In this document: one piece after another, positions 1 to 64,000 of the stretch | Position numbering within the stretch: position 1 is the first letter of the stretch | Layout of the letters: each line of letters begins with the position of its first letter | NCBI GenBank assembly: GCA_934274515.1 | Contig: CAKQTC010000012.1 | Location: forward strand, 3,723-67,722 | Length of the DNA stretch: 64,000 nucleotides | DNA from: an uncultured Clostridia bacterium | GTDB taxonomy: Bacteria > Bacillota > Clostridia > Christensenellales > DTU072 | Direction of reading: 5' to 3' | Notes under the pieces: model-generated | The model's database searches: none | The model's input: the letters and a program-made list of their open reading frames with translations, nothing else | Told to the model about the DNA's origin: nothing | Made by a program: the position numbers and the translations under genes

Positions 1-169
1 TGACTAGGTACGAAACTTTTTCTGGCATTTTAAGTTTTTCTCTATACGAATGGCACAAACAACAAAAAGTACCGAAAAAAATATTTATCAAAAAAATTTT
101 CGGTACTACCTCTTTTTTCGTGCATATACAGGTAGGGGAAACCCTCATTATCACTAAGGAGATAGCAAA

Positions 170-355
170 ATGGAAAAAACAATTTCAAAGGAAAGCAATT
201 CTTTGGGCATTGATATTTTTATTAATGGGAAAATAGATGTTTTGGCTTTGCCCAAAGGTCTTTTGGAAAGCATAGCCATGCTCATGGAAACAGAAATAAT
301 AAATGATTTGGAAAAGAAACGTCAAAAGAAAAAGAAAGAGAGAAAAAATTTATGA
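170..355 (+). CDS. hypothetical small protein (61 aa, Lys-rich C-terminus)
   Basis: ORF with GGAG-type RBS (ctaaggagatagcaaaATG); no recognisable motif. Confidence 0.35.
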   Translation: MEKTISKESNSLGIDIFINGKIDVLALPKGLLESIAMLMETEIINDLEKKRQKKKKERKNL

Positions 356-383
356 TAAGCACCTTAAATAGGACAAAAAACTA

Positions 384-412
384 TTGACATGCAAAAAGCA
401 ATCATATATAAT
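384..412 (+). promoter_or_regulatory. sigma-70-type promoter upstream of the LexA-like repressor gene
   Basis: TTGACA (384-389), 17-nt spacer, TATAAT (407-412); short 5-2-5 inverted repeat caaca-aa-tgttg at 420-431 just downstream. Confidence 0.5.
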
Positions 413-453
413 CTATCTACAACAAATGTTGCATTTAGCAATGGAGTGTATAT

Positions 454-1062
454 ATGAGAAGTAAAAATGTCGAGTTAATGCAAAATATAATTCAGTATAT
501 AGACGATACATATTCGAAAATAGGTAGAACACCTTCATATAGAGAAATCGCAAGTAAATTTAACGTAGATTGTTCGATTATATCAAGGTATGTAAAGGAG
601 ATGGCGGATCGAGGTATGATAAAAATTACTCCCGGCAGTCGTGGTATAAGAACGGCAAGTATGGATAAAAACGATAAGGATAATATTCAAATCGGTGTTA
701 TCGGCGCTATTGCTTGCGGTACACCCATATATACCGAAGAAAATGTAGAAACATACATATCGTTCCCAAGACAGTTTTTAGGTAGCGGCAAGTTTTACAT
801 ACTAAGAGCTGTCGGAAACAGTATGGTAAATGCAGGCATAGAGGACGGTGATTTAGTTATTGTTCGTCAACAGGAAACTGCCGAGCAAGGACAAATAGTA
901 GTTGCTCTCATAAACGACGAAGCGACATTAAAGCGTTTCTATCGTGACGACAAAAAGCAAATGATACGCTTGCATCCCGAAAACGACGAAATGGAAGATA
1001 TGTATTTCGAGAGTATAGCAATTCAAGGTATAGCGGTTAAGGTGTTAAAGGATTTGGAGTAA
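454..1062 (+). CDS. LexA-family repressor (wHTH + S24 self-cleaving peptidase domain)
   Basis: 202 aa with full LexA architecture: N-terminal HTH (SYREIASKFNVDCSIISRYVKEMADRGMI), cleavage-site region VIGAIACGTPI (Cys-Gly as in UmuD), catalytic Ser in GNSM and Lys in ATLKRF. Confidence 0.8.
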   Translation: MRSKNVELMQNIIQYIDDTYSKIGRTPSYREIASKFNVDCSIISRYVKEMADRGMIKITPGSRGIRTASMDKNDKDNIQIGVIGAIACGTPIYTEENVETYISFPRQFLGSGKFYILRAVGNSMVNAGIEDGDLVIVRQQETAEQGQIVVALINDEATLKRFYRDDKKQMIRLHPENDEMEDMYFESIAIQGIAVKVLKDLE

Positions 1063-1233
1063 ATATTTATAATGTCACAAATAACCGAATAAAGTCCTAA
1101 CCCAAACTTTATAGGTTATGCGTTATATGTTATGCACTAAGGCTGACCTACTATTGTATAGGAGTTCCCAACCATACTTTAATAGTTTGTCAAATCCAAA
1201 ACCAAACGTGTTACGGGAAAAGGAGGAAAAGGA

Positions 1234-1425
1234 ATGTATAAGTTCATATCTTGCCCACAGTGCGGCAAACGTATTTGTCGAGCCGAACTTGGAAGTTCCA
1301 TTGCGATTACATGCTCTAATTGCAAGACGGACATTCAATGCGTAGTCGATAATGACGGTGGCGTACATACTTTGCTTATTATGGACATTGCATTAGCCAT
1401 AAAGAAAGCAGCAAATCAAACATAG
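1234..1425 (+). CDS. small zinc-ribbon protein (63 aa)
   Basis: CPQC...CSNC cysteine pairs; strong RBS aaaggaggaaaaggaATG. Confidence 0.45.
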   Translation: MYKFISCPQCGKRICRAELGSSIAITCSNCKTDIQCVVDNDGGVHTLLIMDIALAIKKAANQT

Positions 1426-1596
1426 AAAAATAATTAAAAACTTAATTTATTGAGATACGGCAGAATAAAACCTGTACTCGGCTAAGTATCGTTAAGAGGG
1501 ACTACCCGTATCAAAAGTTGTCGATACCTTTATATATAAGGTAGTAGAGTGTCTGAATTTGGCGGACGATAAAGTCCCAAAGCGGCCATCAGGAGA

Positions 1597-1651
1597 CCTG
1601 GCAATAGCTAAATCACAAAACGTGGTTTAACTATTGCTAGGCTCTTTTTTT
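1597..1651 (+). terminator. rho-independent terminator-like hairpin
   Basis: cctggcaatag (1597-1607) pairs with ctattgctagg (1631-1641, one G-U), followed by a T-run ctcttttttt. Confidence 0.55.
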
Positions 1652-1671
1652 ATGCCCTAATAGCAGTTTTT

Positions 1672-1715
1672 AGCCCGAAAATCGTGATTTAGCTCGTGAT
1701 TATCGGGCTTTTTCT
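1672..1715 (+). terminator. second terminator-like hairpin
   Basis: agcccgaaaatc / gattatcgggct stem (one mismatch) followed by ttttt. Confidence 0.45.
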
Positions 1716-1773
1716 TCATTGGAAATCTCCGGTAATAAATTTCGAAAGGCATTAAAAATTATGGAGGCTTACA

Positions 1774-2247
1774 ATGAAAAAATACACAATTATTATTCGC
1801 AAAAAAGACATTGACAAAGAGATAGCAGTGTGGGTTGACGACGAAATTTCCGTCTTGTTGGAACAAGTCGATAGCAAAACCCGAAACACATATTTAGCAT
1901 TAGAACACCAAACGTATTTGAATAATTTGAGAGAAACCCGTCGTCATAGTTCGATGGAAGTTTATCTTGCCAACGGAATGCAATTTCAAGCTGACGAAAT
2001 GACAGCGGAAGAAAGAGTTATTAAAGCGGAAACCCATTTAGCATTATGTTATGCCCTATCTACATTAAAGAAAAAACATTTGTGGCTACTTGAAGAGATT
2101 TACATAAAAGGCAGGCAACAACAAGAAATAGCCGCCGAGCTCGGGATAAGCAAACAGGCTTTTAGCGGTCGTATGAGCATCATTTATCGCAATCTAAAAA
2201 ATATTATTGAAAATTTTTCGGTACTAACCCGAAAGTCGCGCATTTAA
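1774..2247 (+). CDS. sigma-70 region-4-like HTH regulator (157 aa)
   Basis: C-terminal segment LWLLEEIYIKGRQQQEIAAELGISKQAFSGRMSIIYRNLKNI resembles the sigma region 4 HTH; no clear region 2 seen. Confidence 0.45.
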   Translation: MKKYTIIIRKKDIDKEIAVWVDDEISVLLEQVDSKTRNTYLALEHQTYLNNLRETRRHSSMEVYLANGMQFQADEMTAEERVIKAETHLALCYALSTLKKKHLWLLEEIYIKGRQQQEIAAELGISKQAFSGRMSIIYRNLKNIIENFSVLTRKSRI

Positions 2248-2291
2248 TATGCCGACGATAACGGCGAGAAAAAAATAAGGAGAAAAACACT

Positions 2292-2543
2292 ATGAAAGAA
2301 TTTATTGACTTTATCGAAAATGCGGACAATGTGTATCGTACCAAACATTTCATTGTCAAGCAAAAAGTAAACATTTGCAAAAGCGCAGTAATTGGGGACG
2401 CTATGATGATGAGCATAGATACCTACTACGCCCGCACACCGAGCCGAGATTTCGAATACGACATAATTTTCAAAACTCGTGGCAAGCAAATCGAAGGCAA
2501 ACGTATTATCGCGTCTATCTATACCCGAAAATACGTTGAATAA
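2292..2543 (+). CDS. hypothetical protein (83 aa)
   Basis: ORF with RBS aaggagaaaaacactATG, co-directional with its neighbours. Confidence 0.4.
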   Translation: MKEFIDFIENADNVYRTKHFIVKQKVNICKSAVIGDAMMMSIDTYYARTPSRDFEYDIIFKTRGKQIEGKRIIASIYTRKYVE

Positions 2544-2747
2544 CTAAATAATAGCGGTTGTCGGCTAATAAATAATGCGAATTTCAGCGAGTAATTACAT
2601 AAAAGAGCTTCTTTCGCCAATCGCCCGGAACGTAATGTTCATTCACACTCCGACAACCTTTGTTATATCTACAATCTAATATTTTTATTACGCTTAGCTA
2701 ACGGCAAAACGGGCAACGAAATCAAAAATTACGTACAAGGAGAAATT

Positions 2748-3029
2748 ATGGCTAACAACAATAACGAAAGGCGTTGGGTAGTCCCTTCCAAGAGGGCTAA
2801 GAGCTACGCCGAAGAACGTAAAGCAAAAGTTCATCAACATGGCGATAAGGAAGGCAAGGAGCTTACCGATTACGAGGCAGGGCTTCGCTCCGGGTATCTT
2901 CAATGTCAGTCCGACCATGCCGGTACTTATATTTACAAGAAAGCATTAGGCGAAGGTAAAACCAAAGAAGAAGCTAAAAAGCTGTCAAAGATTAAAGGAA
3001 AAGGTAAAGGAAAGAAGGAGGATAAGTAA
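2748..3029 (+). CDS. hypothetical basic protein (93 aa, KGKGKGKK tail)
   Basis: RBS caaggagaaattATG; strongly basic composition, so nucleic-acid binding is conceivable. Confidence 0.45.
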   Translation: MANNNNERRWVVPSKRAKSYAEERKAKVHQHGDKEGKELTDYEAGLRSGYLQCQSDHAGTYIYKKALGEGKTKEEAKKLSKIKGKGKGKKEDK

Positions 3030-3031
3030 AA

Positions 3032-3370
3032 ATGGCAGTAACAGTAAAAATCGAGCGTGAAACTTATGAAAAGAACGGAAAAACATTCTTCACTTATTTT
3101 ATAAAGGGCGTACTGAGAGGGAAAGAAGTCAAGGCTACTCTTGCTCCCCCCGATGTCGGCGGATATACCGTATTGGACATAGTATTCGATAATGCTATGG
3201 AAGCCGATCTCAGCATTAACCCGTTTGAGATGAAGGACAGCTCCGGCAACGTTATCAACGGCAAAACCTTTATTGTCAAGAGCGTTGACGAAAACGGCGA
3301 AGTCTATGAATGCAAAGTGAAGCCGCTCCGTCAGTCGGATAAAGATTTACTCGCAATGCTTTTCAAATAA
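3032..3370 (+). CDS. hypothetical beta-rich protein (112 aa; possible ssDNA-binding role, speculative)
   Basis: RBS aaggaggataagtaaaaATG, 2 nt after the previous stop; size and position resemble gene V-type proteins, but no motif was recognised. Confidence 0.4.
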   Translation: MAVTVKIERETYEKNGKTFFTYFIKGVLRGKEVKATLAPPDVGGYTVLDIVFDNAMEADLSINPFEMKDSSGNVINGKTFIVKSVDENGEVYECKVKPLRQSDKDLLAMLFK

Positions 3371-3435
3371 GAAAAACACTTAATCGCTGCGGCTTAGTCA
3401 CATAAGCCGTAGCTTATTAAAACAGGAGGATAAAT

Positions 3436-4515
3436 ATGAATCAAGAATTTAAGAACAGACATTCGGATACAGGGAAATGGATTGTTGTGTTTATCGCAAT
3501 TCTCATTCTTACCATATCGGTTGTTGCCGTTATGATCCCTGTGTATGGACCGTATATAGCGTCCATGATAAACAACAAGGCTGAAAACGCAACGGAAAAT
3601 GATACAGAAGAGGTTATGTCTATGACCTATTCGAGTTCGTCCAGATTGAAGCTCGCAGGTGGCTCCGGCTCGTCCTCTCCTTTCGAAAAAACCTTGATAG
3701 CGACGGTCTTGCCTGCCGACGCACCCGATAAAAGTGTTACTTGGTCGGCGGCGTGGACTTCCGATTCGAGCAGGAAGAACGAGGATGTGTCTAAGTACAT
3801 TACCGTAACGCCCGCTTCGTCCGGCTCTGCTACGGCAACCGTTAAGTGCTTAAAGGCATTTACCAATGACGTAGTTATGGTTACTGTAACGACTAACGTA
3901 GGCGGATTTACCGCAAGCTGTAGGGTCGAATATATCGGAACGCCCGAAACTCTTACTATCGGTACTACCGGGCTTACTGCCACCACCGATGCAAGTTGGG
4001 GAAATATAAAGATATATACGGGAAGCGTCGGCGAAACCTATTCTCTCCCTATAACTCTCGGAAACTCTCTTAATAGCGTTGGCTCGTCTTTCGGTAACTA
4101 TACCGTAACTATGGAAGTATTTGGTAGTGTAGTTGTAAATAATAAAGCAACCCGTTCCGGTGAAGTAACCAACACCGAAGAAACCTATTCGTATCGTATA
4201 GAAACCGCAGGGACTAATAATCCGCGTGCGGAAACTCAAGTCGGCAATTCCTTCAATATGCCTGTACTTGTACAAGGGATAGAAAACGGGAAATTGATTG
4301 TTAAAATCGGCGACTCTCCCAAATCTATATCGGTAACCGTAGGCGATAGAAGCGGCACTTCCACAAGAACATATCTCCGTTTTGTAGATAACAAGGAAGT
4401 GTATTGCAAAATAACCGTTACGGATACGGTAAGCGGCGTTTCTTCGAGTATCAATGTAAGACCTTTTTCGGCAATCACGTCCTTAGCGTTGAATGCTTCC
4501 ACCTTGCAATTTTAG
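3436..4515 (+). CDS. N-terminally membrane-anchored protein with Ig-like (Big_2-like) region
   Basis: TM helix WIVVFIAILILTISVVAVMIPVY; segment KSVTWSAAW...ITVTPASSGSATATVKCL...VTVTTNVGGFTASCRVEY resembles bacterial Ig-like domains. Confidence 0.5.
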   Translation: MNQEFKNRHSDTGKWIVVFIAILILTISVVAVMIPVYGPYIASMINNKAENATENDTEEVMSMTYSSSSRLKLAGGSGSSSPFEKTLIATVLPADAPDKSVTWSAAWTSDSSRKNEDVSKYITVTPASSGSATATVKCLKAFTNDVVMVTVTTNVGGFTASCRVEYIGTPETLTIGTTGLTATTDASWGNIKIYTGSVGETYSLPITLGNSLNSVGSSFGNYTVTMEVFGSVVVNNKATRSGEVTNTEETYSYRIETAGTNNPRAETQVGNSFNMPVLVQGIENGKLIVKIGDSPKSISVTVGDRSGTSTRTYLRFVDNKEVYCKITVTDTVSGVSSSINVRPFSAITSLALNASTLQF

Positions 4516-4527
4516 TGAGGTGACATT

Positions 4528-5115
4528 ATGGCGGCGAAGAGTAAGGCAATCAAAATAATATCCATAGTTTTAGCCGTCCTGATAGCCGTTGGAGCTTGTG
4601 GCGCAATAGCGTATTTCACTAACGGGTTTACAACGGATTTTGCAACATTCTATGTAACTATGGACGGCAAAGACTGTATGACCGACACTCGCGGAGTAGA
4701 ACTACCGATTTATGAAGCAACAGAAGTAAAAGTAAATTATACTTTCGATTTTGCCAGCTCTAACGCTACCGGTTATTCTCTAATCATTAAGCCATCCGGA
4801 GAAGTTGATTTCGATTTCGATGTGGACGGAGAGCCCTATTCCTTTTCGGGTGTCGAGGATTTATCCGCTGGATTTGAAATTGAAAAAGGAGAAGATTCAT
4901 TCACCATAAAACCTAAGGGCGATATTTTGAATATTCTTTCCGCTTGTTTTCCAGATAGCGCAGTGACTTTGGATTTAGCCGATGTAGAGATGACGGATAT
5001 TATGCTTCTTGAGGTGATTTCCTACAACAAAACGAGTAGCATCAAAATCTATTTTTCGGTTGCATCTACGGTAACCGGAGTTACGCTCAGCGAGGAGGTG
5101 ATTTATTTTGGATAG
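4528..5115 (+). CDS. N-terminally membrane-anchored protein (195 aa)
   Basis: TM helix IKIISIVLAVLIAVGACGAIAYF; RBS gtgaggtgacattATG. Confidence 0.45.
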   Translation: MAAKSKAIKIISIVLAVLIAVGACGAIAYFTNGFTTDFATFYVTMDGKDCMTDTRGVELPIYEATEVKVNYTFDFASSNATGYSLIIKPSGEVDFDFDVDGEPYSFSGVEDLSAGFEIEKGEDSFTIKPKGDILNILSACFPDSAVTLDLADVEMTDIMLLEVISYNKTSSIKIYFSVASTVTGVTLSEEVIYFG

Positions 5116-7165
5116 TCGCACAACCATTCGAATTGTATGTGTGATTATCCTTGCGGTAATGCTTTGCACCGTCTTTATGTCGGTGCAAAACACCGATTTA
5201 ATTGCACATGCCGAAACAGGCGGGTTTGAATCGACAAATGTATTTGATGATCTAACTTCGTCCACCGTCAACGGAAAGAAATTCGATATAACGGCTTACC
5301 CGTTTGATGAAAGCAAGGATATGCGGGTGATAGATTTCGTTGAGTATTGTTATTCGTATAAGAAAAATTTGAGTAGCAACTATGGATTGTATGTGTATGT
5401 ATATAACCCGAAAGGGCTGAACATATCCACTAAAAACAAGGGCAATAAAATTCAAATGGCTGTGTCCTACGACAGTGAAGGCAACCCTAACGATTATGTG
5501 AAGTTCGACCTGCAATTTTGCAATAAGAGCGAGAAGGCAGATTATAAAAACCTATACTACAAATTTAAGGTGGTTGATAAGAAGGTCAACGGAACTACAT
5601 TTTACGAGCGTGTAAACAGCATTAAAAGAAGGTACGACGTTTCCGGGATAGAGCTTACTACCTACGGAAATGATAACGCTACGGAATATACGGTTGCGGG
5701 AACATACAACTTTACGGGTTATGCCGAAGGTTACGGACCGGACGCAAAGGAAAAAAGCACATTGAGTTGCGAGATTCAATATCTCGAAACAATTACGCTT
5801 GAAGTGCACCACACTTTCTATCGGACAATGACTTCGGTTAAGGGTGCAGGCTATCAGAACCAATTAGACACCGTATATTTTGCAGTCCCGAAACGGTATT
5901 TCGACACCTACGGCAAGTTGCAAAGGATAAAAGCCGAGTGGTACGAGTACAAGACCAATGATATTGTCGTCACGAGCAACAGCGATTTCTATAACAAGGC
6001 TTCGCCGTATCTCGGAGTCCAAACAGGTCCTTTCGACCAATTCGGAATGACGGCATACAACGCAAATATAGGAATATCGCTCGGTCAAAATGCAGGAGAC
6101 GCAGGCGGCGGAATGTATGCGGCACAATGGGGCTGGAACTTGGGAAGCGGATATTTACACGTTCCTTGCGCAACGCTCTATTACTTGTTCAAAACGAACA
6201 ACAGTATTTCGTCCTACGATCCCTATGCGGATATAGTGAAGAACGGCGGCGTATCGAGTAACGCTCTCTATGAATATATCAAGAGCTACAATAAGACGCA
6301 CGATAAAGGTTATTTACCCATAAAGGAAGGCACGATCAGCGCCGACCTGTTTGCCGACGACATAGACGAGTATCGAAAGATGGATACCGAGTTCGGCAAG
6401 ATACAAAAGGGATATAGCTACTACGATTTTGACGCCGACGTTGACCTGCAAAAGTTAGCCTCTTGGCAATCGGGCAATCCGTCCTTTTGGGATAATTGGT
6501 TAAATTGGGGGCTATGGAATTCCCTGTTCGGGAATATTCCGAAGGAAGATAGCAAAACCCTTTCGCCCATATATACCCTTAAAGAAAGCGACCTTACGGG
6601 AAGCAATTCGGAGATAGCCGACAGACTAATGATTAACGCAAACGACGTAGGCGAATTGAAGAATTTTTACAGGGATGCCGTCACCGTTTCGGGGAAGGAC
6701 GACGAGGAAAAAGTTGTCGTGCTGTTCAGGTTTGCGACAAGCGACTACTACTCCGCTCCGGTGGATATTATCAAGATTAAGACCGGAATATTCGGTTCGG
6801 ATAAGCACGCGAAGGGGGAAGCCTATCGTGCTTGGGAGAGCGTGTTTTTCGACTTCGACATAATCCAACTGACCTTTAACAAGGACGGAGCGTATAAGGT
6901 AATCCCCGTTGTGTCGAGCCCCATCGACATAGTGGACGCAATAACGCCGCCGGTACAGTTCGATGAATTGGAATGGTGGAAAATACTACTTGCGATAGTC
7001 TTGCTAATACTGCTTATAATCATTTTCACGCCACTCTTACCCTACATAATAAATGGCGTAATTTGGTTAATTTCGTTGCCGATTAAGGCAGTGAAAAAGA
7101 TAGCGAAAAGCATAGAAAAACGCAAGGAAAAGAAACAACTGAAACAGACCACGAAGGAGGTATAA
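5108..7165 (+). CDS. large exported protein with N-terminal signal/anchor and C-terminal TM anchor plus basic tail (spike/adsorption-protein-like topology)
   Basis: TTG start 7-8 nt after gaggaggtg; N-terminal hydrophobic IRIVCVIILAVMLCTVFMSV; C-terminal WWKILLAIVLLILLIIIFTPLLPYIINGVIWLISLPI followed by KAVKKIAKSIEKRKEKK. Confidence 0.5.
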   Translation: MDSRTTIRIVCVIILAVMLCTVFMSVQNTDLIAHAETGGFESTNVFDDLTSSTVNGKKFDITAYPFDESKDMRVIDFVEYCYSYKKNLSSNYGLYVYVYNPKGLNISTKNKGNKIQMAVSYDSEGNPNDYVKFDLQFCNKSEKADYKNLYYKFKVVDKKVNGTTFYERVNSIKRRYDVSGIELTTYGNDNATEYTVAGTYNFTGYAEGYGPDAKEKSTLSCEIQYLETITLEVHHTFYRTMTSVKGAGYQNQLDTVYFAVPKRYFDTYGKLQRIKAEWYEYKTNDIVVTSNSDFYNKASPYLGVQTGPFDQFGMTAYNANIGISLGQNAGDAGGGMYAAQWGWNLGSGYLHVPCATLYYLFKTNNSISSYDPYADIVKNGGVSSNALYEYIKSYNKTHDKGYLPIKEGTISADLFADDIDEYRKMDTEFGKIQKGYSYYDFDADVDLQKLASWQSGNPSFWDNWLNWGLWNSLFGNIPKEDSKTLSPIYTLKESDLTGSNSEIADRLMINANDVGELKNFYRDAVTVSGKDDEEKVVVLFRFATSDYYSAPVDIIKIKTGIFGSDKHAKGEAYRAWESVFFDFDIIQLTFNKDGAYKVIPVVSSPIDIVDAITPPVQFDELEWWKILLAIVLLILLIIIFTPLLPYIINGVIWLISLPIKAVKKIAKSIEKRKEKKQLKQTTKEV

Positions 7166-7324
7166 ATGAAAACATTCAAGAGAGTAATCGCCGTTATTCT
7201 CTTGGTGCTTGCGGTACTGTTTATCGGCTACTTCGTTTTTACAGGTAGCCGATTTTCTTTACCGATTGAAGCAACGGAAACGGCAAATTTAATCAAGGGG
7301 GTACAATTATGGAAAAGCGTATAA
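7166..7324 (+). CDS. small single-pass membrane protein (52 aa; not in the supplied ORF track)
   Basis: ATG at 7166 after aaggaggtataa; MKTFKRVIAVILLVLAVLFIGYFVFTG...; overlaps the next gene start. Confidence 0.3.
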   Translation: MKTFKRVIAVILLVLAVLFIGYFVFTGSRFSLPIEATETANLIKGVQLWKSV

Positions 7325-9426
7325 AGGAACTTAATATATCAATAACGGTAGCCTTAACAGTTATATTTGCGTTACTCGGCTATTTGTATTTTTGTTCCTC
7401 GTATATAAGGCTCGGCGAAGGCTTTGTCGATTTATGGAATAGCATAAAGTTCTATTTGGGCAGCATATTCGGCTTTAATATTTCGGCTACGATAACCGTA
7501 ACAGAGCCGTCGCAGGTCTTTACTTGGAGTTCGTATTTACCTAAGAATTTTGACGGATTTAAGGAAAGTTTTAAGGGGTATTTTCAACTCTTTTTTACGG
7601 GAGAAAACGTCAAAAACTTTTTCGTATATCTCGGTGAGATTATAGGGAAAATCGCAAAGGTGTTATTGATAATTTTGCCTTGTATTTTAGGTGTGATTAT
7701 ATTCATAAAATTGCTTTACGGACAAAGCAACGTCAAGCATAACAAGGATACGATCCCATTAAGGATATTCAAGGCAACGACGAAGTGTACCGTTCCCGTC
7801 CGGGAATACATAAAGCAGTATGTAGATTATGTGAAGGCTAATTCGGCTATCTATACCGTATGGCTTATTATCTGGGCTCTACACTTAAACCTTGTCGGCA
7901 TAGTTATAGAGTTCCTCGCCTTCTATCTTTACTTTTCCTTGCAGTACGATTTTATCAATATCTATGTGCAGGTGTGCAAGCTCATTATAGACTTCAACGT
8001 GCTATTCAAGAGTGTGCCCGTTATCGTTCCGATTGGCATAGGCATTTACCTGTTCGATAGGTGGAGAAGAAAAATCGCGCTCAATACCTTACGGAAGAAC
8101 GAAGCTCGGAACTGTGGCTTTATAAACGAGCTGCCTATCGTGTCGATGGACTGCGGAAGCATGGGAAAAAGGAAAACCACCGCTATAACCGATATGGCAA
8201 TAAGTCAAGACGTAATGTTCAGACAAAAGGCGTTTGAGCTATTGCAAAAGAACGATATGAAGTTCCCGTTTTTCTCATGGATAGCCTTCGAGACGGAGTT
8301 GCGGAAATGTATAGAGCATAAGACGGTGTACAACCTCGCAACCATAAAGGAATGGGTGAAGCTGAAACAGCGCCGCTACGAAAAGCACCGCAATGCCGAT
8401 TGGCAACTGTACGGATATGACGTTAAAAGGTACGGCGACGTATATTATGACGGCTTGAAAAGGTATTATTTGTTCGATGTACTCTCTACATACGCCCGGC
8501 TCTATTTTATCTATGTAATCGAGAGCTGCCTAATCGTTTCCAACTACGCTATAAGAACGGACAACGTAATGCTCGACGCAGGGAATTTCCCTATGTGGGT
8601 AAACGATTTCTTTCCGGAAACGAAAAGGCGTGAAAGTAGGTTTTCTCATATACTCGATTTCGACGTGTTGAGGCTCGGCAAGAAGGTCATAGAGGACAAT
8701 CCCAATATCGGCAGTTTTGAGTTCGGCGTGGTAGTCATTACCGAAGTAGGCAAAGAGCGTGGGAATAACCTTGAATTGAAAGAGTTGAAGAAGGGAACGG
8801 AAGAAACCAACCAGAAGAACGACCTGTTCAACTCATGGCTGAAAATGTGTAGGCACTCGGCGACGGTGGATAATTTCCCGTTTATAAAAGTATTTACCGA
8901 CGAGCAAAGACCGGAATCGTGGGGAGCTGACGCAAGGGATCTATGCGAGATAGTACATATAGTTTCGGCGGGAGAAACCAAGCTCGCTTTACCCTTCTAT
9001 ACCATAGAGGAAATGATAGCCGACCACCTGTTCAGAGGGTTTATGAATTTGTACTATGACTTCCGTTACAGGCGTGGAGATAACACCCTTTTGGTGTACC
9101 TGTTCAAGTGGGTTACTTCGGTGATTTTTAGGCACAATGTACGCATCTATAACAGGTACGGTTTTAGCCAATTAAAGGTGGAAAAAGAAGCAGGCACAAT
9201 GGACGGTAAACCGACGAAAAAGACGTATTGTTTGATGAACCAAAAGATATACAGTAGCCGTTTCAGCACAGACTGTTTCAGCGATTACTTTAACGATATG
9301 GCGAAGAAAACAAACGTCGGCTTGAATGACTATATAGAGTATGCCTGCGAGAAAGCGAGCGTCGAAGAACTGAAATTACAAAACAGTTATTTTATCAATT
9401 CATTATACAACAAGGGGGTGAAATAA
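7309..9426 (+). CDS. polytopic membrane domain fused to a putative (deviant) P-loop NTPase-like domain (705 aa)
   Basis: About 270 aa with several hydrophobic helices, then DCGSMGKRKTTAITD (Walker-A-like but non-canonical) and hydrophobic-strand/acidic motifs GVVVITEVGK and IKVFTDEQR. Confidence 0.45.
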   Translation: MEKRIKELNISITVALTVIFALLGYLYFCSSYIRLGEGFVDLWNSIKFYLGSIFGFNISATITVTEPSQVFTWSSYLPKNFDGFKESFKGYFQLFFTGENVKNFFVYLGEIIGKIAKVLLIILPCILGVIIFIKLLYGQSNVKHNKDTIPLRIFKATTKCTVPVREYIKQYVDYVKANSAIYTVWLIIWALHLNLVGIVIEFLAFYLYFSLQYDFINIYVQVCKLIIDFNVLFKSVPVIVPIGIGIYLFDRWRRKIALNTLRKNEARNCGFINELPIVSMDCGSMGKRKTTAITDMAISQDVMFRQKAFELLQKNDMKFPFFSWIAFETELRKCIEHKTVYNLATIKEWVKLKQRRYEKHRNADWQLYGYDVKRYGDVYYDGLKRYYLFDVLSTYARLYFIYVIESCLIVSNYAIRTDNVMLDAGNFPMWVNDFFPETKRRESRFSHILDFDVLRLGKKVIEDNPNIGSFEFGVVVITEVGKERGNNLELKELKKGTEETNQKNDLFNSWLKMCRHSATVDNFPFIKVFTDEQRPESWGADARDLCEIVHIVSAGETKLALPFYTIEEMIADHLFRGFMNLYYDFRYRRGDNTLLVYLFKWVTSVIFRHNVRIYNRYGFSQLKVEKEAGTMDGKPTKKTYCLMNQKIYSSRFSTDCFSDYFNDMAKKTNVGLNDYIEYACEKASVEELKLQNSYFINSLYNKGVK

Positions 9427-10431
9427 TTGTGGTATCAAGAGTGTAAAGTTTACTCCGACGGCAGTCACTATATCGCTATTCCTCATACTACGAGGAAGGT
9501 CAAAAAAGCTACGCCCAAGCCGGAAGAACTTATAACCGTCGTGGAGAAAAAGGAGCAGACCGACGCTAAGGATACGGAACAAAAACAAGATACTACAAAA
9601 AAGCAAGAAAATATAGATAAGGAAACCAACAATACAAATTCGGCAACCCAAGAACGGCAAATGACAAGAAAAGAGCTGTTTGAAGAATTGTATGAGAAAA
9701 GTAAAAATATGCCTAAGCGTAGCCGTAGGAAATATATACTTGACGAAATGAAAAAATACTTTACGAATGCCCAATGGGCTGCCGATTACGTTGACGAAAA
9801 TATAGCAAGAAAACGTCGTAATTTAATATGCCGTCGTGTAAGATTATGCCGCAAAGTCAACCTCGCCGACTTCAACTATTTCTGCACCTTCACCTATGAC
9901 GGTAAGAAGCTGACGGAAGAAGAATTCCAAAGCAAGCTAAGAACTTGTTTTAAGATGCTATGTCATAGAAAGCATTGGAGATATGTCGGAGCGTGGGAGC
10001 GATCCCCCGAAAAACACCGCTTGCATTTTCATGGATTATTCGATATTCCCGATGGTACGTTACCGGGCGAAATAATTGAAGTAAACGACTATTCTCCGAT
10101 AAAAAAGAGAGTGCAAAAAACATACCAATGCACATATTTTAACGAGCGTTTCGGAAGGTCTGATTTTAGCAAAATCGACACTAACGCAACTCTCGGAGCG
10201 GCTGTTGCTTACCTCATAAAATACATTGAAAAGTCCGGTGAAAAAATAGTGTATAGCAAGAACCTTCCGCAGTTCTTCATAAGTGACATTAACGAAGATG
10301 ATGTCATCTGCAACATAGGACAGGAAGAAAAGAAACTACTTCTCTTTGACGATTTCACCTGTTGGGACGAAGGAGAATACGTCGGACCCGTCAGCGACGA
10401 AACGATAGCGAAACTACGCAAATCTAATTAG
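9427..10431 (+). CDS. rolling-circle replication initiator (HUH endonuclease, phiX174 gpA-type)
   Basis: Motif 1 FCTFTYD, HUH motif LHFHGLF, double-Tyr motif YLIKYIEK (compare phiX174 gpA YVAKYVNK); TTG start after caagggggtgaaataa. Confidence 0.7.
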   Translation: MWYQECKVYSDGSHYIAIPHTTRKVKKATPKPEELITVVEKKEQTDAKDTEQKQDTTKKQENIDKETNNTNSATQERQMTRKELFEELYEKSKNMPKRSRRKYILDEMKKYFTNAQWAADYVDENIARKRRNLICRRVRLCRKVNLADFNYFCTFTYDGKKLTEEEFQSKLRTCFKMLCHRKHWRYVGAWERSPEKHRLHFHGLFDIPDGTLPGEIIEVNDYSPIKKRVQKTYQCTYFNERFGRSDFSKIDTNATLGAAVAYLIKYIEKSGEKIVYSKNLPQFFISDINEDDVICNIGQEEKKLLLFDDFTCWDEGEYVGPVSDETIAKLRKSN

Positions 10432-10571
10432 AGCATATAGCGTAATATATCGGCGTTAAAAACGATGAGAATAAACTGACGAAGAAGGCGGGCTGATCCA
10501 CAAGCGGGTTAGCGTGGACAGCCGCCTCGCAGTTTTCTCGTTTTAGCGATATAGCGGTTTGCCTAATAGTA

Positions 10572-10627
10572 GCGTGTGCTTGTCGCCGGAGCGAAGCGAC
10601 GGCTCTCGTATCAAGACAAGCACACGC
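10572..10627. repeat. 13-bp perfect-stem hairpin in a GC-rich pocket between rep and the recombinase gene
   Basis: gcgtgtgcttgtc (10572-10584) and gacaagcacacgc (10615-10627) are exact reverse complements, with a 30-nt loop. Confidence 0.6.
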
Positions 10628-10692
10628 CACGGTTGCAATCAAGGGATTTTGATAAAATATCCCTACCCTGAAAACAGGATAAGGAGATTAAA

Positions 10693-11607
10693 ATGAAATA
10701 CATAGAATGGTTAAATACTTGGCTCAGCATTTATGTTAAGCCTACGGTAAAATCACAAACGTATATGCGGTATGAACATATAGCGAAAACTCACCTTGCA
10801 AGAGGGTTGGGTGAATATGAATTAGACGAGCTTTCGGCATTGCTATTACAAAAATTTGTCGTTAGCTTATCGGAAGAAAAACATTTGGCAAGCAATACGG
10901 TAAATTCCATAATTACCGTTATTCAAAAGTCACTCCAAGTGGCAGTAAATGTCGGTGTAGTAACGGCTGAATATTCAAATAAAATTCAACGCCCGAAAAC
11001 AGTAGAAAAAGCGGTGGAAAGTTTTAGCGAAAAAGAACAAAAAGAGATTGAGGCATTTGTATTGAAAAATCAGAAAAATAGTAAACTTTTCGGAATAATT
11101 TTATGCCTATACAGCGGACTGCGTATTGGAGAATTGTTGGCGTTAAAATGGGAAGATATTGATTTTTCAAGAGGAATTATGACTATTTCGAGGTCGTGTC
11201 ACGACGAATACAAGGATGGGAAATTGCTTAAAGTATATGATACTCCGAAAACGAAAACTTCCATAAGAACGATACCTATTCCCAAGCAGATAATTCCGCA
11301 CTTAAAACAAATAAAAAAGAAATCGGATAGCGAGTATGTTGTCAGCGACAAAAATGATATAGGCATAAGAAGTTATCAAAAGACGTTTGAGTGCATACTA
11401 AGGAAATTACATATTCCCCGTAAAGGCTTTCACGCTCTCCGCCACACCTTTGCCACTCGTGCGATAGAATGCGGAATGGATGTAAAAACACTGTCGGAAA
11501 TTTTGGGACATAAAAACCCCGAAATTACTCTAAAACGTTATGCACACAGTATGCTTGAACACAAGGCGGAAATGATGAATATCGTCGGAAAGAAGCTGTT
11601 TCAATAG
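10693..11607 (+). CDS. tyrosine site-specific recombinase (304 aa, no arm-binding domain)
   Basis: N-terminal SAM-like core-binding domain; catalytic signatures GLRIGELLALKWEDID, HALRHTFATRAIE, LGHKNPEITLKRYAH. Confidence 0.85.
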   Translation: MKYIEWLNTWLSIYVKPTVKSQTYMRYEHIAKTHLARGLGEYELDELSALLLQKFVVSLSEEKHLASNTVNSIITVIQKSLQVAVNVGVVTAEYSNKIQRPKTVEKAVESFSEKEQKEIEAFVLKNQKNSKLFGIILCLYSGLRIGELLALKWEDIDFSRGIMTISRSCHDEYKDGKLLKVYDTPKTKTSIRTIPIPKQIIPHLKQIKKKSDSEYVVSDKNDIGIRSYQKTFECILRKLHIPRKGFHALRHTFATRAIECGMDVKTLSEILGHKNPEITLKRYAHSMLEHKAEMMNIVGKKLFQ

Positions 11608-11617
11608 TGTTGAATTA

Positions 11618-11646
11618 TTGCAAAAAGACAAGGATTATGGTATAAT
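11618..11646 (+). promoter_or_regulatory. sigma-70-type promoter for the KilA-N gene
   Basis: TTGCAA (11618-11623), 17 nt, TATAAT (11641-11646). Confidence 0.5.
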
Positions 11647-11674
11647 ACAACTAGCATTTGTATAGGAGTTTTTT

Positions 11675-12487
11675 ATGTCAACCAAAGAGATAATAGTAAA
11701 GGGAATCGACGTTAGATACAACAAGATCAATAACGAGGATTTTATATGTCTTACCGATATTGCCAAAGCAAAGAATCCCGATCATTCCGGTATAGTTATA
11801 ACGCATTGGCTTAGAAATTACTCGACGATAGAGTATCTCGGTTTGTGGGAGACGTTACACAATCCCGATTTTAATGTAACCGAATTCGGTAACTTTAAAA
11901 ATAAGTCCGGAGAAAATTCTTTTGTGTTGACGGCACAGGATTGGATAGATAAAACAAACGCTGTCGGGCTAATATCAAAGAGCGGGCGCTACGGCGGGAC
12001 ATATGCTCATAGAGATATAGCTTTTAAGTTTGCGAGTTGGATTTCGGTAGAATTTGAATTGTATTTAATTACCGAATTTCAAAGATTGAAAGTTGAAGAA
12101 CAAAAAGAACTCGAATGGAATGCAAAACGTGAGCTCGCCAAGCTCAACTATCACATTCATACCGATGCAATTAAGGAAAATATCGTTCCGACTTTGTCCG
12201 AAGAACAGTTAAAATATGTCTATGCCAACGAAGCGGATGTTCTGAACGTGGCGCTGTTCGGAAAAACGGCGAAGGAGTGGCGTGACGAAAATCCGGACAA
12301 GAAGGGCAATATTCGTGATTATGCTTCTGTGGAGCAATTACTTGTTATCGCAAATATGGAGAGCTATAACGCTATTTTAATAGAGCAAGGCGTGCCTCAA
12401 AGCGAACGCTTAAAACAGCTTAATATTATGGCAAGGAACCAACTGAAAATTTTTCAGAATCAGGATATGAGTCGGTTCATAGATTAA
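11675..12487 (+). CDS. KilA-N domain-containing protein
   Basis: N-terminal pattern IIVKGIDVRY...DFICLTDIAKAK...WLRNYSTIEYLGLWE...GRYGGTYAHRDIAFKFASWISVEFELYLI is typical of KilA-N family proteins. Confidence 0.7.
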   Translation: MSTKEIIVKGIDVRYNKINNEDFICLTDIAKAKNPDHSGIVITHWLRNYSTIEYLGLWETLHNPDFNVTEFGNFKNKSGENSFVLTAQDWIDKTNAVGLISKSGRYGGTYAHRDIAFKFASWISVEFELYLITEFQRLKVEEQKELEWNAKRELAKLNYHIHTDAIKENIVPTLSEEQLKYVYANEADVLNVALFGKTAKEWRDENPDKKGNIRDYASVEQLLVIANMESYNAILIEQGVPQSERLKQLNIMARNQLKIFQNQDMSRFID

Positions 12488-12512
12488 AAATTGTCAAAAC
12501 GCGCAATTTTTG

Positions 12513-12540
12513 AAAAACGGTAGAATTTTCTACCGTTTTT
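12513..12540. terminator. bidirectional rho-independent terminator
   Basis: acggtaga/tctaccgt 8-bp stem with a 4-nt loop, A-run upstream and T-run downstream. Confidence 0.6.
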
Positions 12541-12583
12541 GCATTTTTTGACTGTTTTCAAACCGTTTTTTCGTGCTAAAAAA

Positions 12584-12611
12584 AGTTCATCAATTAACAT
12601 AATTTATGAAC
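12584..12611. repeat. left 28-bp inverted repeat (IR-L) of the candidate invertible promoter
   Basis: agttcatcaattaacataatttatgaac is the exact reverse complement of 12723-12750. The repeat is internally quasi-palindromic (GTTCAT...ATGAAC), like a recombinase core site. Confidence 0.9.
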
Positions 12612-12623
12612 CATTACACTTTG

Positions 12624-12652
12624 ATTGTATTTAATAATATAATGTTTGTCAA
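12624..12652 (-). promoter_or_regulatory. near-consensus sigma-70 promoter inside the IR-flanked segment, pointing away from the giant gene
   Basis: The minus strand reads TTGACA (12652-12647), a 17-nt spacer, then TACAAT (12629-12624). Confidence 0.55.
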
Positions 12653-12722
12653 CATTTTACCGATAAAAAATACAGCAATTAGTTCATTTTTCTCCAGATT
12701 TATGAACCGGCGCCTTAATTTA

Positions 12723-12750
12723 GTTCATAAATTATGTTAATTGATGAACT
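12723..12750. repeat. right 28-bp inverted repeat (IR-R)
   Basis: gttcataaattatgttaattgatgaact matches the reverse complement of IR-L at 28/28 positions; lies 40 nt upstream of the giant gene start codon. Confidence 0.9.
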
Positions 12751-12790
12751 AATAATAAACGCAAAATTCATCAATCGGGAGATGTGAAAT

Positions 12791-15700
12791 ATGAAAAAAT
12801 TCGGTAAAATTATGGTGGTTATAGGCTTGCTTTCAATGGTGATTGTTGCTATGGTAGCCTGTAACGGATTCAAGGTAGGCATTAGATTTATGGTAGACGA
12901 CGAGGTTTATCGTGAATTTAAAACAACCGGCAGCGAGGTTATCGAAATGCCCGAAAGTCCGACGAAAGAAGGATACGTTTTCCGTGGTTGGTTTTTTGAC
13001 CCCGGAATATGGCAACAGCCGTTTACGGTAAATTCGTTCCTCGATCAGCCGATAAGCGATATAATTTATATTCACGCTTATTTTATTACGCAGGAAGAAG
13101 CGGACAGCATTAAGACGGTGACGTACAACGCTATGGACGGTAGCGCGGTCGACAGCGTAGAGGTAAAAATAGGCAACAGGCTTTCCGAACCGACGACTCC
13201 GACAAAAGACGGATATATTTTCATAGGCTGGTTTACTACAGCCGATTTTGCCGAAAAGTGGAATTTCACGTCCGGCATAGTCAATTCTGATATAACGCTT
13301 TATGCAAAGTGGGTAGAGGATATCCCCGAAAACCGTACTTACACCGTCGCGTTTAACGCTAACGGCGGAAGCAGCGTCGATAATTATACCGAGATCGCCT
13401 ACAACGCGCTTATCGCAAAGCCTCTCAACCCCGAAAAGGACGGCTACGCGCTTGCAGGCTGGTACACCGACAATACCTTTGCAAAGGAATGGAATTTCGA
13501 ACTCGATAAAGTAACTGATAATATAACTTTGTACGCGAGATGGGAACAAGCCGACGTCACCGCTTGCAGTATTATCAAAAGCGAGGGCTTTAATAAAATC
13601 GAAAACGACGGCGAAATCGAATTGTATATAAAGGTTCCCAACGCACAGGAAAAATTCTCTTTCCTAAATAAAATAGAAGTAAGCCCCTTTGCCTCTTGGA
13701 AAGTAGTCAACGACTTACAAGGAAAAGACGAGGTGCCGAGCGGGACTGTGGAAATATCCGTCGGCGATAACGTAAAATACATACTTGTGACGTCCTATGA
13801 CGGAACACACAAAAAGTTTTATAAAGCGACCGTTAGACGCAGACCTATGTATCAAGTGTCCGTCAATCCGAACAACGGCGAAGATATCGACGTTATGACC
13901 TTGGAAGAGGATTCTTTAATCGACGGCGATTATTTAAGGAAAGGTTATATAATAGATAAATTTATATATATAGAAAACGAAGAAGAAAAAGAATGGAATA
14001 TAGCGGAAGACGTCGTAACGAAGAATATTTCCATTGACGTCGTTTGGAGAGCGGCAAACTATTCCGTGACTTTCGATTCCGACGGCGGTAGCAAAGTCGA
14101 AAACGCGGAGATAGACTATGACGGGGAGTTCTCTTTCGGAGTCCCCGAAAAACTCGGATACGATTTTGTCGGTTGGGCTTATAACGATATTCTCATAACC
14201 GACGGACAGGGTAAAGGTCTTGCCGTTTGGAACATAGACAAAGAAAAAATAGAACTGAAAGCCGTTTGGCAAGCGACGGTCTATTCAGTTTCTTACGGCA
14301 ATTTGAAAGGCGCAACAAATACCAATGCCGCAAGTTATACTATCGAAACGTCCGTTACTTTTGCGGATATAGCCCAAGAGGGATACACCTTTATCGAATG
14401 GCAAGACGAAAAAGGCGAAAAAATAACGGAAATATCCGAAGGAAACACGGGCAATAGAACGATAACGGCGGTATGGAATTTGATAGGATATAAAGCGACG
14501 TTCAAAGCCGACGGCGCAGTCTTGTCGGTCGTTGATTTCAACGTGGAAACGGAACAAGTAACCGAACCGACTATCCCCGAAAAAACAGGATATACGCACG
14601 CATACGAAGAATATTCTTTCGTTGCTCGCGATATTACCGTAAATGCCGTCTATACTCCCATAGTTTACACCATTACTTACGCCAACGTAAGCGGAAATTA
14701 CGATATAGACGCGCCCGTAAACGGCAACCCGACAACGTATACTATCGAAACCCCGACGATAACGCTTCAAAATGCAAGCAAATCGGGATATACTTTTGCA
14801 AATTGGACTGTCGGCAATGATGCAATAACGCAAATTCCTCTCGGCTCTTACGGAAATAAAACGATAAAAGCTAATTGGAACGCTATCGAATATAAGGTCG
14901 CTTTCGTTATGGAAAATGCCGACGGAGAGTACGAAGGACACTACGAAAGCGAAGAAAATCCTACGACTTACACAATCGAGGACGCGTTTACCTTTATAGA
15001 GCCCGTTTGCGATATCCTCGGTTATGATTTCAAAGGCTGGTACACTACGAAAAACGAAGAAGGTGTAAAAGTGGAAAAAATCGGTGCGAAAACTACCGGC
15101 AATAAAACGTTCTACGCACAGTGGCATAGGATTGACTATACCATTAATTACGTAGGCGTGGACGGCGGCTACAACGACAATCCCGATACATACAACGTCG
15201 AATCGGACACCATCACTTTGGATAATCCGACCAAAAACGGTTATACTTTTGTAGGTTGGTTCACCGACGAGAGCAAGACCGTTGCGGCGACGCCGATTGC
15301 TACGGGAAGCGTCGGCAATCTTACGTTCTTTGCTAAGTGGGATATAATAACCTATACCGTTACTTACATACTTTATGACGGCACGAACGACGCGAGCAAT
15401 CCGAGCAATTACAATATAGAGAGCAACCTTGCTCTAAAAAATCCGACGAAAGAGGGCTATAGCTTCGGCGGTTGGTTCACAAACGCAGACTTTAACGAAG
15501 AAATTAAGTCCATTGCGCCCGGAATGAGCGGCAGCCTTACCTTATACGCAAAGTGGTACTATGTCGGGACGATTACTTTCGTGACCAACGGCGGCAGCGC
15601 GATAGCTCCCGTTACGCAGGAATACGGCACGGCTATTAAAAAACCCGCCGACCCGACCAGAAATTATTACACCTTTGACGGTTGGTACGAGGACAGCGAT

Positions 15701-18700
15701 TTTGGCAAAGTCTATACTTTCGGCGCAATGCCCGATAAGGATTTCAACGTATACGCCAAGTGGACTCCCGTCGAATATACAATAAGGTACGTTCTCGGCG
15801 AGGGCGCACAAAACAGTAAAAACAACGTCGCCAAATACAACGTCGAGACGGTATTTACCTTCGAAGCGGCGGAAAAAGAAGGGTACTCCTTCAACGGCTG
15901 GTTCACCGACGACAAATTCACTACTGCGGTCGTAAGCGAAATAGTCGCAGGCACGCACGGCGATATGACTCTGTATGCCAACTTTATAATCAATAAATAT
16001 ACTATTACGTTTAATACCGACGGCGGTAGTGCGGTTACGGAAATAACCCAAGATTTCCACACCGTGGTAGATAAACCGGCTGATCCCTTTAAGACGGGAT
16101 ATGATTTTGTCGGTTGGTACTCCGACGTAAATTTGACCAAAGCGTATACCTTCGACAGAATGCCTGCAAAAGACTTCACGCTTTACGCTAAATGGAATCT
16201 CGTAAACTATAAAATAGAATACAATTTATCCGGCGGCACTAATAATAGTAGCAATCCGTCTTCGTATACCGTACTGTCGAATACCGTTACTCTCGGCGCG
16301 CCGACAAAGAAAGGCTATACTTTCGCCGGGTGGTATAAAGACGGCGGTTATACCGAAAGTTTCGTCTCCATTCCGAGCGGTAGCTACGGCACGGTAGCGG
16401 TGCATGCAAAATGGGAGATTATTACCTATACCGTTACTTATGTGGGAATAGACGGCTTGGACAATGAAAACCCGACGACGTATACCGTCGAGGACGCAGT
16501 GACTTTCGTCGAGATAGCTAAGATCGGATATACCTTTGACGGACTGTTTAAAGAAAGTGCATTTATCAATACGGTAAGCGGCATACCGCAAGGCTCCGTC
16601 GGCAACGTTACCGTGTACGCAAAATATACCGTCAACACCTATACCGTCTGGATAGACGGCAAGGAAGAAATGATATATACCGTGTCATTCAATCTCAACG
16701 GAGCAGGCGGCGATATCGCTTCGCAGGTGATAGAAGAGGGAGTAAGCCTTACCTATCCGATGGTACCGACAAGAAGCGGCTATATCTTCGGCGGTTGGTA
16801 CGAAAAAGAAGATTGTTCGGGAATGGCTTACGACTTTACGCAATTCGTTTTGAAAAATACCGTTCTTTACGCTAAATGGATAGCGACGAGCAATTCTACC
16901 GTAAATATCGGCGATACGCGCGAGGTAAACATCGACGGAACGAAATACTTTACTTACGATTTCGTGCCTCTCGTCAGCGGCAACGTGACTTTGGCTACGA
17001 CGGGCAGCGTGGATACCTTTGGTTATCTCTATGAAGAGGACGTCCTCGTGAAAACCAACGACGACGGCGCAACCGACAGCAACTTCGTAATCGTCTACAA
17101 CGTCACCGCAGGCAAAAAATATACCGTCAAATTCCGTGGCTACGGCAAGGGGAATACGGGAAGCGCGACCTTCCATATAAGCGGATACAATACGGTAAGC
17201 GAAGGCGGTACCGCTATATACGGCGGCAGTACGGCAGAGCTTACTTTCGACGCTCCGTTTACTTTGACCGTTCCTGCCGAAAGAGACGGCTATGTCTTCA
17301 GAGGCTTCGTCGACGAAAACGGTACGTTCTATACCGACGATAAAGGCAAAAGTATAAAAAATTGGGACAAGGGCGAAGACTCGGCCATGTTCTCCTATTG
17401 GGAGGTAGACGGCTTCAAAATCAATTTCGTCACCAACGGCGGAACGGCTGTCGAAACGGTTACGCTGCCCAAAGGCGCTCGCGTAAATATCAACAATTAC
17501 GTTACGACGAGAAGCAACTATTCTTTCCTCGGTTGGTTCCTCTCCGCAAGCGATAGCGATAGCTACAACGCTAGCGTAATGCCCGATAGGGATATTACGC
17601 TGTACGCAAAGTGGACGGCTTACGCGCTCAACGCCATTAAATATGACGAAACGTTAAAGGCTATCCCTGCCGAGGGCGACCTCACCGCCGATTATTTCGG
17701 CGCGACGTGCTTCGATAACGGCGGCAATCAAGTAGAGGTTACTGCCTCCGCTAGCACAAGAACCGTCGGCGCAACCGCTACCGTGAGACTTACCGCGACG
17801 AATGAAGGAAAGACAAAAACCGCTACCGTCTCTGGCGTCAAAGTCTACGGCGAGCCTACGCTTGCTTTCGATAATACGGTAAACTATGTTAATCTGAAAG
17901 ACGGTTTTCAAGCAAGTTGGTTTACAGCAAGCGGAACCGACACCTTCGACGCGGCTACCGAAATAAGGGTGAGAGTAGACGGCGAATATAAAGCCGGCGA
18001 TATAGTGACCGTAATTATAGAGTCCGTCGATATAGCCGGCAATATTAAGAGCGGAACTGTAGAAAACGTCAAGCTCTACGGCTTGCCCGTGATTACGCAC
18101 AATGAAGAGAAAAATGAAATAAGCGTAAACGATACGATAGACGCAAGCTTGTTTAACGCAACCGCTACCGACAGCTTCGGCGAAAGCTTGACGGTAACGG
18201 TAACGAAGAAGAGCGGAACAATATCAGCGGGCAATACGATTACTCTTACCTTTACCGCTACCGACGGCAAAGGCAACGTAATGACGTTCGATAAGGATGT
18301 CAAAGTGTACGGCGCGCCGACAATCTCCGACGCTGAAAAGACGGAATTTAAAGTCGAGGACGAAATAACGGTAGATACCCTCGGACTTACCGCAAATGAC
18401 ACTTTCAACGGACAGTTGGATATCACGCTTACCGTAAAGAGCGGAACGCAAACGGCAGGAGTTACGATGGTCTTTACCGCTACCGTTACCGATATAAGCG
18501 GCAACGTGACCAATAAGGATATATGGGTAAGAATCTATGGTACGCCTACCATAACGTATGATAGAAATGCCCTTAAAACAACCGAAGATCCGACGTTCTC
18601 AAGCAAAGAAGCTACTGTCTCGTTTAATCTTAACGGCGCAAGCGGAACTGCGCCCGCAAGCCAAACCGTCACCGATACGGTAGGGCTTGAATATCCGGCA

Positions 18701-21262
18701 ATTCCGACAAGAGACGGTTATGTATTTAAAGGTTGGTACACCGATTCCGCTTGCAGTACGTTGTTTGACTTTAGCAAAAACGTAGAAGAAGATATGACGG
18801 TATATGCAGGTTGGGTATCTTACAACGGCGCCGGGTATATTGTTTACAACGGCAGTAAGTCGGTAAGCGTTATTTCCAAATCTTCGGCAGGTTCGAATTA
18901 TGACTACGCATTCGTACCTCTCGTCAGCGGAACGGTGACGATTTACAGTACGGGCAGTCTCGATACTTACGGTTACCTGTACAGTAGTACAAAATCGCAA
19001 CTCGCAACCGATGATGATGGCGGAGACGGAAGTAATTTCCAAATTACTTATTCAGTGACGGCAGGAACTCTCTATTATATCCGTCCTTGCGGATATGACG
19101 GTAGCGGCAGCACTACCGTTTATGTCAAAGGCAATATGCCCACGGCAGGCGGAAAAGGATCTAAAATTATTTCCGGTGCAAAAGATTATCTCAACGCTAT
19201 GGCTACCGATAGTTTCGGCAATCCGCTTATGGTGACAGCTGTCTTGAAGAGCGGCGAATCTGTAGGCGGAAAGTACGCGACGTATACTCTGACCGCGACG
19301 GACAAACTCGGCAACGTCGCTACCATAAATACGGCGGCTATCCCCGTCTATGACAGAGCGGAGATAGAAATGACTTACGATCCGTTCGGAACGAATAGCA
19401 TAAAATACAATTCCGCAGGAGAAGAGTTTAACGCAGTCGCCACCGACAGCTTCGGAAACGCTTGCGTAATAACGATAGAAAAAGCTGACGGCGGCGCGAT
19501 TGTCGCAGGACAAACTCAAAATATCGTCATCGTCGCTACCGACCTTGCCGGGAATAGATATTTAAGCGATTCGATAGCCGATATCAAGGTCTACGACATG
19601 CCGACGATTGCTTACGCGCACGATTACCTCTACGTTACGGCTGGCGACAATATCGACTTTATGTTTACGGCAAAAGATAGCTTCGGCGAGGAGATATCTG
19701 CCGAAGCGACTAAGGTTAGCGAAACGGCAGATATCTTGACGGTAAAGGTGACGGCTACCGACGACGCGGCTAATAAAGCGGAAAGAGAATACGAATTGAT
19801 AAAAATAGCTTCGGGCGAATCATATCTTGCGCTTATGTTCAACGGCGAACAAATCGGCTATGCAAAGGTAACGAACGGAGCAAATTATGAATTACCGCAC
19901 GAGTTTACCGGCTATACCTTTATCGGTTGGTATTTAGATAGCGCCAAGCTTACGGGTAGCGACGGCGAAAGCCTGTCGACCTGGGATAAGCCCGATGGCT
20001 ATTACGTCCTTACCGCTTCGGCTACCATAATCAACTATAATATAACCTACGTCCTTAACGGTGGAGAAAACTCAAGCAACAATCCCGCGACGTTTACCGT
20101 CAACAATCTTGGTTTTGCGCTGGAAAATCCGTCTAAAGTAACCGAAAAAACCGTTCTTCCATTGGAATATATTGTCGACGGTACGTTCCGTCAAACGGTA
20201 AGACAGATCGCGTATACCTTCCTCGGTTGGTACACCGACAGCGATTGGACAAATACGATATCAACCGTCTCTTCCGTCGGCAATATTACGGTCTACGCCA
20301 AATGGAGCGAAACTACCTCTGCTACTATTACTACTACGATATCTGCCTATATGCGCGAAGGAAGCTATATCTATTTCGGCTCCTATCCGCAGACGCTCGT
20401 AAGGGACAGCGCGCTCTCTTCTGCTTTGGGTTCATACAGTTCTAACACGTGGACAAGTTACGGTTATTATAAAAACGGAAGCATAAGCAATTATATGTAC
20501 TACACCGACAAGGAATATAACGGTGAAAAGTACAGAGGAGTTTACTTTACCGAAAAGAGACCGTATTATACAACAGGTTCGAATATAGGTAGTACGCCTA
20601 ACAATTGGGCATACGATATAGTAAGCAGTAGTAACTATAAAACATACAATACGTCCACCGTATATTGGTTCAAATACGAACCTATTAAATGGAAGATAGT
20701 AAAAGAGCAAAGCGGATATGCGACGTTGGTAGCCGATCTCATTCTCGACAGTCAGAATTATTATATAAGCGATACGACAAGTCAAACGACGAGAACCGAC
20801 TATCAAGGCAACAGTGCAAGCGCATACAGTAACAACTATCAATACAGCACGATAAGAACGTGGCTAAACGTTACTTTCTACGAGACGGCGTTTACCGATT
20901 TGCAGAAAGCGTTAATTCAAACCACAACTGTAGATAACAGCGTATCGAGTACAGGATATAGTAGTAACAACTATGCCTGCGGCAACACTAACGACAAGAT
21001 ATTCTTACTGTCCTATCAAGAAGCAAATACATATTTCGGAAGTAATAGCGCAAGGCAAAAGAAGAGTACCGACTACGCAAAGAGTCAAGGACTGTGGACA
21101 AATACCGATAGTTACTTAGGCAACGGTTATTGGTGGCTTCGTTCGCCTAACTACTTTTATAGCTACCCCTCGCGCCGCGTCGACCGCGACGGGTCGTTCG
21201 ACTCCATTGGCGTCAATTACACTATGGTCGGGGTTGTGCCCGCTTTGGTGATAAGGCTGTAA
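12791..21262 (+). CDS. giant surface lipoprotein (2,823 aa) and DGR target protein: about twenty Listeria-Bacteroides-type repeats, Ig-like repeats, two PPC-like domains and a C-terminal C-type-lectin-fold variable domain
   Basis: Lipobox signal MVVIGLLSMVIVAMVAC; reiterated GY.F.GW....(F/W).....TLYAKW units; repeated ATDSFG...TATD...VKVYG.PTI units; C-terminus GYWWLRSP...GVVPALVIRL overlaps the VR. Confidence 0.85.
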   Translation: MKKFGKIMVVIGLLSMVIVAMVACNGFKVGIRFMVDDEVYREFKTTGSEVIEMPESPTKEGYVFRGWFFDPGIWQQPFTVNSFLDQPISDIIYIHAYFITQEEADSIKTVTYNAMDGSAVDSVEVKIGNRLSEPTTPTKDGYIFIGWFTTADFAEKWNFTSGIVNSDITLYAKWVEDIPENRTYTVAFNANGGSSVDNYTEIAYNALIAKPLNPEKDGYALAGWYTDNTFAKEWNFELDKVTDNITLYARWEQADVTACSIIKSEGFNKIENDGEIELYIKVPNAQEKFSFLNKIEVSPFASWKVVNDLQGKDEVPSGTVEISVGDNVKYILVTSYDGTHKKFYKATVRRRPMYQVSVNPNNGEDIDVMTLEEDSLIDGDYLRKGYIIDKFIYIENEEEKEWNIAEDVVTKNISIDVVWRAANYSVTFDSDGGSKVENAEIDYDGEFSFGVPEKLGYDFVGWAYNDILITDGQGKGLAVWNIDKEKIELKAVWQATVYSVSYGNLKGATNTNAASYTIETSVTFADIAQEGYTFIEWQDEKGEKITEISEGNTGNRTITAVWNLIGYKATFKADGAVLSVVDFNVETEQVTEPTIPEKTGYTHAYEEYSFVARDITVNAVYTPIVYTITYANVSGNYDIDAPVNGNPTTYTIETPTITLQNASKSGYTFANWTVGNDAITQIPLGSYGNKTIKANWNAIEYKVAFVMENADGEYEGHYESEENPTTYTIEDAFTFIEPVCDILGYDFKGWYTTKNEEGVKVEKIGAKTTGNKTFYAQWHRIDYTINYVGVDGGYNDNPDTYNVESDTITLDNPTKNGYTFVGWFTDESKTVAATPIATGSVGNLTFFAKWDIITYTVTYILYDGTNDASNPSNYNIESNLALKNPTKEGYSFGGWFTNADFNEEIKSIAPGMSGSLTLYAKWYYVGTITFVTNGGSAIAPVTQEYGTAIKKPADPTRNYYTFDGWYEDSDFGKVYTFGAMPDKDFNVYAKWTPVEYTIRYVLGEGAQNSKNNVAKYNVETVFTFEAAEKEGYSFNGWFTDDKFTTAVVSEIVAGTHGDMTLYANFIINKYTITFNTDGGSAVTEITQDFHTVVDKPADPFKTGYDFVGWYSDVNLTKAYTFDRMPAKDFTLYAKWNLVNYKIEYNLSGGTNNSSNPSSYTVLSNTVTLGAPTKKGYTFAGWYKDGGYTESFVSIPSGSYGTVAVHAKWEIITYTVTYVGIDGLDNENPTTYTVEDAVTFVEIAKIGYTFDGLFKESAFINTVSGIPQGSVGNVTVYAKYTVNTYTVWIDGKEEMIYTVSFNLNGAGGDIASQVIEEGVSLTYPMVPTRSGYIFGGWYEKEDCSGMAYDFTQFVLKNTVLYAKWIATSNSTVNIGDTREVNIDGTKYFTYDFVPLVSGNVTLATTGSVDTFGYLYEEDVLVKTNDDGATDSNFVIVYNVTAGKKYTVKFRGYGKGNTGSATFHISGYNTVSEGGTAIYGGSTAELTFDAPFTLTVPAERDGYVFRGFVDENGTFYTDDKGKSIKNWDKGEDSAMFSYWEVDGFKINFVTNGGTAVETVTLPKGARVNINNYVTTRSNYSFLGWFLSASDSDSYNASVMPDRDITLYAKWTAYALNAIKYDETLKAIPAEGDLTADYFGATCFDNGGNQVEVTASASTRTVGATATVRLTATNEGKTKTATVSGVKVYGEPTLAFDNTVNYVNLKDGFQASWFTASGTDTFDAATEIRVRVDGEYKAGDIVTVIIESVDIAGNIKSGTVENVKLYGLPVITHNEEKNEISVNDTIDASLFNATATDSFGESLTVTVTKKSGTISAGNTITLTFTATDGKGNVMTFDKDVKVYGAPTISDAEKTEFKVEDEITVDTLGLTANDTFNGQLDITLTVKSGTQTAGVTMVFTATVTDISGNVTNKDIWVRIYGTPTITYDRNALKTTEDPTFSSKEATVSFNLNGASGTAPASQTVTDTVGLEYPAIPTRDGYVFKGWYTDSACSTLFDFSKNVEEDMTVYAGWVSYNGAGYIVYNGSKSVSVISKSSAGSNYDYAFVPLVSGTVTIYSTGSLDTYGYLYSSTKSQLATDDDGGDGSNFQITYSVTAGTLYYIRPCGYDGSGSTTVYVKGNMPTAGGKGSKIISGAKDYLNAMATDSFGNPLMVTAVLKSGESVGGKYATYTLTATDKLGNVATINTAAIPVYDRAEIEMTYDPFGTNSIKYNSAGEEFNAVATDSFGNACVITIEKADGGAIVAGQTQNIVIVATDLAGNRYLSDSIADIKVYDMPTIAYAHDYLYVTAGDNIDFMFTAKDSFGEEISAEATKVSETADILTVKVTATDDAANKAEREYELIKIASGESYLALMFNGEQIGYAKVTNGANYELPHEFTGYTFIGWYLDSAKLTGSDGESLSTWDKPDGYYVLTASATIINYNITYVLNGGENSSNNPATFTVNNLGFALENPSKVTEKTVLPLEYIVDGTFRQTVRQIAYTFLGWYTDSDWTNTISTVSSVGNITVYAKWSETTSATITTTISAYMREGSYIYFGSYPQTLVRDSALSSALGSYSSNTWTSYGYYKNGSISNYMYYTDKEYNGEKYRGVYFTEKRPYYTTGSNIGSTPNNWAYDIVSSSNYKTYNTSTVYWFKYEPIKWKIVKEQSGYATLVADLILDSQNYYISDTTSQTTRTDYQGNSASAYSNNYQYSTIRTWLNVTFYETAFTDLQKALIQTTTVDNSVSSTGYSSNNYACGNTNDKIFLLSYQEANTYFGSNSARQKKSTDYAKSQGLWTNTDSYLGNGYWWLRSPNYFYSYPSRRVDRDGSFDSIGVNYTMVGVVPALVIRL
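21125..21247 (+). other. DGR variable region (VR), in frame at the C-terminus of the target gene
   Basis: 123 nt homologous to the TR at 21821-21946. The flanks are identical and the internal differences fall almost only at TR adenines. Confidence 0.85.
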
Positions 21263-21271
21263 AACAGCCTT
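21253..21271 (+). other. hairpin immediately 3' of the VR (DGR cruciform-like element)
   Basis: aaggctg-taaaa-cagcctt, a 7-bp stem, starts 5 nt after the VR end and spans the stop codon. Confidence 0.5.
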
Positions 21272-21396
21272 AAATCACCGTTAATCACGGCGAAGCAAAA
21301 TCATCGGCAAGGGGAAGAAACGGCGTTTTGCGCCCTTCCCCGAAGCCGTAAAGGGCGATTGAAACCGCGTAAGCGGTCGAAAAATTTTTTGATAAA

Positions 21397-21774
21397 ATGC
21401 AAAAGAAAAACGACCTATTTGTAATAACAAAAACAAAAGATATAGCTAAGTATATAATAACGGTGACGGAAAAAAGCCCGAAAAAGTTTCGTTATACGCT
21501 AACGACGAAATTGCAGAATTTTGCATTGGACGCGCTGGAATATTTGTATTTAGCCAACACCGAGAGTTTGGGGGAGAAGAGAGAGAATTTACAAAAGGAG
21601 GCGAGAACAAAATTATCTTTATTAGACTACTTTGCCGGACTTGCCGCCGAACAGGAATGTATACTTTTTAAGCAATATGAGTTTATTTCGAAAGAAGTCG
21701 CTTCGGCAATAATGTATCTCGACAAGTGGAGAGCAAGCGACAAAAAAAGGGTATCTACGACGGTATCGTCGTAA
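21397..21774 (+). CDS. avd: DGR accessory variability determinant (Avd-like four-helix-bundle protein)
   Basis: 125 aa, helical, basic; lies between target and TR as in canonical DGRs; sequence pattern ...KYIITVTEKSPKKFRYTLTTKLQNFALDALEYLYLAN... is typical of four-helix-bundle Avd proteins. Confidence 0.7.
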   Translation: MQKKNDLFVITKTKDIAKYIITVTEKSPKKFRYTLTTKLQNFALDALEYLYLANTESLGEKRENLQKEARTKLSLLDYFAGLAAEQECILFKQYEFISKEVASAIMYLDKWRASDKKRVSTTVSS

Positions 21775-21820
21775 TGATATAAGTGAAGCGTTATTAACAA
21801 AATGCGTTTTCGCTATTTGC

Positions 21821-21946
21821 GGTTATTGGTGGCTTCGTTCGCCTAACAACAATAATAGCAACAACGCGCGCAACGTCAACAACGACGGGTCGTTAGACAA
21901 CAACAATAACGTCAATAACACTAATAACGGGGTTGTGCCCGATTTG
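21821..21946 (+). other. DGR template repeat (TR)
   Basis: 126 nt built from runs of AAC/AAT codons (conceptual translation GYWWLRSPNNNNSNNARNVNNDGSLDNNNNVNNTNNGVVPDL); matches the VR ends exactly. Confidence 0.85.
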
Positions 21947-22151
21947 TTTCTCACTCGTATTGCTATGGCAAGCGAGGAAGAACGGTAAAGAGGCTGAGGT
22001 AAGTACCTCATGCACAGTACTCGAAACAAAGGAACGCTTCACTTTCCCGTAGTGCAATCTGCGGGAAAATCAACCGGCGGACGGCGCGACTTAGGAAATA
22101 ATTTGCGCCCGTGAGTAAAATCCCGTCGGTTTTTTTAATGGAAAATGTAGA

Positions 22152-23243
22152 ATGATTAAAATGCAAGAAAGTACTTTTGACGAAATAATATCCTTTGAGA
22201 ATTTATATAAAGCGCACCGCAGGGCGAGATTAGGCAAGCGGCATAAAAAAGAGGTTATTGAATTTGAGATGAATCTTTCGGAAAATTTATGGCAGCTTCA
22301 TTATGACCTCAAATACGGAAGATATCAAATAGGCGGCTATCACAAATTTATGATATACGACCCGAAAGAAAGGGAAATACAAGCGATATCGTACCGTGAC
22401 CGAGTAGTCCAGCATACGCTTTGCGACAATTTTCTTATACCTCTTATGGAAAGGAAGCTGATTTACGACAACGGAGCGTGCCGCAAAGAAAAGGGCACGC
22501 ATTTTGTTATCGGAAGATTGAGAAAATTTATGACCGAACATTATAAAAAATACGTTACGTCGGGATATTTTGTCAAAATGGACGTTAAAAAATATTTTGA
22601 CAGCATAGATCACAATAAACTTAAAAACTTACTAAATAAAGAAATAGCCGAAGAAAAAATCAAGAAACTCGTATTTTCCGTAATAGACAGTTATTGTTTT
22701 ATCGAAAATAAGGGACTGCCAATGGGCAATCAGTCTAGTCAATGTTTTGCGCTTTATTATTTGGATGAGGTTGATAGATTTATTAAAGAAAAGCTAAAAA
22801 TCAAATATTATATTCGTTATATGGATGATATGATTGCGATAACTCCCGACAAAACAAGCGCAAACTTATGCTTGGAAGCGGTTTCCGAAAAGTTAATAGA
22901 AAAGAATTTGCAAATGAATGTGAAATCGCAAGTGGTTGCTATAAAAAACGGCATTAATTTTTTAGGATGGCATTTTCGATTCGGAGAAAACGGAAAAATA
23001 TTGCAAACCATACGGAAGCAATCTTTATTAAGAATGAAAACAAAACTAAAAGAAACGATTTTGCTTTTAAAAAAACATAAAATTTCGAAGAAGAGATTAA
23101 TACAATCGCAAAACAGTCTTAAAGGACATCTCGAAAAAGGCAACGCTTACAAAATCTTAAACAATTTGATTAAGGATTTTATAATTAATAAAAGTGTCCA
23201 TAAAAATTATATCAGTCTCTATAAAAAAGCCCAGACTCCGTAA
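22152..23243 (+). CDS. DGR reverse transcriptase
   Basis: RT motifs: PKEREIQAISYRDRVVQH, FVKMDVKKYFDSIDH, GLPMGNQSSQCFALYYL (DGR-type SQ motif), YIRYMDDMIAI (YMDD). Confidence 0.85.
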   Translation: MIKMQESTFDEIISFENLYKAHRRARLGKRHKKEVIEFEMNLSENLWQLHYDLKYGRYQIGGYHKFMIYDPKEREIQAISYRDRVVQHTLCDNFLIPLMERKLIYDNGACRKEKGTHFVIGRLRKFMTEHYKKYVTSGYFVKMDVKKYFDSIDHNKLKNLLNKEIAEEKIKKLVFSVIDSYCFIENKGLPMGNQSSQCFALYYLDEVDRFIKEKLKIKYYIRYMDDMIAITPDKTSANLCLEAVSEKLIEKNLQMNVKSQVVAIKNGINFLGWHFRFGENGKILQTIRKQSLLRMKTKLKETILLLKKHKISKKRLIQSQNSLKGHLEKGNAYKILNNLIKDFIINKSVHKNYISLYKKAQTP

Positions 23244-23263
23244 GGAATCCGGGCTTTATCTTA

Positions 23264-23587
23264 TTAAGCTAAAACATTTCTATCGGGTATGTAAATATGA
23301 TCGCCAATAGATATTGCTTTATACTTAATGCCGTCTTGTTCATAGGTTGTATAAGTAGGCTTGCCTTTTATCTCGTTCCGAAGGAAAAAGACGTTTGCGT
23401 CATATTCGACTTTACCGACATTTCCTTCAAGGAATTTTTCGTCGTTTCCTACCTCGATAATTTTGAAGCCTTTCTCTATTAGCGCTGCCGAAAATTGCCA
23501 TAGCTTTTGAAATTTACCGTTTGAGTCGGCAAGCATCGTAGCGTCGAGTTCGGGGTGATAAGCTGTAATTCTAAAATAGTTTGACAT
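23264..23587 (-). CDS. hypothetical protein (107 aa)
   Basis: ORF with RBS (caaaggagaaattattATG on the minus strand); last gene of the minus-strand array; convergent with the RT gene. Confidence 0.45.
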   Translation of the reverse strand: MSNYFRITAYHPELDATMLADSNGKFQKLWQFSAALIEKGFKIIEVGNDEKFLEGNVGKVEYDANVFFLRNEIKGKPTYTTYEQDGIKYKAISIGDHIYIPDRNVLA

Positions 23588-23605
23588 AATAATTTCTCCT
23601 TTGCG

Positions 23606-24922
23606 TTAAGCCGCTATTTTTTTAATTGTTTTGTTTGCGTAAGGTAGCCATACTTTGTTTATAAAATTGGCTGTTTGCTCGTCCGGCATACAGTTATATA
23701 AGCCATGTGTTTGCAGTATTTTATGTTCTGCCGGTGAATATTCAACGGTTATATACGGCTTTTCTATTTGGTCTTTGATACGAATAAAGAATATTAAACT
23801 ATCTTCCCTAATAAATTTTTGGTCGTAACCCATTTTCCCGACGCAATGATGCAATTCTTCGCCTTCCCGGAAAAGCTCTTGCGGAGATTTTGCTATGATA
23901 CATACAAAGTTGTAATTGCCGTCATATTGCAAGGCTTTATATTTATCGGCGACCTCTGCGAACATTGAATATAATTCCTTTTGTTTTAATACATCTAACT
24001 TAGCCTTAGCTGTTTTTTGTTCGTCAATGCGAATATCGTGCCACCTCTTAAAATCGTGAGGGAAGAGATTTTTATTCTCATTCATATTTAATTTTAGATA
24101 GTTGCAAGCGACAACATAATCGTGATAAGAGGACAAAGATATATGGTTTGCTTTAAGAAATTTTACAAGTTTATACCTATCTATCTTAGGAACTTCTCGC
24201 AGAACTAATTTATATGTAAAATCGTGTGCATATTCGAGCAATAGTTCTTTATTCGCTTGAAGGGTTTTCAACGGTTTACCCGTCTTGTACGATTTTATGA
24301 TTATATCAACGTAGTAATAATTCTTCATTAGTTCCTGTTTATGTTGCAATAACCATTTAGGAAAATTCTTGTCTTTTTGAATTTGTTTCAGTATTGTTTT
24401 GCTCATTGCAATTTGATTTAGACCTGCTTTGACAAGATATTCGATAAAAGGATATTGTTCGTACAGGCGAAGATATTGAATAACGTCTGTCTTTGTTTGT
24501 AGTTCAACGGCGCTGTAACGATATGCAGGCAGTTTTTGAAGATAGTCGAAATTTACGACTGGAGCGTACATATCGAACATTCTGTCATATTGCCAGCCCC
24601 ATTCTTTGTCCTCGTACCATTTAGGGTATTTTGATAATCCTTCCTCATACCATCCGACACGATAACCGGCGAGTCTGGTATATAGCATATCTTTAATAAA
24701 GCATCTATCGCTATGTATCCCATGTATTGCACACTGTTTGTAATACCACTTTTTGCTTCGATTTCTTACGGCAACCGTAACCTTAACAAGCTCGCCGTTG
24801 TTTTTGGTTAGGTAAGAGTAGTATCTTGTTGATTTATCTTGGTCGGGATTATCTTTTAAGTTTGTCTCTTTTATTCTTTTTATTATGTACTTAGGTACAG
24901 GTTTTATTTTTGATATTTGCAT
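23606..24922 (-). CDS. PcfJ-like protein
   Basis: C-terminal [16 protein letters not shown]... region resembles the PcfJ domain. Start moved to the ATG at 24922 (gaggtgaaacaATG), not the track start at 24988. Confidence 0.6.
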
Positions 24923-25857
24923 TGTTTCACCTCGATGTCCTTGCCAAAAAGGGCAAGTAATTTGTTTAGAATGATTAGATCGGGACAATTATTTATTTCT
25001 CCCTCGTCGTCCATAATCGGCTCGTTTATATCGCCGTAGAACTGCTGCATTTCTTCTTCGGTCAATTCTTCGATTTCTTCTTCGGACGGAAGGATTTCTA
25101 CTTCTTCGGAATTTTCGGCAACTGCGATTTTGAAGCCTTTATCTAATAGCTTCTTGAAGTAATTGTCGGTAGCGTGATAGGGAATACCGCACATAGGAAC
25201 ACGTTTTTCCAAGCCGCAATCTCTACTTGTAAGAGTCAATTCAAGTTCTCGTGAAGCAGTTACCGCCGAGTCGGCAAAAACCTCATAAAAATCGCCGATA
25301 CGCAGGAATAAAATGCAGTCGGGATATTTGCGTTGTAAATCAAGATATTGTTGATACATAGGCGACGGCTTTTTAGGCTCGGCAATAGGCGTAAATTCCG
25401 TTTTAACGGACTCAACGGGTGTAGTTACTTCTTCTTCCGTTAAGCTGTCGAAAAGGGATAATTGACCCGTATCCGATTTTTTGGGTTTAGGTGTTGTAAC
25501 AACGGGCGGAGTAGTGGAAGTAGGTATCTTCTTCGGAGCAGGCTTATATTCCGTACCGTCAAGATTAAATAATTTACCTTCGATACTATCTTCTTCAAAA
25601 TAGTGCATAGCCCATCCGAATACGACTTCATCTTCTACGCAAGCACAATTAGCGCCCTTTTCGGCTAACTTTCTTGCTTCATCGCTTGCATATTTCATAA
25701 AGCCGGAAAGTGTTTTCTTTGACAACAACTGCTTTCCGTTTTTTTCTATCTGAACGCCGTTATTTATTTTTTCGGCGAGATACTCCGTAGCGTTTTCTTC
25801 CAGATACGCTTTGAGTATTTCCTGCTCTTTTGTTTCTGTTGCTAAGTTTATTTGCAT
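24904..25857 (-). CDS. PcfK-like N-terminal domain fused to a MutS domain I (mismatch-binding) homologue
   Basis: N-terminus ...[10 protein letters not shown]...[19 protein letters not shown] is PcfK-like. C-terminus [34 protein letters not shown]...[29 protein letters not shown] matches the MutS N-terminal domain, including the GDFYE mismatch-contact motif. Confidence 0.65.
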
Positions 25858-25859
25858 TT

Positions 25860-26117
25860 TTAATTCTCCTTAATTGAAGAAAGGTCATCCGAGAACGGAC
25901 AACCTTTCCATAGTTTTGTATATTCTTTAAGCGTTCTGACTTCTTTAACTTCCCATTCCGGTTTACGGAGTTTAGACGGCGGCTCTCTTTCATACCACCG
26001 AATATGCCATATAGCGGAACCGAGTCTGTTTGTTACGAGATATACCTTAAATTTTGATTTGCCGTATTCTCGGTAACAAACTTTATACCCGTATTTATTA
26101 TTTGTTTCCATAGGCAT
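25860..26117 (-). CDS. hypothetical protein (85 aa)
   Basis: Co-oriented ORF overlapping its upstream neighbour by a few codons. Confidence 0.4.
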
Positions 26118-26304
26118 TTTCCTTTATTATTCCGTAAACATCATCTGCGTAAAATTCGCAGGTAAACCAGTTAAAAATGGCGGTGCATTTCACACCGCCG
26201 TATTCAACTATGTATTGATTGTCACCTTGCTTTTCCAACATGGTTATTTCATCCATTTCCCCGTGCTTGCTGTATATATGTGCCATTACCTTGTATGGTT
26301 TCAT
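26098..26304 (-). CDS. hypothetical protein (68 aa); truncated paralogue at 62949-63086
   Basis: RBS ggaggtaacctaatATG; N-terminus MKPYKVMAHIYSKHGEM matches MRPFKTMAHINSLGGKM at the second locus. Confidence 0.45.
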   Translation of the reverse strand: MKPYKVMAHIYSKHGEMDEITMLEKQGDNQYIVEYGGVKCTAIFNWFTCEFYADDVYGIIKENAYGNK

Positions 26305-26318
26305 ATTAGGTTACCTCC

Positions 26319-26720
26319 TTAAAATGTTCTGACAAGTCCGCCGAATTGCATCTTTATCCCGATGCTTCCGAATTCCGAGCAAGTATCGTCGCTTACGTTT
26401 ACTACATAAGAGCAGATATAACCGCTTTTCAGGTCATCACGGTCATATTCCCATTCTTCTCTATACTTGGACACATAGAGTAGAGAATACAATTCTCCAA
26501 ACTCGGTATAGTTGTGAATAACGTGATAGACGGCTGCGCCGTATTCGGCTTCGAAAGTTCTAACCATTTTCTGTTCCTTTTCGTCCAGCCAATAGAGTAT
26601 TCCGCCGTGTTCCGACTTGTTGATGACGTCCTCTTCTTCAAATTCCTTAATTACTTGTGGATAGAGCTTGAGGGTTTTCATTCTTTTGATAGCTTCTTGT
26701 TTTTGTGTAGTTCTTTGCAT
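26319..26720 (-). CDS. hypothetical protein (133 aa); paralogue at 63098-63505
   Basis: Collinear similarity to the second copy (KQEAI.RMK.LKLYP..IKEFE....GG.LYWL....VYHVIHN.TEFGE...EEWEYDR.DLK.GY...SDD.CSEFG...QFGGLVRT). Confidence 0.5.
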   Translation of the reverse strand: MQRTTQKQEAIKRMKTLKLYPQVIKEFEEEDVINKSEHGGILYWLDEKEQKMVRTFEAEYGAAVYHVIHNYTEFGELYSLLYVSKYREEWEYDRDDLKSGYICSYVVNVSDDTCSEFGSIGIKMQFGGLVRTF

Positions 26721-26740
26721 TGTTTTTATCTCCTTTATGA

Positions 26741-27154
26741 TTAAATGTAGTCTTGTAGTGTTTCGAAGTTCAGCCCGACGTTTCTAAGTGTTTCTTCAAA
26801 GCCGAACCAAGCGAGTAAATTTTGGTTATATACGTCGTTTCCGAGCGGGTCTTCTTTATCCCATTTATCGCCAAATAGTTCTTTCATAGAATAAATTCCG
26901 GTCTGCTCCATAATTTCATATAATAGGGTGTCGACTTCTTGTTTGTGTTGTTTGTAAAATCTAACCGTATCGCAGCAATAAATAAGGAAGCCAACCGTTC
27001 CCGATTGGCATCCATAATGTAATACGTCTGTAAATATATGTTTTTTATCGTCATAATCATTCCATTTATCTAAAACATAGTTACAGACTCTTTTAGTGAT
27101 TTTACTTTCCGTTTCTTGTTTGATTTTAGTAATGTTTGATTTCGTGAGCTTCAT
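26741..27154 (-). CDS. hypothetical protein (137 aa); paralogue at 63525-63935
   Basis: Shared block DDKKHIFTD.LHYGCQSGTVGFLI....TV.FYK.HK.E.D.LLYE.ME.TG...ELFGDK.DKEDPL.ND.YNQNLLAWFGFEET.RN.G. Confidence 0.5.
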   Translation of the reverse strand: MKLTKSNITKIKQETESKITKRVCNYVLDKWNDYDDKKHIFTDVLHYGCQSGTVGFLIYCCDTVRFYKQHKQEVDTLLYEIMEQTGIYSMKELFGDKWDKEDPLGNDVYNQNLLAWFGFEETLRNVGLNFETLQDYI

Positions 27155-27546
27155 TCGTCCACCCCCGAAAATTGAGGATTGTTTTCACATTCGACTATAT
27201 CGCATTCGCCGCAATCACCCATACAAACATTGGCTCTGTCGCATTGGGTAAAGAATTTGCAATTTTGACAATATAGCTTGCTGTCTTTCCGACAAACGTG
27301 TTTTTCTTCTTCTACTTCTTCTTCCTTAAAATCGTTTACGGATATTTTCTTATACTCGCATCCATATTCGAAGTAGTACCCGTTTGTATCTGTCATTAGG
27401 TCATATTCTTTAACGGAAACCTTTCCTTGATATGACTCGACAACGGTTATTGTTTTTCTATCGCTGTTGAGGTCAACGATATTGAAAGTGACGAAATCTT
27501 CACCATTAAAATATTGAAATTCTTTTAAGTAGTATTTGTGTCTCAT
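27151..27546 (-). CDS. hypothetical protein with Cys-rich C-terminal tail (131 aa); partial paralogue at the window end
   Basis: C-terminus CRKDSKLYCQNCKFFTQCDRANVCMGDCGECDIVEC; the mid region GYYFEYGCEYKKISVNDF matches the partial ORF at 63937-64000. Confidence 0.45.
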   Translation of the reverse strand: MRHKYYLKEFQYFNGEDFVTFNIVDLNSDRKTITVVESYQGKVSVKEYDLMTDTNGYYFEYGCEYKKISVNDFKEEEVEEEKHVCRKDSKLYCQNCKFFTQCDRANVCMGDCGECDIVECENNPQFSGVDE

Positions 27547-27565
27547 AGTTTTTATCTCCTTTGCT

Positions 27566-27835
27566 TTATTCTGCGAATTTGTACCAGATGTAGTAATTGA
27601 TTTCTACGTCGTGCCCTTCGTATTCGGTAAGTTCGAAGTAAGCACCTTTGAATTCATTTTCCGTTCCGATTATCGGGTGACAATCTTTAACGCAGTCGTA
27701 AATTCTTATATACGGCTTGTTGTTTTTGCTAATTCCTGCTGTGATTAGCTCTTCATCGGTGATGTATCCGACACCGGTATATTTGGTGTTTTCTTTCTTA
27801 CCGATCCTTGTGATAGAGTAGATTACCTTCTTCAT
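27566..27835 (-). CDS. hypothetical protein (about 89 aa), first gene of the minus-strand array
   Basis: Start moved to the ATG at 27835 with RBS tggaggtatttaagaaaaATG; the track start at 27895 lies inside the hairpin arm. Confidence 0.45.
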   Translation of the reverse strand: MKKVIYSITRIGKKENTKYTGVGYITDEELITAGISKNNKPYIRIYDCVKDCHPIIGTENEFKGAYFELTEYEGHDVEINYYIWYKFAE

Positions 27836-27846
27836 TTTTCTTAAAT

Positions 27847-28141
27847 ACCTCCAAAGTGAATTTTTTGCCTTTCGGCAGGAAGGGCTAAGGACCACTGCTC
27901 AAAAGCCTGAATTTTTCTTTATATAGGTCAACGGCACAGGGGCAAAGGAAAAAGCGAGAAAATTTTGCGTTCAAACATTGGCTTTTATATGAATGCAGTC
28001 AACATTTAGGGGATATAGGCTTAACACATTATGAAAACAGTCATACCACTTCGAAAGTAAAGCAAAAATTTATCGCCCTTTGAGCCTGCTTTTAGCTGTG
28101 GTACAACGACATTCCGAAAGGCAAAAAAGACTCTTGGAGGT
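27847..28141. repeat. long imperfect inverted repeat (about 300-bp hairpin) upstream of the small-gene array
   Basis: acctccaa (27847-27854) pairs with ttggaggt (28134-28141). ttttttgcctttcgg (27861-27875) pairs with ccgaaaggcaaaaaa (28114-28128). Further interrupted pairing (accac, gct, aaaagc) extends inward. Confidence 0.6.
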
Positions 28142-28260
28142 CCCCTTGAAAGGGAATGAAGAAGGGAATCCTATCACAAGGGGAAGGGGAGAAAGAATAA
28201 AGGCCTGAGCAAAATTGCTCAAGCCTTAAAATTATGAAGCGTAGTTATATTTTTCTCTTG

Positions 28261-28316
28261 AAAAAAGTAAGACTATTCGAACATTATATTCTGTTACAAA
28301 TAGGTTCGAATAGTCT
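28261..28316 (-). terminator. rho-independent terminator of tRNA-Arg
   Basis: 13-bp perfect stem agactattcgaac (28270-28282) / gttcgaatagtct (28304-28316), followed on the minus strand by tactttttt. Confidence 0.55.
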
Positions 28317-28321
28317 AACTG

Positions 28322-28398
28322 TGGCGCGCCACGAGGAGTTCGAATCCCCAACCTTTGGTTCCGTAGACCAACGCTCTATCCAATTGAGCTAGTAGCGC
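28322..28398 (-). tRNA. tRNA-Arg (anticodon ACG), CCA encoded
   Basis: Hand-folded cloverleaf: acceptor GCGCTAC/GTGGCGC, D stem GCTC/GAGC, anticodon stem TTGGT/ACCAA with loop CTACGGA, T arm GGGGA-TTCGAAC-TCCTC, then GCCA. Confidence 0.9.
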
Positions 28399-28429
28399 AT
28401 AACGCTCTCGATTTCCCGATTGCGTTACT

Positions 28430-28458
28430 ATTGTAGTTCTTTTTATAGAAAAAGTCAA
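28430..28458 (-). promoter_or_regulatory. sigma-70-type promoter for tRNA-Arg
   Basis: The minus strand reads TTGACT (28458-28453), 17 nt, TACAAT (28435-28430), about 30 nt upstream of the tRNA 5' end. Confidence 0.5.
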
Positions 28459-28599
28459 GGTTTTCACGCACATTTTTTACACGACGCCGTCGGTTTGTTT
28501 TTAACGACTAAAGCGCGTTGAATTTTTTTGCGAAAACGGAGCGCGCGCAAGCCGATATAGCGTCTTTAAGTTCTCGCGAGAACTTTCAAAAACCGATTT

Positions 28600-29898
28600 T
28601 TATTTTTTGAAACATAATTCTTTCAACGCCTCGTAATACACGTCCGTCGCTTTGTCGAATTCGGCTATATCGACGTACTCGTCCGCGCAGTGCATGCCGC
28701 AATTCCCGTTCGGGAAACAAGGACCGAACGCGACGCCTACGGGCAGGACTCTTGCGTAAGTTCCGCCGCCTATTGCCACGGGGCGGGCGTTTTCTCCCGT
28801 AACTTTGTTGTACGCGTGTAACAAAGTTTTTACCAAAACGTGGTTTTTATCGACGAAAAGAGGCAAGTGGAAAAACGTTTCCGTTATTTTTCCACTTAAA
28901 GCGGCTTGTAATTTTTCGGTAACGTACTCTTTTTTATACGTCACGGGGTGTCTTATGTCGAGTTCAAACGTGATTTTTCCGTTTTCCGTTTTTGCCGTGC
29001 CTAAATTGAGCGTAAGCGCGCCGCTTTGTTCGTCGCTTATTCTGAGTCCCGATACGTTGCTGCCGTCGTAAGACGAGAACGCATTGCTCACTTCCTTGCA
29101 AACGCTTGATACGGGCGCAAGAATTTTAAGCAGTTTTATAAGCGCGTTTTCGCCGCCTTCGGGGTGCGAACCGTGGCTCGCGACGCCTTTCGTTTTTATT
29201 ACGGCGTAATCTCCGTCGAGTTCTATCGAGCAGTCTTTATCGAACGACGCTTTTTTAATCTCGTCGCAAAGTTTAACTTTTGCTTCTGCCTCGTCCGGGA
29301 CCATATTTGCTCGTTCGCCTGCTTTAATATAGACTATATTGTCGGGTTTGGGATACTCGATATTGTGGTATACGATACCCTTTTCGCAGTTAATGACGGG
29401 GAAGTCGCCGTCGGGAGAGATGCCGAGCGCGGGCATTTCTTCGTTTTTTTGGTATGCGTCCATACATTGCCAACCGCTTTCTTCGTCGCAGCCGAGAATA
29501 AATCTTATGCGTTTAGTAGGAGTAAAGCCTTCGTCGATGAGTTTTGTCACGGCGATTAAGCACGCGATGAAAGGGGATTTGTCGTCGAGCGCGCCGCGCG
29601 CGTAGATTTTTCCGTCAACTTCTTCCGCGCCGAAAGGGTTTTTCGTCCAACCTTTGCCGACGGGGACGACGTCGAGATGTGTTAAAATACCGAAGAGTTC
29701 GCCTTCGCCGATTTCGCCGTAGCCGTAGTAATAATCGCCGTTTTTCGTGCGGAAACCGTGTTTTCTGAGAATATCGAGCGCGACGTCAAGACATTTTGCG
29801 ACGCCTTCGCCGAAGGGTTTTCCGTTTTTTGACGGTGTTTCCACACTGTCGATTTTAAGCAATTCTTTCAAATATTCGAGTCCTTGTTCTTTGTTCAT
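28600..29898 (-). CDS. M20-family dipeptidase (PepV/Sapep-like)
   Basis: 432 aa with M20 metal-binding motifs THLDVVP, ARGALDDKSP, GCDEESG. Confidence 0.8.
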   Translation of the reverse strand: MNKEQGLEYLKELLKIDSVETPSKNGKPFGEGVAKCLDVALDILRKHGFRTKNGDYYYGYGEIGEGELFGILTHLDVVPVGKGWTKNPFGAEEVDGKIYARGALDDKSPFIACLIAVTKLIDEGFTPTKRIRFILGCDEESGWQCMDAYQKNEEMPALGISPDGDFPVINCEKGIVYHNIEYPKPDNIVYIKAGERANMVPDEAEAKVKLCDEIKKASFDKDCSIELDGDYAVIKTKGVASHGSHPEGGENALIKLLKILAPVSSVCKEVSNAFSSYDGSNVSGLRISDEQSGALTLNLGTAKTENGKITFELDIRHPVTYKKEYVTEKLQAALSGKITETFFHLPLFVDKNHVLVKTLLHAYNKVTGENARPVAIGGGTYARVLPVGVAFGPCFPNGNCGMHCADEYVDIAEFDKATDVYYEALKELCFKK

Positions 29899-30006
29899 AT
29901 CGCACCGCCCTTTTATTTTTATGCGTAAATATTATACACTAAAACGTTAAAGTATGTTACAATATTAAAAAATAAAAACGAGAACTTTAATTAACGGAGT
30001 TATTTT

Positions 30007-31458
30007 ATGACGGTAAGAACAAGATTTGCACCCAGCCCTACGGGGTTTATGCATATAGGCAACTTGCGCACCGCGCTTTATGCTTATCTTTACGCAAAAC
30101 ACAACGGCGGACAGTTTATTCTTAGGATAGAAGACACCGACAGGGAGCGTTACGTTGACGGAGCGGTCGAAGCGATTTACAACATTTTGGCTAAGGCGGG
30201 GTTGAGCCATGACGAGGGTCCGGACAAAGACGGCGGGTACGGTCCGTACGTTCAAAGCGAGAGAAAAGACATTTACAAAAAGTACGCGGAACAACTCGTC
30301 GAAAAAGGCGGAGCGTATTATTGTTTTTGCGACAAAGAACGTCTTGATACTCTTGCCGACGAAAACGGTGTAAAAAAGTACGACAAGCACTGCCTGCGTT
30401 TGTCCAAAGAAGAAGTGCAAAAAAGGATTGCCGCAGGCGAACCGTACGTTATCAGACAAAACGTTCCGCTCGAAGGAATGACAGAGTACGAAGATATGGT
30501 ATGCGGAACCATTCGCGTTCCTTGCAAGGATATGGAAGACGGAATACTTCTAAAATCCGACGGAATGCCGACTTATAATTTTGCCAACGTCGTAGACGAC
30601 CATCTTATGAAGATAACGCACGTTATGCGTGGTATGGAGTATCTTTCGTCTACGCCTAAGTACAACCTTATGTACGATTGTTTCGGGTGGGAAAGACCGA
30701 AGTATATGCACTTGCCGCCGATAATGAAAGACGCTCAGCGTAAACTTAGCAAACGCTACGGCGACGCAAACTTCGAAGATTTTCTTGCGAAAGGGTTTCT
30801 TCCCGAAGCGATAGTAAACTACATTGCGTTGCTCGGTTGGTCGCCGAAAGACAACGAAGAAAAAATGAGTTTGGACAGGCTTGTAGAAATATTCGACGTA
30901 GAAGGCATAAATCGCGCGCCTGCGATTTTCGACGAAACGAAAATGAGGTGGCTTAACGGCAGATACGTAAGAGAACTTACGCCCGAACAATTTCTCGAAT
31001 ACGCGACGCCGTATTTTGACAAAAGCGTCATAAACGGGAAGTACGACTATGCTAAGTTTGCCAAACTGTTGCACGACAGGATAGAGATTTTTTCCGAGAT
31101 ACCCGATATGGTGGCGTTCATCGACGACTTCGGCGAAATCGACAAAACCTTGTACGAACATAAAAAAATGAAAACGGACGCAACGGTTGCGCTTGCGTGT
31201 ATGACCGAGGCGATAGACGACCTTAACGCATTGGAAAACTTTGACGAAACGAGCATACACGACGCGTTGATTGCGGGCAGCGAAAAACTCGGAGTCAAAA
31301 AAGGGCAAATGCTGTTTACGGTCAGAGTAGGACTTACGGGTTGCGCGTCCACGCCCGGCGGAGCAGTCGAAATGGCGGATATTTTAGGGAAAGAAGAATC
31401 CGTAAGACGACTGAAAAAAGCGGTTGAAATGCTACAAACGAAGGCGGACAACAACTAA
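30007..31458 (+). CDS. gltX: glutamate--tRNA ligase
   Basis: RFAPSPTGFMHIGNLRTALY (HIGH-type) and KLSKR (KMSKS-type) motifs; 483 aa. Confidence 0.95.
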   Translation: MTVRTRFAPSPTGFMHIGNLRTALYAYLYAKHNGGQFILRIEDTDRERYVDGAVEAIYNILAKAGLSHDEGPDKDGGYGPYVQSERKDIYKKYAEQLVEKGGAYYCFCDKERLDTLADENGVKKYDKHCLRLSKEEVQKRIAAGEPYVIRQNVPLEGMTEYEDMVCGTIRVPCKDMEDGILLKSDGMPTYNFANVVDDHLMKITHVMRGMEYLSSTPKYNLMYDCFGWERPKYMHLPPIMKDAQRKLSKRYGDANFEDFLAKGFLPEAIVNYIALLGWSPKDNEEKMSLDRLVEIFDVEGINRAPAIFDETKMRWLNGRYVRELTPEQFLEYATPYFDKSVINGKYDYAKFAKLLHDRIEIFSEIPDMVAFIDDFGEIDKTLYEHKKMKTDATVALACMTEAIDDLNALENFDETSIHDALIAGSEKLGVKKGQMLFTVRVGLTGCASTPGGAVEMADILGKEESVRRLKKAVEMLQTKADNN

Positions 31459-31499
31459 AAACGAGAGAACATCCAAAAAGGAAAGGCTATTATCGAATT

Positions 31500-32261
31500 A
31501 TGAAAAAAGAGAAAAAAAAATATTACAGCCCGGTAAAAGAATACGACACGTTCAAACGGCCGCACGTCTTTTTTAAGATTGTAAAAGGACTTGTGAAATT
31601 GTTTTTCCCGAAAAACGAATTCGTATGGAAAACGGATAAACCCGAACAAGGCGACGCCGTAATTTATATTTGTAATCATACTAAAATCTACGCGCCGTCA
31701 TACTTTATCGCATGCCATAAAAAACCGGTAAGAGTATGGGCAAATTGCTATTTTATGTATTTTAACCTGTGTTGGCATCACATAAAAACGAAGGTTATCA
31801 ATAATAGAAAACCGAAATTTTTACTTTATCCGCTCGCTTGGTTGCTTATGCCGACAATCGTTCTTACTTTTAGAGCGTTTAACCCGATACCTGTGTTTCA
31901 TACGCCCAAAGAAGTATTTTCGATGACCTTTAAGAAGAGTATGGAAACCCTAAACGAGGGTATACCGCAAGTTATCTTCCCCGAAAGAACGGAAAACAAA
32001 GTCAATAAATATATATGGCAATTAAACACGGGGTTTGCGAGAGTGGCGGAAACGTATTATAGGGAAACGGGTCGAAAGGTAAAATTTTATCCCGTGTACT
32101 GCGCGGAAAAATTGCGCACTTTCGTTGTCGGAGATCCGATAGAATACGACCCGAGCGTGCCTATGGCAAAACAAAAAATAACTATTTGTAACTATCTCGA
32201 AAATAAAATCGAAGAACTCGGCGACTCGTTGCCCGAACACGAACCCGTAATTTACGGCTAA
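31500..32261 (+). CDS. acyltransferase-like protein (PlsC-family-like motifs, degenerate)
   Basis: ICNHTKIYAP (NHxxxxD-like, imperfect) and VIFPERTEN (FPEGT-like) motifs. Confidence 0.4.
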   Translation: MKKEKKKYYSPVKEYDTFKRPHVFFKIVKGLVKLFFPKNEFVWKTDKPEQGDAVIYICNHTKIYAPSYFIACHKKPVRVWANCYFMYFNLCWHHIKTKVINNRKPKFLLYPLAWLLMPTIVLTFRAFNPIPVFHTPKEVFSMTFKKSMETLNEGIPQVIFPERTENKVNKYIWQLNTGFARVAETYYRETGRKVKFYPVYCAEKLRTFVVGDPIEYDPSVPMAKQKITICNYLENKIEELGDSLPEHEPVIYG

Positions 32262-32473
32262 TAAGTTCCGCGTACCGTTTAAGAGAAAAACCTACGCTCG
32301 ACATGACAGCAACGTGACGTTGCATCCTGTAATCGGGCAAAGGTAAATCGCGGAAAAATGCTTTCTCTGTCGGCACGGCGGCAACGTTTTGCGTTGTATT
32401 GCGGCTATCGCCGAAATGTTTCGACTGCGTTCAACATATATAAACGGCAGGGTAAAAAGTTTCTTGCAGAATG

Positions 32474-33523
32474 TTATTTCGTGAACGTAAACAGATAGTC
32501 GCCGTCGCTGTCGATTGTTAGTGTTATCGTGCCGTCGGTGTCGGTACGGTAGATGGTGGCGTCGACATCGGCTAGCCGAGTTAGTGCTTGTTCGGTCGGG
32601 TGTCCGTATTTGTTATCGCTCGCGTCTACCGAGATTATCGCGTATTCCGTTTTGACGTATGCAAGAAACGCCGCTGTGGACGAGTCTTTACTGCCGTGAT
32701 GCGCGACTTTGAGAAAATCAATATCCATTCCTCCGGCGAAGTTTTCCGTGTAGGCTATAAACCAGTTTTCTTCTTCTTCGGGTGCGTCGCCCGTCAATAA
32801 AAGTTTTCTTCCGCCGTACTTAATCAATATCATTATCGACATACCGTTCTTGACTTTTGCGGCGGTTTTCGTAAATCCGTCGTTCCCCGGAGAAAAGAAC
32901 GTAAGCACGCATGCTCCGACTATCTCTTCAAAAGTCGAGTTATCTTCGTCGGCGATTATATGTCGCGTCGCGCCTTCTTCAGCAAGCGCTTTGTCCATAA
33001 ACGTTCGATATGTTTGAGAGCCGTTTTCGTAATAATCGTTATAATATAAATTCTTTACTTCATAGTCGTCAAGAACTTGGCTCATCATATTGACGTGGTC
33101 GCTATCGGGGTGCGTCACAACCAAATAATCTATCCGATTGCCTTCCACGACTTCGTTCAGATAGTTATAATACCTGTCCTTGTTTTCTTTTTTTGCTTTC
33201 AATCCGCTGCCTGCGTCAACCAGCATATATTTGTTTTCCGGTAGTTCGATGACTATGCCGTCGCCTTGACCTACGAATACGAAATGTACCTTAATCGGAG
33301 TTCCGTCTATCGTACCGTACGACGCTCCGCGCTCGGTCTTGTTTTCGCCGCCGTTCCCCGGATTCGACCCTTCACCCGACGAAATGCCGAGTTTGTCGAG
33401 AATGGGGTCTAGTTTGCCTGTTTTATACAAAACAAGACATACGGCTACCAAAACAAGGATTAAGAGAACCGCAATTAGTATGTTAATGTTTTTCTGTTTG
33501 TTCGATACGCGTTTTTTTGCCAC
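32474..33523 (-). CDS. membrane-anchored ComEC/Rec2-related metallo-beta-lactamase-fold protein
   Basis: N-terminal TM helix; VVTHPDSDHVNM and LKVAHHGSKDSS motifs. Confidence 0.6.
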   Translation of the reverse strand: MAKKRVSNKQKNINILIAVLLILVLVAVCLVLYKTGKLDPILDKLGISSGEGSNPGNGGENKTERGASYGTIDGTPIKVHFVFVGQGDGIVIELPENKYMLVDAGSGLKAKKENKDRYYNYLNEVVEGNRIDYLVVTHPDSDHVNMMSQVLDDYEVKNLYYNDYYENGSQTYRTFMDKALAEEGATRHIIADEDNSTFEEIVGACVLTFFSPGNDGFTKTAAKVKNGMSIMILIKYGGRKLLLTGDAPEEEENWFIAYTENFAGGMDIDFLKVAHHGSKDSSTAAFLAYVKTEYAIISVDASDNKYGHPTEQALTRLADVDATIYRTDTDGTITLTIDSDGDYLFTFTK

Positions 33524-33674
33524 GATTTATCTCCGTATTTGAAATTTATTTTGTTTTCTCAATTATACATTCTCTTCCTCATTATGGCAAGGTTTTTTCT
33601 TGCGGCAACGAGAGCGACGGTCGATAAAGCGACAAGTAAAAAAGCATTATATTATCTTAACGCAAAAACTTATC

Positions 33675-33704
33675 TTGACAAAACGCGCGCGAGTATAGTA
33701 TACT
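33675..33704 (+). promoter_or_regulatory. possible promoter of the LRR giant gene
   Basis: TTGACA (33675-33680), 18 nt, TATACT (33699-33704). Confidence 0.35.
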
Positions 33705-33786
33705 TCTTATAATTATAAGTGCGCGGTTGTACGCGCGTATGCATACGTCGTACGCACGAATACGCACGAAATTTGGAGATAAAACG

Positions 33787-36700
33787 ATGACGGCGAAAAA
33801 ACGAACCGGTTGGAAAAAATTTGCGATTTTATTGATACTCGTTCTCGGAGCGGTTTTGCTTACCGCGTGTTTCGGGACGCAGGTCACGATAGCGTTTAAT
33901 TCCGACGGCGGTTCGGCGTGCGAAACGATAATCGTTACGAGCGAAATGACGGAAATAACCCTCCCCGTTCCCGCAAAAGACGGTTGCATTTTCGACGGTT
34001 GGTATGCGAACCGTTCTTTTACCACGCCCGTTCCCGCGGTGTTGTCGAGCGACGATATTCCTACTATGAGCGTGACGTACTACGCTAAGTGGTCGCGTAA
34101 ACAAATTACGATTAAATTTGCCGTCGAGGGCGAAGTCATCGGCACGAAAATTTTTGACTATGACGAAACGGTAACCGAGGCGGACTGTCCGTCACTCGAC
34201 GCGTACCCCGACTACGCGTGGGAAAAGTTTTCGTTTAAGGCGAACTACGATAGGCAGGTTGACGCGAAAAAAGTTCACAACGTAGACCCCGAGTACACCG
34301 TTGCCGTCTATTTCCCGACCGACGACGGGTACGTTTTGGCAAGCGCGGTCAAGGGTGTAAAAGGCACGGTCGTACCCGATCCGGGCAAACCGACTTATGT
34401 CGGACACGAAAACACCGCGTATTTTTCGCATTGGGCGTTGGACGAAGCCGGAAATCGGCGCATAGCGGAACTGCCTACGGAAATCGGCGACGCGGACGTT
34501 AAAATTTACGCGATTTTCAAGGATATAACCGACGGTTCCAAATTCCTGTTCTACGAAGAAACCGCGGACGGCAAAAGCGTGTCCGTCACGGGACTTACGC
34601 AAATAGGCAAATATCAAGATACCGTAAGCATACCCAAGTTAATTAACGGCAAACCCGTAGTAAGCGTGGGCGACGACGGAGAAAAAGGCTCCGTCGGCTC
34701 TAAATTTTTGCAGACGGTCGTAATTCCCGAAACGGTCAAAGAGATAAAAGGCTACGCGTTTTTCGGCAGCGAGTCGCTTAAAGAAGTCATTTTCGTGGGC
34801 AACGCGTTGACGTCGATAGGCGAGGGTGCGTTTGCAAACTGTTCTTCCATCGTCAAACTCGATTTACCGAACAACGTGACTAGCATAGGCGATTATGCGT
34901 TCGCCGCGCTTACCGAAAGCGGAATAACCAAACTTAAAAACGGCGAAACTCCCGACGAAAGCGAAACTGTTTCGTCGCTATTTTCGACTCTTGCCGTCGA
35001 TAAAGCGAGCAAACTGTCGCATATAGGCGACTACGCGTTTTACGGTTGCTCGAAAACGGAAACGGCACGTTTCGGCACGACCATGCGAGATTTTAACTTC
35101 CTTGCGTTTTACGGCAGCGGCATACGGGAAATCGATTTTTACGACGGCGGACTGCTTAAAGGCATAGACGGAGCGGTTTATTCCGATTCGGGCGAAAAAC
35201 TTTGTTATTTCCCGATAAAAGGCGACGAAAGTTACGAAATGCCGCAGACGGTCACGGAAATCGCGCCTTACGCGTTCTACCGCAACGAAGGCATAAAAAA
35301 GATAACGGTTTCTTCCGTGCTTGCCAAGGTCGGCGACTATGCGTTTTACGGTTGCGCTTCTCTTACGGAGGCGAACTTTGCGTCGTCGTCGCTCGTTTCC
35401 GTCGGCGATTATGCGTTTTACGACTGCGCCGCGCTTACGCGAGCGGATTTTCCTACTACGCTTACGGCGACGGGCGCGTCCGCGTTTGAAAACTGCGGTT
35501 CTCTTAAAAACGTTAATTTTAACGGCGACAAACTCAAAGAAATAAAAACGAAAACGTTTTACCGTTGCGGCGAGTTGGAAAGCGCGTTCGTTCCCGCAGA
35601 CGTAAAAGAAATAGGCGATTACGCATACGCATACTGCGGCTCGCTTAATCGGCTTACCTTCGGGAGGGGCAGCAAACTCGAAGTTATCGGCGATTACGCG
35701 TTTTACGGCAGTCCGAAAATAACGACGACGCTTATCCCCGGCGGAACGCAAAGAATAGGCGCGTACGCGTTCGCGTCGGAAAACGGCAAATCGCAGTTCG
35801 AACTCGATACGGAAACGAACCTGACGAACCTTAACGAAATCGGCGATTACGCGTTTATGAACACGAGCATATCGTCCTTTACCATAGCGGAAAACGTCAA
35901 AAACGTAATTCCCTCCGCCGGACAAACTAGCGTGAACAAACTCGGAAAATACGTTTTCAAAAACTGCACGAACTTAAAACAAGCGTATTTTACGCCGACA
36001 AGCGAATACGTGTCGATAAGCGAAGGGCTTTTTTACGGCTGCGCTTCCCTCGGCAGAATAAGATTTACCAACAAAATAAAAGAAATAAGCGACTACGCTT
36101 TTTATAACTGTTCTTCCCTAAAATCCGTAAGCGACTGGCAAAACGTCGAGAAGATAGGCTCGGAAGCGTTTTACGGCTGCGTATCTCTCGAAAACAACGG
36201 CGGAGAAGAAAGGGTTTTGCCGAGAGAACTCGTTTCTTTAGGCGAACGCGCGTTTTATAACTGTAAGTCGCTTGAAATAGTCAACGTTTCCAAAGGGCTT
36301 GTAACCATACCCGAAGAAGCGTTTTCTCATTGCGAAAAACTCGAAACTATAAGTTACGACGCAGACGGCGCGCTTACCACGATAGGGGAAAACGCGTTTT
36401 CTTACTGCACGTCGCTCAAGACTGCGACATTGCCCGTTAAACTCGCGGAGAGGGAATACGCCGAGTACGACGAAGACGGGAAAGTGACCAACGTGGTAAA
36501 CGATACCACGGGATTGATAAAGAACCCGTTTTACGGCTGTTCTTCCCTTACGGCTTACGTTTTCGCCGGGGATACCGACGGAACGCTTACGGCGGAAGAC
36601 GGCGTGGTTTATCGTAGTTTGTCCGACGACGACGCAAACGCGGGCGTGTTGAACGGCAAGAAAGCGAGGGCGATATACGCTTATCCGACGGCAAAAAGCA

Positions 36701-39700
36701 CGGCGTTTTACGAAGTACCCGTATGGGCGTCCGAAATCGACAGATACGCGTTTTTCGGAAGTACGATAACGGGAATTAGATTTGCGGACGCAAGCGAGCA
36801 AAACGGGAAAAAGCCGATAATGTTTACCGAAGTAGGCGATTACGCGTTCGCCGAAACGGCGGCGACCGAGGCGTCGATATCCGCGCGCGTATATAAAATA
36901 GGCGCGGGAGCGTTTGCGAGGAGCAAACTGAACTCCGTTACCGTTGACGCGAAGTACGTCTACGCAAGCGAAATCAACTCCGCATATAACGTGCTTAACG
37001 CAAAGACGGGAAGCAATCTTCTCACGATAGGCGCGTACGCGTTCAAGCAAACCGCGATTAAGCGGTTTGCCGTTCCTTACAGAGTGACGGAACTCGGCGA
37101 CGGCGCATTGTCGGAATGTTATTCTCTGTCCGAGATTACGTTCGGCGAAGGCGCGAAGATAGACGGGGAAACGCTTACGTTGGGCGACGGATTGTTCCGT
37201 AACGACAACCTTATTTCGGCGGTCGTGTTGCCCGATAACGTCGTTGCCGTAGGCGCGTACGCTTTTTACGCCTGCGCCAACCTTGAAAAAGTGACGTTCG
37301 GGTTTGACGGGACGGAAAATCTTGCGATAGGCGATTATGCGTTTGCGAAAGCGCACTACCTGTACGAAATTACCTTCCCGTCCAACCTTGCTTCTCTCGG
37401 GAAAGGCGTTTTCGACGGGGATACGAGGCTTAAATACGTTAATTTCGCAACGAAAGCAAAAGACGGGATAGAACTCGAAATACCCGACTATGCGTTCGTC
37501 GGTATGCGAGAAATGGAAGAAATAACGTTGCCGTCGTACGTTACGAGAATCGGCGAAGGGGCGTTTAACGACACTTCATTAAGAAAAATAGAATTTTTAG
37601 GAGATAAAAACTCGCCGTCGCTCGTTATCGGGAAAGGGGCGTTTGCGAATTTAATCGCGCTTACGACGATTGATTTACCCGCCAATCTTACGGAAATCGG
37701 CGAAGAGGCTTTTTATAAGTCGAGTATTGCGCAGATTAACTACGGCGAAGGGAAAAAGGACGACAAAAACAACGAAGTAGGGCTTGCGCTCGGCAAAAAA
37801 GCGTTTTCGGAGACGCAAATAACCGAGTTTATCGCCACGGCGAGAATAACCGCGATAGGGGAAAGTTGTTTTGAAAACTGTTTGAATTTAGCGACCGTAG
37901 GCATAGGCACACACGTGACTGTACTCGGCGACAGGGCGTTTTACGGGAACACTGCGTTAACGACCGTCACGTTCGGCGAAAAAACGGTTCTCGGTACGAC
38001 GACGACGTGCAATCCGATAGAAGTTATCGGTAAAGAAAGTTTCTTTAAGACGGGAATAACCGCATTGAAACTGACTAGCGGAGACGGTCAAGACGGCATT
38101 AAGATAAAAGAGGACGCGTTTGCGTTCACCGCGCTGGAAAGCGTAGAGATAGGAGGAAAGGGAAAAGTCGAAATAGAAACGGGCGCGTTCCGCGAAACGA
38201 CCGCGCTTAACTCATTCAAAGCGGAAACGGACGATAAAATTACGGTCGGGAAGAGCGTGTTTTTCGCATGTCGGTCGCTTGTAAGTTTATCTCTTAAAGG
38301 CAGCGCAATCGAATTAACGTACGGATTTGCCGCAGGTGCAACCGAAATCGGCGACGGATTTGCGTTTGAAGAAACCGACGTCGGTAATAAAAACTACTTC
38401 TTTGACGCGAAAGAAAAAGTTTTGTTCGACAAAGATAAAACCGCGTTCGTTTATTACCCTGCCGGGAAGACGGGAGCGACGTTTACGCTTGACGAAAACG
38501 TCACGGAAATCAAACCGTACGCGTTTTACGGAGCGGACGGATTGACGGGTATTATCGTTAAAGGCGACGCTGTCGGCATAGGGGAAAACTGCTTTACGGA
38601 AACGGGAAGCAATCTTACGTTCTACGTTCCGTCGAATAGAGTCGCAGAGTATAAAAACGGTTGGAGAATAAGTAACGTCGCGGCTGACGAAACGGTGGCG
38701 GACGGGCTTGTGCTTTCCGTTCTTTCATCGGGCGAATACAGCGTGGTCGGGTATCTTGGAACGAGTAAGAAAGTAGAGATAAAAAGTCGCGTCACGGACG
38801 CAGACGGGAAAGAATACTTTATCGTGTCCGTCGGTAAAAACGCGTTCGGAAACAACTCGGTCATCACCGAGGTCGTCATCGAAGACGGGATAAAAACCAT
38901 AGAATCGTATGCGTTCGGAAACTGTACCGCACTTACCAAACTCACGATAGGCGAAAACGTGACGAGCATTAAAAACCACGCGTTTTTCGGCTGTTCTTCT
39001 CTTAAAGAAATAACGATAACGGAAGGCAGCAGCCTTATCGAAATAGGCAACTATGCGTTTGCCGGGAATGTAGCGATGGAAACGTTGAAATTGCCCGACG
39101 GCGTAGAAAAAATGGGTATTTTCGCGTTTGCCGGGGATACGAGCCTTAGAGATTTAACCATAGGGTACGGGCTTGAAGAAGTGGGCAACAACGCGTTTGA
39201 AAATTGTATTTCGCTCAATTATCTTACGTTGCCCGGAACGGTGAAGAAACTCGGTAGTTATGTGTTTACCGGGTGCGAAAATCTCGTGTACGTCGAATTT
39301 TCTGCGCAAAGCGTGTGTAAGATAGAAAGCAACACGTTTACGGGCGCGCCCGAAAGCGTTTATTTCTTCGTACCCGATACGTCGAGCGCAAGGCTGTATA
39401 AGACGGACGGGATATGGCGTAACCATATAAGCAAGATACTTTCCGCGGAGGAACGTTGCTCGGAGGCGGGGTTTGAAAATTACGTCGTTAAACTTGACGG
39501 AAACGACTACGTGCTTGTCGCGTATCTCGGCACGGAAGAAGAAGTCGTCGTGGAAAGCACGGTAAACGAGAACGTTAAAATAACCGTCGTAGGGGAGTAC
39601 GCGTTTGGTAAATTTACGAAGAAAATAACGATAAACGGCGGAGTCAAAGAAATAGCGGACAGGGCGTTTTATCAAACGGTTAACCTCGAAGAGATAACTT

Positions 39701-42036
39701 TGCCGGAAACCGTGGAAAAAATCGGTTCTTACGCGTTTGCGTATCTTAAAAACCTGAATAAGGTAGCCGTACTCGATGTAGACGGGAGTTCGGTTCTTTC
39801 GGAAATCGGTGCGTATGCATTTAGCGGATGCGGACGAGTAAGCGAATTTTATTTCCCTGCGTCGGTCAAGAAGATAGGCTCTTACGCGTTCGGCGCGACG
39901 GACGGCGGACTAAGCAAAGCGACGTTTGCCGGCGGCGCGGATAATACCGTCGAGATAGGGTCTTATGCGTTCAGCAACAACGCAAGACTTACCGACGTAA
40001 CGATTAACGCGCGAGTGAGCGCGTTGGGCGACGGAGCGTTCAACGGTTGCGTCAATTTGTCCGCGCTTTATTTGGGGTACAGCCCGAAAGACGTCAGAAA
40101 CGCCGTTGCGTCGGTGAGCGGCAAGGGAGTGTTCGGAGGATGCGAAAAACTCTCGGTGTTCGTCGCGACGGAAAACATCGCCAAAAAATATGCGGAAATA
40201 TGGGAAAACGCTTATGACAAGCATAAAATCTCGCCGGTGCAATACAAAGACGTCAACGGGTTCGTGTACGCGGTAACAAGCACGCAGAACAAGCAGGTGA
40301 CGGTAGTCAACTACGTCGGCAAGAACAAAGAAATAGTGTTCCCGACGGAAACGCAGATAGGCTCGGTTATCTATTCCGTAGCCCGTATCGGCAGAGCGAA
40401 ATACGACAATTCCGGGATTTCCGAAGGGTATGTAATTAACGACAACGTAAAAAAAGTCGTCGTACCGAAATCGGTTACGACGATAGGAGAAGACGCGTTC
40501 AAAAACAGCGAAAATCTTGAAGAGGTCGAACTTACGAGCGGACTTTTGACGATAGAAACGCGTGCGTTCGAGAACTGCAAAAAACTCACGAAGATAAAGA
40601 TACCCGCGTCGGTTAAGACGATAGAAACGTACGCTTTTGCCGGGTGCGAAAGTTTGAACGACGGATTTTCCTTTGCGGAAAACGCAATTGCGCCCGTTTC
40701 CGGGACGTTGATTATCGGCGGTTACGCGTTTAGCGGTTGCGTTTCGCTCGAAACGTTGTACGTTCCGAGCCACGTTGCGAACATCGGCGGATACCGTTCG
40801 GCAGCGACGAAGGATACGGGACACACGTTTGAAAACTGCATTTCGCTTAAAACGGTTACGTTCTCGAAAAACGCGCTTATTACTTCGGTCGAAGGATACG
40901 TGTTTGCGAACACGGCAATAAAGGAAATACAAATTCCCGCGTCGCTGGAAACGGTAGGCGACTATGCGTTTGCGAAAATGAATTCGCTTTTGAGAGTGGT
41001 AATCGCTCGCGCGCCGACGGGCGGTAGCGGAATAGGGAACATTACCTCGGCAGGGAACAACGTTTTCGACGACGTGGATAATCCGCATCTTAAAGTTTAC
41101 GTTCCCGAAGAAGTTTATGAAGTTTATGCCGCTTCGGGTTGGAAAACGAAAACCGTAATCAAAAACAAGGTAATTTCTACCGCAAACGGCGAATTTGCGT
41201 ACGAAACGAGAGATGCGTTTATTACATTGACCGATTATCGCGGAACGGACGAGATACTGACTATACCGACGAAAGCGGAGGTAAACAATTTGACTTATAC
41301 GGTTTCCGGACTAGGGAGATATTTTGCCAACCGCAACGTGAAAAAGATAAAATTCGCGACGGCGTCGCAATTAACCGAACTTGCGGCGTATGCGTTTGCG
41401 AACAGTACGGGATTGGAAGAAATCCGTATCCCCGACGGGGTAACGGTAATCGGGGAATACGCGTTTGCGAACTGCACCGCCCTTAGAGACGTTAAACTTC
41501 CGGAAGGGCTTACCGAAATAAAAGACTTTACGTTTACGCAGTGCGTCGCGCTTAGAGAGATAACCTTACCCGAAAAGGTGCAAGGCATAGGCGCGTCGGC
41601 GTTTTCCTACTGTACGGGGTTGAGCAGAGTAACGATTAAGTTCGGAGAAGACATAACGGTAGATAACGCGAGAAACGCAATCGGGAACTCTGCGTTTACC
41701 GAGGCAGGCAAGACGGCAGGCGGAATGACGATAATCGTACGCGACGACAAACTGACCGCGTTCCGCGCGTGGGATTCGGTAAAAGAGAAAATTTACGGCG
41801 CGAACAACGTCGTCGGGGATTATGTCGTTACGCTTAACGACAAAGGGAACGCGCTGATACTCGTACAGTATCTCGGAAAGGAAAAGGAAGTGGACTTGAC
41901 GACGCTTACGCTAAAAGGGCTTAAAATAGAGAGCATATCCGGCAACGCGGTATCCGACCCTAACGTTAAGTTTATCGTAGATAAAAAGATAAAGATACCC
42001 GACGACCTTAAAGACAGAGTCGTAATAAAAGAATAA
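33787..42036 (+). CDS. giant BspA-type leucine-rich-repeat surface lipoprotein (about 2,749 aa)
   Basis: Start set at the ATG at 33787 (ggagataaaacgATG), giving lipobox signal FAILLILVLGAVLLTAC; one Listeria-Bacteroides repeat (GCIFDGWY...YYAKW); dozens of IGDYAF.GC.SL LRR units. Confidence 0.8.
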   Translation: MTAKKRTGWKKFAILLILVLGAVLLTACFGTQVTIAFNSDGGSACETIIVTSEMTEITLPVPAKDGCIFDGWYANRSFTTPVPAVLSSDDIPTMSVTYYAKWSRKQITIKFAVEGEVIGTKIFDYDETVTEADCPSLDAYPDYAWEKFSFKANYDRQVDAKKVHNVDPEYTVAVYFPTDDGYVLASAVKGVKGTVVPDPGKPTYVGHENTAYFSHWALDEAGNRRIAELPTEIGDADVKIYAIFKDITDGSKFLFYEETADGKSVSVTGLTQIGKYQDTVSIPKLINGKPVVSVGDDGEKGSVGSKFLQTVVIPETVKEIKGYAFFGSESLKEVIFVGNALTSIGEGAFANCSSIVKLDLPNNVTSIGDYAFAALTESGITKLKNGETPDESETVSSLFSTLAVDKASKLSHIGDYAFYGCSKTETARFGTTMRDFNFLAFYGSGIREIDFYDGGLLKGIDGAVYSDSGEKLCYFPIKGDESYEMPQTVTEIAPYAFYRNEGIKKITVSSVLAKVGDYAFYGCASLTEANFASSSLVSVGDYAFYDCAALTRADFPTTLTATGASAFENCGSLKNVNFNGDKLKEIKTKTFYRCGELESAFVPADVKEIGDYAYAYCGSLNRLTFGRGSKLEVIGDYAFYGSPKITTTLIPGGTQRIGAYAFASENGKSQFELDTETNLTNLNEIGDYAFMNTSISSFTIAENVKNVIPSAGQTSVNKLGKYVFKNCTNLKQAYFTPTSEYVSISEGLFYGCASLGRIRFTNKIKEISDYAFYNCSSLKSVSDWQNVEKIGSEAFYGCVSLENNGGEERVLPRELVSLGERAFYNCKSLEIVNVSKGLVTIPEEAFSHCEKLETISYDADGALTTIGENAFSYCTSLKTATLPVKLAEREYAEYDEDGKVTNVVNDTTGLIKNPFYGCSSLTAYVFAGDTDGTLTAEDGVVYRSLSDDDANAGVLNGKKARAIYAYPTAKSTAFYEVPVWASEIDRYAFFGSTITGIRFADASEQNGKKPIMFTEVGDYAFAETAATEASISARVYKIGAGAFARSKLNSVTVDAKYVYASEINSAYNVLNAKTGSNLLTIGAYAFKQTAIKRFAVPYRVTELGDGALSECYSLSEITFGEGAKIDGETLTLGDGLFRNDNLISAVVLPDNVVAVGAYAFYACANLEKVTFGFDGTENLAIGDYAFAKAHYLYEITFPSNLASLGKGVFDGDTRLKYVNFATKAKDGIELEIPDYAFVGMREMEEITLPSYVTRIGEGAFNDTSLRKIEFLGDKNSPSLVIGKGAFANLIALTTIDLPANLTEIGEEAFYKSSIAQINYGEGKKDDKNNEVGLALGKKAFSETQITEFIATARITAIGESCFENCLNLATVGIGTHVTVLGDRAFYGNTALTTVTFGEKTVLGTTTTCNPIEVIGKESFFKTGITALKLTSGDGQDGIKIKEDAFAFTALESVEIGGKGKVEIETGAFRETTALNSFKAETDDKITVGKSVFFACRSLVSLSLKGSAIELTYGFAAGATEIGDGFAFEETDVGNKNYFFDAKEKVLFDKDKTAFVYYPAGKTGATFTLDENVTEIKPYAFYGADGLTGIIVKGDAVGIGENCFTETGSNLTFYVPSNRVAEYKNGWRISNVAADETVADGLVLSVLSSGEYSVVGYLGTSKKVEIKSRVTDADGKEYFIVSVGKNAFGNNSVITEVVIEDGIKTIESYAFGNCTALTKLTIGENVTSIKNHAFFGCSSLKEITITEGSSLIEIGNYAFAGNVAMETLKLPDGVEKMGIFAFAGDTSLRDLTIGYGLEEVGNNAFENCISLNYLTLPGTVKKLGSYVFTGCENLVYVEFSAQSVCKIESNTFTGAPESVYFFVPDTSSARLYKTDGIWRNHISKILSAEERCSEAGFENYVVKLDGNDYVLVAYLGTEEEVVVESTVNENVKITVVGEYAFGKFTKKITINGGVKEIADRAFYQTVNLEEITLPETVEKIGSYAFAYLKNLNKVAVLDVDGSSVLSEIGAYAFSGCGRVSEFYFPASVKKIGSYAFGATDGGLSKATFAGGADNTVEIGSYAFSNNARLTDVTINARVSALGDGAFNGCVNLSALYLGYSPKDVRNAVASVSGKGVFGGCEKLSVFVATENIAKKYAEIWENAYDKHKISPVQYKDVNGFVYAVTSTQNKQVTVVNYVGKNKEIVFPTETQIGSVIYSVARIGRAKYDNSGISEGYVINDNVKKVVVPKSVTTIGEDAFKNSENLEEVELTSGLLTIETRAFENCKKLTKIKIPASVKTIETYAFAGCESLNDGFSFAENAIAPVSGTLIIGGYAFSGCVSLETLYVPSHVANIGGYRSAATKDTGHTFENCISLKTVTFSKNALITSVEGYVFANTAIKEIQIPASLETVGDYAFAKMNSLLRVVIARAPTGGSGIGNITSAGNNVFDDVDNPHLKVYVPEEVYEVYAASGWKTKTVIKNKVISTANGEFAYETRDAFITLTDYRGTDEILTIPTKAEVNNLTYTVSGLGRYFANRNVKKIKFATASQLTELAAYAFANSTGLEEIRIPDGVTVIGEYAFANCTALRDVKLPEGLTEIKDFTFTQCVALREITLPEKVQGIGASAFSYCTGLSRVTIKFGEDITVDNARNAIGNSAFTEAGKTAGGMTIIVRDDKLTAFRAWDSVKEKIYGANNVVGDYVVTLNDKGNALILVQYLGKEKEVDLTTLTLKGLKIESISGNAVSDPNVKFIVDKKIKIPDDLKDRVVIKE

Positions 42037-42078
42037 TTCAGTCAAAATACCGGAAACGGCACAAAAGAGGTGAAATAA

Positions 42079-42618
42079 ATGGAATATTATACTGTTGACA
42101 TTGCCGGACGCAAGGAAGACTTGCCCGTCCTTACCATCGGAGAGAACCTGAGAATAGCGTTTTTCAATCTGCACGGAGCGCAGGATCTTACCGAATACTG
42201 CGGAAAGAAACTTGCCGAAAAGATTAGAGAAACGGGTGCGGAAGTGGTTCTTACCGCGGAGAGCAAAGGGTTGCAACTTGCGCATTGCGTTGCAAGAGAA
42301 CTCGGACACGAGTTTTACGCGGTTGCGAGAAAGTCGAAAAAACTGTATATGCAAGACGGGATAAGCGCGACGGTACATTCGATAACCACGGCAGGGGAAC
42401 AAACGCTGTATTTGTCCAAACACGACGCCGACCTTATAAAGAACAAGAAAGTAGCGATAGTGGACGACGTAATAAGTACGGGCGGAAGTTTGGAAGGGCT
42501 TGAAGAACTCGCGCGCAAAGAAAACAGCGAAGTGGTTGCAAAAGCGTTCGTTCTTGCCGAAGGCGACGCCGCGAAAAGGGAAGACGTCATCTTTTTAGGA
42601 ACTATTCCGCTGCTGTAA
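42079..42618 (+). CDS. phosphoribosyltransferase-family protein (purine PRTase-like)
   Basis: PRPP-binding motif KKVAIVDDVISTGGSL. Confidence 0.6.
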   Translation: MEYYTVDIAGRKEDLPVLTIGENLRIAFFNLHGAQDLTEYCGKKLAEKIRETGAEVVLTAESKGLQLAHCVARELGHEFYAVARKSKKLYMQDGISATVHSITTAGEQTLYLSKHDADLIKNKKVAIVDDVISTGGSLEGLEELARKENSEVVAKAFVLAEGDAAKREDVIFLGTIPLL

Positions 42619-42713
42619 AGGAAAGAAAACAGCAAAACGCAACAAAAACGAAATAAGAACGGACAATCTTGTTTTTCATTTAAGGAAATAAGATTAAGAT
42701 AGAGAAGTAACGA

Positions 42714-43481
42714 ATGAGCGTAAGCGTATATTCCCTCGGAAGCGGGTCGAAAGGCAACTGTTTCGTCCTGTCGAACGGGAAAACGAATATAATGATAGAC
42801 GCCGGACTAAGCGTAAGGGCGACGATAAGCAAACTCGCGGAAATTGGGTTAAGACTACAAGACGTGAGCGGAATTTTGCTTACGCACGAACACAACGACC
42901 ATATTCGGTGTCTTGCTAATTTAAGCACTTATTTGCCGATATATTCGCATGCGGACACGCTTGCCGCGGTGGAGAGTACGGACGGAATGAGATTTTCCGC
43001 GCTTAGTGCGGTAGAAAGGAAGTTTGTCGTCGGGGATTTTGAAATAACGCCTTTTGCGGTAAGTCACGACGCGGCGCATCCGTACGGATTTTTGCTTAAC
43101 GACGGCAACGAGAAAACGGCGTACCTTACCGATACCGGGTACGTCAGCAAAGGAGTAATGAAGACCATACGGGGGAGCGACGCGGTTATCGTAGAGAGCA
43201 ACCACGACAAAGAGTTACTTATGCGCGGCGGATATCCCGAACGGTTAAAGCGGCGTATTCTGTCGGACAAAGGACATTTAAGCAACGAAGAAACCGCGTG
43301 TTGCGTGTGCGATTTGGCGAAATGCGGTACGAAACGGGTTTTGCTTGCGCACGTTAGCGAAAACAACAACTTAGGCGAACTTGCGTACTGGACGACGGCG
43401 AAAATGCTATCTAAATGCGGTGCGCAAAAAGAAGACGTCACGGTTAAGGTGGCGGATCAAAGGGTTACGGTGATACTGTGA
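42714..43481 (+). CDS. MBL-fold metallo-hydrolase (WalJ/YycJ-like)
   Basis: SLGSGSKGNC...IDAGLS and LLTHEHNDHI motifs. Confidence 0.7.
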   Translation: MSVSVYSLGSGSKGNCFVLSNGKTNIMIDAGLSVRATISKLAEIGLRLQDVSGILLTHEHNDHIRCLANLSTYLPIYSHADTLAAVESTDGMRFSALSAVERKFVVGDFEITPFAVSHDAAHPYGFLLNDGNEKTAYLTDTGYVSKGVMKTIRGSDAVIVESNHDKELLMRGGYPERLKRRILSDKGHLSNEETACCVCDLAKCGTKRVLLAHVSENNNLGELAYWTTAKMLSKCGAQKEDVTVKVADQRVTVIL

Positions 43482-44356
43482 GTACAACGGAAAACGTAAG
43501 AAAAACCGACCAAAAGTTTGCGGTGACGTGTTACGCCGTCGCGGTGTGCATCAGCGCGATTGCGGGAGCAATAGTCGCGGCGATGGTCAAACAAGAAAGC
43601 CCGTCCTATATCTATTTGTCGTATTTATTGCCGCAAATAGGGTATATAGGCGTGTTTTTCGCGATGAAATACAAATACGAACGCACGGTGATAAAAGGGC
43701 TTGTGAGAAAGGACGCCGTAAAACCGAGCCATTATTTAATCGGCGCGCTTATTGCCGTAGGACTGCTGTTTATCGCGTTATTGCCAAACACGGGGGTTAG
43801 AAAACTATTCGAGTTAATGGGAATAAAGGCGAGCGTAGTCGTGCCGAAGATGAACGCCTGGTACGAATATTTGCTATGCGGCGTCGTGATTTGCGTTTTG
43901 CCCGCTATCGGGGAAGAACTCGTGTTCAGGAAAGCGTTTTGCGACGGAATGGAAGAAGTAGCGGATTACAAAACGATACTTTTGTGCGGACTTGCGTTTT
44001 CTTTGTCGCATCTTAACGCGGCGCAGACGGTGCATCAGTTCTTTTTAGGGTGCGTTTTGGCGACGGTTTACGTAAAAACGAAAAACGTCACCGTTACGAT
44101 GACGATGCATTTTATAAATAATTTTCTCGCGCTTTATCTCGAACGGATAACGGGCGCGGAAGTATGGAATAATATAACGGTACAAGGGATTTGTTTTGCC
44201 GTAGGCGCGATTGCCGTAGGCACGGGACTGTTCCTGTTACTTAAAAAAGGCGGATTAAACAACAAAAAACAAGGAAAAATCGAAGGTGTGACGACGTTAT
44301 TGCTCGCCGTGCTTGCCGTTGCGTGGGCAATCGTCTTCGGACTAAGTTTTAAGTAG
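43478..44356 (+). CDS. CPBP-family intramembrane glutamic endopeptidase
   Basis: Multi-TM protein with the EELVFRKAF, FSLSH and HFINNF motifs. Confidence 0.7.
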   Translation: MSTTENVRKTDQKFAVTCYAVAVCISAIAGAIVAAMVKQESPSYIYLSYLLPQIGYIGVFFAMKYKYERTVIKGLVRKDAVKPSHYLIGALIAVGLLFIALLPNTGVRKLFELMGIKASVVVPKMNAWYEYLLCGVVICVLPAIGEELVFRKAFCDGMEEVADYKTILLCGLAFSLSHLNAAQTVHQFFLGCVLATVYVKTKNVTVTMTMHFINNFLALYLERITGAEVWNNITVQGICFAVGAIAVGTGLFLLLKKGGLNNKKQGKIEGVTTLLLAVLAVAWAIVFGLSFK

Positions 44357-44374
44357 AAAAACTGCGGAGGATAT

Positions 44375-45391
44375 GTGACGAAAACTTTTAAGACTTGCGC
44401 GATATTCAGTATTACTACGGTTTGGCTCATACTTATGCGAGTTATCGTAGGCGAAGTCAATATGAGCGACAACGTTTCGGAATGGGTGTTTTCTTTCTGC
44501 GTACAGATAGTAGGAATGGGACTTATTCCGATATTGTTATATAAATTTTGGGTAAAAGACAGCATAAAAAGCGGGTTTGCGATTAATTTCAAAATAAACC
44601 CGATAATATGGTTGCTTGCGTTGGGAGTGGGAATAACTCTCCATTTTCTCATTCGCTCGGTTTCCGTGCTATGGCAAAGTATAGCGATGCTAATGGGCTT
44701 TACGCCGCCTAACTCCGCAGGAACGATTTACTCTTCGCCCGAAGTGCTTGTGCTGGGGATAATAACTTCCGCGATTTTGCCGGGCATTTGCGAAGAATTG
44801 ACGTACAGGGGACTTGCTAGACAGATGTTTGGCACCGTTAAGGACGAAAAAGTCGTGATTGTCTTGATGGGACTATTGTTCGGGCTGGGACATCAGTTCA
44901 TTTTGCAAACGGGTTATGCGTTCGTTGCGGGAATTGTTTTTGCGTATATAGCAATTAAGACGCGCAGCATAATTCCGGGAATGATAATACATTTTATAAA
45001 TAATTGCTGGGCAACGGTAAGCGAGTATGCGTCGCAAAAAGGCAACGGGTTTTACCAAATGGAAGAGGCGATAAACGGCGTGTTGTTCCGCTCGTACGGC
45101 TCGGTAATACTCACGCTTGCAATATCGGCGGTAGCGACGATAGGACTGCTGTACCTTATAAAGAAAGCGGCGGGAGAAGACAAAAAACCGTCGGAAACGG
45201 CGGACGGAACAACGTTTTTCTACCCGAATACAATGCAATATATCGACGAGTTGTTCGGTAAACCCGTAAGAACGGAAATAAAAGTCGTTCCTGAAACGGC
45301 GGCTTGGTACGAGTACGCATTTTTGTACGCGTCGATGGCGATAATGACCGTTACTACGATATTCACGTTCGTTTGGGGCGTGATGAGATGA
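44375..45391 (+). CDS. CPBP-family intramembrane glutamic endopeptidase (second copy)
   Basis: CEELTYRGL, FGLGH and HFINNC motifs; GTG start. Confidence 0.7.
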   Translation: MTKTFKTCAIFSITTVWLILMRVIVGEVNMSDNVSEWVFSFCVQIVGMGLIPILLYKFWVKDSIKSGFAINFKINPIIWLLALGVGITLHFLIRSVSVLWQSIAMLMGFTPPNSAGTIYSSPEVLVLGIITSAILPGICEELTYRGLARQMFGTVKDEKVVIVLMGLLFGLGHQFILQTGYAFVAGIVFAYIAIKTRSIIPGMIIHFINNCWATVSEYASQKGNGFYQMEEAINGVLFRSYGSVILTLAISAVATIGLLYLIKKAAGEDKKPSETADGTTFFYPNTMQYIDELFGKPVRTEIKVVPETAAWYEYAFLYASMAIMTVTTIFTFVWGVMR

Positions 45392-45828
45392 TAAAAGTCA
45401 ATCTCGTCGTTATCGGCAAACTCAAAGAAACCTTTTTTACCGAAGCGGTGAACGAATACGCAAAACGAATATCGAGATTCGCTTGCCTAAAAATAATCGA
45501 ACTTCCCGAACGTAAAACGCTTACGGAAGAAGGCGACGACGTGCTAAAAAAAGTAACGGGTTTGGTTGTGGTTTTCGACGTAAAAGGTGAAGAAGTCACC
45601 AGCGAAGGGCTGGCAAAACTCATAGAAAACGCGGCAATAAACGGAAAAAGCGAACTCACGTTCGTAATCGGTAGCAGCGAAGGACTTTCCGACAAGGTAA
45701 AAAATGCCGCCGATAAAAAAATATCCTTCGGCAGAGTAACCTATCCGCACCAACTTATGCGCGTGATCGCCTTAGAACAAATATATAGGGCGTTTACCAT
45801 CATAAACAACGTGACGTATCATAAATAA
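45388..45828 (+). CDS. rlmH: 23S rRNA (pseudouridine1915-N3)-methyltransferase
   Basis: Start set at the ATG at 45388 (ATGA overlap with the upstream stop); MIKVNLVVIGKLKE...FVIGSSEGLS...TYPHQLMRVIALEQIYRAF. Confidence 0.85.
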   Translation: MIKVNLVVIGKLKETFFTEAVNEYAKRISRFACLKIIELPERKTLTEEGDDVLKKVTGLVVVFDVKGEEVTSEGLAKLIENAAINGKSELTFVIGSSEGLSDKVKNAADKKISFGRVTYPHQLMRVIALEQIYRAFTIINNVTYHK

Positions 45829-45839
45829 AATAAGCGATA

Positions 45840-46290
45840 AACGCTATGCGAAGAGCCGACCAAACGTTATTAGGATAGCCGACCAAACGTTACACGGACG
45901 TTTAACGCAGTCGCGAATGCTTTGTGCGTATAAACGTTTAACCCGTGTAAGTCGGACTACCAAGGAAGTCAAGCGTACCGCTTGCCTTGCAAGCGAAGTC
46001 CGCAGGGGTTAAAACCCCTCGCTCGCTCCCCATAAGGGCGGCACTCACGGCGCATGTCCGCTCGTGCCGTTTGTCGATTAAACGTTATGCGAATAGCCGA
46101 CCAAACGTTATGCGGAAATTTACTCGCGGTCGAGAGAACTCGACGCGCGGATAAATTTTTAATCCGCATAAGTCGGACTACCAAGGAAGCAAAATGACGC
46201 ATTTTGCTTACCATATAGTTTGGCGAGGGAGATTCCCCCGCCGTCCCCCTACAAGGGCAAAAATTTCGGTACACGCCCGTAATTTTTGAG
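45840..46290. repeat. two tandem copies of a structured intergenic repeat unit of about 200-240 nt
   Basis: agccgaccaaacgtta occurs three times (about 45854, 45877, 46095). taagtcggactaccaaggaag occurs twice (45948-45968, 46169-46189). Each unit folds on itself. Confidence 0.6.
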
Positions 46291-46464
46291 AAAACGAACA
46301 TTAAAACGTGACGCTTTACGTTCCGTAAAACGCACTATGAAACCTTTCCACACCTTACCGTTCGTCATATTGAGCGAAGACGAAACGTCAAGGCGGAAGA
46401 GGAAATAATTGTTTTTGATTTACGAATTGTTCTTTTTGTGCGTTTCGGCGCATAGAATGAACTT

Positions 46465-47325
46465 ATGATGAAATTAAACGATAAACTTGCTCTGTGCTAT
46501 GAAAAACTGAGCCGCGTCGCCACGCCCGAAATGCTCGCGAAAAGCGTGCTTGGACGAGAAATAATGCTGTTTCGGTTCGGTTCAGACCCGAAAACCGTGA
46601 TTTTCGGCGGTATTCACGCGCGAGAATGGATTACGGTTTTGCTTCTTACCGAACTCGCGCTCGAAGCAAAAGGCGCGTCGTTCGATTTGGTTCCGTGCCT
46701 TAATCCCGACGGAATGAGCCTTTGTCTTGACGGCATAAACAGCGTGTCAGACGGAGCGTTACGGGAAGAACTGCTTGCCGTCAACGGTCAAAAAAACGAT
46801 TTTTCGTTATGGAAAGCCAACGCTCGCGCGGTTGACCTGAACGTTAACTTTGACGCGGACTGGGGGGAGGGGTGGTCGAACGTAACCGACAAAGCGTCTG
46901 CAAATTATATCGGAATTGCGCCCGAAAGCGAAAACGAAACGCGTGCCGCGGTGGAATTGTTAAAGCGAAACTATTCGCTCGCGGTTAGTTTTCATTCTCT
47001 CGGCGAAGAAGTCTACTGGGGTTACGAAAGTAATTTTCGGTTTTACAAAGAGGCGAAAAAATACTCGGACTACCTAGGCTACGCGCTTAAACGGAGCGAA
47101 CATTCTTCGGGCGGACTAAAAGACTACTATGCCTTAAACTACGACGGCTTGGGATTGACGGTGGAAGTCGGCGAAGAAAAATACGGACATCCTTATCCCG
47201 AAAAAAGGCTTGACGAATTAGTAAAAAAACACGCGGGAAGCATAAATGTTTTAACCGCAATCGGAGAAAAAATATATGACCGACTTTATGGCGGAGGCGT
47301 TACGGGAAGCGAAAAAGGCTTATAA
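46465..47325 (+). CDS. M14-family zinc carboxypeptidase-like protein (gamma-D-glutamyl-diamino-acid peptidase-like)
   Basis: GGIHAREWIT zinc-binding motif; 286 aa. Confidence 0.65.
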   Translation: MMKLNDKLALCYEKLSRVATPEMLAKSVLGREIMLFRFGSDPKTVIFGGIHAREWITVLLLTELALEAKGASFDLVPCLNPDGMSLCLDGINSVSDGALREELLAVNGQKNDFSLWKANARAVDLNVNFDADWGEGWSNVTDKASANYIGIAPESENETRAAVELLKRNYSLAVSFHSLGEEVYWGYESNFRFYKEAKKYSDYLGYALKRSEHSSGGLKDYYALNYDGLGLTVEVGEEKYGHPYPEKRLDELVKKHAGSINVLTAIGEKIYDRLYGGGVTGSEKGL

Positions 47326-47722
47326 AAAAGACGAAGTACCCATAGGCTGCGTTATTGTCCGCAACGGCGAAATCATTGCCAAAAGCCACAACAGCAAGAT
47401 ACGCGACAACGATTCCACTTCGCACGCAGAGATGAAAGCACTTAAAAAAGCGCAAAAAAATTTAGGGACGAAATATCTATACGATTGCGAAATGTTCGTC
47501 ACGCTAGAACCGTGCGCAATGTGTGCCGGAGCGATAGTTAATACGCGTTTAGGTGTCCTGCATTACGCGCTTGAAGAGCCTAAAAGCGGTTGTTGCGGCA
47601 GCGTGTTTAATCTTGTTGACGGGAAGTTTAACCATAAAACGACGGTAATTGCAGGAGAGAGAAGGGAAGAAGCGTTATATTTAATGCAAGAATTTTTCAA
47701 AGAAAAAAGGAGCAACAAATGA
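47276..47722 (+). CDS. tadA: tRNA adenosine(34) deaminase
   Basis: HAEMKALKKA and PCAMCAGAI deaminase zinc motifs. Confidence 0.85.
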   Translation: MTDFMAEALREAKKAYKKDEVPIGCVIVRNGEIIAKSHNSKIRDNDSTSHAEMKALKKAQKNLGTKYLYDCEMFVTLEPCAMCAGAIVNTRLGVLHYALEEPKSGCCGSVFNLVDGKFNHKTTVIAGERREEALYLMQEFFKEKRSNK

Positions 47723-48279
47723 TAATAGTAGGGCTAGGCAATCCGGGGGCGAAATACGAAGGCACGTTTCACAACTGCGGCTACGGCGTTGTGGACGCTT
47801 TGGCGGAAAGGCTCGGAAAGAAAATAAACAAAATCGAGTGTTCGTCGCTTACTTCGGTGAGTGAGAGAAACGGAGAAAAACTCGTACTCGCCAAGCCGAC
47901 GACGTATATGAATTTAAGCGGCGAGGCGGTTAAAAGTCTTATAGGTAAGTACGGCGATAAAGCGGGCGAACTTATAGTTTGTTACGACGACGTAGACATA
48001 GAGCGATTTTCCGTAAGGGTACGAGCAAGCGGCAGCGCAGGCACGCACAACGGAATGAGGAACATAATAAATTTGCTCGGGCGCGAAGATTTCACGCGCG
48101 TACGAATAGGTATCGGCAGACCGGACTACGACCTTGCCGACTACGTTCTGTCCAAACCGACGAGAGAAGACGAAAAGAGATTTAACGAAACGTTCGGCAA
48201 AGTAGCCGACTTGTTGGCGGAGTATATAAAAACCCGTGATTTCGACAAATTTTTGCGCGAAGGAAATTCGATTAAGTAA
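47719..48279 (+). CDS. pth: peptidyl-tRNA hydrolase
   Basis: MIIVGLGNPGAKYEGTFHNCG...GTHNGMRNI. Confidence 0.9.
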   Translation: MIIVGLGNPGAKYEGTFHNCGYGVVDALAERLGKKINKIECSSLTSVSERNGEKLVLAKPTTYMNLSGEAVKSLIGKYGDKAGELIVCYDDVDIERFSVRVRASGSAGTHNGMRNIINLLGREDFTRVRIGIGRPDYDLADYVLSKPTREDEKRFNETFGKVADLLAEYIKTRDFDKFLREGNSIK

Positions 48280-51200
48280 TGGAAAAAAATCTCGTTCCCG
48301 TTACGGGCATTATTCGCGACGTAAAAAAAGCGATTGAAACAAGAAAGGACGTAATGGCGTTTAACGCTGCGCCGAACAATCGTTTTCACCTTACGACCGT
48401 CGCTTGCAAGAAGTTTGTTTACCTTGCCGGAGACGTAAGCGAGGCTCGTACGGCGTACAATCGCATTACGAAATACGGCGACGGGAACTACGTGCTTTTG
48501 CCCGAAAAGGAAGATTCGCTTACCAAGCGAATGATATGCGACTATTCGTCGATGGGCGAACGCGTCAAAATACTCGCCGGGCTTCTTGACGGCAGCATTG
48601 ACGGCGTGGTGCTTTCCTGCGAAAGTTTTCTTGCGCGTTATCCCGAAAAAGAACGGTTTATCGACGCGACGATTACGTTCCGTAAAAACTGCGAAATAAA
48701 GACGAGCGACTTGGCGGAACGGCTATTGTATGCCGGTTATAAACGTGATACCGACGTCAAAACTCCCGCTACTTTCCGCTTGTCGGGCGACGTTTTGGAA
48801 ATTTTCCCCCCTGCCTCGTTCTGCCCGTACAGGGTGGATTTTTTTGGCGACGCGGTGGAGAAAATCCGCGTGTACGAACCCGAAACGCACGTTGCGTCGG
48901 AAGAAAAAGACGCGCTTACGGTTTTACCTGCGTCCGATGTTTTGGTGCGCCAAAACGAAGTAAACGGTATCCTTAACTCGATTAGAAATGCGGCGAGAAC
49001 GCTTGCGCCGGAAATGCGGGGCGCGGCAAGCGACGCTATGGAAAGGTTCACGCGTAATCCGTCGGACGCGTTAAACGGGTTTATATTGCCGTTTCTCAAA
49101 GAACAGACTGCGCCGTTTCTTACTTACGCAAAAAATTTTACGCTTGTCGTCGATGACGTAAGGCAGATAGAAGACAAACTCAAACTTACGAGAAAAGCGT
49201 TTGAAAACAGGGCGGAAACGCTCTCGGAAGGCGGCAAAGCGTTCGGTTGCCACAAGGAAGCGATTTTCACGGAAAGCGGTGCGCTTGCGCCGCGCGGAGA
49301 GATACTCGGGTTTGGAAGAACGACGTCGGCGGTAAGGTTGTTTCGACCGCAAGAAATTTTCGATTTGAAGACGTCTCCGCTCGCGCCGTTTTACAACGAT
49401 ATAGAAGGTTTTTTCACGCTTGTAAAACAACTTCTTTTACGTGGAGTGAAGATACGCGTTTACGTTGCGAACGAAGGCTCGCTCGGCGCGTTGGAGAGTG
49501 CGTTTAACGACCACGATATAGGCGTGCATATAGGGTTTTCTTCCGACGCAGACATCGCGTTACAGGTCGGGGACGTGGAATACGGGTTTTATTATCCGAC
49601 GGAAAAATTTATGTGCGTCGGGATAAACGACCTTACGAGAAAACAGCAACCTATCCGAAAAAAACCTAAAAAGCAGACGTTTGAACTTCCTCTTAAAGGG
49701 GATTACGTCGTACACGAAAAGCACGGTATTGGGATAAGCGAAGGTATGCAAAGGGTGAAGACCCTGTCGGGAGAAAAGGATTTTTTCGTCGTTTTGTACA
49801 AGGGCGGCGATAAACTGTTTTTGCCCGTAGAGCAACTCGACACGATTGAAAAGTACACTGGCGCGGACAAACCCGCGCTTCATAAACTCGGCGGCGCGGA
49901 GTTTGAACGGGTAAAAGAAAGGGTTCGTCAAAGCGTCAAAGAGATGGCGATAGACCTTTTGGAAATTTACCGTGCGAGAGAAGGGCGCAAAGGGTATAAA
50001 TATCAATCCGATACGCCGTGGCAGAAAGAACTCGAAGACGATTTCGAGTTTACCGAAACCGAAGACCAACTCGTCGCGATAGCGGATATAAAACGGGATA
50101 TGGAAAGCGGAAAGATAATGGACAGATTGCTTTGCGGCGACGTCGGGTACGGCAAAACCGAAGTCGCTATACGCGCGATTTTCAAAACCGTTATCGAAGG
50201 GAAACAGGCGGCGTTGCTTGCTCCCACAACCGTGCTTGCGCAACAACACTATAATCTTATTTGCGCGAGAATGAACAAGTTCAAACTTAAAATCGAACTT
50301 CTAAGCCGTTTCGTTCCGCCGTCGGAGATAAAAAAATCGCTCGAAAGAATAAAAAGCGGCGAAAGCAACATAATCGTCGCGACGCACAGACTGCTCGGCG
50401 GCGACGTGGTTTTTCACGACCTCGGCTTGCTCGTGCTTGACGAAGAACAGCGGTTCGGCGTAGAGCATAAAGAAAAACTAAAAGCGTTCAAAAGCACGGT
50501 AAACGTGCTTAGTATGTCGGCTACGCCTATTCCGCGAACGTTGCATATGGCGTTAAGCGGAATAAGGGATATTTCCACGTTGGACACGCCCCCGAAAAAC
50601 AGACTGCCCGTGGAAACGTACGTCACGGAATACAGTGACGAACTGCTTAATGACGCGCTCGAACGCGAACTTAACCGCGGCGGACAGGCGTTCGTTTTGT
50701 ACAACAGGGTAAAGGGTATAAACAAATTTCGCGACACGGTAATTTCGCTCGTGGGGGATAGAACGGAAGTGGTTTGCGCGCACGGGCAAATGAGCGAAGA
50801 AGAGTTGGAGACCGCCATAAAAAAATTCTACGACGGCGACGCCGGCGTATTGGTTTCCACCACGATAATTGAAAACGGCGTGGATTTGCCGAACGCCAAC
50901 ACGCTGTTCGTAATCGACGCGGACAATTTAGGGCTTAGTCAACTGTACCAACTTCGCGGTAGAGTGGGGAGGAGCAACGTGCTTGCATATGCCTATTTTA
51001 CTGTAAGAGAAGGTAAAGTGCTTACGGAAACGGCGGTTAAACGTCTTGACGCGTTGATGTCGAACACCGAACTCGGGAGCGGGTTCAAAATCGCAATGCA
51101 GGACCTTGAAATTCGCGGCGCGGGCAATATTTTAGGCAGAGAACAGCACGGACAAATGGAAAAAGTCGGGTACGAAATGTACCTACGGTTGGTTAAAGAA

Positions 51201-51680
51201 GGGATAGAACGCGCACAAGGGAAAGAAATCGAAGAAGAACGGGAAGTAGAACTTAAAATCGACGGCGATATGGCTCTTAAAGAGAGTTACATTCCCGAAG
51301 TCAAAGCACGAACCGCAGTGTATCGAACGGCGGCGCAACTAACCTGCACCAAAGACGGAAACGAATTTTATAAAGAACTTTCCGCGTCCTACGGCGACGA
51401 CGCGCGGCTTAAAAACATCGTTAGAACGGGAATACTCAAAAACGTCGCTAAAAAACTCGGCGTGAAAAAAGTCGTTATTGGCAGCGCGGGTAGCGGAATT
51501 TATTTCGATAATTCGGATATTCTTAAAGAAAAACGTTTGTACGAAACGCTTGAAAGATATAAATCCGTCGCGGTTCTTTGCCCGACAAATCCGCCGAGCG
51601 TCGTTTTCGGAATAGCGAAACTCGCCCAAAGCGCGCGAATAAAATTCGTCAAAGATTTTTTGGAAGAGATAAAAGGTTGA
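48279..51680 (+). CDS. mfd: transcription-repair coupling factor
   Basis: 1,133 aa; CarD-like GDYVVHEKHGIG; helicase motifs GDVGYGKTEVA, LVLDEEQRFG, SATPIPRTL, RGRVGRS; directly downstream of pth. Confidence 0.95.
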   Translation: MEKNLVPVTGIIRDVKKAIETRKDVMAFNAAPNNRFHLTTVACKKFVYLAGDVSEARTAYNRITKYGDGNYVLLPEKEDSLTKRMICDYSSMGERVKILAGLLDGSIDGVVLSCESFLARYPEKERFIDATITFRKNCEIKTSDLAERLLYAGYKRDTDVKTPATFRLSGDVLEIFPPASFCPYRVDFFGDAVEKIRVYEPETHVASEEKDALTVLPASDVLVRQNEVNGILNSIRNAARTLAPEMRGAASDAMERFTRNPSDALNGFILPFLKEQTAPFLTYAKNFTLVVDDVRQIEDKLKLTRKAFENRAETLSEGGKAFGCHKEAIFTESGALAPRGEILGFGRTTSAVRLFRPQEIFDLKTSPLAPFYNDIEGFFTLVKQLLLRGVKIRVYVANEGSLGALESAFNDHDIGVHIGFSSDADIALQVGDVEYGFYYPTEKFMCVGINDLTRKQQPIRKKPKKQTFELPLKGDYVVHEKHGIGISEGMQRVKTLSGEKDFFVVLYKGGDKLFLPVEQLDTIEKYTGADKPALHKLGGAEFERVKERVRQSVKEMAIDLLEIYRAREGRKGYKYQSDTPWQKELEDDFEFTETEDQLVAIADIKRDMESGKIMDRLLCGDVGYGKTEVAIRAIFKTVIEGKQAALLAPTTVLAQQHYNLICARMNKFKLKIELLSRFVPPSEIKKSLERIKSGESNIIVATHRLLGGDVVFHDLGLLVLDEEQRFGVEHKEKLKAFKSTVNVLSMSATPIPRTLHMALSGIRDISTLDTPPKNRLPVETYVTEYSDELLNDALERELNRGGQAFVLYNRVKGINKFRDTVISLVGDRTEVVCAHGQMSEEELETAIKKFYDGDAGVLVSTTIIENGVDLPNANTLFVIDADNLGLSQLYQLRGRVGRSNVLAYAYFTVREGKVLTETAVKRLDALMSNTELGSGFKIAMQDLEIRGAGNILGREQHGQMEKVGYEMYLRLVKEGIERAQGKEIEEEREVELKIDGDMALKESYIPEVKARTAVYRTAAQLTCTKDGNEFYKELSASYGDDARLKNIVRTGILKNVAKKLGVKKVVIGSAGSGIYFDNSDILKEKRLYETLERYKSVAVLCPTNPPSVVFGIAKLAQSARIKFVKDFLEEIKG

Positions 51681-51848
51681 CAAACGATAAAATATTTTGC
51701 GCTCGTTCGGCTTATATATACTTGCTTTCCGTAGGAAAGTAGTGTATACTCTTATGAGTAGTCTTATAGGTGTCGGCTTTTTGCCTTGCCGTAAGAGTGC
51801 GTAAGGGGCGGTAAAACCGCAAATCAAAACTCTAAAAGGAGTACGATA

Positions 51849-54473
51849 ATGAAGAAAAAAGGATTATTGTTTTTGTTGACGGCGGCGATGCTGTTCTTCT
51901 GCGTCGCGCTTAGCGCGTGTTCTCTCGTCAGCGTCAACGAAGAAAGACAGGCAAACCGCGTCGTTGCGACGGTTTCGGTCGATCTCGAAAAAGAATTCGG
52001 CAACGGGGTCAAGGTTCTCGATACCGAGAAAGAAAAATGGGACTACAACGTTTCCATGGACATTACGCGCAGAGAACTCGTTTTTACCGTTAATTACGCT
52101 ATCAACTATTATTCGCAACTTTACGCTCAATACGGAATGCAATATTCTTACGACGTCGAAACGTTGCTCGAATCGTCGTTGAAAACGCTTAAAGCGCAAA
52201 AGTACAACACCGCTTACGCGATGGGAGAACTGCTCGTTAACGCGAAAAGCACGGGAAGGTTCGACGCTTTGTATTGCCGTACCGCCGAATATAAAGAAAT
52301 TTACGGCAAAACTCTTGTTCCCGAAGGTCTGCTTACCGTTTCCGAAAGATACGAAGCGGTTAAGACGGTAAACAATCAATTCGATACGCAACTTACTTCT
52401 CTTCTCGATACCGGCAAAGACAAGGACAGAGAAAAAGCAAAAAGCAACGCCAACGACGAACTTGCGAAAGCGTACAACGACGGATTTTTCGTCAAGAGCG
52501 TTCAAATGGCGTATAAAGACGACCAAGGTAAATGGAGCGACGGTATTTACGACAACGAAATCATCGACGACGGCAACGACAAAACCGCAGAACTCGATTA
52601 TAAGAAAATCTACGTTAAAGTAAGGTTGACCAAAGGCGGCGCTGACGTGAGCAAGTCGGAAGAAGCGAAAGACGAAAAAGGCGAAAAAGTCAGATACGTT
52701 TGGGTTCCGTCGGAAGAAGGAGCGATTAAGACCGAGGCGGACAGCGCCGTGACTTCGACGCGTAAATACATGACAGCGAAAAAAGCGACGGTATCTTTCT
52801 CGGGAAGAGAATATGCGGAAGTCACTAAGGACAACGATTCCGGGTACGAAGTCGCTACGTTTACGAGCGACCCCGTCAAGTTCACGCTTGTTACCGCAAG
52901 AAGCGCGCATAAACACGACGACAGCGAAAACGCAAGCGCAAAACTTACGAAAGAACTGCGCTATTTCTCGCTTAAAGCATGGGAAACGGGCGCGGTTACC
53001 GAAAAAGTGACGAAAGAAACGCTTGACGAACTTAAATCCGAAATCTTTAACGCGAAACCCGCAACTTACCCCGAAAAATACGGCAAATATACCGATACGG
53101 AAAAGAAAGAGGCGTATCGTCAACTTCGCAGCACGTTCACTTCGAGCAATATCGGGTTCGTCGAAGACTCGTTGGACGAAGCGGAAATGGCAAAACTCAG
53201 CGCGGCGCAACAACGAAATCTTAAATTCTACAACGGACTTGCTTATTATTACGACGCACAATTCTCGTCGGCGGTTCTCTCCGCTATCGAGTACGAACTC
53301 GGCGAGAAGGACAGCGTTGCCGTCACGAACGGCGAAATAGACGAAGAATACAAACTTCTCGTACTTAAAGACAAAGCCAATTACGAATATCTCTCGGACA
53401 AAGAACAAGTAAAGAAATTTTTTGAAACGCTTAAAGGCGGTACGAACGGACTCGATAAAGTTTATTACGTACCCATCGACGCGCTTACCAAAGTAGGATA
53501 CGAAATTAAATCCACCGATAAGGCGTATAAGATTTTCTTTGAAAACGACGGAACGGTCAAAGCGGAATACAAAAACAAATACGTGTTTGAAGAAGTCAAG
53601 AACGGCAAAACCGTTTATACTATGAAATACGCGTATAAGAACGAAAAAGCAGACGGAACGCATACTTACACGATAAATATGATTTACGTTACGCACATTC
53701 TTCTTTCGTTCGACAACGTGGAAGGATTGACAAACAAATACAAGGCGGCGACGCTCGACCTTACGGACGAACAGAAGATAGAGTTTGCTAAGAAGTTCGT
53801 CGAAAAAATCAAAACTTGTCCGCAACTTCTTTCTTTCCTTGAAAACTTCGACCATGACAAGACTTACGAAGTAAAAGACGTGTTTAAGACCGACGAGAAA
53901 GGGAAACTCGCATACCAAACCTACGCGGACGTAATCAATACTATAAACGACGCTTTGAGCGGAAAAGGTACGTATAAAGAACTGTTAGACGCGTTTATAA
54001 CGCTTATGGAACAGTACAACGACGATAGCGGCAAACTCACCACGTCGGGTTACGTCGTAAGTGCGGGAGATATGGAAAACGGCTGGTACGCGGACTTTAC
54101 GGCGACTGCTCTCGAAATGTACTTTAAGGCGTTGGTTACGGGAAAGAACCCGACGGAACTTGCGGCGGGAGAAAATTCTTTGGACAGAATCGAAGACGCT
54201 TATTCCGATTACGGTATTCATAAAATGATAATAAGTTTCACGCCGCTGTTCGACGTAAAGATTGACGAAAGCATCGGAGCGACGGACGTTAAGACCAAAC
54301 TCAACATCGACGGCGATACGAGATACGACGAAATCGGAAAAAGTTTGCTTTCGGCAAAGAAGAGCAAGGCTTACACCGAGTGGAAAGCGAAGAATTCCGA
54401 CGAAATCGTGGAAAAACATTCTAGCACGAACGATAAGAATTACAAACGCATCGTTAAGGATATAAAAGGTTAA
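51849..54473 (+). CDS. large lipoprotein of unknown function (874 aa; a SurA/PrsA-like chaperone position after mfd is only a guess)
   Basis: Lipobox signal LLFLLTAAMLFFCVALSAC; RBS aaaaggagtacgataATG. Confidence 0.6.
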   Translation: MKKKGLLFLLTAAMLFFCVALSACSLVSVNEERQANRVVATVSVDLEKEFGNGVKVLDTEKEKWDYNVSMDITRRELVFTVNYAINYYSQLYAQYGMQYSYDVETLLESSLKTLKAQKYNTAYAMGELLVNAKSTGRFDALYCRTAEYKEIYGKTLVPEGLLTVSERYEAVKTVNNQFDTQLTSLLDTGKDKDREKAKSNANDELAKAYNDGFFVKSVQMAYKDDQGKWSDGIYDNEIIDDGNDKTAELDYKKIYVKVRLTKGGADVSKSEEAKDEKGEKVRYVWVPSEEGAIKTEADSAVTSTRKYMTAKKATVSFSGREYAEVTKDNDSGYEVATFTSDPVKFTLVTARSAHKHDDSENASAKLTKELRYFSLKAWETGAVTEKVTKETLDELKSEIFNAKPATYPEKYGKYTDTEKKEAYRQLRSTFTSSNIGFVEDSLDEAEMAKLSAAQQRNLKFYNGLAYYYDAQFSSAVLSAIEYELGEKDSVAVTNGEIDEEYKLLVLKDKANYEYLSDKEQVKKFFETLKGGTNGLDKVYYVPIDALTKVGYEIKSTDKAYKIFFENDGTVKAEYKNKYVFEEVKNGKTVYTMKYAYKNEKADGTHTYTINMIYVTHILLSFDNVEGLTNKYKAATLDLTDEQKIEFAKKFVEKIKTCPQLLSFLENFDHDKTYEVKDVFKTDEKGKLAYQTYADVINTINDALSGKGTYKELLDAFITLMEQYNDDSGKLTTSGYVVSAGDMENGWYADFTATALEMYFKALVTGKNPTELAAGENSLDRIEDAYSDYGIHKMIISFTPLFDVKIDESIGATDVKTKLNIDGDTRYDEIGKSLLSAKKSKAYTEWKAKNSDEIVEKHSSTNDKNYKRIVKDIKG

Positions 54474-54487
54474 TTAAAACACGAACT

Positions 54488-54520
54488 AAAAAGGCTATCC
54501 TGCAAAAGATAGCCTTTTTT
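54488..54520 (+). terminator. rho-independent terminator
   Basis: ggctatc/gatagcc stem flanked by an A-run and tttttt. Confidence 0.6.
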
Positions 54521-54546
54521 AGAAACTCATAGAAACGGAGTATACA

Positions 54547-55374
54547 ATGGCAGAATTCGATATAGAACTTGTCGGCAAAATCGGGAGTATGGCTCTTATC
54601 AACCGCGAGCACGACGATATGGATTACAACATTATCGCAAGAATAGGGCGGTATTTACATCCCGGGGTCATTTGGGTGACGAGCGGCGCGACGGAAATAG
54701 GCAGGTTGGATTATATTAAGCGCAACGGGAAAGAACTCGAAGGGAATTCGGAAGAAGTTAAGGCGGACTATGCCGCGCAAGGACAAAGCATACTTATGAC
54801 GCAGTATAGACAGTTTCTTAACAGTAAATACAGTTTAAGGCAGATTTTGGTCGAACATCATCATTTTAACGACGACGCGAAGAGAGATAATCTTCGACGG
54901 TTGTTGCTAAGATGTCCTGTGCAGGGTGCGGTACCGATAATAAATTATAACGATCCGCTTAACGACGAAGAAGTGAGAAAAATGGAAATTCGTTCGTTGA
55001 TAGCGGAAAGGGGAACGGCGGTAGAGTGCGTGGACAACGACGAAACGGCAAGTCAAATAGCGTGCCTTGTCAAGCCGAAAACGCTCGTTATACTTACCGG
55101 AGTGAACGGAATATATAAAGACAAGGACAATGAAAACACGCTTGTAAGGGAGATTTGCGGAGCGAGCGTGTACGAAACTTTGGAAAACGTGGAGTATTAC
55201 CGCAATTTTTGCGACGGAGCAAGCAGAGCAGGGGCGCAGGGCGCGCGTGCAAAGTTAGGATACATAGAAGAACCGCTTAAAAACGGAACGACCGTGTATA
55301 TAGCAAATAGCAAGTTCCATATAGAAGACGTTTTGCGCGGCGACGTACCGTCTACGAAGATATATACGAGATAG
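54547..55374 (+). CDS. amino-acid-kinase-family protein (glutamate 5-kinase-like, no PUA domain)
   Basis: VGKIGSMALI...VTSGATEIGRL...VDNDETASQIACLV...LTGVNGIY resembles the ProB/AAK fold motifs. Confidence 0.5.
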   Translation: MAEFDIELVGKIGSMALINREHDDMDYNIIARIGRYLHPGVIWVTSGATEIGRLDYIKRNGKELEGNSEEVKADYAAQGQSILMTQYRQFLNSKYSLRQILVEHHHFNDDAKRDNLRRLLLRCPVQGAVPIINYNDPLNDEEVRKMEIRSLIAERGTAVECVDNDETASQIACLVKPKTLVILTGVNGIYKDKDNENTLVREICGASVYETLENVEYYRNFCDGASRAGAQGARAKLGYIEEPLKNGTTVYIANSKFHIEDVLRGDVPSTKIYTR

Positions 55375-55443
55375 CATAAGGTTGAATTAAGGTTAAATTA
55401 ATATTATTAAAAATATAAAATAGTATATAGAAGGAGCGTGTCA

Positions 55444-56484
55444 ATGAAAAAGAAAAATAAACTTTTGCTTGTTTTTATGGGAATGATTTTAGTGCTGGCG
55501 ACGATATTCGGACTTGTTGCGTGTAAAGCCGACGGCGGAAGCGGAAATCGTTACGGCAAAGATTTCGTTCCTGGGTCAAGCAACGACGAGGGAAAGAAAA
55601 GTTCGATAGTCATTACTACCGACAGGCTTATCGTTTATACGGTGGAAATGAGTCTTACATCAAAAGACGTGAACGCGTCTATGAAGAAAATGCAAGAAAA
55701 GGCGAAAGAAATCGGCGGTTGGCAAGCAAGTTCGTCGGAAAACGAAACGTATATTTACGTCACGTTTAGAGTGCCTACGGTCAAATTAGACGAATTTATA
55801 GACAGAGTATCGGAAGGGAACGAGGTGCGAAACAAACAAGTAAGTACCGTGGACATAACCGATCAATATCAAACAGCGGAAACGAAAAGGGCGGAACTTA
55901 TTAAAGAAAAGGACAGGCTCACCGCCTGGATGGAAACAGACGCGTCGTTGAAGACGGAAAACAAAATAGAAATTCAAAAAAGGATTACCGAGATAGCAAA
56001 CGAGATAGACGGATATTCGACCGAAATCAGCGGATATAAAAAAAGAGCGGATTATAGCACGGTAAACATAAGTTTATACCAAGACGGACAATACGTGGAA
56101 CCGTCTTACTGGGACAGACTGGGGGAAGTGTTTTTCGGAAGCGGAAAGAGCATAGGAACAGTCTTTGGCTGGTTGCTTACCGCAATAGTCGCGATACTTC
56201 CGTATTTTGCGATTGTCGCGGGCGTATTCGGCTTGTACGTACTGATTAAATTTATCGTGTGCAGAGCCAAGAAAATACCGTTTACGCTGTTTAAGCGAGC
56301 AAGAGAGCATGCGCTCGTAAGAAAAGAGCAAAAGCACAAAATGCGAGAAGAGATGGAAGCGTATCGCGCAAAACGAACCGCGTCAGCCCGACCCGCCCGC
56401 CCGTCAAGTGAGAACGAGGCGTCCGAACAAACGACGGAATCGTCTTTGGAGCCGTTATCCGACGAAAAAGAAGATAAGGAATAA
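55444..56484 (+). CDS. lipoprotein with DUF4349-like architecture
   Basis: Start set at the ATG at 55444 (aaggagcgtgtcaATG); lipobox LVAC; central coiled-coil region; C-terminal TM helices and an acidic tail. Confidence 0.5.
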   Translation: MKKKNKLLLVFMGMILVLATIFGLVACKADGGSGNRYGKDFVPGSSNDEGKKSSIVITTDRLIVYTVEMSLTSKDVNASMKKMQEKAKEIGGWQASSSENETYIYVTFRVPTVKLDEFIDRVSEGNEVRNKQVSTVDITDQYQTAETKRAELIKEKDRLTAWMETDASLKTENKIEIQKRITEIANEIDGYSTEISGYKKRADYSTVNISLYQDGQYVEPSYWDRLGEVFFGSGKSIGTVFGWLLTAIVAILPYFAIVAGVFGLYVLIKFIVCRAKKIPFTLFKRAREHALVRKEQKHKMREEMEAYRAKRTASARPARPSSENEASEQTTESSLEPLSDEKEDKE

Positions 56485-56502
56485 GCGATAACGAAAAACG
56501 TT

Positions 56503-56543
56503 AAAAAAACCGTTAAGAAATGCGATTTTCTTAACGGTTTTTT
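56503..56543 (+). terminator. rho-independent terminator
   Basis: accgttaagaaa/tttcttaacggt 12-bp stem followed by ttttt. Confidence 0.6.
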
Positions 56544-56721
56544 CGTTAATCGGCGCATATCGCTCGTTCGAGCGGATTTACGGGAGTCTATTTACGTCGC
56601 AGTTAGTTTGCGAAACGACAAAAAGAAAGATACTGTACCATAAACGACACAATTCGGGGCTGCAAACGGGGCAGGTTATGGTACAATTAGTGTAAACGAA
56701 AGGGAAAGGAGAAAGAGAAAA

Positions 56722-57708
56722 ATGCCTAAATCGGAAAATCAAAAAATAAAACCCGTGGTACTACTTGATATTCTGCGCACGCACAGCGATGAAGAACATC
56801 CGTTATCCACCAACGAGATAATAAGACTTCTTGCCGAAAACGGCATTGAAACGGGCAGGAAAGCGCTTTACGACGATATACAGACGCTTAACGATTTCGG
56901 GTATGAAATTCTCACGGTTAAGTCGAGAAGCAATCTTTATTACGTCGTTGACCGTAAGTTCGATACGGCGGAACTTAAAATACTTATGGACGCGGTATTA
57001 GGCGCGGACTTTATCACCGAGAAAAAGACGGCTGCGCTTACCAACAAGATAGCGGAACTTGCCGGCGTGCATAAGGCGCGCATAATGACGAAGAACATAG
57101 TTTACACCGACACGACCAAACATTCCAACGAGAAGGTATATTATTCCGTGGACGCGATTGACAGGGCGATAGCGAAAGGGAAAAAGGTTGCGTTCAAATA
57201 TTTTGACCTAGACTGCCACGGGCAACGCGCGTACAGAAAAAGCGGCGAAGAGTACGTCGTTAATCCCGTCGCGTTGGTTTTCAACGAAAACAAATACTAT
57301 CTTACTTGTTACAACGACAAATATCTTAACTTATCCAACTATCGTATTGACAGAATGGACGGAGTAAGGGTTCTTGACGAAGAGATAACCGACGCGAAGT
57401 GCAGGGAGGAGTTTAACGTCAACAAGCACCGCAAACAGGCGTTTTCGATGTACGGCGGCGACGACGAGAGAGTTAGTTTTTACATAGATAAGACCGCGCT
57501 TGACGTGATTTTCGATAAGTTCGGGGAGAAGACGAAGTTTGCATATTGCGACGAGGGGTTCAAGTTTAGTGCAAACGTTCAAATAAGCCCGACGTTTTAC
57601 GGGTGGTGTGCGTCGCTCGGAAACAGGCTAAAAATTCTTGCTCCGCAGTCGGTGGCGGACGGATACGTCGAATATCTCGGGGAGATAGTTAAACAATATA
57701 AGAATTGA
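56722..57708 (+). CDS. WYL-domain transcriptional regulator (HTH-WYL-WCX type)
   Basis: N-terminal wHTH (VLLDILRTHSDEEHPLSTNEIIRLL); central WYL-type region (KYYLTCYNDKYLNLSNYRIDRM). Confidence 0.7.
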   Translation: MPKSENQKIKPVVLLDILRTHSDEEHPLSTNEIIRLLAENGIETGRKALYDDIQTLNDFGYEILTVKSRSNLYYVVDRKFDTAELKILMDAVLGADFITEKKTAALTNKIAELAGVHKARIMTKNIVYTDTTKHSNEKVYYSVDAIDRAIAKGKKVAFKYFDLDCHGQRAYRKSGEEYVVNPVALVFNENKYYLTCYNDKYLNLSNYRIDRMDGVRVLDEEITDAKCREEFNVNKHRKQAFSMYGGDDERVSFYIDKTALDVIFDKFGEKTKFAYCDEGFKFSANVQISPTFYGWCASLGNRLKILAPQSVADGYVEYLGEIVKQYKN

Positions 57709-57764
57709 GTTAATTAAATAAGGATGTACGATTACGAGTTTTTACGAATAAAGCGTTTACTTGC

Positions 57765-57793
57765 TTGACCGCGCCGATTTTCGGGGGTATAAT
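57765..57793 (+). promoter_or_regulatory. sigma-70-type promoter of the ECF S-component leader
   Basis: TTGACC (57765-57770), 17 nt, TATAAT (57788-57793). Confidence 0.6.
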
Positions 57794-57812
57794 TGATACA
57801 ATTTAATGCGAT

Positions 57813-58030
57813 ATTCTTTGGGTGAGTAGTCGATTTCGGTTGCGGAAACGCAAAAATCGAACCGAGCGACGTATCAACCGGCGGTAATGCCGACGCTTTG
57901 GCGATTAACCTAACGCGCTAAGCGATCGGACGAGTCCGACAGCCCCAACAGCCGATGCGGTGAGATTCCGCAACCGCCTGTAAAGTCAGAATGGGAAAGA
58001 ATGTTTTTTCGGCGCGACAACGCGCTTTTT
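57813..58030 (+). promoter_or_regulatory. riboswitch-like structured leader with a terminator (class unresolved; THI-box-like signatures)
   Basis: Closing helix attcttt (57813-57819) / aaagaat (57996-58002); internal GNRA hairpin ttgcg-gaaa-cgcaa; strings gtatcaaccggcggtaatgccgacgc and ggtgagattccgcaaccgcctgtaaagtcagaatgggaa; terminator ggcgcg-acaa-cgcgc-ttttt (58011-58030). Confidence 0.5.
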
Positions 58031-58067
58031 CCCGTTTATACTTTATCCCAAACAAACGGAGGTAAAG

Positions 58068-58649
58068 ATGTTAAACGCAAAAAAGATGAGTAAAGTTCGT
58101 CTTACGACGAAGGTAATCGCGTATGCGGCGGCGTGTACGGCTGCGGTCACGGCAATGACCCTTATGGGTTTTTCTTCCGCGCAGTTTTATTTTAATCTCG
58201 GCGATGCGATAATATTAATCGTTTCCGTTATTTTCGGACCGTTTATCGGAATGATAGCCGGCGGACTCGGTTCGTTTTTTGCAGACCTTGCCGTTTATCC
58301 GGCGACGATGTTTTATACGCTCGTAATCAAAGGTCTCGAAGGACTTATTGCCGGCGGACTTACCATTTTAATCAAAAAGTTTGTCAAAAATAAGAAACTG
58401 TCCGTCGTTTTGGGAGCGGCGTCTATGGCGATAGCGGCATATTTTATGATGACGGGTTATTTCGTTTGTCAAACGTTTTTCTACGGCAGTAAAGAATCCG
58501 CTCTTGTCGCTTTGCCGATGGACGCGGTGCAAGCCTCTGTGTCCCTCGTCGTTGCGTTCGTTGCGCTGTATCCGATGAAAATGATTAATTTCCGTGAGAA
58601 AGTTTACATCTCGGACAAGGCGGAAACAAAACAAAAGAATGAGGACTAA
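58068..58649 (+). CDS. ECF-transporter substrate-specific (S) component-like membrane protein
   Basis: 193 aa with about 6 TM helices, in the pattern typical of ECF S components (LGDAIILIVSVIFGPFIGMIAGGLGSFFADL). Confidence 0.6.
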   Translation: MLNAKKMSKVRLTTKVIAYAAACTAAVTAMTLMGFSSAQFYFNLGDAIILIVSVIFGPFIGMIAGGLGSFFADLAVYPATMFYTLVIKGLEGLIAGGLTILIKKFVKNKKLSVVLGAASMAIAAYFMMTGYFVCQTFFYGSKESALVALPMDAVQASVSLVVAFVALYPMKMINFREKVYISDKAETKQKNED

Positions 58650-58975
58650 ACGGGAGTTTGGGTATCCGAATTAACAGCAAAAAGGTCATCAAAATAGATT
58701 TTTGCGTTTTCGGTGAGAAGGAATCGTTCGAGCGCGTCGATTTTGACGACGACGTGAGTTTCGGTAACGTATTGCCCGTCGAAGTAACGAGTTATCGTGA
58801 CGCGCGAACCTTTCTTCAAAACGGAAAGCGCGTCGGATATTTCCGCTTGTTGCGTATCGGAAAGCGTGACGCGGTCGCGCCTAAGACGTTTTTTCTCGCG
58901 CGCGGCCAGTTCTTCTCGCAGTCCTTTAAGCGCGTCGAAAGGAAGAAATTGTTTTGCGCGTTCTACGTTATTCAC
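58646..58975 (-). CDS. YolD-like protein
   Basis: 109 aa, FLPFDALKGLRE... pattern. It overlaps the end of the Y-family polymerase gene, the pairing typical of YolD-like proteins. Confidence 0.6.
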   Translation of the reverse strand: MNNVERAKQFLPFDALKGLREELAAREKKRLRRDRVTLSDTQQAEISDALSVLKKGSRVTITRYFDGQYVTETHVVVKIDALERFLLTENAKIYFDDLFAVNSDTQTPV

Positions 58976-60230
58976 CGTTATGTCCCCCTATAAGTTTGTT
59001 TCGTTCGATAGCCGTTGCGCCTTCTTGTAAATCCATACCGCGTAGTAGGGCGTTTTTGCCGAATTTATCTTTGATTGCGAGTACGGTTTGTTCCGTTTTC
59101 TTTTCTTTTTCTATCTTTTCCGTATCGAAAAGAAGGCTGTTGGACGCCATATTTTCGGGGATAACCGAGCCGAAGTCAACGGATATTCGACGGATAGGTT
59201 CGGTTTTTATCGTTGTTTTGCGAAAAATTTTAAGCGCATAGTCGATGATAATTCGGTATGACGCGGTCGAGTCCGTCATTCGCAGGTTTCCGCCGGTGGG
59301 AGCGACGAAGTCTTGGGAATAACCGACGAACACGCCGACGGTGGTCGCCACGGCTTTACGACGAAGAAGTTCTTGACAGCAGGAAAGTATCATTTCTTTA
59401 AGGACAAGTTCCGCTTTGTCGTAATCGTAGTCGTCAAAAAGTATTTGCGAAGTCGACACCGACGTGTTTTTGCGCTTGTATGCCTTTATGTCGGCAATCG
59501 TGCAGGGTTCTATACCGCGAGAGTGGTCGATGAGCAGTTCCGCGTTAATGCCGAATTCCCTATAAAGCACGGATTCGGGCGCGTTCGCGATATCGCGCAT
59601 CGTAAAAATACGGAGTTTTTTAAGGCGTTTAGCCGTGCCTCTCGCTATCTGCCAAAAATCGGTAAGCGGTCGGTGGTCCCAAAGCGTGCGTGTAAACAGT
59701 TCTTCGTCGAGATAACCGATGCCGTCGGGTGTGTGTTTCGCCGTAATGTCGAGCGCGATTTTCGCAAGATATAGGTTTGTTCCGATACCGGCGGTCGCCG
59801 GGATGCGTTTGCGTGCGGTTATTTCTTCGATAAGACGTTTCGCAAAGGCTTTCGGTGTGGTTTTGTATGTCGCGAGATATTCGGTCGCGTCAAGAAAACA
59901 CTCGTCGATGGAGTAGACGTGAATGTCGTCGGGCGAAAAAAAGTCGAGATAAAGTTCGTAAATGTCGGCGGCATACTCAATGTATTTTTTCATACGCGGT
60001 TTTGCAATGAGATAGTCAACGTTTTGCGGAATATCGAACAGTCGGCAACGGTTTTTTACGCCGAGTTTTTTCATGTACGGAGAAACGGCAAGGCAAAGCG
60101 CGCCCCTACCCCTCGTTTCGTCCGCAACGACGAGGGGAGTAGACATCGGATCCAAACCGCGTTCGGCACATTCGACCGACGCGAAAAACGATTTCATATC
60201 TATGCAGTAAAACGTACGATTTTTTTCCAT
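58968..60230 (-). CDS. Y-family (translesion) DNA polymerase
   Basis: FYCIDMKSFFASVECAERGLDP (catalytic Asp), SIDECFLD, and palm/little-finger length (420 aa). Confidence 0.85.
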   Translation of the reverse strand: MEKNRTFYCIDMKSFFASVECAERGLDPMSTPLVVADETRGRGALCLAVSPYMKKLGVKNRCRLFDIPQNVDYLIAKPRMKKYIEYAADIYELYLDFFSPDDIHVYSIDECFLDATEYLATYKTTPKAFAKRLIEEITARKRIPATAGIGTNLYLAKIALDITAKHTPDGIGYLDEELFTRTLWDHRPLTDFWQIARGTAKRLKKLRIFTMRDIANAPESVLYREFGINAELLIDHSRGIEPCTIADIKAYKRKNTSVSTSQILFDDYDYDKAELVLKEMILSCCQELLRRKAVATTVGVFVGYSQDFVAPTGGNLRMTDSTASYRIIIDYALKIFRKTTIKTEPIRRISVDFGSVIPENMASNSLLFDTEKIEKEKKTEQTVLAIKDKFGKNALLRGMDLQEGATAIERNKLIGGHNGE

Positions 60231-60380
60231 TATAAGAATTATACCGCTTAGAGAAAGGTTTAGTCAACGTCAAAACCGCCCATATGAAGTCGCTTGCGAG
60301 AGAAAGCGATGGTAGAGAGAAAGTAAAACGTTTTGAAAGCGTTTGGCATATATTTGGTATAAAAGAAAAGGAGGAGGTTT

Positions 60381-60875
60381 ATGGAATGTTTGTATAAAGC
60401 GGACGCGGCGTATCCCGAGATAGAAATAAAAACGCGCAGTCCGTTTGAAGTAAGACTGCTGATGCCCGTTTATGGCGGAAAGAACAGCGAAATTACGGCG
60501 ATAACGGGTTATATTTTTCAAAGTTATATGCTTGCGGAAAAGGAAAAAGAAATAGCGAAGTGTCTTGAAAAAATAGCGATAAGCGAGATGAGGCACCACG
60601 AAACGATAGGAACGATGATAGTTATGCTCGGCGGAGTGCCGTATATAGGAGATAACAGGAGTTTTTGGCAAGGAGGGTACGTCAATTATTCGCAGAAAGT
60701 ATCGGATATGATCGAAGGGGATATAATAGGAGAGAAAAACGCGATAAGGGGATATAAAGACGTAATAAAACTGTCGAAGAACGAAACGGTAAAGGCAGTT
60801 ATCGGAAGAATAATTATGGACGAAGAAGTGCATATTGCCACGCTTGAAAGCATAAAAAGAAGTTTGTTATCCTGA
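60381..60875 (+). CDS. ferritin-like / manganese-catalase-family (CotJC-like) protein
   Basis: YGGKNSEITAITGYIFQ..., ISEMRHHETIGTMIVMLGG, DIIGEKNAIRGY, DEEVHIATL (E..H di-metal motifs). Confidence 0.55.
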   Translation: MECLYKADAAYPEIEIKTRSPFEVRLLMPVYGGKNSEITAITGYIFQSYMLAEKEKEIAKCLEKIAISEMRHHETIGTMIVMLGGVPYIGDNRSFWQGGYVNYSQKVSDMIEGDIIGEKNAIRGYKDVIKLSKNETVKAVIGRIIMDEEVHIATLESIKRSLLS

Positions 60876-60894
60876 AAAAAGTAAAAATTTGGTA

Positions 60895-60923
60895 TTGACA
60901 TACCTAAAAATATACAATATACT
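60895..60923 (+). promoter_or_regulatory. sigma-70-type promoter of the HU gene
   Basis: TTGACA (60895-60900), 17 nt, TATACT (60918-60923). Confidence 0.5.
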
Positions 60924-61037
60924 AAAATAAAAGGAACGACGGAAAATTGCTTTTTTGCAAGAAAAGCGCAGAAGAATAGAAGATAAAAAATCGAAGAAAT
61001 TCGTTTTTATAATAATTTTTATTAGGAGGAATTTAGA

Positions 61038-61310
61038 ATGAACAAAAAAGAATTCATTAAGGCTATCGCCGGAGAAATGAACGATTCTTATGCCGCGGCG
61101 GAAAGAGCGTACGACGCATTCGTCGGAGCGGTAACCGCAGCACTGAAAAAAGGAGAAAAAATTCAACTCGTAGGGTTCGGAACCTTTGAAGCGAAAGACG
61201 TTCCCGCAAAAGTCGGCATTAACCCGAGAACCAAAGAAAAAGTAGAAATTCCCGCTTGTAAAAAACCGATACTTCGTTTCGGAAAAGCATATAAGGACGA
61301 ACTGCAATAA
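61038..61310 (+). CDS. hup: HU-family DNA-binding protein
   Basis: MNKKEFIKAIA...IQLVGFGTFEAKDVPAKVGINPRTKEKVEIPA...RFGKAYKD. Confidence 0.9.
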   Translation: MNKKEFIKAIAGEMNDSYAAAERAYDAFVGAVTAALKKGEKIQLVGFGTFEAKDVPAKVGINPRTKEKVEIPACKKPILRFGKAYKDELQ

Positions 61311-61382
61311 AGAGAACGATATTAGCGGAAAAGGTGGCCGATGAAAAACATTTGGGCGCCCTAACTAACCAAACGAAATCAA

Positions 61383-61414
61383 ACCCCCGACGCGATTTGC
61401 CGCGTCGGGGGTTT
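61383..61414 (+). terminator. rho-independent terminator of hup
   Basis: cccccgacgcg (61383-61393) / cgcgtcggggg (61400-61410), an 11-bp GC-rich stem followed by tttt. Confidence 0.7.
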
Positions 61415-61579
61415 TCCGATATAACCGCAAACAAAACTATATAAAGAAATCGAGAGAAACTCCGACGACTGCGTATCGTCGATAAATCGTACGGGGCGGG
61501 GAAAGGAAGCGGAGCAAATCGCGCGGTTTTCTATTCCGCATAGATATAAATTCGACGGTAAAAAAACAACGGATGTTGT

Positions 61580-61732
61580 ATGAATAACCATATCTTCCAA
61601 AAACTGCTTTTGTATGGGCTTGGTGTTACACGCCATTTTTCTGCGCTGTTTTGATTTACGCGAATAGTAATAGTGAACCACGCCCGTTTTACTTGTTCCG
61701 CATTTTGATTTAATTTGAACGTTGTTATTCAA
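61580..61732 (-). pseudogene. possible relic of a large serine recombinase (zinc-beta-ribbon region), no credible start
   Basis: IKSKCGTSKTGVVHYYYSRKSKQRRKMACNTKPIQKQFLEDMV resembles the C..CG...YYYC....C....I....LE..V ribbon region with Cys residues lost. The ORF has only a TTG start and runs into the hup terminator. Confidence 0.3.
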
Positions 61733-61847
61733 TACTTTTTTCTAAACTATACGAACATGATGTCAAGCAAAACATCATATTAATTAATAATAAAGTTAGC
61801 AATAATATGATTGCTTTATATTTTACTTTATCCCTAATCTTCATCAT
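61725..61847 (-). CDS. 40-aa ORF consisting of a lipoprotein signal peptide plus about 10 residues (truncated lipoprotein?)
   Basis: MMKIRDKVKYKAIILLLTLLLINMMFCLTSC SYSLEKSIE; its ATG overlaps the TGA of the upstream 162-aa gene (ATGA coupling). Confidence 0.25.
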   Translation of the reverse strand: MMKIRDKVKYKAIILLLTLLLINMMFCLTSCSYSLEKSIE

Positions 61848-62332
61848 TTATTACCGCATAACACATACAGCTCTTCTGCAAGTCCATCAGAATAACCGCC
61901 GATATAGTAAGATGATAAATGTACTTTATCTTCACTTCCGACAATAACAAATAGATCGTAAAAAAAATCGTCTTTATTTGTAGATGGTCTTATGCAGTTT
62001 TCTCTTTTTATAATATAAGCACAATGATATTCCTCGTCTAACACATGAGTTTCGCTTACACAAAATACCGTTTTACAATATTTATTATACCTTTTAACTT
62101 TGGTTTTTGTGCACTTATCTATATCTTTCCATTCAGCTTTAACTGCTCTATATTTTTTTGATAAAAAATTATCTAAATCTTTAAGATGTACCTGCTCTCC
62201 AAGTTGGAAAGCAGGTATTATATATCTAATTTGATTATAAGCAACATTCATCCTATCCGAAGACAATTTGGAATGGATAATATAATAGTCACAAGCATTA
62301 TTATTAAAGTTTTTGTTTTTGTCATTACACAT
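61844..62332 (-). CDS. hypothetical protein (162 aa) in a very AT-rich segment
   Basis: Only long ORF in 61.75-62.6 kb; no motif recognised. Confidence 0.4.
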   Translation of the reverse strand: MCNDKNKNFNNNACDYYIIHSKLSSDRMNVAYNQIRYIIPAFQLGEQVHLKDLDNFLSKKYRAVKAEWKDIDKCTKTKVKRYNKYCKTVFCVSETHVLDEEYHCAYIIKRENCIRPSTNKDDFFYDLFVIVGSEDKVHLSSYYIGGYSDGLAEELYVLCGNK

Positions 62333-62948
62333 TTTTTTACCTTATTTATAAACATAAGAATTAGCATTAGTAAAATTGCAACCTACCAATACAATTGTAA
62401 GTGTTAGTGCCATAACAGCAGTTAAAAAAAGTAAAATTTCTTTTTAGTAAAAATATACATAAAATCTCCCCACTGTTATCTTTTGTTTAATTATAAAACA
62501 GATTATTTTATTTGTTAAGTATAATATATTAATTGGTAATTATATTAAAAAATTGCGTTATGTACCAGTTTTAATTGTGTAATGTTTTCATTTCTTGAAT
62601 ACCTCCGATTTACTTCGCCTTTCGACAAAAAAACGGAAGTAGCACCGGGAAAAGCTGCAATAACAATGTGAGTTAAAGTCACAATGACGGAAGTCAACGA
62701 AACAGCAAAAAGTTTTATGTATTAGTCGGTAATTTCAGAATTTTCGGTAAAAATTTTTGCCGTTGACTTACGCTTTTCACTGTGCTACAAACGTAGTCCG
62801 AAAGGCGATAACTCGGACGATAAAAAAATAGCAGATATCTGGCACTTGATACCTGCTAAACGATAATTATTCGGTTGTATATGGCGAAATCAAAACTTAA
62901 ATCTTACGCCGAAAAAATCTCTTGAAAAGAAAAAAGCGAACGCCGCTT

Positions 62949-63086
62949 TTATATCAGAGTTCGTTTTTTCATCTGTGGCGGGAAGTGGCTGAAAATGCTC
63001 GAACTCACTGTATAAGAAGAAGCGGATTTTTCCGCCATCTTACCGCCGAGCGAGTTTATATGTGCCATTGTCTTAAAAGGTCTCAT
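62949..63086 (-). pseudogene. truncated paralogue of the 68-aa gene at 26098-26304
   Basis: RBS ggagaacgacaATG; the first 17 aa MRPFKTMAHINSLGGKM match MKPYKVMAHIYSKHGEM, after which similarity is lost. Confidence 0.3.
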
Positions 63087-63097
63087 TGTCGTTCTCC

Positions 63098-63505
63098 TTA
63101 TGCCGTTCTGACAAGTCCGCCGAATTGCTGTCTGAAACAAACGCCGCCAAATTCGGAACACATATCGTCGGAAAGGTTTTTGACGTAAGCGCAGGCGTAT
63201 CCGTCTTTCAGGTCTTCTCGGTCGTATTCCCATTCTTCTTCATCGTCCGAAACGTAGAAGAAAGTCAGCATTTCGCCAAATTCCGTAAAGTTATGTATGA
63301 CGTGATACACAAGAACGTTATATTCTTTTTCAAATTCCATAACGTATATTTGTTGTTGGTCGTTCAGCCAGTAGAGGAAACCGCCGTTTTCGGACATATT
63401 GACTACGCCGTCTTTCTCAAACTCTTTAATGATATTCGGATAGAGTTTCAGGAACTTCATTCTTTCGATTGCTTCTTGTTTTTTCTTTTCAATAGTGATT
63501 TTCAT
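63098..63505 (-). CDS. hypothetical protein, paralogue of 26319-26720
   Basis: Start set at the ATG at 63505 (aaggagaaaaacattATG); collinear similarity along the full length; identical 24-nt string gttctgacaagtccgccgaattgc at the 3' end of both copies. Confidence 0.5.
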   Translation of the reverse strand: MKITIEKKKQEAIERMKFLKLYPNIIKEFEKDGVVNMSENGGFLYWLNDQQQIYVMEFEKEYNVLVYHVIHNFTEFGEMLTFFYVSDDEEEWEYDREDLKDGYACAYVKNLSDDMCSEFGGVCFRQQFGGLVRTA

Positions 63506-63524
63506 AATGTTTTTCTCCTTATTC

Positions 63525-63935
63525 TTAAATACAGTCTTGTAATTGCTCGAATTGATAGCCGATATTTCGCATAGTTTCTTCAAATCCAAACCACGCAAGC
63601 AAGTTTTGGTTATAGTCGTCGTTTGCGAGCGGATCTTCTTTATCACATTTATCTCCAAAAAGTTCAGTCGGGGCGTATAGTCCCGTGCTTTCCATCGTTT
63701 CATATAGAAGCGCGTCGATTTCCGCTTTGTGTTTTTTATAGAACTTAACGGTATCGCTGTACCAAATTAAAAAGCCAACCGTTCCCGATTGGCAGCCGTA
63801 ATGAAGTATGTCGGTGAAAATATGCTTTTTATCGTCGTAATTGCCCCATTCGTCCGAGATATATGTCAGCACTCGTTTTTGGAGCGGAGTTGCGTTTGTC
63901 TTTAATTCTTTTATGTTTTTCACAGTGAGTTTCAT
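63525..63935 (-). CDS. hypothetical protein, paralogue of 26741-27154
   Basis: Start set at the ATG at 63935 (gaggaggcttaaaATG); collinear similarity to the first copy. Confidence 0.5.
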   Translation of the reverse strand: MKLTVKNIKELKTNATPLQKRVLTYISDEWGNYDDKKHIFTDILHYGCQSGTVGFLIWYSDTVKFYKKHKAEIDALLYETMESTGLYAPTELFGDKCDKEDPLANDDYNQNLLAWFGFEETMRNIGYQFEQLQDCI

Positions 63936-63936
63936 T

Positions 63937-64000
63937 TTAAGCCTCCTCGAAGTCGTTAAGATAAATTCTTTCGTAATTACAGCCATACTCGAAGTATTCG
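63937..64000 (-). CDS. 3' end of a gene cut by the window edge, related to the middle of 27151-27546
   Basis: ...EYFEYGCNYERIYLNDFEEA* compared with GYYFEYGCEYKKISVNDFKEEE; lacks the Cys-rich tail. Confidence 0.35.
   Translation of the reverse strand, partial: EYFEYGCNYERIYLNDFEEA

Follow-up and report, generated by a model that had tools for sequence, protein, structure and literature searches.

What kind of element is formed by the tight, co-directional run of plus-strand genes at positions 170-12487 of the window analysed here (a stretch of 64,000 nucleotides from an uncultured Clostridia bacterium), which an original prediction had read as a capsid-less, non-tailed temperate virus-like element? 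Our analyses favour, with a probability of about 0.5, an SOS-inducible, rolling-circle-replicating, non-tailed, capsid-less virus-like element integrated in a Christensenellales bacterium, on account of its conserved synteny, its large family, its Rep of a viral family and the lack of plasmid relatives. Profile searches against Pfam, PHROGs and NCBIfam detected no capsid, terminase, portal, tail, relaxase, VirB4, VirD4 or T4SS protein, as had been predicted, and defence-system models gave no match. Furthermore, the virus-like proposal has gained evidence from the Pfam family of its Rep, from gene order and from a fold match to ORF1 of Acholeplasma virus L2.

The run itself was recovered, but its predicted 18 genes are reduced to 15 solid ORFs, or 16 with the doubtful one at 1118-1345, and its limits are not those of one element. 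A conserved plus-strand module extends from the LexA-like gene (454) to two hairpins 3' of the Rep gene and ends at about 10638-10643, 11-16 nt past hairpin 2. The tyrosine recombinase (10693..11607, +) and the KilA-N protein (11675..12487, +) are both encoded as predicted; they belong to variable cargo that is not conserved in the family, yet recurs at this slot. Neither the tyrosine recombinase as the integrase of the element nor KilA-N as a core gene could be upheld. The integrase that recurs is instead a large serine recombinase, encoded immediately outside the left edge of the window, and many relatives have one on this side as well. With its cargo, which includes a diversity-generating retroelement, the integrated element is about 30 kb long; core plus arms without cargo amount to about 18 kb. 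Its left end lies outside the window, left of position 1, and its right end at about 27.9 kb, beside a tRNA-Arg gene (28322..28398, -) beyond which lie the host genes for an M20 peptidase, a tRNA synthetase and Mfd. The cargo slot is located between hairpin 2 and a minus-strand block, and here also holds the retroelement (12791..23243, +), with its target gene (12791-21262, +; VR at 21124-21202), bAvd (21397-21774, +), TR (21820-21898, +) and RT (22152-23243, +). The right arm is a conserved minus-strand block of nine genes (23264..27835, -; 107 aa, PcfJ-like, PcfK-like+MutS_I, 83, 68 and 133 aa, DUF7222, 131 and 89 aa) that converges on the hairpins, lies downstream of Rep in at least 20 loci and follows the hairpins directly in two of them (L013 and L031).

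About 80 related loci with conserved module synteny were found in MAGs of Christensenellaceae, Christensenellales and other Clostridia. Their shared order starts with the LexA-like repressor, the Zn-ribbon protein, the ECF-like sigma factor and three small soluble proteins (83, 93 and 112 aa), and continues with one to three 359-aa Ig-like proteins, the 195- and 685-aa proteins, a TM protein of about 50 aa, the 705-aa NTPase and the Y2-HUH Rep. The NTPase, which is the hallmark gene of the family, forms 971 clusters at 50% identity and more than 2,900 at 90%, and hairpin 2 was found in at least 120 metagenome contigs; the locus is one copy of a very common and so far undescribed mobile element of gut Christensenellales. 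In distant relatives an unrelated HUH Rep replaces this one while the NTPase and surface genes are retained, a shuffling of modules typical of viruses. Several MAGs carry two to three copies, and reduced derivatives retain the recombinase, Rep and hairpins only, both of which we counted in favour of the virus-like reading. Against it we counted the near-absence of the element from virus catalogues (two IMG/VR contigs and one unverified GenBank 'Bacteriophage sp.' scaffold), its size of about 30 kb with cargo, large for such viruses, and its coverage in the single sample readable from contig names, where module (6.5x) and neighbouring cargo (5.5x) are so similar that an amplified episome is not indicated.

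Multiple copies per genome would also suit a non-transmissible or decayed island, in which the membrane proteins would work for the host, in surface variation or exclusion, and Rep and hairpins would do no more than amplify DNA locally or support a rolling-circle transposition like that of IS91/Helitron. The position of a two-tyrosine HUH enzyme beside hairpin ends, the divergence of near-identical elements into unrelated DNA a few nt past hairpin 2 and a search for att repeats that found none point the same way. However, all twelve core genes (12/12) are intact and conserved across hundreds of diverged lineages, Rep has no match to the Y2-transposase family, integrases of the serine or tyrosine type accompany the module and tRNA genes are present at the element ends, making such an island very unlikely.

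At the head of the module, a sigma-70 promoter of perfect consensus (TTGACA-17-TATAAT; 384..412, +) precedes the gene for a LexA/CI-like repressor with an S24 autopeptidase domain (454..1062, +; Pfam Peptidase_S24, 5e-31), which is found in most related loci at a conserved position and bears out the predicted LexA-family repressor. The predicted Zn-ribbon protein (63 aa; 1234..1425, +) is conserved in part of the family, and the regulator described as sigma-region-4-like was identified as an ECF-like sigma factor with regions 3-4 (1774..2247, +; phrog_11138, 5e-15; NCBIfam sigma70-ECF, 2e-7; Pfam Sigma70_r4, weak), probably the activator of the long operon. An 83-aa protein (2292..2543, +) with 46 homologues in related loci had no family match in Pfam, PHROGs or NCBIfam. 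The best conserved protein of the module is a basic one of 93 aa (pI 9.7; 2748..3029, +), with identity of up to 86% where that of the NTPase is about 60%; it had no PDB or family match and is a candidate DNA-binding or condensing protein. The conserved 112-aa protein (3032..3370, +; 60% mean column identity in the alignment) found no match in a PDB search, and a beta-rich, ssDNA-binding nature is only a guess from its sequence. Altogether, eight core proteins matched no Pfam, PHROG, NCBIfam, PADLOC or PDB sequence.

The predicted HUH Rep with a double-tyrosine YxxxY motif is well founded. This rolling-circle initiator (9427..10431, +) carries an HFH motif and the two tyrosines of YLIKY, and matches Pfam PF23343 REP_ORF2-G2P, the family of plectrovirus ORF2 and inovirus G2P, with 38 bits against a cut-off of 27.8 (2e-9); tblastn gave weak matches to microvirus-like Reps, and neither Rep nor the NTPase had relatives among the 72,556 plasmids of PLSDB. 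In hairpin 1 (10473..10535, +), a covarying stem of 15-20 bp encloses the conserved loop AAGCGGnTnAGC, around which 66 of 67 distinct versions fold with 41 different stem arms, and this hairpin is a candidate for the nick site of Rep or the origin. Hairpin 2 (10567..10633, +) has invariant arms (10572-10584 and 10615-10627), an inner stem-loop, an invariant bulge (CTYGTATCAA) and a covarying outer stem. Covariation in both hairpins points to a folded single strand.

A Rep in PF23343 adjoining structured hairpins, which are likewise a feature of the f1 intergenic region, would also fit a very divergent member of the Tubulavirales: a filamentous phage with ssDNA and a Gram-positive host, in which the 705-aa protein would be an enlarged pI/Zot and the TM protein of about 50 aa a coat protein of inverted topology. 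As predicted, the NTPase (7309..9426, +) is a polytopic membrane protein with an NTPase-like part, comprising a helical membrane domain (residues 1-275) and a P-loop NTPase (276-705) with invariant K289/T290 (Walker A), E479 and R534, and was modelled by AF2 with a pLDDT of 90.6. The best named fold matches of this model were STIV2 B204, a PM2-like structural protein, Zot of Inoviridae sp. (prob 0.72 and 0.41) and A32-like ATPases; these viral packaging and morphogenesis NTPases were counted for the virus-like reading, and the Zot matches for a tubulavirus too, and the protein is a candidate morphogenesis or export motor. Although pI-like proteins may have N-terminal TMDs (PMC6813254), the membrane domain has about eight helices versus one or two TMDs in pI, none of 61 NTPase family members matched Pfam Zot, and hhalign against M13 pI and B5 orf8 aligned the Walker A motif alone or nothing. 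Similarly, the element encodes no inovirus-type major coat protein, that is, no 30-90-aa candidate with a basic C-terminus, and its sole short TM protein has a charge layout opposite to that of the inovirus coat protein. The NTPase not being detectably Zot/pI by sequence and the missing coat weigh against the virus-like reading as well, and the membership in Inoviridae/Plectroviridae that had been proposed finds no backing in them. With core and arms of about 18 kb before cargo, a tubulavirus appears quite unlikely to us.

Within the element, it is the surface proteins that evolve fast and are rich in paralogues, which was counted for the virus-like reading; identities are 17-34% (359-aa) and 28-71% (685-aa) versus about 60% for the NTPase. 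The 359-aa protein (3436..4515, +; TM 16-34) is anchored by an N-terminal TM and has an ectodomain of Ig-like (Big_2-like) type, Big_2 being matched weakly by 7 of 32 family members, and occurs as one to three divergent paralogues per element. The acidic 195-aa protein (4528..5115, +) has a conserved position and a predicted N-terminal TM anchor, so that both proteins are anchored as foreseen. The beta-rich, exported 685-aa protein (5108..7165, +), a candidate spike or adsorption protein, likewise shows the expected N-terminal hydrophobic signal (TM 9-27), C-terminal anchor (TM 626-644) and basic tail. Among about 350,000 viral models (Foldseek, BFVD), its AF2 model had a single match with E <= 1e-3, namely L2 ORF1 (P42536, E 3.4e-4), and the two are possibly related. 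This one link, counted with a pLDDT of 72 and low TM-scores (0.14-0.16) as a weakness of the virus-like reading, was not significant by profile (hhalign, E 0.15 and 0.05). The predicted 52-aa TM protein (7166..7324, +; basic N-terminus, one TM, variable acidic/Thr-rich tail) occupies the gene position of inovirus pVI and L2 ORF2. Indeed, the order 685-aa protein, small TM protein, NTPase equals M13 III-VI-I and L2 ORF1-ORF2-ORF3, and with Rep added it equals orf6-orf7-orf8-orf9 of phage B5. While the pIII-pVI-pI-like order beside Rep also speaks for a tubulavirus, gene order and the L2 ORF1 match point to virion assembly modules.

They thereby argue against the main rival, a new integrative conjugative or mobilisable element, which we consider somewhat unlikely. 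Here Rep would be a relaxase acting at the hairpins (oriT), and the NTPase would translocate DNA or serve as the coupling protein. The 685-, 359- and 195-aa proteins with their anchors would be adhesins for mating-pair formation, and the minus-strand block would be a leading region whose genes are the first that the recipient expresses from the incoming strand; judging by orientation, a transferred plus strand would template this block. Its PcfJ- and PcfK-like Pfam domains, named after a conjugative plasmid, count for conjugation and against a virus, but these proteins also have PHROG families and hence occur in phages too. ICEs, too, typically have a LexA-type switch, a serine recombinase and a cargo slot rich in defence genes, the non-autonomous derivatives, which keep recombinase, Rep and hairpins, look like mobilisable elements, virus catalogues hardly contain the element, and TcpA and HerA/FtsK-type ATPases are among the weak fold matches of the NTPase model. 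In contrast, no core protein was found to belong to a VirB4, VirD4/TcpA, FtsK_SpoIIIE, relaxase or peptidoglycan hydrolase family, the family of Rep is viral, and the plasmid collection yielded no relatives of Rep or NTPase.

Under the favoured virus-like reading, DNA damage would lead to self-cleavage of the repressor, after which the sigma-like factor would activate the long operon and the serine recombinase would excise the element. Rep would nick the hairpin region, at the hairpin 1 loop or the hairpin 2 bulge, and start rolling-circle replication. The membrane-anchored NTPase, in the role of inovirus pI or L2 ORF3, would then move or assemble DNA at the membrane, perhaps coated by the basic 93-aa protein. 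The DNA would exit in a particle bearing the 685-, 359-, 195- and about 50-aa proteins, released without lysis by extrusion or budding, although the cell wall of the host makes L2-like budding hard to picture, a point against this reading. Binding to the next host would fall to the variable Ig-like and 685-aa proteins, and the minus-strand block would act in establishment in the new cell.

Four known systems resemble the element in part. Pleolipoviridae encode a C-terminally anchored spike, small membrane proteins, an NTPase and, in some members, an RCR Rep, and share these with it. Their genomes may be ssDNA or dsDNA (PMC7547991). They differ in their archaeal hosts, and the relationship suggested originally is not borne out, since no pleolipovirus protein was among the fold matches of the 685-aa or NTPase model. 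In actinomycete AICEs (pSAM2 type), an integrase, a repressor, an RCR-type initiator, a membrane NTPase and small membrane proteins are found together. The element shares this layout with them and with Firmicutes ICEs and mobilisable elements, as well as cargo slots holding defence genes and PcfJ/PcfK-like genes; unlike in them, no FtsK/TraB, VirB4, T4CP or relaxase family was detected in it, and plasmid collections contain neither its Rep nor its NTPase. Gram-positive inoviruses (Propionibacterium phage B5, Paulinoviridae; Enterocloster inoviruses) have in common with it the order of adsorption-like, small TM, P-loop NTPase and Rep genes, the PF23343-kind HUH Rep and a non-lytic gene content (PMC10061712). 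These phages are of 5-8 kb with short coat proteins and a Zot-family pI, Zot matches having been reported for the Enterocloster phages (PMC10061712), whereas the element has no Zot match or coat candidate; its membrane domain is large, and a serine recombinase, the minus-strand block and a slot for cargo come in addition.

The enveloped Acholeplasma virus L2 (Plasmaviridae, NC_001447) shows no significant sequence-profile similarity to the element and differs in lacking an HUH Rep (the host replisome copies its DNA from DnaA-box origins), the minus-strand block and the cargo slot, in its tyrosine integrase, in its shorter NTPase (312 versus 705 aa) and in a host without a cell wall. However, L2 is temperate and capsid-less, as is proposed for the element, and in both about 11-12 kb are filled by closely spaced, co-directional genes. 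Their order is shared as well: Ig-like proteins anchored in the membrane (ORF13/14 versus the 359- and 195-aa proteins) come first, followed by a large beta-rich protein with a C-terminal anchor (ORF1 versus 685 aa, the Foldseek match above), a small TM protein (ORF2 versus 52 aa) and an NTPase in which hydrophobic segments precede the P-loop/Walker A (ORF3 versus 705 aa). Finally, L2 can be induced with mitomycin or UV, a parallel to the LexA-type switch that is predicted for the element, and related prophages are integrated in tRNA genes (PMC12662186), just as the element ends beside tRNA-Arg.

The best-supported reading of the element, to which we give a probability of roughly one half, is that of a temperate, capsid-less, virus-like element. 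The original prediction of a capsid-less, non-tailed virus-like element is supported in part; its boundaries, its integrase assignment and its family membership are not supported. The observation behind it is real and non-random. The plus-strand genes across 170-12487 are packed in a tight co-directional run, and family searches agreed with the identities proposed for a LexA/S24-type repressor (454-1062, +; Peptidase_S24, 5e-31), a Zn-ribbon protein (1234-1425, +), a sigma region-4 or ECF-like regulator (1774-2247, +), an HUH Rep (9427-10431, +), a tyrosine recombinase (10693-11607, +) and a KilA-N protein (11675-12487, +). The Rep carries the motifs HFH and YLIKY and matches PF23343 (REP_ORF2-G2P) at 38.0 bits against a cut-off of 27.8; this was its only significant Pfam family, a single chance-level match at E 0.089 falling under its cut-off. 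A hydropathy scan likewise recovered the exported or anchored proteins: it placed a signal at the N-terminus of the 685-aa protein and a transmembrane (TM) segment at its C-terminus, one TM segment in the 52-aa protein, and anchors at the N-termini of the 359-aa and 195-aa proteins. A perfect TTGACA-17-TATAAT promoter lies at 384-412 (+), immediately 5' of the LexA-like repressor gene.

Family searches of the core proteins, run with single sequences and with profiles A1-A4 built from them, returned no match for the 83-, 93-, 112-, 359-, 195-, 685-, 52- and 705-aa proteins in Pfam, PHROGs, NCBIfam, PADLOC or the PDB sequences. As predicted, no terminase, portal, capsid, tail, relaxase, VirB4 or coupling-protein family was found among the core proteins in Pfam, PHROGs and NCBIfam. 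The PADLOC defence models gave 0 matches for these eight proteins and for two proteins of a minus-strand block farther downstream, and no description of the family was found in the libraries and literature searched.

Loci related to the element occur in metagenome-assembled genomes (MAGs) of Christensenellaceae, Christensenellales and other Clostridia from gut samples of human, ruminant, rabbit and other origin, with two to three copies in several MAGs. Gene order is kept across about 80 loci (LexA-like, Zn-ribbon, sigma-like, 83, 93, 112, 359, 195, 685, the TM protein of about 50 aa, NTPase, Rep). The 93-aa protein is the best conserved of the module, with identity up to 86%, and the 359-aa protein is represented by one to three divergent paralogues per locus. 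The tyrosine recombinase, originally taken for the integrase of the element, falls outside this conserved set, as does the KilA-N gene; a large serine recombinase recurs instead, upstream of the LexA-like gene and on the opposite strand, in at least 17 loci. It is also found on the contig of the window itself, about 0.5-2 kb to the left of window position 1, and in two loci (L017, L029) a tRNA-Met gene adjoins it. Downstream of the Rep, a conserved minus-strand block recurs in at least 20 loci, in two of which (L013, L031) it follows directly after the hairpins; in the window it occupies 23264-27835 (-) and codes for a 107-aa protein, a PcfJ-like protein, a PcfK-like protein fused to MutS domain I, a DUF7222 protein and five small proteins. 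The fusion of PcfK-like and mismatch-binding MutS domains (24904-25857, -) is conserved within the block. A tRNA-Arg gene follows at 28322, tRNA-Glu or tRNA-Ser genes standing at the right end in other loci, and from 28.3 kb on the window is ordinary chromosome, with genes for a peptidase, a tRNA synthetase, a BspA-like leucine-rich repeat protein, Mfd and a Y-family polymerase.

Because the serine recombinase lies to the left and the minus-strand block and the tRNA gene to the right, the integrated element is about 30 kb long here, its left part cut off by the window edge, and the limits first proposed (170-12487) are too narrow on both sides. The point of divergence after hairpin 2 was considered as the end of the element and rejected, the conserved minus-strand block being found beyond the variable segment. 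A search for att-type direct repeats found none. Contigs of 12.3-12.6 kb had no terminal overlap and are therefore not circular.

Two hairpins follow the Rep gene. In hairpin 1 (10473-10535) the loop AAGCGGnTnAGC is conserved and the stem varies in sequence with its pairing kept, 66 of 67 distinct versions folding into 15-20 bp around the motif with 41 different stem arms. Hairpin 2 (10567-10633) consists of the arms GCGTGTGCTTGTC and GACAAGCACACGC, an inner stem-loop and the invariant bulge CTYGTATCAA. Its arms are identical in 27/27 aligned relatives, compensatory changes occur at four outer pairs in 5-13 of the 27 sequences, and a scan for the exact arms yielded at least 120 further metagenome contigs (168 sequences altogether). 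Neither hairpin matches any Rfam family or fits a simple terminator pattern. Since the stems covary, the sequence comparison favours a role for these sites in single-stranded, folded form, which would fit an HUH nickase and a single-stranded stage.

In near-identical elements from different samples, the sequence switches to unrelated DNA mostly 11-16 nt past the 3' arm of hairpin 2 (about 10638-10643), and the site is a hotspot for the exchange of defence genes. The cargo found there includes type I restriction, HinfI-type restriction, a PAPS-reductase (Dnd-like) set and an AAA-M41 protease. A group of near-identical elements (loci L077-L084, about 13.4-22 kb in locus coordinates) bears differing defence cargo directly 3' of hairpin 2, with several inverted hsdS genes in the type I restriction-modification system and a 1380-aa protein in the Dnd-like set. 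In the window the cargo comprises the tyrosine recombinase, the KilA-N gene and a complete diversity-generating retroelement (12791-23243), made up of genes for bAvd, a reverse transcriptase and a 2823-aa target protein, in which Flg_new repeats are combined with DUF6273 at the C-terminus, and of a template repeat (21820-21898), from which the variable repeat (21124-21202) differs mainly at template adenines. A second giant surface protein (2769 aa) is encoded in the host chromosome at 33727-42036; it contains a Flg_new repeat as well as 17 stretches of leucine-rich repeats of the BspA type. A tyrosine recombinase or KilA-N gene recurs right 3' of hairpin 2 in other loci, the tyrosine recombinase lying about 130-240 nt or less from the hairpin in unrelated members (the window, 10693-11607; L125, L147, L164); by analogy with integron or Xer recombinases, which act on folded DNA, the hairpin may be a substrate of this enzyme. 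In independent assemblies, contigs end at or shortly past hairpin 2 (L002 and L093 from sample ERZ26858192; L092, L094, L095), suggesting mixed downstream variants inside samples; the module (6.5x) and the adjoining cargo contig (5.5x) were similarly covered.

As a temperate virus-like element, it would be integrated by the serine recombinase and kept silent by the LexA-type repressor, rolling-circle replication would start from the hairpin region, the 705-aa NTPase would export the element at the membrane together with the anchored proteins, and these would sit on the particle surface and attach to the next host. The same parts could serve a new conjugation-like element as relaxase and oriT, DNA pump and adhesins, an alternative that we regard as somewhat unlikely although it is the main one: the PcfJ/PcfK-like block, its orientation relative to a transferred plus strand and the near absence of the family from virus catalogues speak for it, but no known conjugation family was found, the Rep is of viral type and the family is absent from 72,556 plasmids. 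The hallmarks of integrative conjugative or mobilisable elements, VirB4 and/or a coupling protein (VirD4/TcpA/FtsK-like) with a relaxase, had no Pfam, PHROG or NCBIfam match in the core proteins. Overall, the family would be one of non-tailed, chronically released temperate viruses or, failing that, of integrative transfer elements.

Reduced derivatives (L147, L187, L117, L208, L120, L141, L150) either hold the serine recombinase, Rep and hairpins with no morphogenesis gene, or the recombinase and hairpin 2 without Rep; one of them, L187, retains the minus-strand block too. These may be satellites or mobilisable remnants. For the element as a whole, a non-transmissible island or a rolling-circle transposon is the least probable explanation: IS91/Helitron-like transposons require only a Y2 transposase gene, with ori and ter ends, whereas here twelve other conserved genes stand alongside the Rep. 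Even in distant relatives, where identity of the NTPase falls to 34-38%, its neighbours are a Rep and surface proteins with Flg_new repeats. One of these relatives (L224 7054-9008; L223 4425-5360) has the PF23343 Rep replaced by another HUH Rep, with Rep_OBD and SF3-helicase-like parts, followed by a tyrosine integrase, and Flg_new-repeat proteins occupy the place of the 359-aa family. Since the type of Rep is swapped while the NTPase and the surface proteins stay, the NTPase belongs to the surface-protein module and not to replication.

The 705-aa protein (7309-9426) typifies a large family that lacks annotation. The scored candidates fall into more than 2,900 clusters at 90% identity; at 50% identity, 971 clusters reach E <= 1e-3 and 506 of these reach E <= 1e-30. 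In an alignment of 61 diverse members the Walker A motif is canonical (G.MG.GKTT), both K289 and T290 being invariant; a strand resembling Walker B has an invariant glutamate at its end (ITE479), and a DEQR534PES motif comes after it. The AlphaFold model of the protein is confident (pLDDT 90.6), with some eight membrane helices bundled in residues 1-275 and an alpha/beta NTPase C-terminal to them. Foldseek with the full model gave nothing in the PDB at E < 0.3, the best fold matches being generic ASCE/AAA and packaging ATPases (AAA proteins, the STIV2 B204 packaging NTPase, HerA), with TcpA as a weak match (E 1.4). Against the viral models of BFVD it matched one unnamed 269-aa protein (E 2.4e-4) and, more weakly, ATV ORF286, a PM2-like structural protein, a Zot of Inoviridae sp. 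(prob 0.72) and A32-like ATPases. None of the 61 family members matched Pfam Zot at E <= 1, and when the NTPase profile A1 was compared by hhalign with M13 pI, B5 orf8 and L2 ORF3, only the P-loop/Walker A aligned with weight; a Walker-B/'RH' stretch was collinear with L2 ORF3 without significance. Given fold searches without a strong match, no Zot match and an hhalign signal confined to the P-loop, the 705-aa protein is a new family of membrane-embedded ASCE NTPases, whose likeness to viral packaging or morphogenesis ATPases is suggestive only; a motif likeness to Zot judged by eye is a lead and not a result.

Christensenellales are a health-associated gut taxon, for which links with leanness and host genetics have been published. 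If particles are made, a major virus group would be added for this order, and plasmavirus L2 would gain its first relatives. Non-tailed, chronically released phages are strongly under-counted because they lack the hallmark genes used by virus finders; variants of the present family number in the thousands in gut metagenomes of humans and animals, against only two IMG/VR contigs. If the element is conjugative instead, its transfer machinery would work with neither VirB4 nor any known coupling protein. Either reading yields a new family of membrane NTPases of about 700 aa, a conserved pair of DNA hairpins fit for biochemical tests, and a cargo slot by which restriction systems are spread along with a diversity-generating retroelement.

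Among known systems, inoviruses have been recognised by a Zot-like pI (closest Pfam domain Zot, one or two TM domains) together with short single-TM coat proteins (PMC6813254). The NTPase departs from the first of these features, with 0/61 Zot matches, about eight TM helices and only a weak likeness to the Zot fold. As to the second (30-90 aa, single TM domain), the conserved protein of about 50 aa (7166-7324) was the one candidate; its N-terminus is basic and its tail acidic, opposite to the charge layout of pVIII and B5 orf5, and its place among inovirus coats is doubtful. A true but extreme inovirus is improbable. The Rep is of the gpII/plectrovirus ORF2 kind (PF23343, annotated in relatives too) and the order of adsorption protein, small TM protein, NTPase and, in part, Rep is common to the element, M13 (III-VI-I) and the Gram-positive inovirus B5 (orf6-orf7-orf8-orf9). 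Virions of Inoviridae/Tubulavirales contain circular ssDNA in a filament extruded without lysis. The link to Pleolipoviridae proposed at the outset (VP4-type spike, VP3-type protein, VP8-type NTPase) found no backing, no pleolipovirus entry appearing among the BFVD matches listed for the NTPase and 685-aa models, a negative bounded by Foldseek sensitivity and by unnamed BFVD entries.

In the plasmavirus L2 (NC_001447), co-directional genes cover about 12 kb in the order ORF13/ORF14-ORF1-ORF2-ORF3-integrase. ORF13 and ORF14 are Ig-like with a signal peptide and a C-terminal anchor, ORF1 (591 aa) has C-terminal TM segments, ORF2 (81 aa) has a TM segment, and in ORF3 (312 aa) Walker A and B motifs come after an N-terminus that is hydrophobic. 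The element and L2 thus have in common the order of anchored Ig-like proteins, a large C-anchored protein, a small TM protein and an N-terminally membrane-bound NTPase. For the model of the 685-aa protein (pLDDT 72), the only BFVD match at E <= 1e-3 was L2 ORF1 (P42536; E 3.4e-4, prob 0.57), in a full-length alignment but with low TM-scores (0.14-0.16). Sequence support for this link is weak: when all window proteins were compared with L2 by BLAST only the integrases matched, the collinear 685-aa/ORF1 segments reaching E 0.5-1.4 (BLAST E 0.54); hhalign was not significant (E 0.15); and against a four-sequence ORF1 profile, the homologue search having found only 3, the 685-aa protein aligned over 16 columns (E 0.05), a match made up of two motifs that are locally invariant and immediately precede the C-terminal anchor. 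Similarity between the NTPase and L2 ORF3 was not significant. Homologues of L2 ORF1 (246-2021 in the phage L2 genome, L076) extend about 40 residues further N-terminally, beginning with a signal-peptide-like segment, and for this reason the annotated start of L2 ORF1 may be too far downstream.

L2 is inducible by mitomycin or UV, and related prophages sit integrated in tRNA genes (PMC12662186); according to its ICTV profile, it has, integrase aside, no proteins in common with other known viruses. Unlike L2, which has no Rep and relies on the host replisome from DnaA-box origins, the element carries a gene for an HUH Rep, together with hairpin sites. The L2 virion (Plasmaviridae) is enveloped, pleomorphic and released by budding. 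The L2 link could tie plasmavirus assembly modules to inovirus ones. Tentatively, these elements might represent the first relatives of L2 outside Acholeplasma, a large and so far unrecognised lineage of temperate viruses that lack a capsid, assemble at the membrane and infect walled gut Clostridia (Christensenellales), in which an L2/inovirus-type assembly block would be combined with a microvirus/inovirus-type Rep and the bulged hairpin beside the Rep gene would also serve as a platform for the site-specific swapping of defence systems and a retroelement.

Follow-up and report, generated by a model that had tools for sequence, protein, structure and literature searches.

A putative invertible promoter in front of a giant surface-protein gene diversified by a DGR in an uncultured Clostridia bacterium

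Results and Discussion

The gene for a putative surface protein of 2,823 amino acids, which is the target of a DGR, is preceded in the DNA analyzed here by a pair of perfect inverted repeats that enclose a short segment with a promoter-like sequence, and a gene for a tyrosine recombinase lies further upstream. This DNA, a stretch of 64,000 nucleotides from an uncultured Clostridia bacterium, is referred to below as the window. It is very likely, judging from sequence comparisons, that a tyrosine-recombinase-operated inverton controls this giant DGR-diversified gene. The interpretation is carried by the anatomy of the locus, by the same architecture in a family of related loci, by inverted segments in sister loci, and by the signs of an active DGR at the other end of the gene.

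Inverted repeats and the segment between them

The two repeats, IR-L and IR-R, have 28-nt arms that are 100% complementary with 111 nt between them, and a search for their 27-nt core in shuffled sequence gave 0 matches in 100 shuffles. IR-R ends at 12750 and the ATG of the giant gene is at 12791, which leaves 40 nt between them. A previous reading of this DNA from its letters, referred to here as the sequence-only reading, had described exact 28-bp inverted repeats around 111 bp, 40 nt before the ATG, and all of its coordinates were found to be correct. It had also described each repeat as quasi-palindromic, and indeed each arm reads TCATCAATTA-ACA-TAATTTATGA, where 9 of the 10 arm positions match around ACA. 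The features of this region are as follows.

12475-12484, plus strand: extra half-site GTTCATAGAT, 1 mismatch, at the end of the KilA-N gene
12513-12540, no strand: terminator hairpin from a terminator scan, 12-pair stem, A-run before and T-run after
12584-12611, plus strand: IR-L, a putative full core site with two arms of about 10-12 bp and an asymmetric ACA center
12612-12722, no strand: predicted invertible segment, 111 bp, in the OFF orientation
12624-12652, minus strand: sigma-70-type promoter TTGACA-17-TACAAT, 11/12 in a promoter scan, pointing away from the giant gene
12698-12707, minus strand: extra exact half-site GTTCATAAAT, within the 111-bp segment
12723-12750, minus strand: IR-R, a core site identical to IR-L and inverted
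12766-12775, plus strand: extra half-site ATTCATCAAT, 1 mismatch, between IR-R and the ribosome-binding site
12777-12782, plus strand: Shine-Dalgarno GGGAGA, 8 nt before the ATG, read from the sequence
12791-21262, plus strand: putative surface protein and DGR target, 2,823 aa, with a signal-peptide-like N-terminus, 17 Listeria-Bacteroides repeats, and a C-terminal DUF6273

Each 28-bp repeat would be a complete core site in which binding arms of about 10-12 bp, GTTCATCAATTA and TAATTTATGAAC, lie around the asymmetric ACA. Since the two identical sites face each other, strand exchange between them would lead to inversion, and not excision, of the 111 bp. Outside the core sites there are three extra half-sites (12475, 12698, and 12766), all of them copies of GTTCAT(A/C)AAT, and with the four from the core sites they make seven half-site copies inside 300 bp. 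At the first of these, 12475-12484, a strain variant (L015) reads GTTCATAAAT. Exact half-site matches in the 64 kb number five and all of them are inside 12585-12749. The extra half-sites may be accessory recombinase-binding sites.

The 27-nt core of the repeat was found nowhere in the 64-kb window beyond the two arms when up to 3 mismatches were allowed, and an exact search with the 27-nt repeat of viral, genome, and JGI metagenome collections gave 0 matches. The window locus is present only in ENA and Logan assemblies, where it was found through exact-protein look-ups. An ORF of 44 aa inside the repeat-bounded region, which would be the same in both orientations, was not on record when it was looked up.

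The recombinase and its neighborhood

Upstream of the repeats the following genes are of interest.

454-1062: LexA-like protein
9427-10431: G2P-like rolling-circle Rep (Rep_ORF2-G2P), named from a domain match; other mobile-element genes adjoin it
10693-11607, plus strand: tyrosine recombinase, 304 aa, putative invertase (Pfam Phage_integrase, 5.9e-26, and an N-terminal SAM-like domain; PHROG 'integrase')
11675-12487, plus strand: KilA-N domain protein (Pfam KilA-N, 2.5e-19; PHROG_2657 'transcriptional regulator', 2.3e-57)

The sequence-only reading had placed a recombinase at 10693-11607, and the Pfam match identifies it as a tyrosine recombinase. Its gene lies 977 bp upstream of IR-L and is intact, and among the invariant columns of a 25-sequence alignment are R144, H247, R250, H273, and Y283, which are candidate catalytic residues by comparison with what is known of this family. 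At E ≤ 1e-20 the protein has more than 7,400 homologs, which from about the fifth match on are 55-63% identical to it. The nearest solved relative is the Tn1549 integrase. When scored against models of known types, the recombinase failed the test for XerC (TIGR02224, 72.8 against a cut-off of 335) and XerD (TIGR02225, 55 against 330) as well as that for the FimB/FimE type (NF007371, 'tyrosine-type DNA invertase', 25.6 bits against a cut-off of 222), and it was also far under the NCBIfam cut-offs for XerA and the integron integrase. Xer/dif dimer resolution was rejected as the function of the sites because the recombinase is under the XerC and XerD equivalog cut-offs. In viral contigs the recombinase family was found at only 2 weak loci and therefore it is essentially not viral.

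The 813-bp KilA-N gene separates the recombinase from the switch in the window and is not there in the related loci that were examined. Because this gene intervenes here, and in the relatives the recombinase and the repeats are adjacent, the pairing of recombinase and switch in the window is less certain. The recombinase encoded at 10693-11607 is nevertheless most likely the invertase of the segment, as far as gene order and homology can tell, and the KilA-N protein might have some role at the switch. Further upstream, an 11-bp inverted repeat, GTGTGCTTGTC ... GACAAGCACAC, is present at 10575-10630 ahead of the recombinase gene, and two Logan contigs from different runs start inside it at 10609.

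The same architecture in relatives

Relatives of the recombinase, 52-58% identical, were surveyed in 80 genome loci, 68 of which had enough downstream sequence, with a detector of repeat pairs that covered the range from 30 bp before to 700 bp after the end of the recombinase gene. A comparable inverted-repeat pair was found downstream of the recombinase in 41 of the 68 loci and was not detected in the other 27. The same detector applied to seven control windows in the same loci gave 0-4 pairs in 52-80 loci each. The proposal of the sequence-only reading that a recombinase flips a promoter here is thus the best-supported one, since this layout is shared by the 41 loci and inversions are seen in relatives as described below.

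In nearly all of the repeat-bearing loci the distance from the recombinase stop codon to the left repeat is 4-90 nt. The arms are 94-167 nt apart and the next ORF usually begins 5-60 nt past the right arm. The repeats have a common anatomy, with arms of about 10-13 bp that often read ...ATTA-NNN-TAAT... and a 3-nt asymmetric center. The repeat sequence itself varies between loci, and within each locus the two arms are complementary. At most of the family loci a single sigma-70-type promoter was found within the region bounded by the repeats. Where there was such a match, the distance between the end of the -10 and the outer edge of one repeat is 19-47 nt in nearly all cases. About 28 of these promoters face the recombinase and about 9 face the downstream gene. 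The downstream genes code mostly for surface proteins with Listeria-Bacteroides or BspA-LRR repeats.

The closest relative in a different context is L014, whose recombinase is 71% identical and lies between efp and a gene for a 1,185-aa Flg_new protein, in the plain chromosomal context recA-rny-efp. Compared to the repeat of the window, its perfect 27-nt repeat carries 4 substitutions, each of which occurs in both arms. The homologous promoter of L014 shares GTTGACAAAC at -35 with that of the window, is on the opposite strand so that it faces the Flg_new gene, and ends 38 nt from the outer edge of IR-R.

Some switches of the family lie in front of genes of another kind, namely those for an SNF2/ResIII helicase, an MmeI-like methyltransferase, and an Hsp70-like protein (L031, L070/L071, and L016). 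The presence of such defense-type genes behind family switches suggests that there are phase-variable defense systems in these Clostridia.

Promoters, terminator, and the proposed switch

All promoter calls made here are consensus matches only, with a scan threshold of at least 4/6 in each hexamer. The sigma-70 consensus was used because the Shine-Dalgarno sequence is strong and because the relatives are MAGs of Christensenellaceae and other Clostridia. The scan confirmed, with 11/12 matches, the minus-strand TTGACA-17-TACAAT at 12652-12624 that the sequence-only reading had picked out. Its -10 ends 40 nt from the outer edge of IR-L, which agrees with the distance seen in relatives for promoters of both orientations. 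By arithmetic on the segment ends, inversion would place the -10 at 12705-12710 on the plus strand. No recognizable promoter for the giant gene was found in the 40 nt from IR-R to the ATG. The bidirectional terminator proposed at 12513-12540 was also found, as a hairpin with an A-run and a T-run, and it would stop transcripts from the KilA-N gene as well as leftward transcripts from the promoter in the OFF state.

The switch would work in the following way. The core sites would synapse, and strand exchange in their asymmetric centers would invert the segment and turn the promoter toward or away from the giant gene. In the OFF state the promoter would fire leftward for about 100 nt into the terminator. 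In the ON state, with the -10 near 12705-12710, the transcript would begin near 12717, so that a leader of about 70 nt with IR-R and the ribosome-binding site in it would precede the ATG. The cassette of Avd, TR, and reverse transcriptase would independently diversify the C-terminal tip of the same protein.

It had also been noted that a weaker plus-strand promoter string, TTACAC-18-TATAAT, is present. The string does exist, with a poor -35, and it falls below the scan threshold. Its -10 hexamer at 12638-12643 is a perfect TATAAT on the plus strand of the segment, and it could be giving some expression now, in which case the switch would be high/low rather than ON/OFF. If this is taken further, the segment would invert as a two-state selector, where the giant gene is expressed at a low level from the plus-strand TATAAT, and a leftward RNA of about 100 nt, which is possibly functional, comes from the strong promoter. 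The terminator sits exactly where such a leftward transcript would end, and a few relatives have a second promoter-like string on the other strand. Against this are the poor -35, the failure of the string to reach the threshold, and the finding that a second promoter is not conserved across the family, and we consider such a selector unlikely. The simpler ON/OFF inverton remains our preferred interpretation.

Inversion in sister loci

If the segment is flipped by recombination then both orientations should be found among closely related loci, and this is the case in three comparisons. Between L070 and L071 the flanks are collinear and, as estimated from the alignments, roughly 85-90% identical. 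The segment itself can be aligned only when one copy is reverse-complemented (score 223, compared to 50 when this is not done). At the P0017 locus the segment is exactly reverse-complemented (0/114 mismatches) in 3 contigs compared to at least 9 others, and at the P0107 locus in 1 contig (0/81 mismatches) compared to 7 others. At each of these two loci the recombinase is identical. The minority orientation at P0017 and P0107 is the one that aims a promoter of the type TTGCTT-17-TATAAT at the large gene, and the majority is OFF, like the window. Two contigs, L202 and L194, end 0 nt past the inner edge of IR-L; there is one such contig, from Logan, at P0017 and one at P0107.

The order of genes at P0017 is serine integrase, MarR, Rep G2P, CpXC, tyrosine recombinase, repeat, 114 bp, repeat, and a 2,641-aa Flg_new protein, and downstream of the Flg_new gene at this locus there is no DGR. 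The right repeat at P0017 is a hybrid whose outer arm is the window half-site TAATTTATGAAC. The P0017 element (L205:4412-19171, the counterpart of 9427-21262 in the window) was found in two chromosomal contexts, L205 and L207. It appears that giant adhesin genes with an ON/OFF switch of their own travel on small integrative elements. In the P0107 locus, one assembly (L185:2415-2630) has lost 60 bp, among them part of the segment, the right inverted repeat, and the TATAAT on the strand that faces away from the gene. Such a deletion would lock the switch.

Orientation at the window's own locus

In the ENA and Logan assemblies all 7 contigs of the window locus that read into the segment have it in the OFF orientation and none has it flipped. 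The sequence-only reading had named related assemblies as one place to look for the flipped orientation, and this was found in the sister loci P0017 and P0107 and not at the locus itself. Its view that the switch is OFF as sequenced agrees with the minus-strand promoter, a consensus match only, pointing away from the giant gene.

The ends of some contigs bear on this question. Two Logan k=31 contigs, L007 (ERR7746751) and L015 (SRR25448135, a slightly different strain), end exactly at 12611, which is the last base of IR-L, and a third, L098 (ERR7746751), starts exactly at 12721. The flipped junctions of the window locus would read left flank-IR-L-TAAATTAAGG... and ...GTGTAATG-IR-R-right flank. 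In a simulated k=31 de Bruijn graph the sequenced orientation alone gives no branch because the 28-nt arms are shorter than k-1. When the k-mers of the flipped left junction were added, the left unitig ended at 12611 and the right one started at 12721, which are the ends observed. These contig ends are indirect but specific evidence for reads with the flipped junction in two runs. A false junction of this kind could also come from template switching at inverted repeats while the libraries were prepared. The SPAdes contig L006 also ends at 12721, an end which the inversion model does not explain and which we attribute to low coverage, about 5x.

Alternatives to an inverton

Another explanation is that the recombinase is the integrase of a mobile element and the paired sites are an attachment or resolution site, such as a hairpin attP folded from a single strand, as in elements of the CTX-phi type, or a MITE, a small element with terminal inverted repeats. 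The CTX-phi-type version fits with the Rep_ORF2-G2P protein at 9427-10431 and the adjoining mobile-element genes, and each repeat resembles a 28-bp dif-like core. If this were the case, the sites would not be expected to lie intact inside the locus, as they do, between genes that are linked in all assemblies. In addition, the P0017 element has a large serine recombinase at its edge and the tyrosine recombinase beside the flipping segment, L014 has the same architecture in a plain chromosomal context, and the XerC/XerD scores are far under the cut-offs. An attachment site is very improbable on these grounds. The MITE version was rejected because there are no dispersed copies, either in the window with up to 3 mismatches or as exact matches in the three public collections, and because the position of the repeats is conserved and their sequence is locus-specific.

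That the repeats are operators, at which a repressor (the KilA-N protein or the LexA-like protein of 454-1062) loops the DNA around a fixed promoter, would account for the palindromic sites, the seven half-site copies within 300 bp, and the DNA-binding KilA-N protein encoded immediately upstream, and is scarcely credible because relatives without a KilA-N gene at this place still keep the repeats beside the recombinase, the segment is physically inverted in sister loci that are otherwise identical in sequence, an alternative junction is required to account for the contig breaks at 12611 and 12721, and operators have no need for an asymmetric center in inverted orientation. We thus return to an inverton that is flipped by the tyrosine recombinase.

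The DGR and its target

The elements of the DGR follow at the 3' end of the giant gene.

21124 to about 21245, plus strand: variable repeat (VR), at the 3' end of the giant gene
21397-21774, plus strand: DGR accessory protein Avd (PHROG_3206 'Avd protein of DGR', 2.9e-18)
21820 to about 21941, plus strand: template repeat (TR)
22152-23243, plus strand: DGR reverse transcriptase (Pfam RVT_1; PHROG_1423 'Reverse transcriptase', 1.5e-104)

The Pfam bAvd and NCBIfam DivGenRetAVD matches of Avd are under the curated cut-offs. The TR/VR pair beside the reverse transcriptase and Avd genes is an 82%-identical repeat of 79 nt that extends to about 120 nt, in which nearly all differences fall at TR adenines, and these positions also vary in the VR from one metagenome sample to another. 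The mismatches at TR adenines and the differences in the VR between samples show that the DGR is real and active. Since the putative inverton and the DGR would act on one gene, the lineage would vary both the production of the protein and the binding by its tip.

The VR of the window is 3 nt shorter than the TR and than the VR of other samples (2,823 compared to 2,824 aa). Several Logan contigs (L099-L102) start or end at or beside the VR and the TR, which is consistent with heterogeneity of the VR within a sample or with the TR/VR repeat breaking the assembly graph. A GC-rich hairpin, GGGGAAG...CTTCCCC, is present at 21311-21341, about 65 nt downstream of the end of the VR, and it is similar to the stem-loop found with DGR target sites.

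In the gaps between the giant gene, avd, the TR, and the reverse transcriptase gene (21262 to 22152), neither a plus-strand promoter match nor a terminator was found. It is conceivable, and we put it forward tentatively as something rather doubtful, that the giant gene, avd, the TR, and the reverse transcriptase gene form one unit with the invertible promoter as its main promoter. If this is the case, then flipping of the 111-bp segment would switch mutagenic retrohoming on and off together with the surface protein. Hypermutation would itself be phase-variable, with variants generated only in ON cells and frozen in OFF cells.

To the right of the DGR are PcfJ/PcfK genes, a tRNA-Arg gene (28322-28398), and ordinary chromosomal genes. 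Two contigs that are otherwise about 97-98% identical, L097 and L101, lack a block of 4.08 kb in this part (23647-27729), which holds PcfJ, a PcfK/MutS-I fusion, and several small ORFs. Three Logan contigs end at 28362, inside the tRNA-Arg gene. The block looks like a small insertion/deletion module beside the tRNA that is separate from the DGR locus. A second giant gene (33727-42036, 2,769 aa) lies 12 kb downstream, and its counterpart in a related contig codes for 2,747 aa with Flg_new and LRR domains. No comparable inverted-repeat pair was found upstream of this second gene.

Comparison with known systems

Among the programmed variation systems of gut bacteria, DGRs and invertons are the two best known, and each has been studied apart from the other. 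Invertible promoters before surface-protein genes, and DGRs, are each well known. That no coupling of the two had been described, as was stated in the sequence-only reading, agrees with our literature search of titles and abstracts, in which no paper had both DGR and inverton; a few papers mention both, in body text only, and in one DGR preprint the words inversion, recombinase, and phase variation are absent. The coupling was seen only in the lineage of the window. A search of metagenome contigs starting from the reverse transcriptase found no other DGR preceded by this recombinase among the few loci that reached far enough upstream. If one gene is under both systems, the lineage could keep a costly or immunogenic adhesin of 2,823 aa hidden in most cells while the other cells try out new binding specificities. 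The switch and the VR are 8.5 kb apart, and long reads across this distance could link the state of the switch to the diversity of the VR.

The recombinases and their repeats would make up a large recombinase-plus-inverton family in Christensenellaceae and related Clostridia, of which we found no description. It would serve as a switch for giant surface proteins of the Listeria-Bacteroides-repeat and BspA types and for some defense-type genes, and part of it would travel on small integrative elements. In the literature search no paper mentioned invertons together with Christensenell*, and these host-associated bacteria are hard to culture.

The Xer/dif and CTX-phi systems, the latter with two inverted sites about 90 nt apart, are like the window in their 28-bp core, in which a short central region lies between two binding arms. 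Here the sites flank a promoter beside a gene start, and in the sister loci the segments are inverted and not integrated or excised.

In the fim switch of E. coli, FimB and FimE, which are recombinases of about 200 aa, act on 9-bp repeats around a segment of 314 bp. Common to both are the inversion of a promoter by a tyrosine recombinase in front of a gene for a surface structure, as proposed here, and a recombinase gene near the switch. The window differs in its 28-bp repeats, its 111-bp segment, and its two-domain recombinase of 304 aa.

The DGR of Bordetella phage BPP-1 (mtd-avd-TR-brt) and those of Bacteroides and other gut bacteria have the same order, with a target that carries the VR at its C-terminal end followed by Avd, TR, and reverse transcriptase, and they share with the window the adenine-specific substitutions and the GC-rich hairpin after the VR. 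In the window, unlike in these, a putative invertible promoter lies in front of the target, which at 2,823 aa is very large.

The closest likeness is to the invertons of gut bacteria that have been surveyed by PhaseFinder-type studies, among them the capsule and fimbrial promoters of Bacteroides and the cwpV, flgB, and cmrRST switches of Clostridioides difficile that are flipped by the tyrosine recombinase RecV. These too have short inverted repeats around a promoter segment of about 100-200 bp upstream of a surface-protein or defense gene, a site-specific recombinase nearby, and both orientations in natural populations, which here means in the sister loci. The window is set apart by a recombinase family of Christensenellaceae and other Clostridia MAGs which is outside the FimB/E and XerC/D models, by repeats each of which would be a full palindromic core with an asymmetric center of about 3 nt, and by a controlled gene that is itself the target of a DGR.

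Follow-up and report, generated by a model that had tools for sequence, protein, structure and literature searches.

Does the cassette described here, found in a 64,000-nucleotide stretch of DNA (the window) from an uncultured, gut-type Clostridia bacterium, constitute a complete and working diversity-generating retroelement (DGR), and if so, what does it diversify? To our knowledge DGRs are the only natural system that rewrites a chosen segment of a protein by way of an RNA copy, and they are especially frequent in gut microbes. An earlier sequence-only reading had proposed a canonical target-avd-TR-RT element, and this is borne out, together with the positions that it gave for the open reading frames and for the template (TR) and variable (VR) regions. 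We conclude with high confidence that this is an Avd-type DGR, complete and carried on the chromosome. Its genes are as follows:

12791-21262, forward strand: DGR target gene, a single 2823-aa open reading frame (from the ORF list) with the VR at its C-terminal end
21397-21774, forward strand: avd accessory gene (125 aa, pI 9.3)
22152-23243, forward strand: DGR reverse transcriptase (RT) gene (363 aa)

The order is thus target, avd, TR and RT, with the TR lying between genes, 47 nt past avd and 205 nt ahead of the RT. Target ORFs of 2823 or 2824 aa are also called on independent metagenome contigs. No promoter was identified for avd-TR-RT.

21125-21247, forward strand: VR, 123 nt, in frame, encoding GYWWLRSPNYFYSYPSRRVDRDGSFDSIGVNYTMVGVVPAL
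21821-21946, forward strand: TR, 126 nt with 41 adenines and 16 AAY codons

The VR spans residues 46 to 6 from the C-terminus of the 2823-aa ORF, approximately the last 40 residues, and the TR, described earlier as a run of AAC/AAT codons, translates as GYWWLRSPNNNNSNNARNVNNDGSLDNNNNVNNTNNGVVPDL. The identical first 27 nt (GGTTATTGGTGGCTTCGTTCGCCTAAC) and second block (GGGGTTGTGCCCG) that had been pointed out each occur exactly twice in the window, once in the VR and once in the TR, where shuffled sequences give expectations of 0.00 and 0.03, respectively. The best TR/VR alignment leaves out a single AAC codon, the 27th or 28th of the TR, and has 25 mismatches, 23 of them falling on adenines of the TR (10 A>T, 7 A>C and 6 A>G) and the other two being G46T and T105G. 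Changes therefore affect 23 of the 39 aligned TR adenines versus 2 of the 84 other bases (Fisher p = 1.6e-12). The original estimate of about 23 adenine substitutions was exactly right, although the one-codon deletion in the VR and the two non-adenine changes had gone unmentioned. Substitution of adenines in this TR can produce no stop codon, and some 1e23-2e23 peptides are possible. The TR has a single VR, no further partner being found within the 64 kb.

Both motifs by which the RT had been recognized are present, the DGR-type SQ motif (LPMGNQSSQ, of the form [LIVM]GxxxSQ) and YMDD. Among PDB entries it matches 8ub7 best, a reverse transcriptase of 328 aa (E = 3.9e-42, 148 bits), whereas group II intron, retron, Cas-associated and Drt RTs reach at most 56 bits and E = 4e-14 (about 1e-11 to 1e-14 for the group II and retron RTs). 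The Brt of Bordetella phage BPP-1 is 34.7% identical (E = 7e-41) over the same span as 8ub7, and because of this shared span and near-identical E-value we take 8ub7 to be the Bordetella bRT. In the 8ub7 alignment the equivalents of bRT K29, F66, R74, I76, D138, G182, Q187 and D215/D216 are conserved, while I181 is replaced by Met. Pfam RVT_1 matches at 1.9e-18. Two further models match below threshold, that of the group II intron maturase with 108 bits against a cut-off of 300 and that of Drt3a with 82 bits against 200. The closest characterized RT, and the best phage match, is that of phage nd12 (42% identity). An adenine-biased TR/VR pair accompanies the RT in 61 of 80 loci encoding its relatives, and by match scores, motifs and these relatives' repeats the enzyme appears to belong to the DGR clade.

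The 125-aa gene between target and TR had been called Avd-like and helical, and this assignment holds. Its product matches NCBIfam DivGenRetAVD (9.4e-14, 51.6 bits, below the cut-off of 80) and Pfam bAvd (1.6e-7, below the curated cut-off), and all 15 of 15 orthologues beside related TRs match DivGenRetAVD. A single-sequence AlphaFold2 model gives a four-helix bundle whose top Foldseek matches are the Avd-superfamily structures 2gsc, 2rld and 4dwl, none of them significant; Bordetella Avd (4dwl) ranks sixth. No solved Avd structure was reached at significance by either sequence or fold search with this protein.

Between and around these genes lie sequence and RNA features, several of them resembling those of the Bordetella system:

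21230-21247, forward strand: IMH-like 3' end of the VR, G/C-rich GGGGTTGTGCCCG then CTTTG, with ATTTG at the same site of the TR
21247-21279, forward strand: inverted repeat GGTGAT-AAGGCTGT-AAA-ACAGCCTT-AA-ATCACC, directly 3' of the VR and spanning the stop codon
21364-21390, forward strand: terminator-like hairpin ACCGCGTAAGCGGT then a T-run, 3' of the target gene
21781-21792, forward strand: upstream strand AAGTGAAGCGTT of a 12-bp duplex bracketing the TR (RNA fold)
21944-21950, forward strand: TR-side strand TTGTTTC of a predicted template:primer duplex (RNAalifold, 21 DGRs)
21954-21976, forward strand: 9-bp stem-loop, interrupted by a single bulged A and capped by a UAUG tetraloop, just 3' of the TR (RNA fold)
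22023-22034, forward strand: spacer strand GAAACAA, then a near-invariant AAGGAA (covariation and conservation)
22033-22069, forward strand: downstream duplex strand AACGCTTCACTT, then an 8-bp stem-loop (22045-22066) and AAA (RNA fold)
22073-22147, forward strand: long hairpin then U7, immediately 5' of the RT start codon (RNA fold)

The VR end would act in homing as the IMH does in the Bordetella model (PMC3240598). Here all five alleles described below, and five related DGRs, show the fixed difference of GCT in the VR versus GAT in the TR, at a position that adjoins the predicted template:primer duplex. The inverted repeat forms a 14-bp, interrupted hairpin (z = -4.3 for the DNA fold of 21228-21400). 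It is a candidate for the hairpin or cruciform through which the target is recognized, such a structure after the VR being required in BPP-1 (PMC3240598); hairpins of differing sequence occupy the same position in four related loci (L012, L013, L015 and L020). The terminator-like hairpin is absent from the list returned by a simple terminator scan.

Within the RNA, the helix between 21944-21950 and 22023-22029 shows compensatory changes in six of seven pairs, and A103, A104, G105, G106 and A108 of the adjoining AAGGA are invariant across the 21 DGRs. The priming adenosine is predicted to be A22029 or A22030, by analogy with Bordetella Sp A56. The bracketing duplex has contiguous equivalents of 7-12 bp, with differing sequences, in most of 21 related DGRs, and an energy-shuffle control of it was not discriminating. 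Together with the following stem-loop and AAA it is similar to the 'cPRT Stop' in the RNA of the Bordetella DGR, which consists of a duplex, a stem-loop and then adenosines; the stem-loop at 21954-21976 fits the published Avd-binding stem-loop (both bioRxiv 10.1101/2023.10.23.563531). The long hairpin before the RT could be the 3' end of the DGR RNA or an attenuator, and a T-run is found at the equivalent place in relatives. The RNA elements defined by cryo-EM for Bordetella can be recognized in 21 related Clostridia sequences, one of these elements with covariation.

Whether the cassette has been at work is best judged from other copies of the locus. Metagenome contigs carrying it yield five VR alleles, in which 99 of 101 VR-TR mismatches fall at TR adenines, so that the polymorphism between populations on which the earlier reading had staked its case does exist. 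The window and contig L001, which come from different metagenomes, align over 21,094 bp including the whole cassette, with their 24 differing columns all falling within 21129-21228. The TR is invariant among the contigs except for one allele, T15C/A75T, shared by L006 and L009, and this allele is copied in the VRs of both. T15C is a non-adenine polymorphism, and its presence in the cognate VRs fits a flow of information from TR to VR. Five alleles, VR-only differences over 21 kb and a copied T15C together are evidence of mutagenic homing in vivo. Two 21-kb loci that differ in the VR alone, and a TR polymorphism that the VR tracks, constitute a natural experiment, and they make recent activity evident without culture.

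An alternative is that this is a relic, a cassette that once diversified its VR but is now inactive in the window lineage, the alleles being old standing variation. The window allele alone has non-adenine substitutions (G46T and T105G) and a 3-nt deletion, as drift after homing would yield. These changes could indeed postdate homing, and the window allele may for that reason be older than the others. However, the confinement of all differences between the window and L001 to the VR, over an alignment that spans the whole cassette, indicates that these VRs diverged faster than one substitution was fixed elsewhere, and the ORFs, catalytic residues, IMH-like end, hairpin and RNA helices are all intact. 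We therefore regard a relic as very unlikely; the cassette is intact and recently active, in keeping with what the sequence-only reading had expected.

The protein that this DGR diversifies is built as follows:

12791-12862, forward strand: lipoprotein-type signal peptide, MKKFGKIMVVIGLLSMVIVAMVA followed by C (Cys24), by a PROSITE PS51257-style lipobox pattern
12938-20302, forward strand: stalk of ~20 Listeria-Bacteroides (Flg_new) repeats, aa 50-2504 (Pfam, iterated HMM and NCBIfam)
17612-18613, forward strand: insert 1, aa 1608-1941, tandem ~75-aa repeats (Pfam HYR_4C 9.7e-5, sub-cut-off)
18809-19906, forward strand: insert 2, aa 2007-2372, repeats of the same type as insert 1
20303-21259, forward strand: conserved ~300-aa C-terminal module of the DUF6273 family, bearing the VR (homologues, model and Foldseek)

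The N-terminus fits the lipobox pattern, by which the target would be lipidated and exposed on the surface. The claim of about twenty Listeria-Bacteroides repeats agrees with 17 Flg_new stretches in Pfam (1.5e-204), 22 matches, including partial ones and ~16 of full length, to an iterated HMM started from repeat 927-990, and a match to NCBIfam TIGR02543 (7.6e-111). Such repeats are typical of bacterial wall and surface proteins. Two PPC-like domains had also been suggested; these stretches are instead the ~75-aa repeats with a weak HYR-like match, and a Pfam scan of the target segments other than Flg_new gave no PPC match at E<=1. The inserts have repeats in common (BLASTP 1e-15) and probably fold as beta-sandwiches. 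The earlier Ig-like label depends on the sub-threshold HYR_4C match and on these internal repeats.

Pfam DUF6273 (PF19789) covers aa 2664-2822 of the target (8.7e-23, 81.5 bits versus a cut-off of 23.5). The C-terminal module has 1191 homologues at E<=1e-5, and the best 120 of these 1191, which are mostly 300-590 aa long, all contain PF19789. In an AlphaFold2 model of the module (pLDDT 87.7) the domain is globular, and the VR is predicted to supply beta-hairpin elements on it. Foldseek finds DUF6273 phage proteins and, as its only significant PDB match, 9qa6 (E = 2e-7, 255 aligned columns), the Thomasclavelia ramosa IgA peptidase. That protein, which is 20% identical and not a DGR target, has the domain at the N-terminus of an M64 peptidase, and its depositors annotate this domain as DUF6273 (PMC12402451). 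No significant Foldseek match was obtained to solved C-type lectin DGR targets (Mtd, TvpA and others). The WWLRSP...GVVPAL terminus had been assigned to the C-type lectin fold; that idea stems from the DUF6273 literature (PMC10743442). DUF6273 has already been published as a DGR target domain, best known from phages (PMC10743442, PMC11792537).

Could this then be a phage DGR, with the 2,823-aa protein serving as a tail fibre or receptor-binding protein? The phage nd12 RT, the phage origin of the best-known DUF6273 targets, and an integrase, a KilA-N protein and a CI/LexA-like repressor near the locus would all suit such an origin. The other neighbours are Rep and PcfJ/PcfK-type genes and a tRNA-Arg, and no capsid, terminase, portal or tail genes are present among the neighbours examined. 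Rep, PcfJ and PcfK-type genes are typical of conjugative or mobilisable elements. The lipoprotein-type signal peptide and Flg_new repeats of the target also argue against a phage protein, as does the retention of the DGR in L006, which is without the PcfJ/PcfK block, and we consider a phage DGR improbable, to about the same degree as a relic. The chance is negligible that the VR varies by ordinary recombination or gene conversion under diversifying selection, beside an RT from a group II intron, retron or defence system: the sub-threshold maturase and Drt3a matches and the location within a mobile island are compatible with this, but it cannot account for 99 of 101 differences at template adenines or for a non-coding AAY-rich copy 574 nt downstream. 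The RT, moreover, reaches 148 bits with 8ub7, over the Brt span, versus at most 56 bits with the other classes, and Rfam finds no intron or retron RNA.

Among the known systems close to this DGR is the BPP-1 element (mtd-avd-TR-brt). The two have the same gene order and adenine-specific TR/VR differences, and in both the VR occupies the target's 3' end and has a G/C-rich, IMH-like terminus with a hairpin after it; the RTs are 35% identical, with K29, F66, R74, I76, G182 and Q187 conserved. The differences are that BPP-1 is a phage and the present locus lies on a Clostridia chromosome or island; that the BPP-1 target is a 381-aa tail-fibre tip with an Mtd-type C-type lectin domain, as opposed to a putative 2,823-aa lipoprotein with DUF6273; that the Avd is too divergent for a sequence match to 4DWL; and that the hairpin loop is AAA in place of GRNA and bRT I181 is Met. 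Phages nd4 and nd12 (the 'tentaclins') and the Faecalibacterium prophages Lelie, CP11, Roos and Pioen have the target domain family DUF6273 in common with this locus, and there too the VR is at the C-terminal end of DUF6273 (PMC10743442, PMC11792537); the predicted beta-hairpin elements of the VR are a further resemblance. Those targets are 300-600 aa long, and in tentaclins DUF6273 is N-terminal, whereas here it forms the C-terminal end of a protein that has a ~2,500-aa Flg_new stalk and an apparent lipoprotein signal, away from phage structural genes. Also close are cassettes in Clostridia/Christensenellales MAGs (L011, L012, L013, L015 and L020), with RTs 55-63% and Avds 62-70% identical, a 126-nt TR, the GxWWLRSP...GVVPDL frame and the same VR-avd-TR-RT order; a 107-aa ORF after the RT is common to L011, L012 and this locus. 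Their targets are shorter (530, 702, 1480, 1580 and 1940 aa) with other N-terminal parts, and among the five only L012 has similarity to the Flg_new-type stalk (33% identity, 859 aa). Long targets, of 1480-1940 aa, occur in close relatives too.

We envisage that the DGR works as follows. The RNA would run from the end of avd through the 126-nt TR and across a ~200-nt spacer, with the sequence just 3' of the TR pairing with the spacer beside AAGGAA. An RT-Avd complex would self-prime at a spacer adenosine, chemistry that we infer by homology with the Bordetella phage DGR, and copy the TR into cDNA with random bases put in opposite template adenines. This cDNA would then take the place of the VR at the target's 3' end, with the G/C-rich IMH-like sequence and the hairpin after the VR directing it there. 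The predicted outcome is that up to 23 codons vary at random and so alter the exposed face of a ligand-binding DUF6273 module, carried at the tip of the ~2,500-residue Flg_new stalk and anchored through the N-terminal lipoprotein-type signal. The most probable role of the target is that of a variable adhesin or receptor, its surface display and a ligand being presumed from the same homology.

A more speculative proposal, to which we give a small but appreciable probability, is that the adhesin DGR is cargo of a mobilisable island, that its tip binds host mucosal proteins, and that this RT family makes length variation as well. The integrase, Rep, PcfJ/PcfK and adjoining tRNA-Arg suggest that such an island would be integrative and mobilisable. 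[quoted passage not shown] One-codon insertions or deletions within AAY tracts are present in 5 of ~62 TR/VR pairs. Should this proposal be correct, a self-diversifying surface adhesin would be transferable between gut Clostridia, and in-frame one-codon indels would be a second kind of diversity besides adenine substitution.

The DGR system itself is already known, and this locus adds an example without a new mechanism. To the small phage proteins known as DUF6273 targets it adds a 2,823-residue putative bacterial lipoprotein with a long Flg_new stalk, and its practical value is as a well-annotated cassette for the study of adhesin variation in uncultured gut Clostridia.

Three open reading frames (ORFs) in the order target, avd, reverse transcriptase (RT) make up a canonical, intact diversity-generating retroelement (DGR) of the Avd type, and the ORF list places all three where the sequence-only reading had put them:

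12791-21262, + strand: target ORF, 2823 aa
21397-21774, + strand: avd ORF, 125 aa
22152-23243, + strand: RT ORF, 363 aa

The 27-mer GGTTATTGGTGGCTTCGTTCGCCTAAC is present in just two copies in the 64 kb, at 21125 and 21821, as is the block GGGGTTGTGCCCG, at 21230 and 21929; shuffling gives 0.00 and 0.03 chance matches, respectively. The upstream copy is the variable region (VR; 21125-21247, 123 nt), which reads in frame with the giant ORF and codes for residues close to its C-terminus, and the downstream copy is the intergenic template region (TR; 21821-21946, 126 nt). In the best alignment, which omits one TR AAC codon (codon 27 or 28), 25 positions mismatch: 23 are adenines in the TR (10 A>T, 7 A>C and 6 A>G) and two are not, G46T and T105G. 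Changes affect 23 of the 39 aligned adenines versus 2 of 84 other bases (Fisher p = 1.6e-12), which bears out the adenine-specific differences originally described. The TR translates as GYWWLRSPNNNNSNNARNVNNDGSLDNNNNVNNTNNGVVPDL; substitution of its adenines, which affects 23 codons, can yield ∼2e23 peptides and in no case a stop codon. There is no second VR or other VR-like copy in the 64-kb window.

We note that VR and TR differ in length by one codon (VR 21202-21204, TR 21899-21904), and that such differences occur in 5 of about 62 pairs in the RT family, the VR being the shorter in the window and in related locus L015 and the longer in L028, L039 and L044. All are within AAC/AAT tracts, and they suggest that slippage in cDNA synthesis or integration is a minor second source of diversity.

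VR polymorphism, whose absence or lack of bias would speak against an active element, was examined in metagenome contigs that carry the same locus; these were retrieved from at least eight sequencing or assembly accessions by searching for exact matches to the RT and Avd. Five alleles were found, with 99 of 101 VR-TR mismatches at TR adenines.

VR alleles at the locus (contigs; VR-TR mismatches at TR adenines)
Allele A: window and L002; 23 of 25
Allele B: L001/L005 and L010; 23 of 23
Allele C: L006; 21 of 21
Allele D: L009; 19 of 19
Allele E (partial, 72 nt): L008; 13 of 13

Between the window and L001 there are, over 21,094 aligned bp (12155-33243), 24 differing columns, all within 21129-21228, with zero other differences in the target, avd, TR, RT and 10 kb of neighbours; the VR has therefore been rewritten before a single other substitution could arise in 21 kb. 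In L006, with ∼98% identity to the window, the 250-bp bin of the VR has 36 differences versus 1–18 in all other cassette bins. The TR is constant across contigs save for one allele (T15C, A75T) in L006 and L009, whose VRs likewise carry C15 and T75; the copying of a change at the non-adenine position 15 is as predicted by information flow from TR to VR. Judged by these alleles, the DGR is demonstrably one that has been recently active. Contigs from two further, independent samples begin at the VR 3′ edge (L007) or inside the VR (L008, in which 1-53 corresponds to window 21176-21229), which is consistent with within-sample VR heterogeneity having broken the assembly.

The RT matches Pfam RVT_1, and the DGR-type SQ motif previously noted is present as LPMGNQSSQ, fitting [LIVM]GxxxSQ. 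Among solved structures the closest in sequence is the 328-aa reverse transcriptase 8ub7 (E = 3.9e-42, 148 bits), followed in the PDB search by an unnamed RT fragment (4e-14), with group II intron RTs at about 1e-12 to 1e-8, retron-type RTs at about 6e-12, and Cas6-RT-Cas1 and Drt3a also among the lower matches; non-DGR NCBIfam RT models all score far under their cut-offs. The brt gene of Bordetella phage BPP-1 matches with 34.7% identity (E = 7e-41; tblastn against phage genomes). We take 8ub7 to be the Bordetella bRT, because brt covers the same residues with a near-equal E-value and cryo-EM structures of bRT have been described (bioRxiv 10.1101/2023.10.23.563531). Of the residues named in that study as touching template and dNTP, K29, F66, R74, I76, G182 and Q187 are kept in the 8ub7 alignment, as are the catalytic aspartates, whereas I181 is replaced by Met.

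A scan of one genome per species yielded 278 relatives of the RT, the best 80 of which range from about 60% to 30% identity, the closest of these being from Clostridia, Catabacter and Christensenellaceae MAGs. Self-BLAST shows that 61 of these 80 loci contain a repeat pair in which adenines of one copy account for at least 80% of the mismatches, and the remainder are mostly contigs of 1–4 kb; relatives of this RT are thus generally DGR RTs. The five closest loci (L011, L012, L013, L015 and L020) resemble the window in the order VR-avd-TR-RT, in a 126-nt TR with the same GxWWLRSP...GVVPDL frame, in a DUF6273 C-terminus of the target, and in a fixed GAT (TR) versus GCT (VR) four bases before the repeat end. 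The last feature fits cDNA synthesis that starts upstream of this base, which would then never be transferred and would constitute the mark that distinguishes IMH from IMH*, the 3′-end elements of VR and TR in directional homing.

The product of the gene between target and TR is basic (pI 9.3) and hits the Avd models of NCBIfam (9.4e-14) and Pfam (bAvd, 1.6e-7), in each case under the curated cut-off; the NCBIfam model is matched by all 15 Avd orthologues from related cassettes, in which the gene lies between VR and TR or immediately 5′ of the TR. AlphaFold2, run on the single sequence, models it as four long helices, and the model's top Foldseek matches are the Avd-superfamily bundles 2gsc, 2rld and 4dwl, none significant (4dwl at rank 6, E = 0.6). 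PDB sequence and profile searches with Avd and with the 15-orthologue alignment gave no match.

The target N-terminus, MKKFGKIMVVIGLLSMVIVAMVAC, fits a lipobox pattern, as claimed, and about 20 Flg_new (Listeria-Bacteroides) repeats span residues 50-2504 (17 stretches by Pfam, 22 matches by iterated HMM), close to the number first given. The two PPC-like domains also proposed did not hold up: no PPC domain was found in the stalk, and the stretches in question, at aa 1608-1941 and 2007-2372, consist of ∼75-aa repeats that are mutually alike (BLASTP 1e-15) and have a weak HYR-like match and nothing stronger. A literature search for a connection between DGRs and Flg_new yielded nothing relevant. 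The last ∼300 residues form a conserved module that includes Pfam DUF6273. Its homologues number at least 1191, and almost all of the 120 best are 300–590 aa long and from Clostridia-type MAGs; at 2823 aa the target is thus an outlier in this family, albeit the closest cassettes also have long targets (1480–1940 aa).

The module was modelled by AlphaFold2 with 60 homologues (pLDDT 87.7, pTM 0.85, a confident model), and its last four β-strands are VR residues. Its sole significant PDB neighbour by Foldseek is the cryo-EM structure 9qa6, a Thomasclavelia ramosa IgA peptidase (E = 2e-7), the N-terminal domain of which (residues 31-322) is annotated as DUF6273 by its authors (PMC12402451). In the PDB, Foldseek gave no significant match to any solved DGR target with a C-type lectin fold, nor did PDB sequence and profile searches with the C-terminal 340 aa and a 61-sequence module alignment give a match. 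In a viral structure library the model matches DUF6273 phage proteins, some labelled as receptor-binding or tail-fibre proteins.

Several candidate cis elements and RNA structures accompany the repeats:

21247-21279: interrupted 14-bp hairpin 3′ of the VR, GGTGAT-AAGGCTGT/AAA/ACAGCCTT-AA-ATCACC, with the stop codon inside
21781-21792 with 22033-22044: perfect 12-bp duplex bracketing the TR, beginning just past the avd stop (RNA fold)
21954-21976: 9-bp stem with bulged A and tetraloop (RNA fold)
22045-22066: 8-bp stem-loop, then AAA, 3′ of the bracketing duplex

The fold of 21228-21400 has z = -4.3, and hairpins of unrelated sequence lie at the equivalent post-VR position in L012, L013, L015 and L020; BPP-1 homing needs a hairpin or cruciform beside the IMH, of which the structure counts and the sequence does not (PMC3240598). 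A second strong hairpin, GGCAAGGGGAAG...CTTCCCCGAAGCC (21305-21348), is situated between the hairpin that follows the VR and the target's terminator-like hairpin.

In an alignment of 21 related DGRs from TR end to RT, AAGGAAT is almost invariant, and RNAalifold predicts a helix between 21944-21950 (TTGTTTC, at or just past the TR end) and 22023-22029 (GAAACAA, before AAGGAAT) with compensatory double changes at 6 of 7 pairs. An equivalent contiguous duplex of 7–12 bp and other sequence is present in most of the 21 relatives, and the case for the bracketing duplex rests on this recurrence with differing sequences and not on statistics, because the duplex-energy shuffle control did not discriminate in these AT-rich sequences. 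Duplex, stem-loop and AAA together appear to match the 'cPRT Stop' element published for Bordetella, a distal duplex and stem-loop followed by adenosines (bioRxiv 10.1101/2023.10.23.563531), and the 21954-21976 stem-loop agrees with what is described for the one that binds Avd, making it a candidate for that role. No Rfam family matches the DGR RNA, the tRNA-Arg being the sole Rfam match in the window, and a promoter scan gave no convincing + strand candidate before avd. A long hairpin followed by U7 (22073-22147) abuts the RT start codon, with a T-run in the corresponding position of related DGRs; one possibility is that it sets where the DGR RNA ends, another that it attenuates expression of the RT.

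The DGR lies in an island (window 1-12790 and 23244-28400) of 36–40% GC, with avd to RT at 36% versus 46% for the flanking chromosome. Small ORFs are also present downstream, and the recognisable neighbours are as follows:

454-1062: CI/LexA-like repressor, upstream
1774-2247: sigma-like protein, upstream
9427-10431: Rep ORF2/G2P-like protein, upstream
10693-11607: tyrosine integrase, upstream
11675-12487: KilA-N protein, upstream
23606-24988, - strand: PcfJ, downstream
24904-25857, - strand: PcfK+MutS_I, downstream
28322-28398, - strand: tRNA-Arg, at the downstream end of the island

No phage structural genes were seen in the island, and their absence beside integrase, Rep and PcfJ/PcfK gives it the look of an element that is integrative and mobilisable. 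No att-type direct repeat of the tRNA-Arg end is present in the 20 largest of the repeat families listed. A 4.1-kb block (23646-27730; PcfJ, PcfK and five small ORFs) is exactly absent at L006:10318 and L009:2669, which retain the DGR, a 107-aa ORF and the chromosomal flank, and is an insertion or deletion polymorphism within the island. The 107-aa ORF (23264-23587, - strand) is convergent with the RT, lacks a Pfam match and is kept in L006 despite the neighbouring deletion; homologues 46–48% identical occupy the same position and orientation beside the RT in L011 and L012 (RT 58% identical). This may be an accessory gene not yet recognised as such, or just linked island cargo. A second giant ORF (33727-42036, + strand, 2769 aa) has BspA-type leucine-rich repeats (LRR_5, ∼20 stretches) and one Flg_new repeat; it is without a VR and is not a DGR target. 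The neighbouring GltX shares 77% identity with proteins labelled 'Clostridia bacterium'.

The earlier interpretation of a canonical, intact and likely active DGR thus stands, apart from details of the stalk. Mechanism, layout and target domain are all already known; the value of the locus lies in its clean natural evidence of DGR activity, in the unusual length of the stalk of this putative lipoprotein, and in RNA elements that can be recognised in DGRs across Clostridia.

Follow-up and report, generated by a model that had tools for sequence, protein, structure and literature searches.

The presence of a MutS mismatch-recognition domain in a short protein encoded on accessory DNA, close to a DGR, raises the question of what such a domain does when it is separated from the rest of MutS, and whether it serves the retroelement beside it. 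The locus lies in a 64,000-nucleotide stretch of DNA (hereafter the window) from an uncultured Clostridia bacterium (GCA_934274515.1 CAKQTC010000012.1:3723-67722). An original prediction for this DNA described a gene in which a PcfK-like N-terminus is joined to MutS domain I, and proposed that its product could be a mismatch-binding decoy, a protector of the heteroduplexes formed by the DGR, or an anti-defence or DNA-entry factor. The ORF exists exactly as claimed (24904..25857, (-) strand) and encodes a protein of 317 aa; other assemblies contain an identical protein with the same neighbours. From its sequence, the protein is predicted to be non-enzymatic and to consist of three parts, namely a PcfK-like head, a linker with a clamp motif and MutS domain I, followed by an acidic tail. 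New here, by sequence comparison, are the putative clamp motif, which is identical to that of the host MutS, the negative result on linkage to DGRs, and a picture of the DGR as probable cargo of a variable slot.

MutS domain I occupies residues 161-256 (25090..25377, (-)). The Pfam profile PF01624 matches residues 166-255 with E=3.9e-30 (104.8 bits, against a gathering cut-off of 20.6), and residues 165-249 align without gaps to residues 11-95 of Escherichia coli MutS. In an AlphaFold model of the full protein, built on 35 homologs, the domain is predicted with a pLDDT of 95-98; Foldseek analysis returned MutS domain I matches (E about 1e-8), and the predicted model superposes on mismatch-bound MutS domain I with an rmsd of about 1 A over 82 columns. 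The match to PF01624 includes the Phe-x-Glu mismatch-contact motif, present in the alignment as GDFYE at residues 188-192 (25282..25296, (-)), and the absence of gaps makes F190 and E192 the counterparts of F36 and E38 of E. coli MutS. GDFYE is invariant in all 35 members of a diverse set, each 38-59% identical to the window protein. The complete domain I of bacterial MutS is present, and it is 55% identical to that of the host's own enzyme.

The rest of MutS is missing, as had also been predicted. No MutS_II-V domain (connector, lever, clamp, ATPase) was found by Pfam in the 317 aa, and the NCBIfam MutS equivalogs (TIGR01070 and PRK05399) match only over model positions 2-90, scoring 114-118 bits where the cut-offs demand 480 and 641.7 bits, so the protein does not belong to the full-length MutS ATPases. 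Since domains II-V (connector, lever, DNA clamp, ATPase and dimerisation) are lacking, it cannot form a sliding clamp state or recruit MutL. Compared with MutS it also possesses a PcfK-like head and an acidic tail, and it is encoded by a mobile element.

Head and domain I are connected by a linker (residues 111-160; 25378..25527, (-)) which is Pro/Thr-rich and acidic and is probably disordered (pLDDT 51-64); the Pro/Thr stretch described in the original prediction was found at residues 115-127 (13 residues). Residues 132-136 of the linker (25450..25464, (-)) read QLSLF, a consensus beta-sliding-clamp-binding motif, identified from its conservation and from the published consensus. In the alignment of the 35 members (38-59% identity) the linker is otherwise unalignable, but the pattern Q-x-S/T-[LMI]-F-D is nearly invariant, with Q132, F136 and D137 the nearly invariant residues. 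Among 270 family proteins, 234 possess Q-x-[ST]-[LMIF]-F, against 2.6 expected from shuffled sequences, and the motif has a median position of about 127 across the family, inside the low-pLDDT linker of the model. The published clamp-binding consensus is QL[S/D]LF, of which positions 1, 4 and 5 are critical; QLSLF is the motif of Bacillus subtilis PolC and binds DnaN at 3-7 uM, and the clamp motif of B. subtilis MutS is QLSFF. Known beta-clamp clients (PolC, Pol IV/Y-family polymerases, MutS, MutL, Hda and IS transposases) share a pentapeptide of this consensus which lies in a flexible region and is conserved at its positions 1, 4 and 5. The window protein resembles them in possessing a conserved pentapeptide of the QL[S/D]LF/QxxLF type in a flexible segment, and differs from them in that the carrier is a mobile-element protein whose clamp binding is predicted.

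The MutS of the host (884 aa, encoded in a miaB-mutS context) possesses a single motif of this type, the same pentapeptide QLSLF, at residues 842-846. The order of parts differs, the motif standing before domain I in the window protein and after the ATPase in MutS. To judge from these comparisons, the window protein reproduces both targeting features of MutS with no signalling machinery. The clamp gene dnaN was not found in this MAG of 111 contigs, and neither was a true dnaA, for which there was a weak sub-threshold match alone. As dnaA is likewise undetected and dnaN is present in seven of eight congeners, the lack of dnaN is attributed to an assembly gap.

These features suggest, tentatively and with somewhat less than even confidence, that the protein is a clamp-tethered, signalling-dead look-alike of MutS which acts on replicating element DNA. 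The linker peptide would dock the protein on the host DnaN clamp at newly replicated DNA, in the cleft that is also used by host MutS, and this tether would stand in for the DNA-clamping domains of MutS itself. Domain I could thereby insert Phe190 and Glu192 at mismatches or at other irregular DNA. With connector, lever and ATPase domains absent, no MutL signalling would follow downstream; with the clamp site and the lesion both taken up by the protein, repair would not be set off, and element DNA would be shielded from mismatch-provoked processing. Alternatively, the PcfK head and a basic partner, PcfJ, might be brought to such sites. We infer clamp binding, mismatch binding and an effect on repair from the features described above, and the decoy of the original prediction is supported indirectly by the conserved QLSLF, the invariant Phe-x-Glu and the absent signalling domains. 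Isolated MutS domain I, however, is not known to bind mismatches well. Nor is it obvious how an element that integrates site-specifically would benefit from a block of mismatch repair.

The distribution of the clamp motif bears on another explanation, in which the motif and MutS_I only place the PcfK head and the co-translated PcfJ on replicating or irregular element DNA (e.g. hairpins or nicked rolling-circle intermediates), in the service of establishment, replication or protection, host mismatch repair not being a target. Relatives which lack the exact GDFYE string possess the clamp-type motif in 50 of 68 cases, and most of these 68 match just the PcfK-like N-terminal part. The motif would thus be a property of the PcfK module, and not specifically part of a design for mimicking MutS, which favours MutS_I as an added targeting module. 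Such an adaptor is possible, if on the doubtful side, and was graded nearly equal to the decoy. It agrees with the proposal of Iyer et al. (PMC5512222) that MutS-I reads short ssDNA features of an entering or replicating element, and with the presence of an RCR Rep gene on the element. Competition with MutS, however, would explain the strict retention of Phe-x-Glu and a clamp motif identical to that of the host equally well or better.

The adaptor draws further support from gene organization. The next gene, predicted to be PcfJ-like, matches PF14284 with E=1.1e-28 (23606..24922, (-); 438 aa by gene call), and its start in that gene call overlaps the PcfK-MutS_I gene by 19 nt. PcfJ was found immediately downstream in 89 of the 90 loci with enough sequence, among 114 independent loci drawn from species-representative genomes, metagenomes and exact-protein look-ups, so that the linkage is near-obligate. 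The net charges of the two products are opposite, -23 for the PcfK-MutS_I protein and +24 for PcfJ (the latter computed on a 460-aa frame with a TTG start). PcfJ has no sequence relative in the PDB, and it counts against an adaptor that its payload cannot be named from what is known of PcfK and PcfJ. The last gene of the operon (23264..23587, (-); 107 aa) has a homologue in 81 of the 114 loci and no family match in Pfam, PHROG or NCBIfam. Upstream are six small co-oriented genes (ORFs within 25860..27895, (-)), homologues of which recur upstream in related loci; one of them carries the Pfam domain DUF7222 (26741-27154, (-)). The operon thus runs from the small genes to PcfK-MutS_I, PcfJ and then a gene of roughly 100 aa, and the operons of relatives carry ArdA, DUF4314 or DUF6809.

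The PcfK-like head itself (residues 1-110; 25528..25857, (-)) is globular, matches PF14058 and phrog_7445, and is predicted with a pLDDT of 96-98 in the full model and 88 when modelled alone. The match to PF14058, by which the predicted PcfK-like N-terminus was confirmed, covers residues 25-93 (E=9.5e-9; 35.9 bits against a gathering cut-off of 27) and is partial, spanning profile positions 12-73 of 139. All 58 short relatives that were scanned show a PcfK match, and no significant fold relative of the head was found in the PDB or BFVD (best E 1.8 and 0.55). The head thus shares PF14058, above the gathering score, with PcfK of Enterococcus faecalis plasmid pCF10, and its gene is paired with a PcfJ-like gene as on pCF10-type elements, but the profile is matched in part and the window protein possesses an additional MutS_I domain. 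At the other end of the protein is an acidic tail (residues 257-317; 24907..25089, (-)) with a net charge of -12 by charge count. A motif of ten residues in the tail (25027-25056) is present in 107 of 202 two-domain members, and the AlphaFold model places a terminal amphipathic helix at residues 292-307, the rest of the tail being poorly ordered. The family has a median net charge of -30, and acidity as strong as this is not typical of DNA binders; it might instead point to protein/DNA mimicry or autoinhibition.

PF14058 also includes the Cas9 inhibitor AcrIIA9, which brings up an anti-CRISPR of that type, in which the PcfK head would inhibit Cas9 and the other parts would be auxiliary. The acidity of the protein and the occurrence of ArdA in the operon of relatives would suit such a function, but the PcfK match is modest as well as partial, and the invariant mismatch motif and the conserved clamp motif would be left unexplained, making this a very improbable account. 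Cas9 (TIGR01865) was not found in the 95.6%-complete host genome, so an anti-Cas9 role is unlikely here. A broader anti-defence or DNA-entry role would fit the operon context by analogy, with ArdA among the operon genes of relatives and AcrIIA9 in the PcfK family.

The operon is situated at one edge of an integrative element carrying a rolling-circle Rep. The region had been described as accessory DNA, and this was borne out by genes for an S24 repressor, an RCR Rep (G2P-like), a tyrosine integrase and a KilA-N protein; it ends near a tRNA-Arg gene. When the end of the element was sought through an att-type repeat derived from this tRNA-Arg gene, nothing rose above chance. A 13-nt inverted repeat with a T-run past the tRNA-Arg looks like a tRNA terminator. 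The slot directly after the operon is variable among relatives, where it holds the Rep gene itself, BrxL, Dnd-like or Abi genes, or an LlaJI-type R-M system. In the window the slot contains the integrase, KilA-N and the DGR, a content that was seen only in this element. A second, paralogous PcfK-MutS_I and PcfJ pair is present on another contig of the same genome.

The DGR (12791..23243, (+)) consists of a 2823-aa target, avd, TR and RT, and lies in the variable slot outside the conserved module. Its distance from the PcfK-MutS_I gene is as originally described (about 1.7 kb): the RT gene (22152-23243, (+)) ends 1661 bp away. A bAvd-like gene was identified by profile match (21397-21774, (+)), and the TR (21820-21946) is paired with a VR (21124-21247, (+)), from which it differs at TR adenines. 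That the protein could be a dedicated DGR accessory, binding the mismatch-dense cDNA/VR heteroduplex and protecting it from host MutS, is suggested by this proximity and by published work. A class of MutS-like accessory proteins, MSL (112-283 aa), has been described in 16 of 372 DGRs, always with avd (Wu et al. 2018, PMC5758913), and PF01624 has been found to be enriched near DGRs. In a Bacteroides study, Msl is reported from three DGRs, and VR mutagenesis rises 5-10-fold when mutS is deleted (10.1101/2024.11.15.621889). The window protein resembles MSL/Msl in being a non-ATPase homologue of the MutS mismatch-recognition domain near an avd-bearing DGR. It differs in its length, which at 317 aa is outside the MSL size range, in its additional PcfK domain and clamp motif, and in its position in a separate operon on the opposite strand.

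The survey of co-occurrence showed no conserved association in either direction. Homologues of the RT, Avd or target were found in none of the 114 independent PcfK-MutS_I loci, across 1.25 Mb of searched flank, with an RT query sensitive enough to find Brt of phage BPP-1 at E=7e-41 and to match 145 phage records, some with identities as low as 23%. Reciprocally, 80 viral loci that encode related DGR RTs all lacked a PcfK domain and PcfJ. The genome assembly contains no second DGR RT despite its second PcfK-MutS_I copy, the operon is convergent with the DGR and separately conserved, and in relatives the slot holds defence cargo. Two of the 80 DGR loci (L215 and L223) encode MutS_I-like ORFs of 132-133 aa, which possess Phe-x-Asn, lack the clamp motif and are 28-30% identical to the MutS_I domain of the window protein; by sequence these are candidates for true Msl proteins, belonging to a distinct family. 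Dedicated protection of the heteroduplexes of the neighbouring DGR is thereby refuted as a conserved association, and as an explanation of the gene it is given a very slim chance. PcfK-MutS_I is not a DGR accessory gene in the sense of conserved linkage, and the DGR beside it appears to be adjoining cargo, an arrangement confined to the element in the window.

The DGR may still profit incidentally, should the protein blunt mismatch repair; such a side-effect is mechanistically plausible in view of the 5-10-fold restriction that host MutS places on retrohoming and of the Msl genes in some DGRs. The stronger version, in which the protein is a dedicated anti-MMR factor competing with host MutS for clamp and mismatch and in addition stands in for Msl, raising retrohoming of the co-resident DGR through concealment of its mismatch-dense cDNA/VR heteroduplex, is improbable.

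The fusion is common, with 6334 word-index matches, of which the best 120 are nearly all 320-365 aa in length with both Pfam domains. The full architecture occurs in roughly 100 clusters at 50% identity, and extra MutS_I copies were counted from a table in about 28 of 300 sampled genomes of class Clostridia (about 9%). Viral contigs scanned with the window protein yielded no relatives. In a tree of domain I, the domains of host MutS from this class come out as one compact cluster with support (median identity 79%), separate from the fast-evolving element domains (median identity 44%); the tree has only 87 columns, monophyly of the element domains is weakly supported, and all of them carry GDF[YF]E, this being the criterion by which they were selected. 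As the window domain is only 55% identical to that of its own host and the element domains group apart, a recent capture from the present host was ruled out. Bacteroidetes polyvalent proteins have MutS_I domains that fall together with a Bacteroidetes MutS (100/100 support), which suggests that MutS_I was captured independently in the two phyla.

A domain-only search for stand-alone small MutS_I proteins, as candidates for true Msl, gave mostly fragments at contig ends, and the three cases on long contigs that were checked proved to be split host mutS genes in a miaB-mutS-mutL context. Phage records also gave MutS_I matches; these belonged to polyvalent proteins, to other fusions or to a true MutS, and no RT lay close to any of them. 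Like the window protein, polyvalent proteins of phages and conjugative elements (Iyer et al. 2017, PMC5512222) carry MutS-I outside MutS on mobile DNA of Firmicutes and Bacteroidetes, and they are predicted to act on entering or replicating element DNA. They are, however, giant and multidomain, usually combining MutS-I with ArdC-N and enzymatic domains, and about 80% possess ArdC-N, whereas the window protein has two Pfam domains in 317 aa, a PcfK head, a clamp motif and no ArdC-N, and so falls outside that class. True polyvalent examples were seen at phage loci L125, L127 and L128. Iyer et al. (PMC5512222) describe polyvalent proteins as the only carriers of MutS-I other than MutS, and PcfK goes unmentioned; a literature search found no paper joining PcfK, MutS-I and a clamp motif.

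The negative linkage is useful in its own right, in that adjacency to a DGR should not be taken as marking a new DGR accessory gene. If clamp docking and silent occupancy of mismatches hold true, the protein would amount to a portable device of natural origin that inhibits or re-routes mismatch repair, and its carriers would be very common gut mobile elements, with thousands of homologues in this survey. It would then bear on the establishment of mobile DNA and on how fast gut bacteria mutate and recombine locally, as well as on how DGRs escape a restricting host MutS, and it would provide the first testable handle on the widespread PcfK/PcfJ gene pair.

Comparison of positions 10693-23243 of the window with nine related loci (L029-L037) reveals a variable cargo slot directly downstream of the PcfK-MutS_I/PcfJ operon. 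Among these loci the slot holds BrxL, Dnd-like and Abi genes, a LlaJI-type restriction-modification system together with a McrB-like AAA_5 protein, or a SNF2/BrxC block; an empty slot was also seen, with Rep following directly after the operon. In the window, the slot is occupied by an integrase, a KilA-N protein and a DGR. This DGR (12791-23243) is complete, consisting of a giant target gene, a bAvd-like gene, a TR (21820-21946) and an RT, the latter sharing 35% identity with Brt of Bordetella phage BPP-1. The target protein (2823 aa) carries Flg_new repeats and a DUF6273 C-terminus, within which the VR is located (21124-21247).

In the element backbone (2748-10431), a G2P-like RCR Rep comes after genes for proteins of 93, 112, 359, 195, 685 and 705 aa. 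Searches of Pfam, PHROG and NCBIfam gave no matches for the 359- to 705-aa backbone proteins, and the 93- and 112-aa proteins had none in PHROG. All four large backbone proteins possess N-terminal hydrophobic segments and lack a Walker A motif. The same backbone is conserved in L015, L029-L031 and contig C7 of the same genome.

PcfK-MutS_I possesses a conserved acidic tail motif, EEMxxFDGDI (residues 268-277; 25027-25056), which 107 of the 202 two-domain members share. The motif bears a loose resemblance to the acidic tip at the C-terminus of bacterial SSB, although in PcfK-MutS_I it is internal rather than terminal. The net charge of PcfK-MutS_I is -23, while that of its obligate neighbour PcfJ is +24 (23606-25857), and their genes overlap by 19 nt, which together suggest that the two proteins form a complex.

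MutS_I domains were also found in other settings. Stand-alone MutS_I-like ORFs of 132-133 aa occur on two IMG/VR contigs with DGR RTs (L215, 3926-4324, and L223, 10063-10464, both on the minus strand), located 2.5-3.4 kb from the RT. They bear FRVGIFYNI (Phe-x-Asn) and lack the clamp motif, and are candidates for genuine Msl-type accessory genes. In phage-collection records L125, L127, L128 and L130, MutS_I is embedded in giant polyvalent-type proteins; the domains of L125 and L127 group with a Bacteroidetes MutS (support 100/100), and the L128 protein additionally carries QLSFF close to the N-terminus. Several Clostridia assemblies (L121-L124) carry a split host mutS in a miaB-mutS-mutL context, comprising a 105-165-aa MutS_I ORF and a remainder of roughly 605-720 aa. 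Frameshifts, errors in sequencing or genuine pseudogenes could account for these splits, and the resulting fragments lead to overestimates when "stand-alone MutS_I" proteins are counted.

Neither dnaN nor a true dnaA was detected in the whole host genome (a 95.6%-complete MAG), and thus its origin region appears to be unassembled; dnaN was found in seven of eight congeners. At the end of another contig of this genome (C15, 2-1907) lies a second PcfK-MutS_I (338 aa), bearing QFSLF, LGDFYEVF and EEMREFDGDIYEP, together with PcfJ. The window's right end (about 63528-63935) carries a third DUF7222 homologue (68% identity). This second pair and third homologue suggest that the 2.2-Mb genome harbours several related elements.
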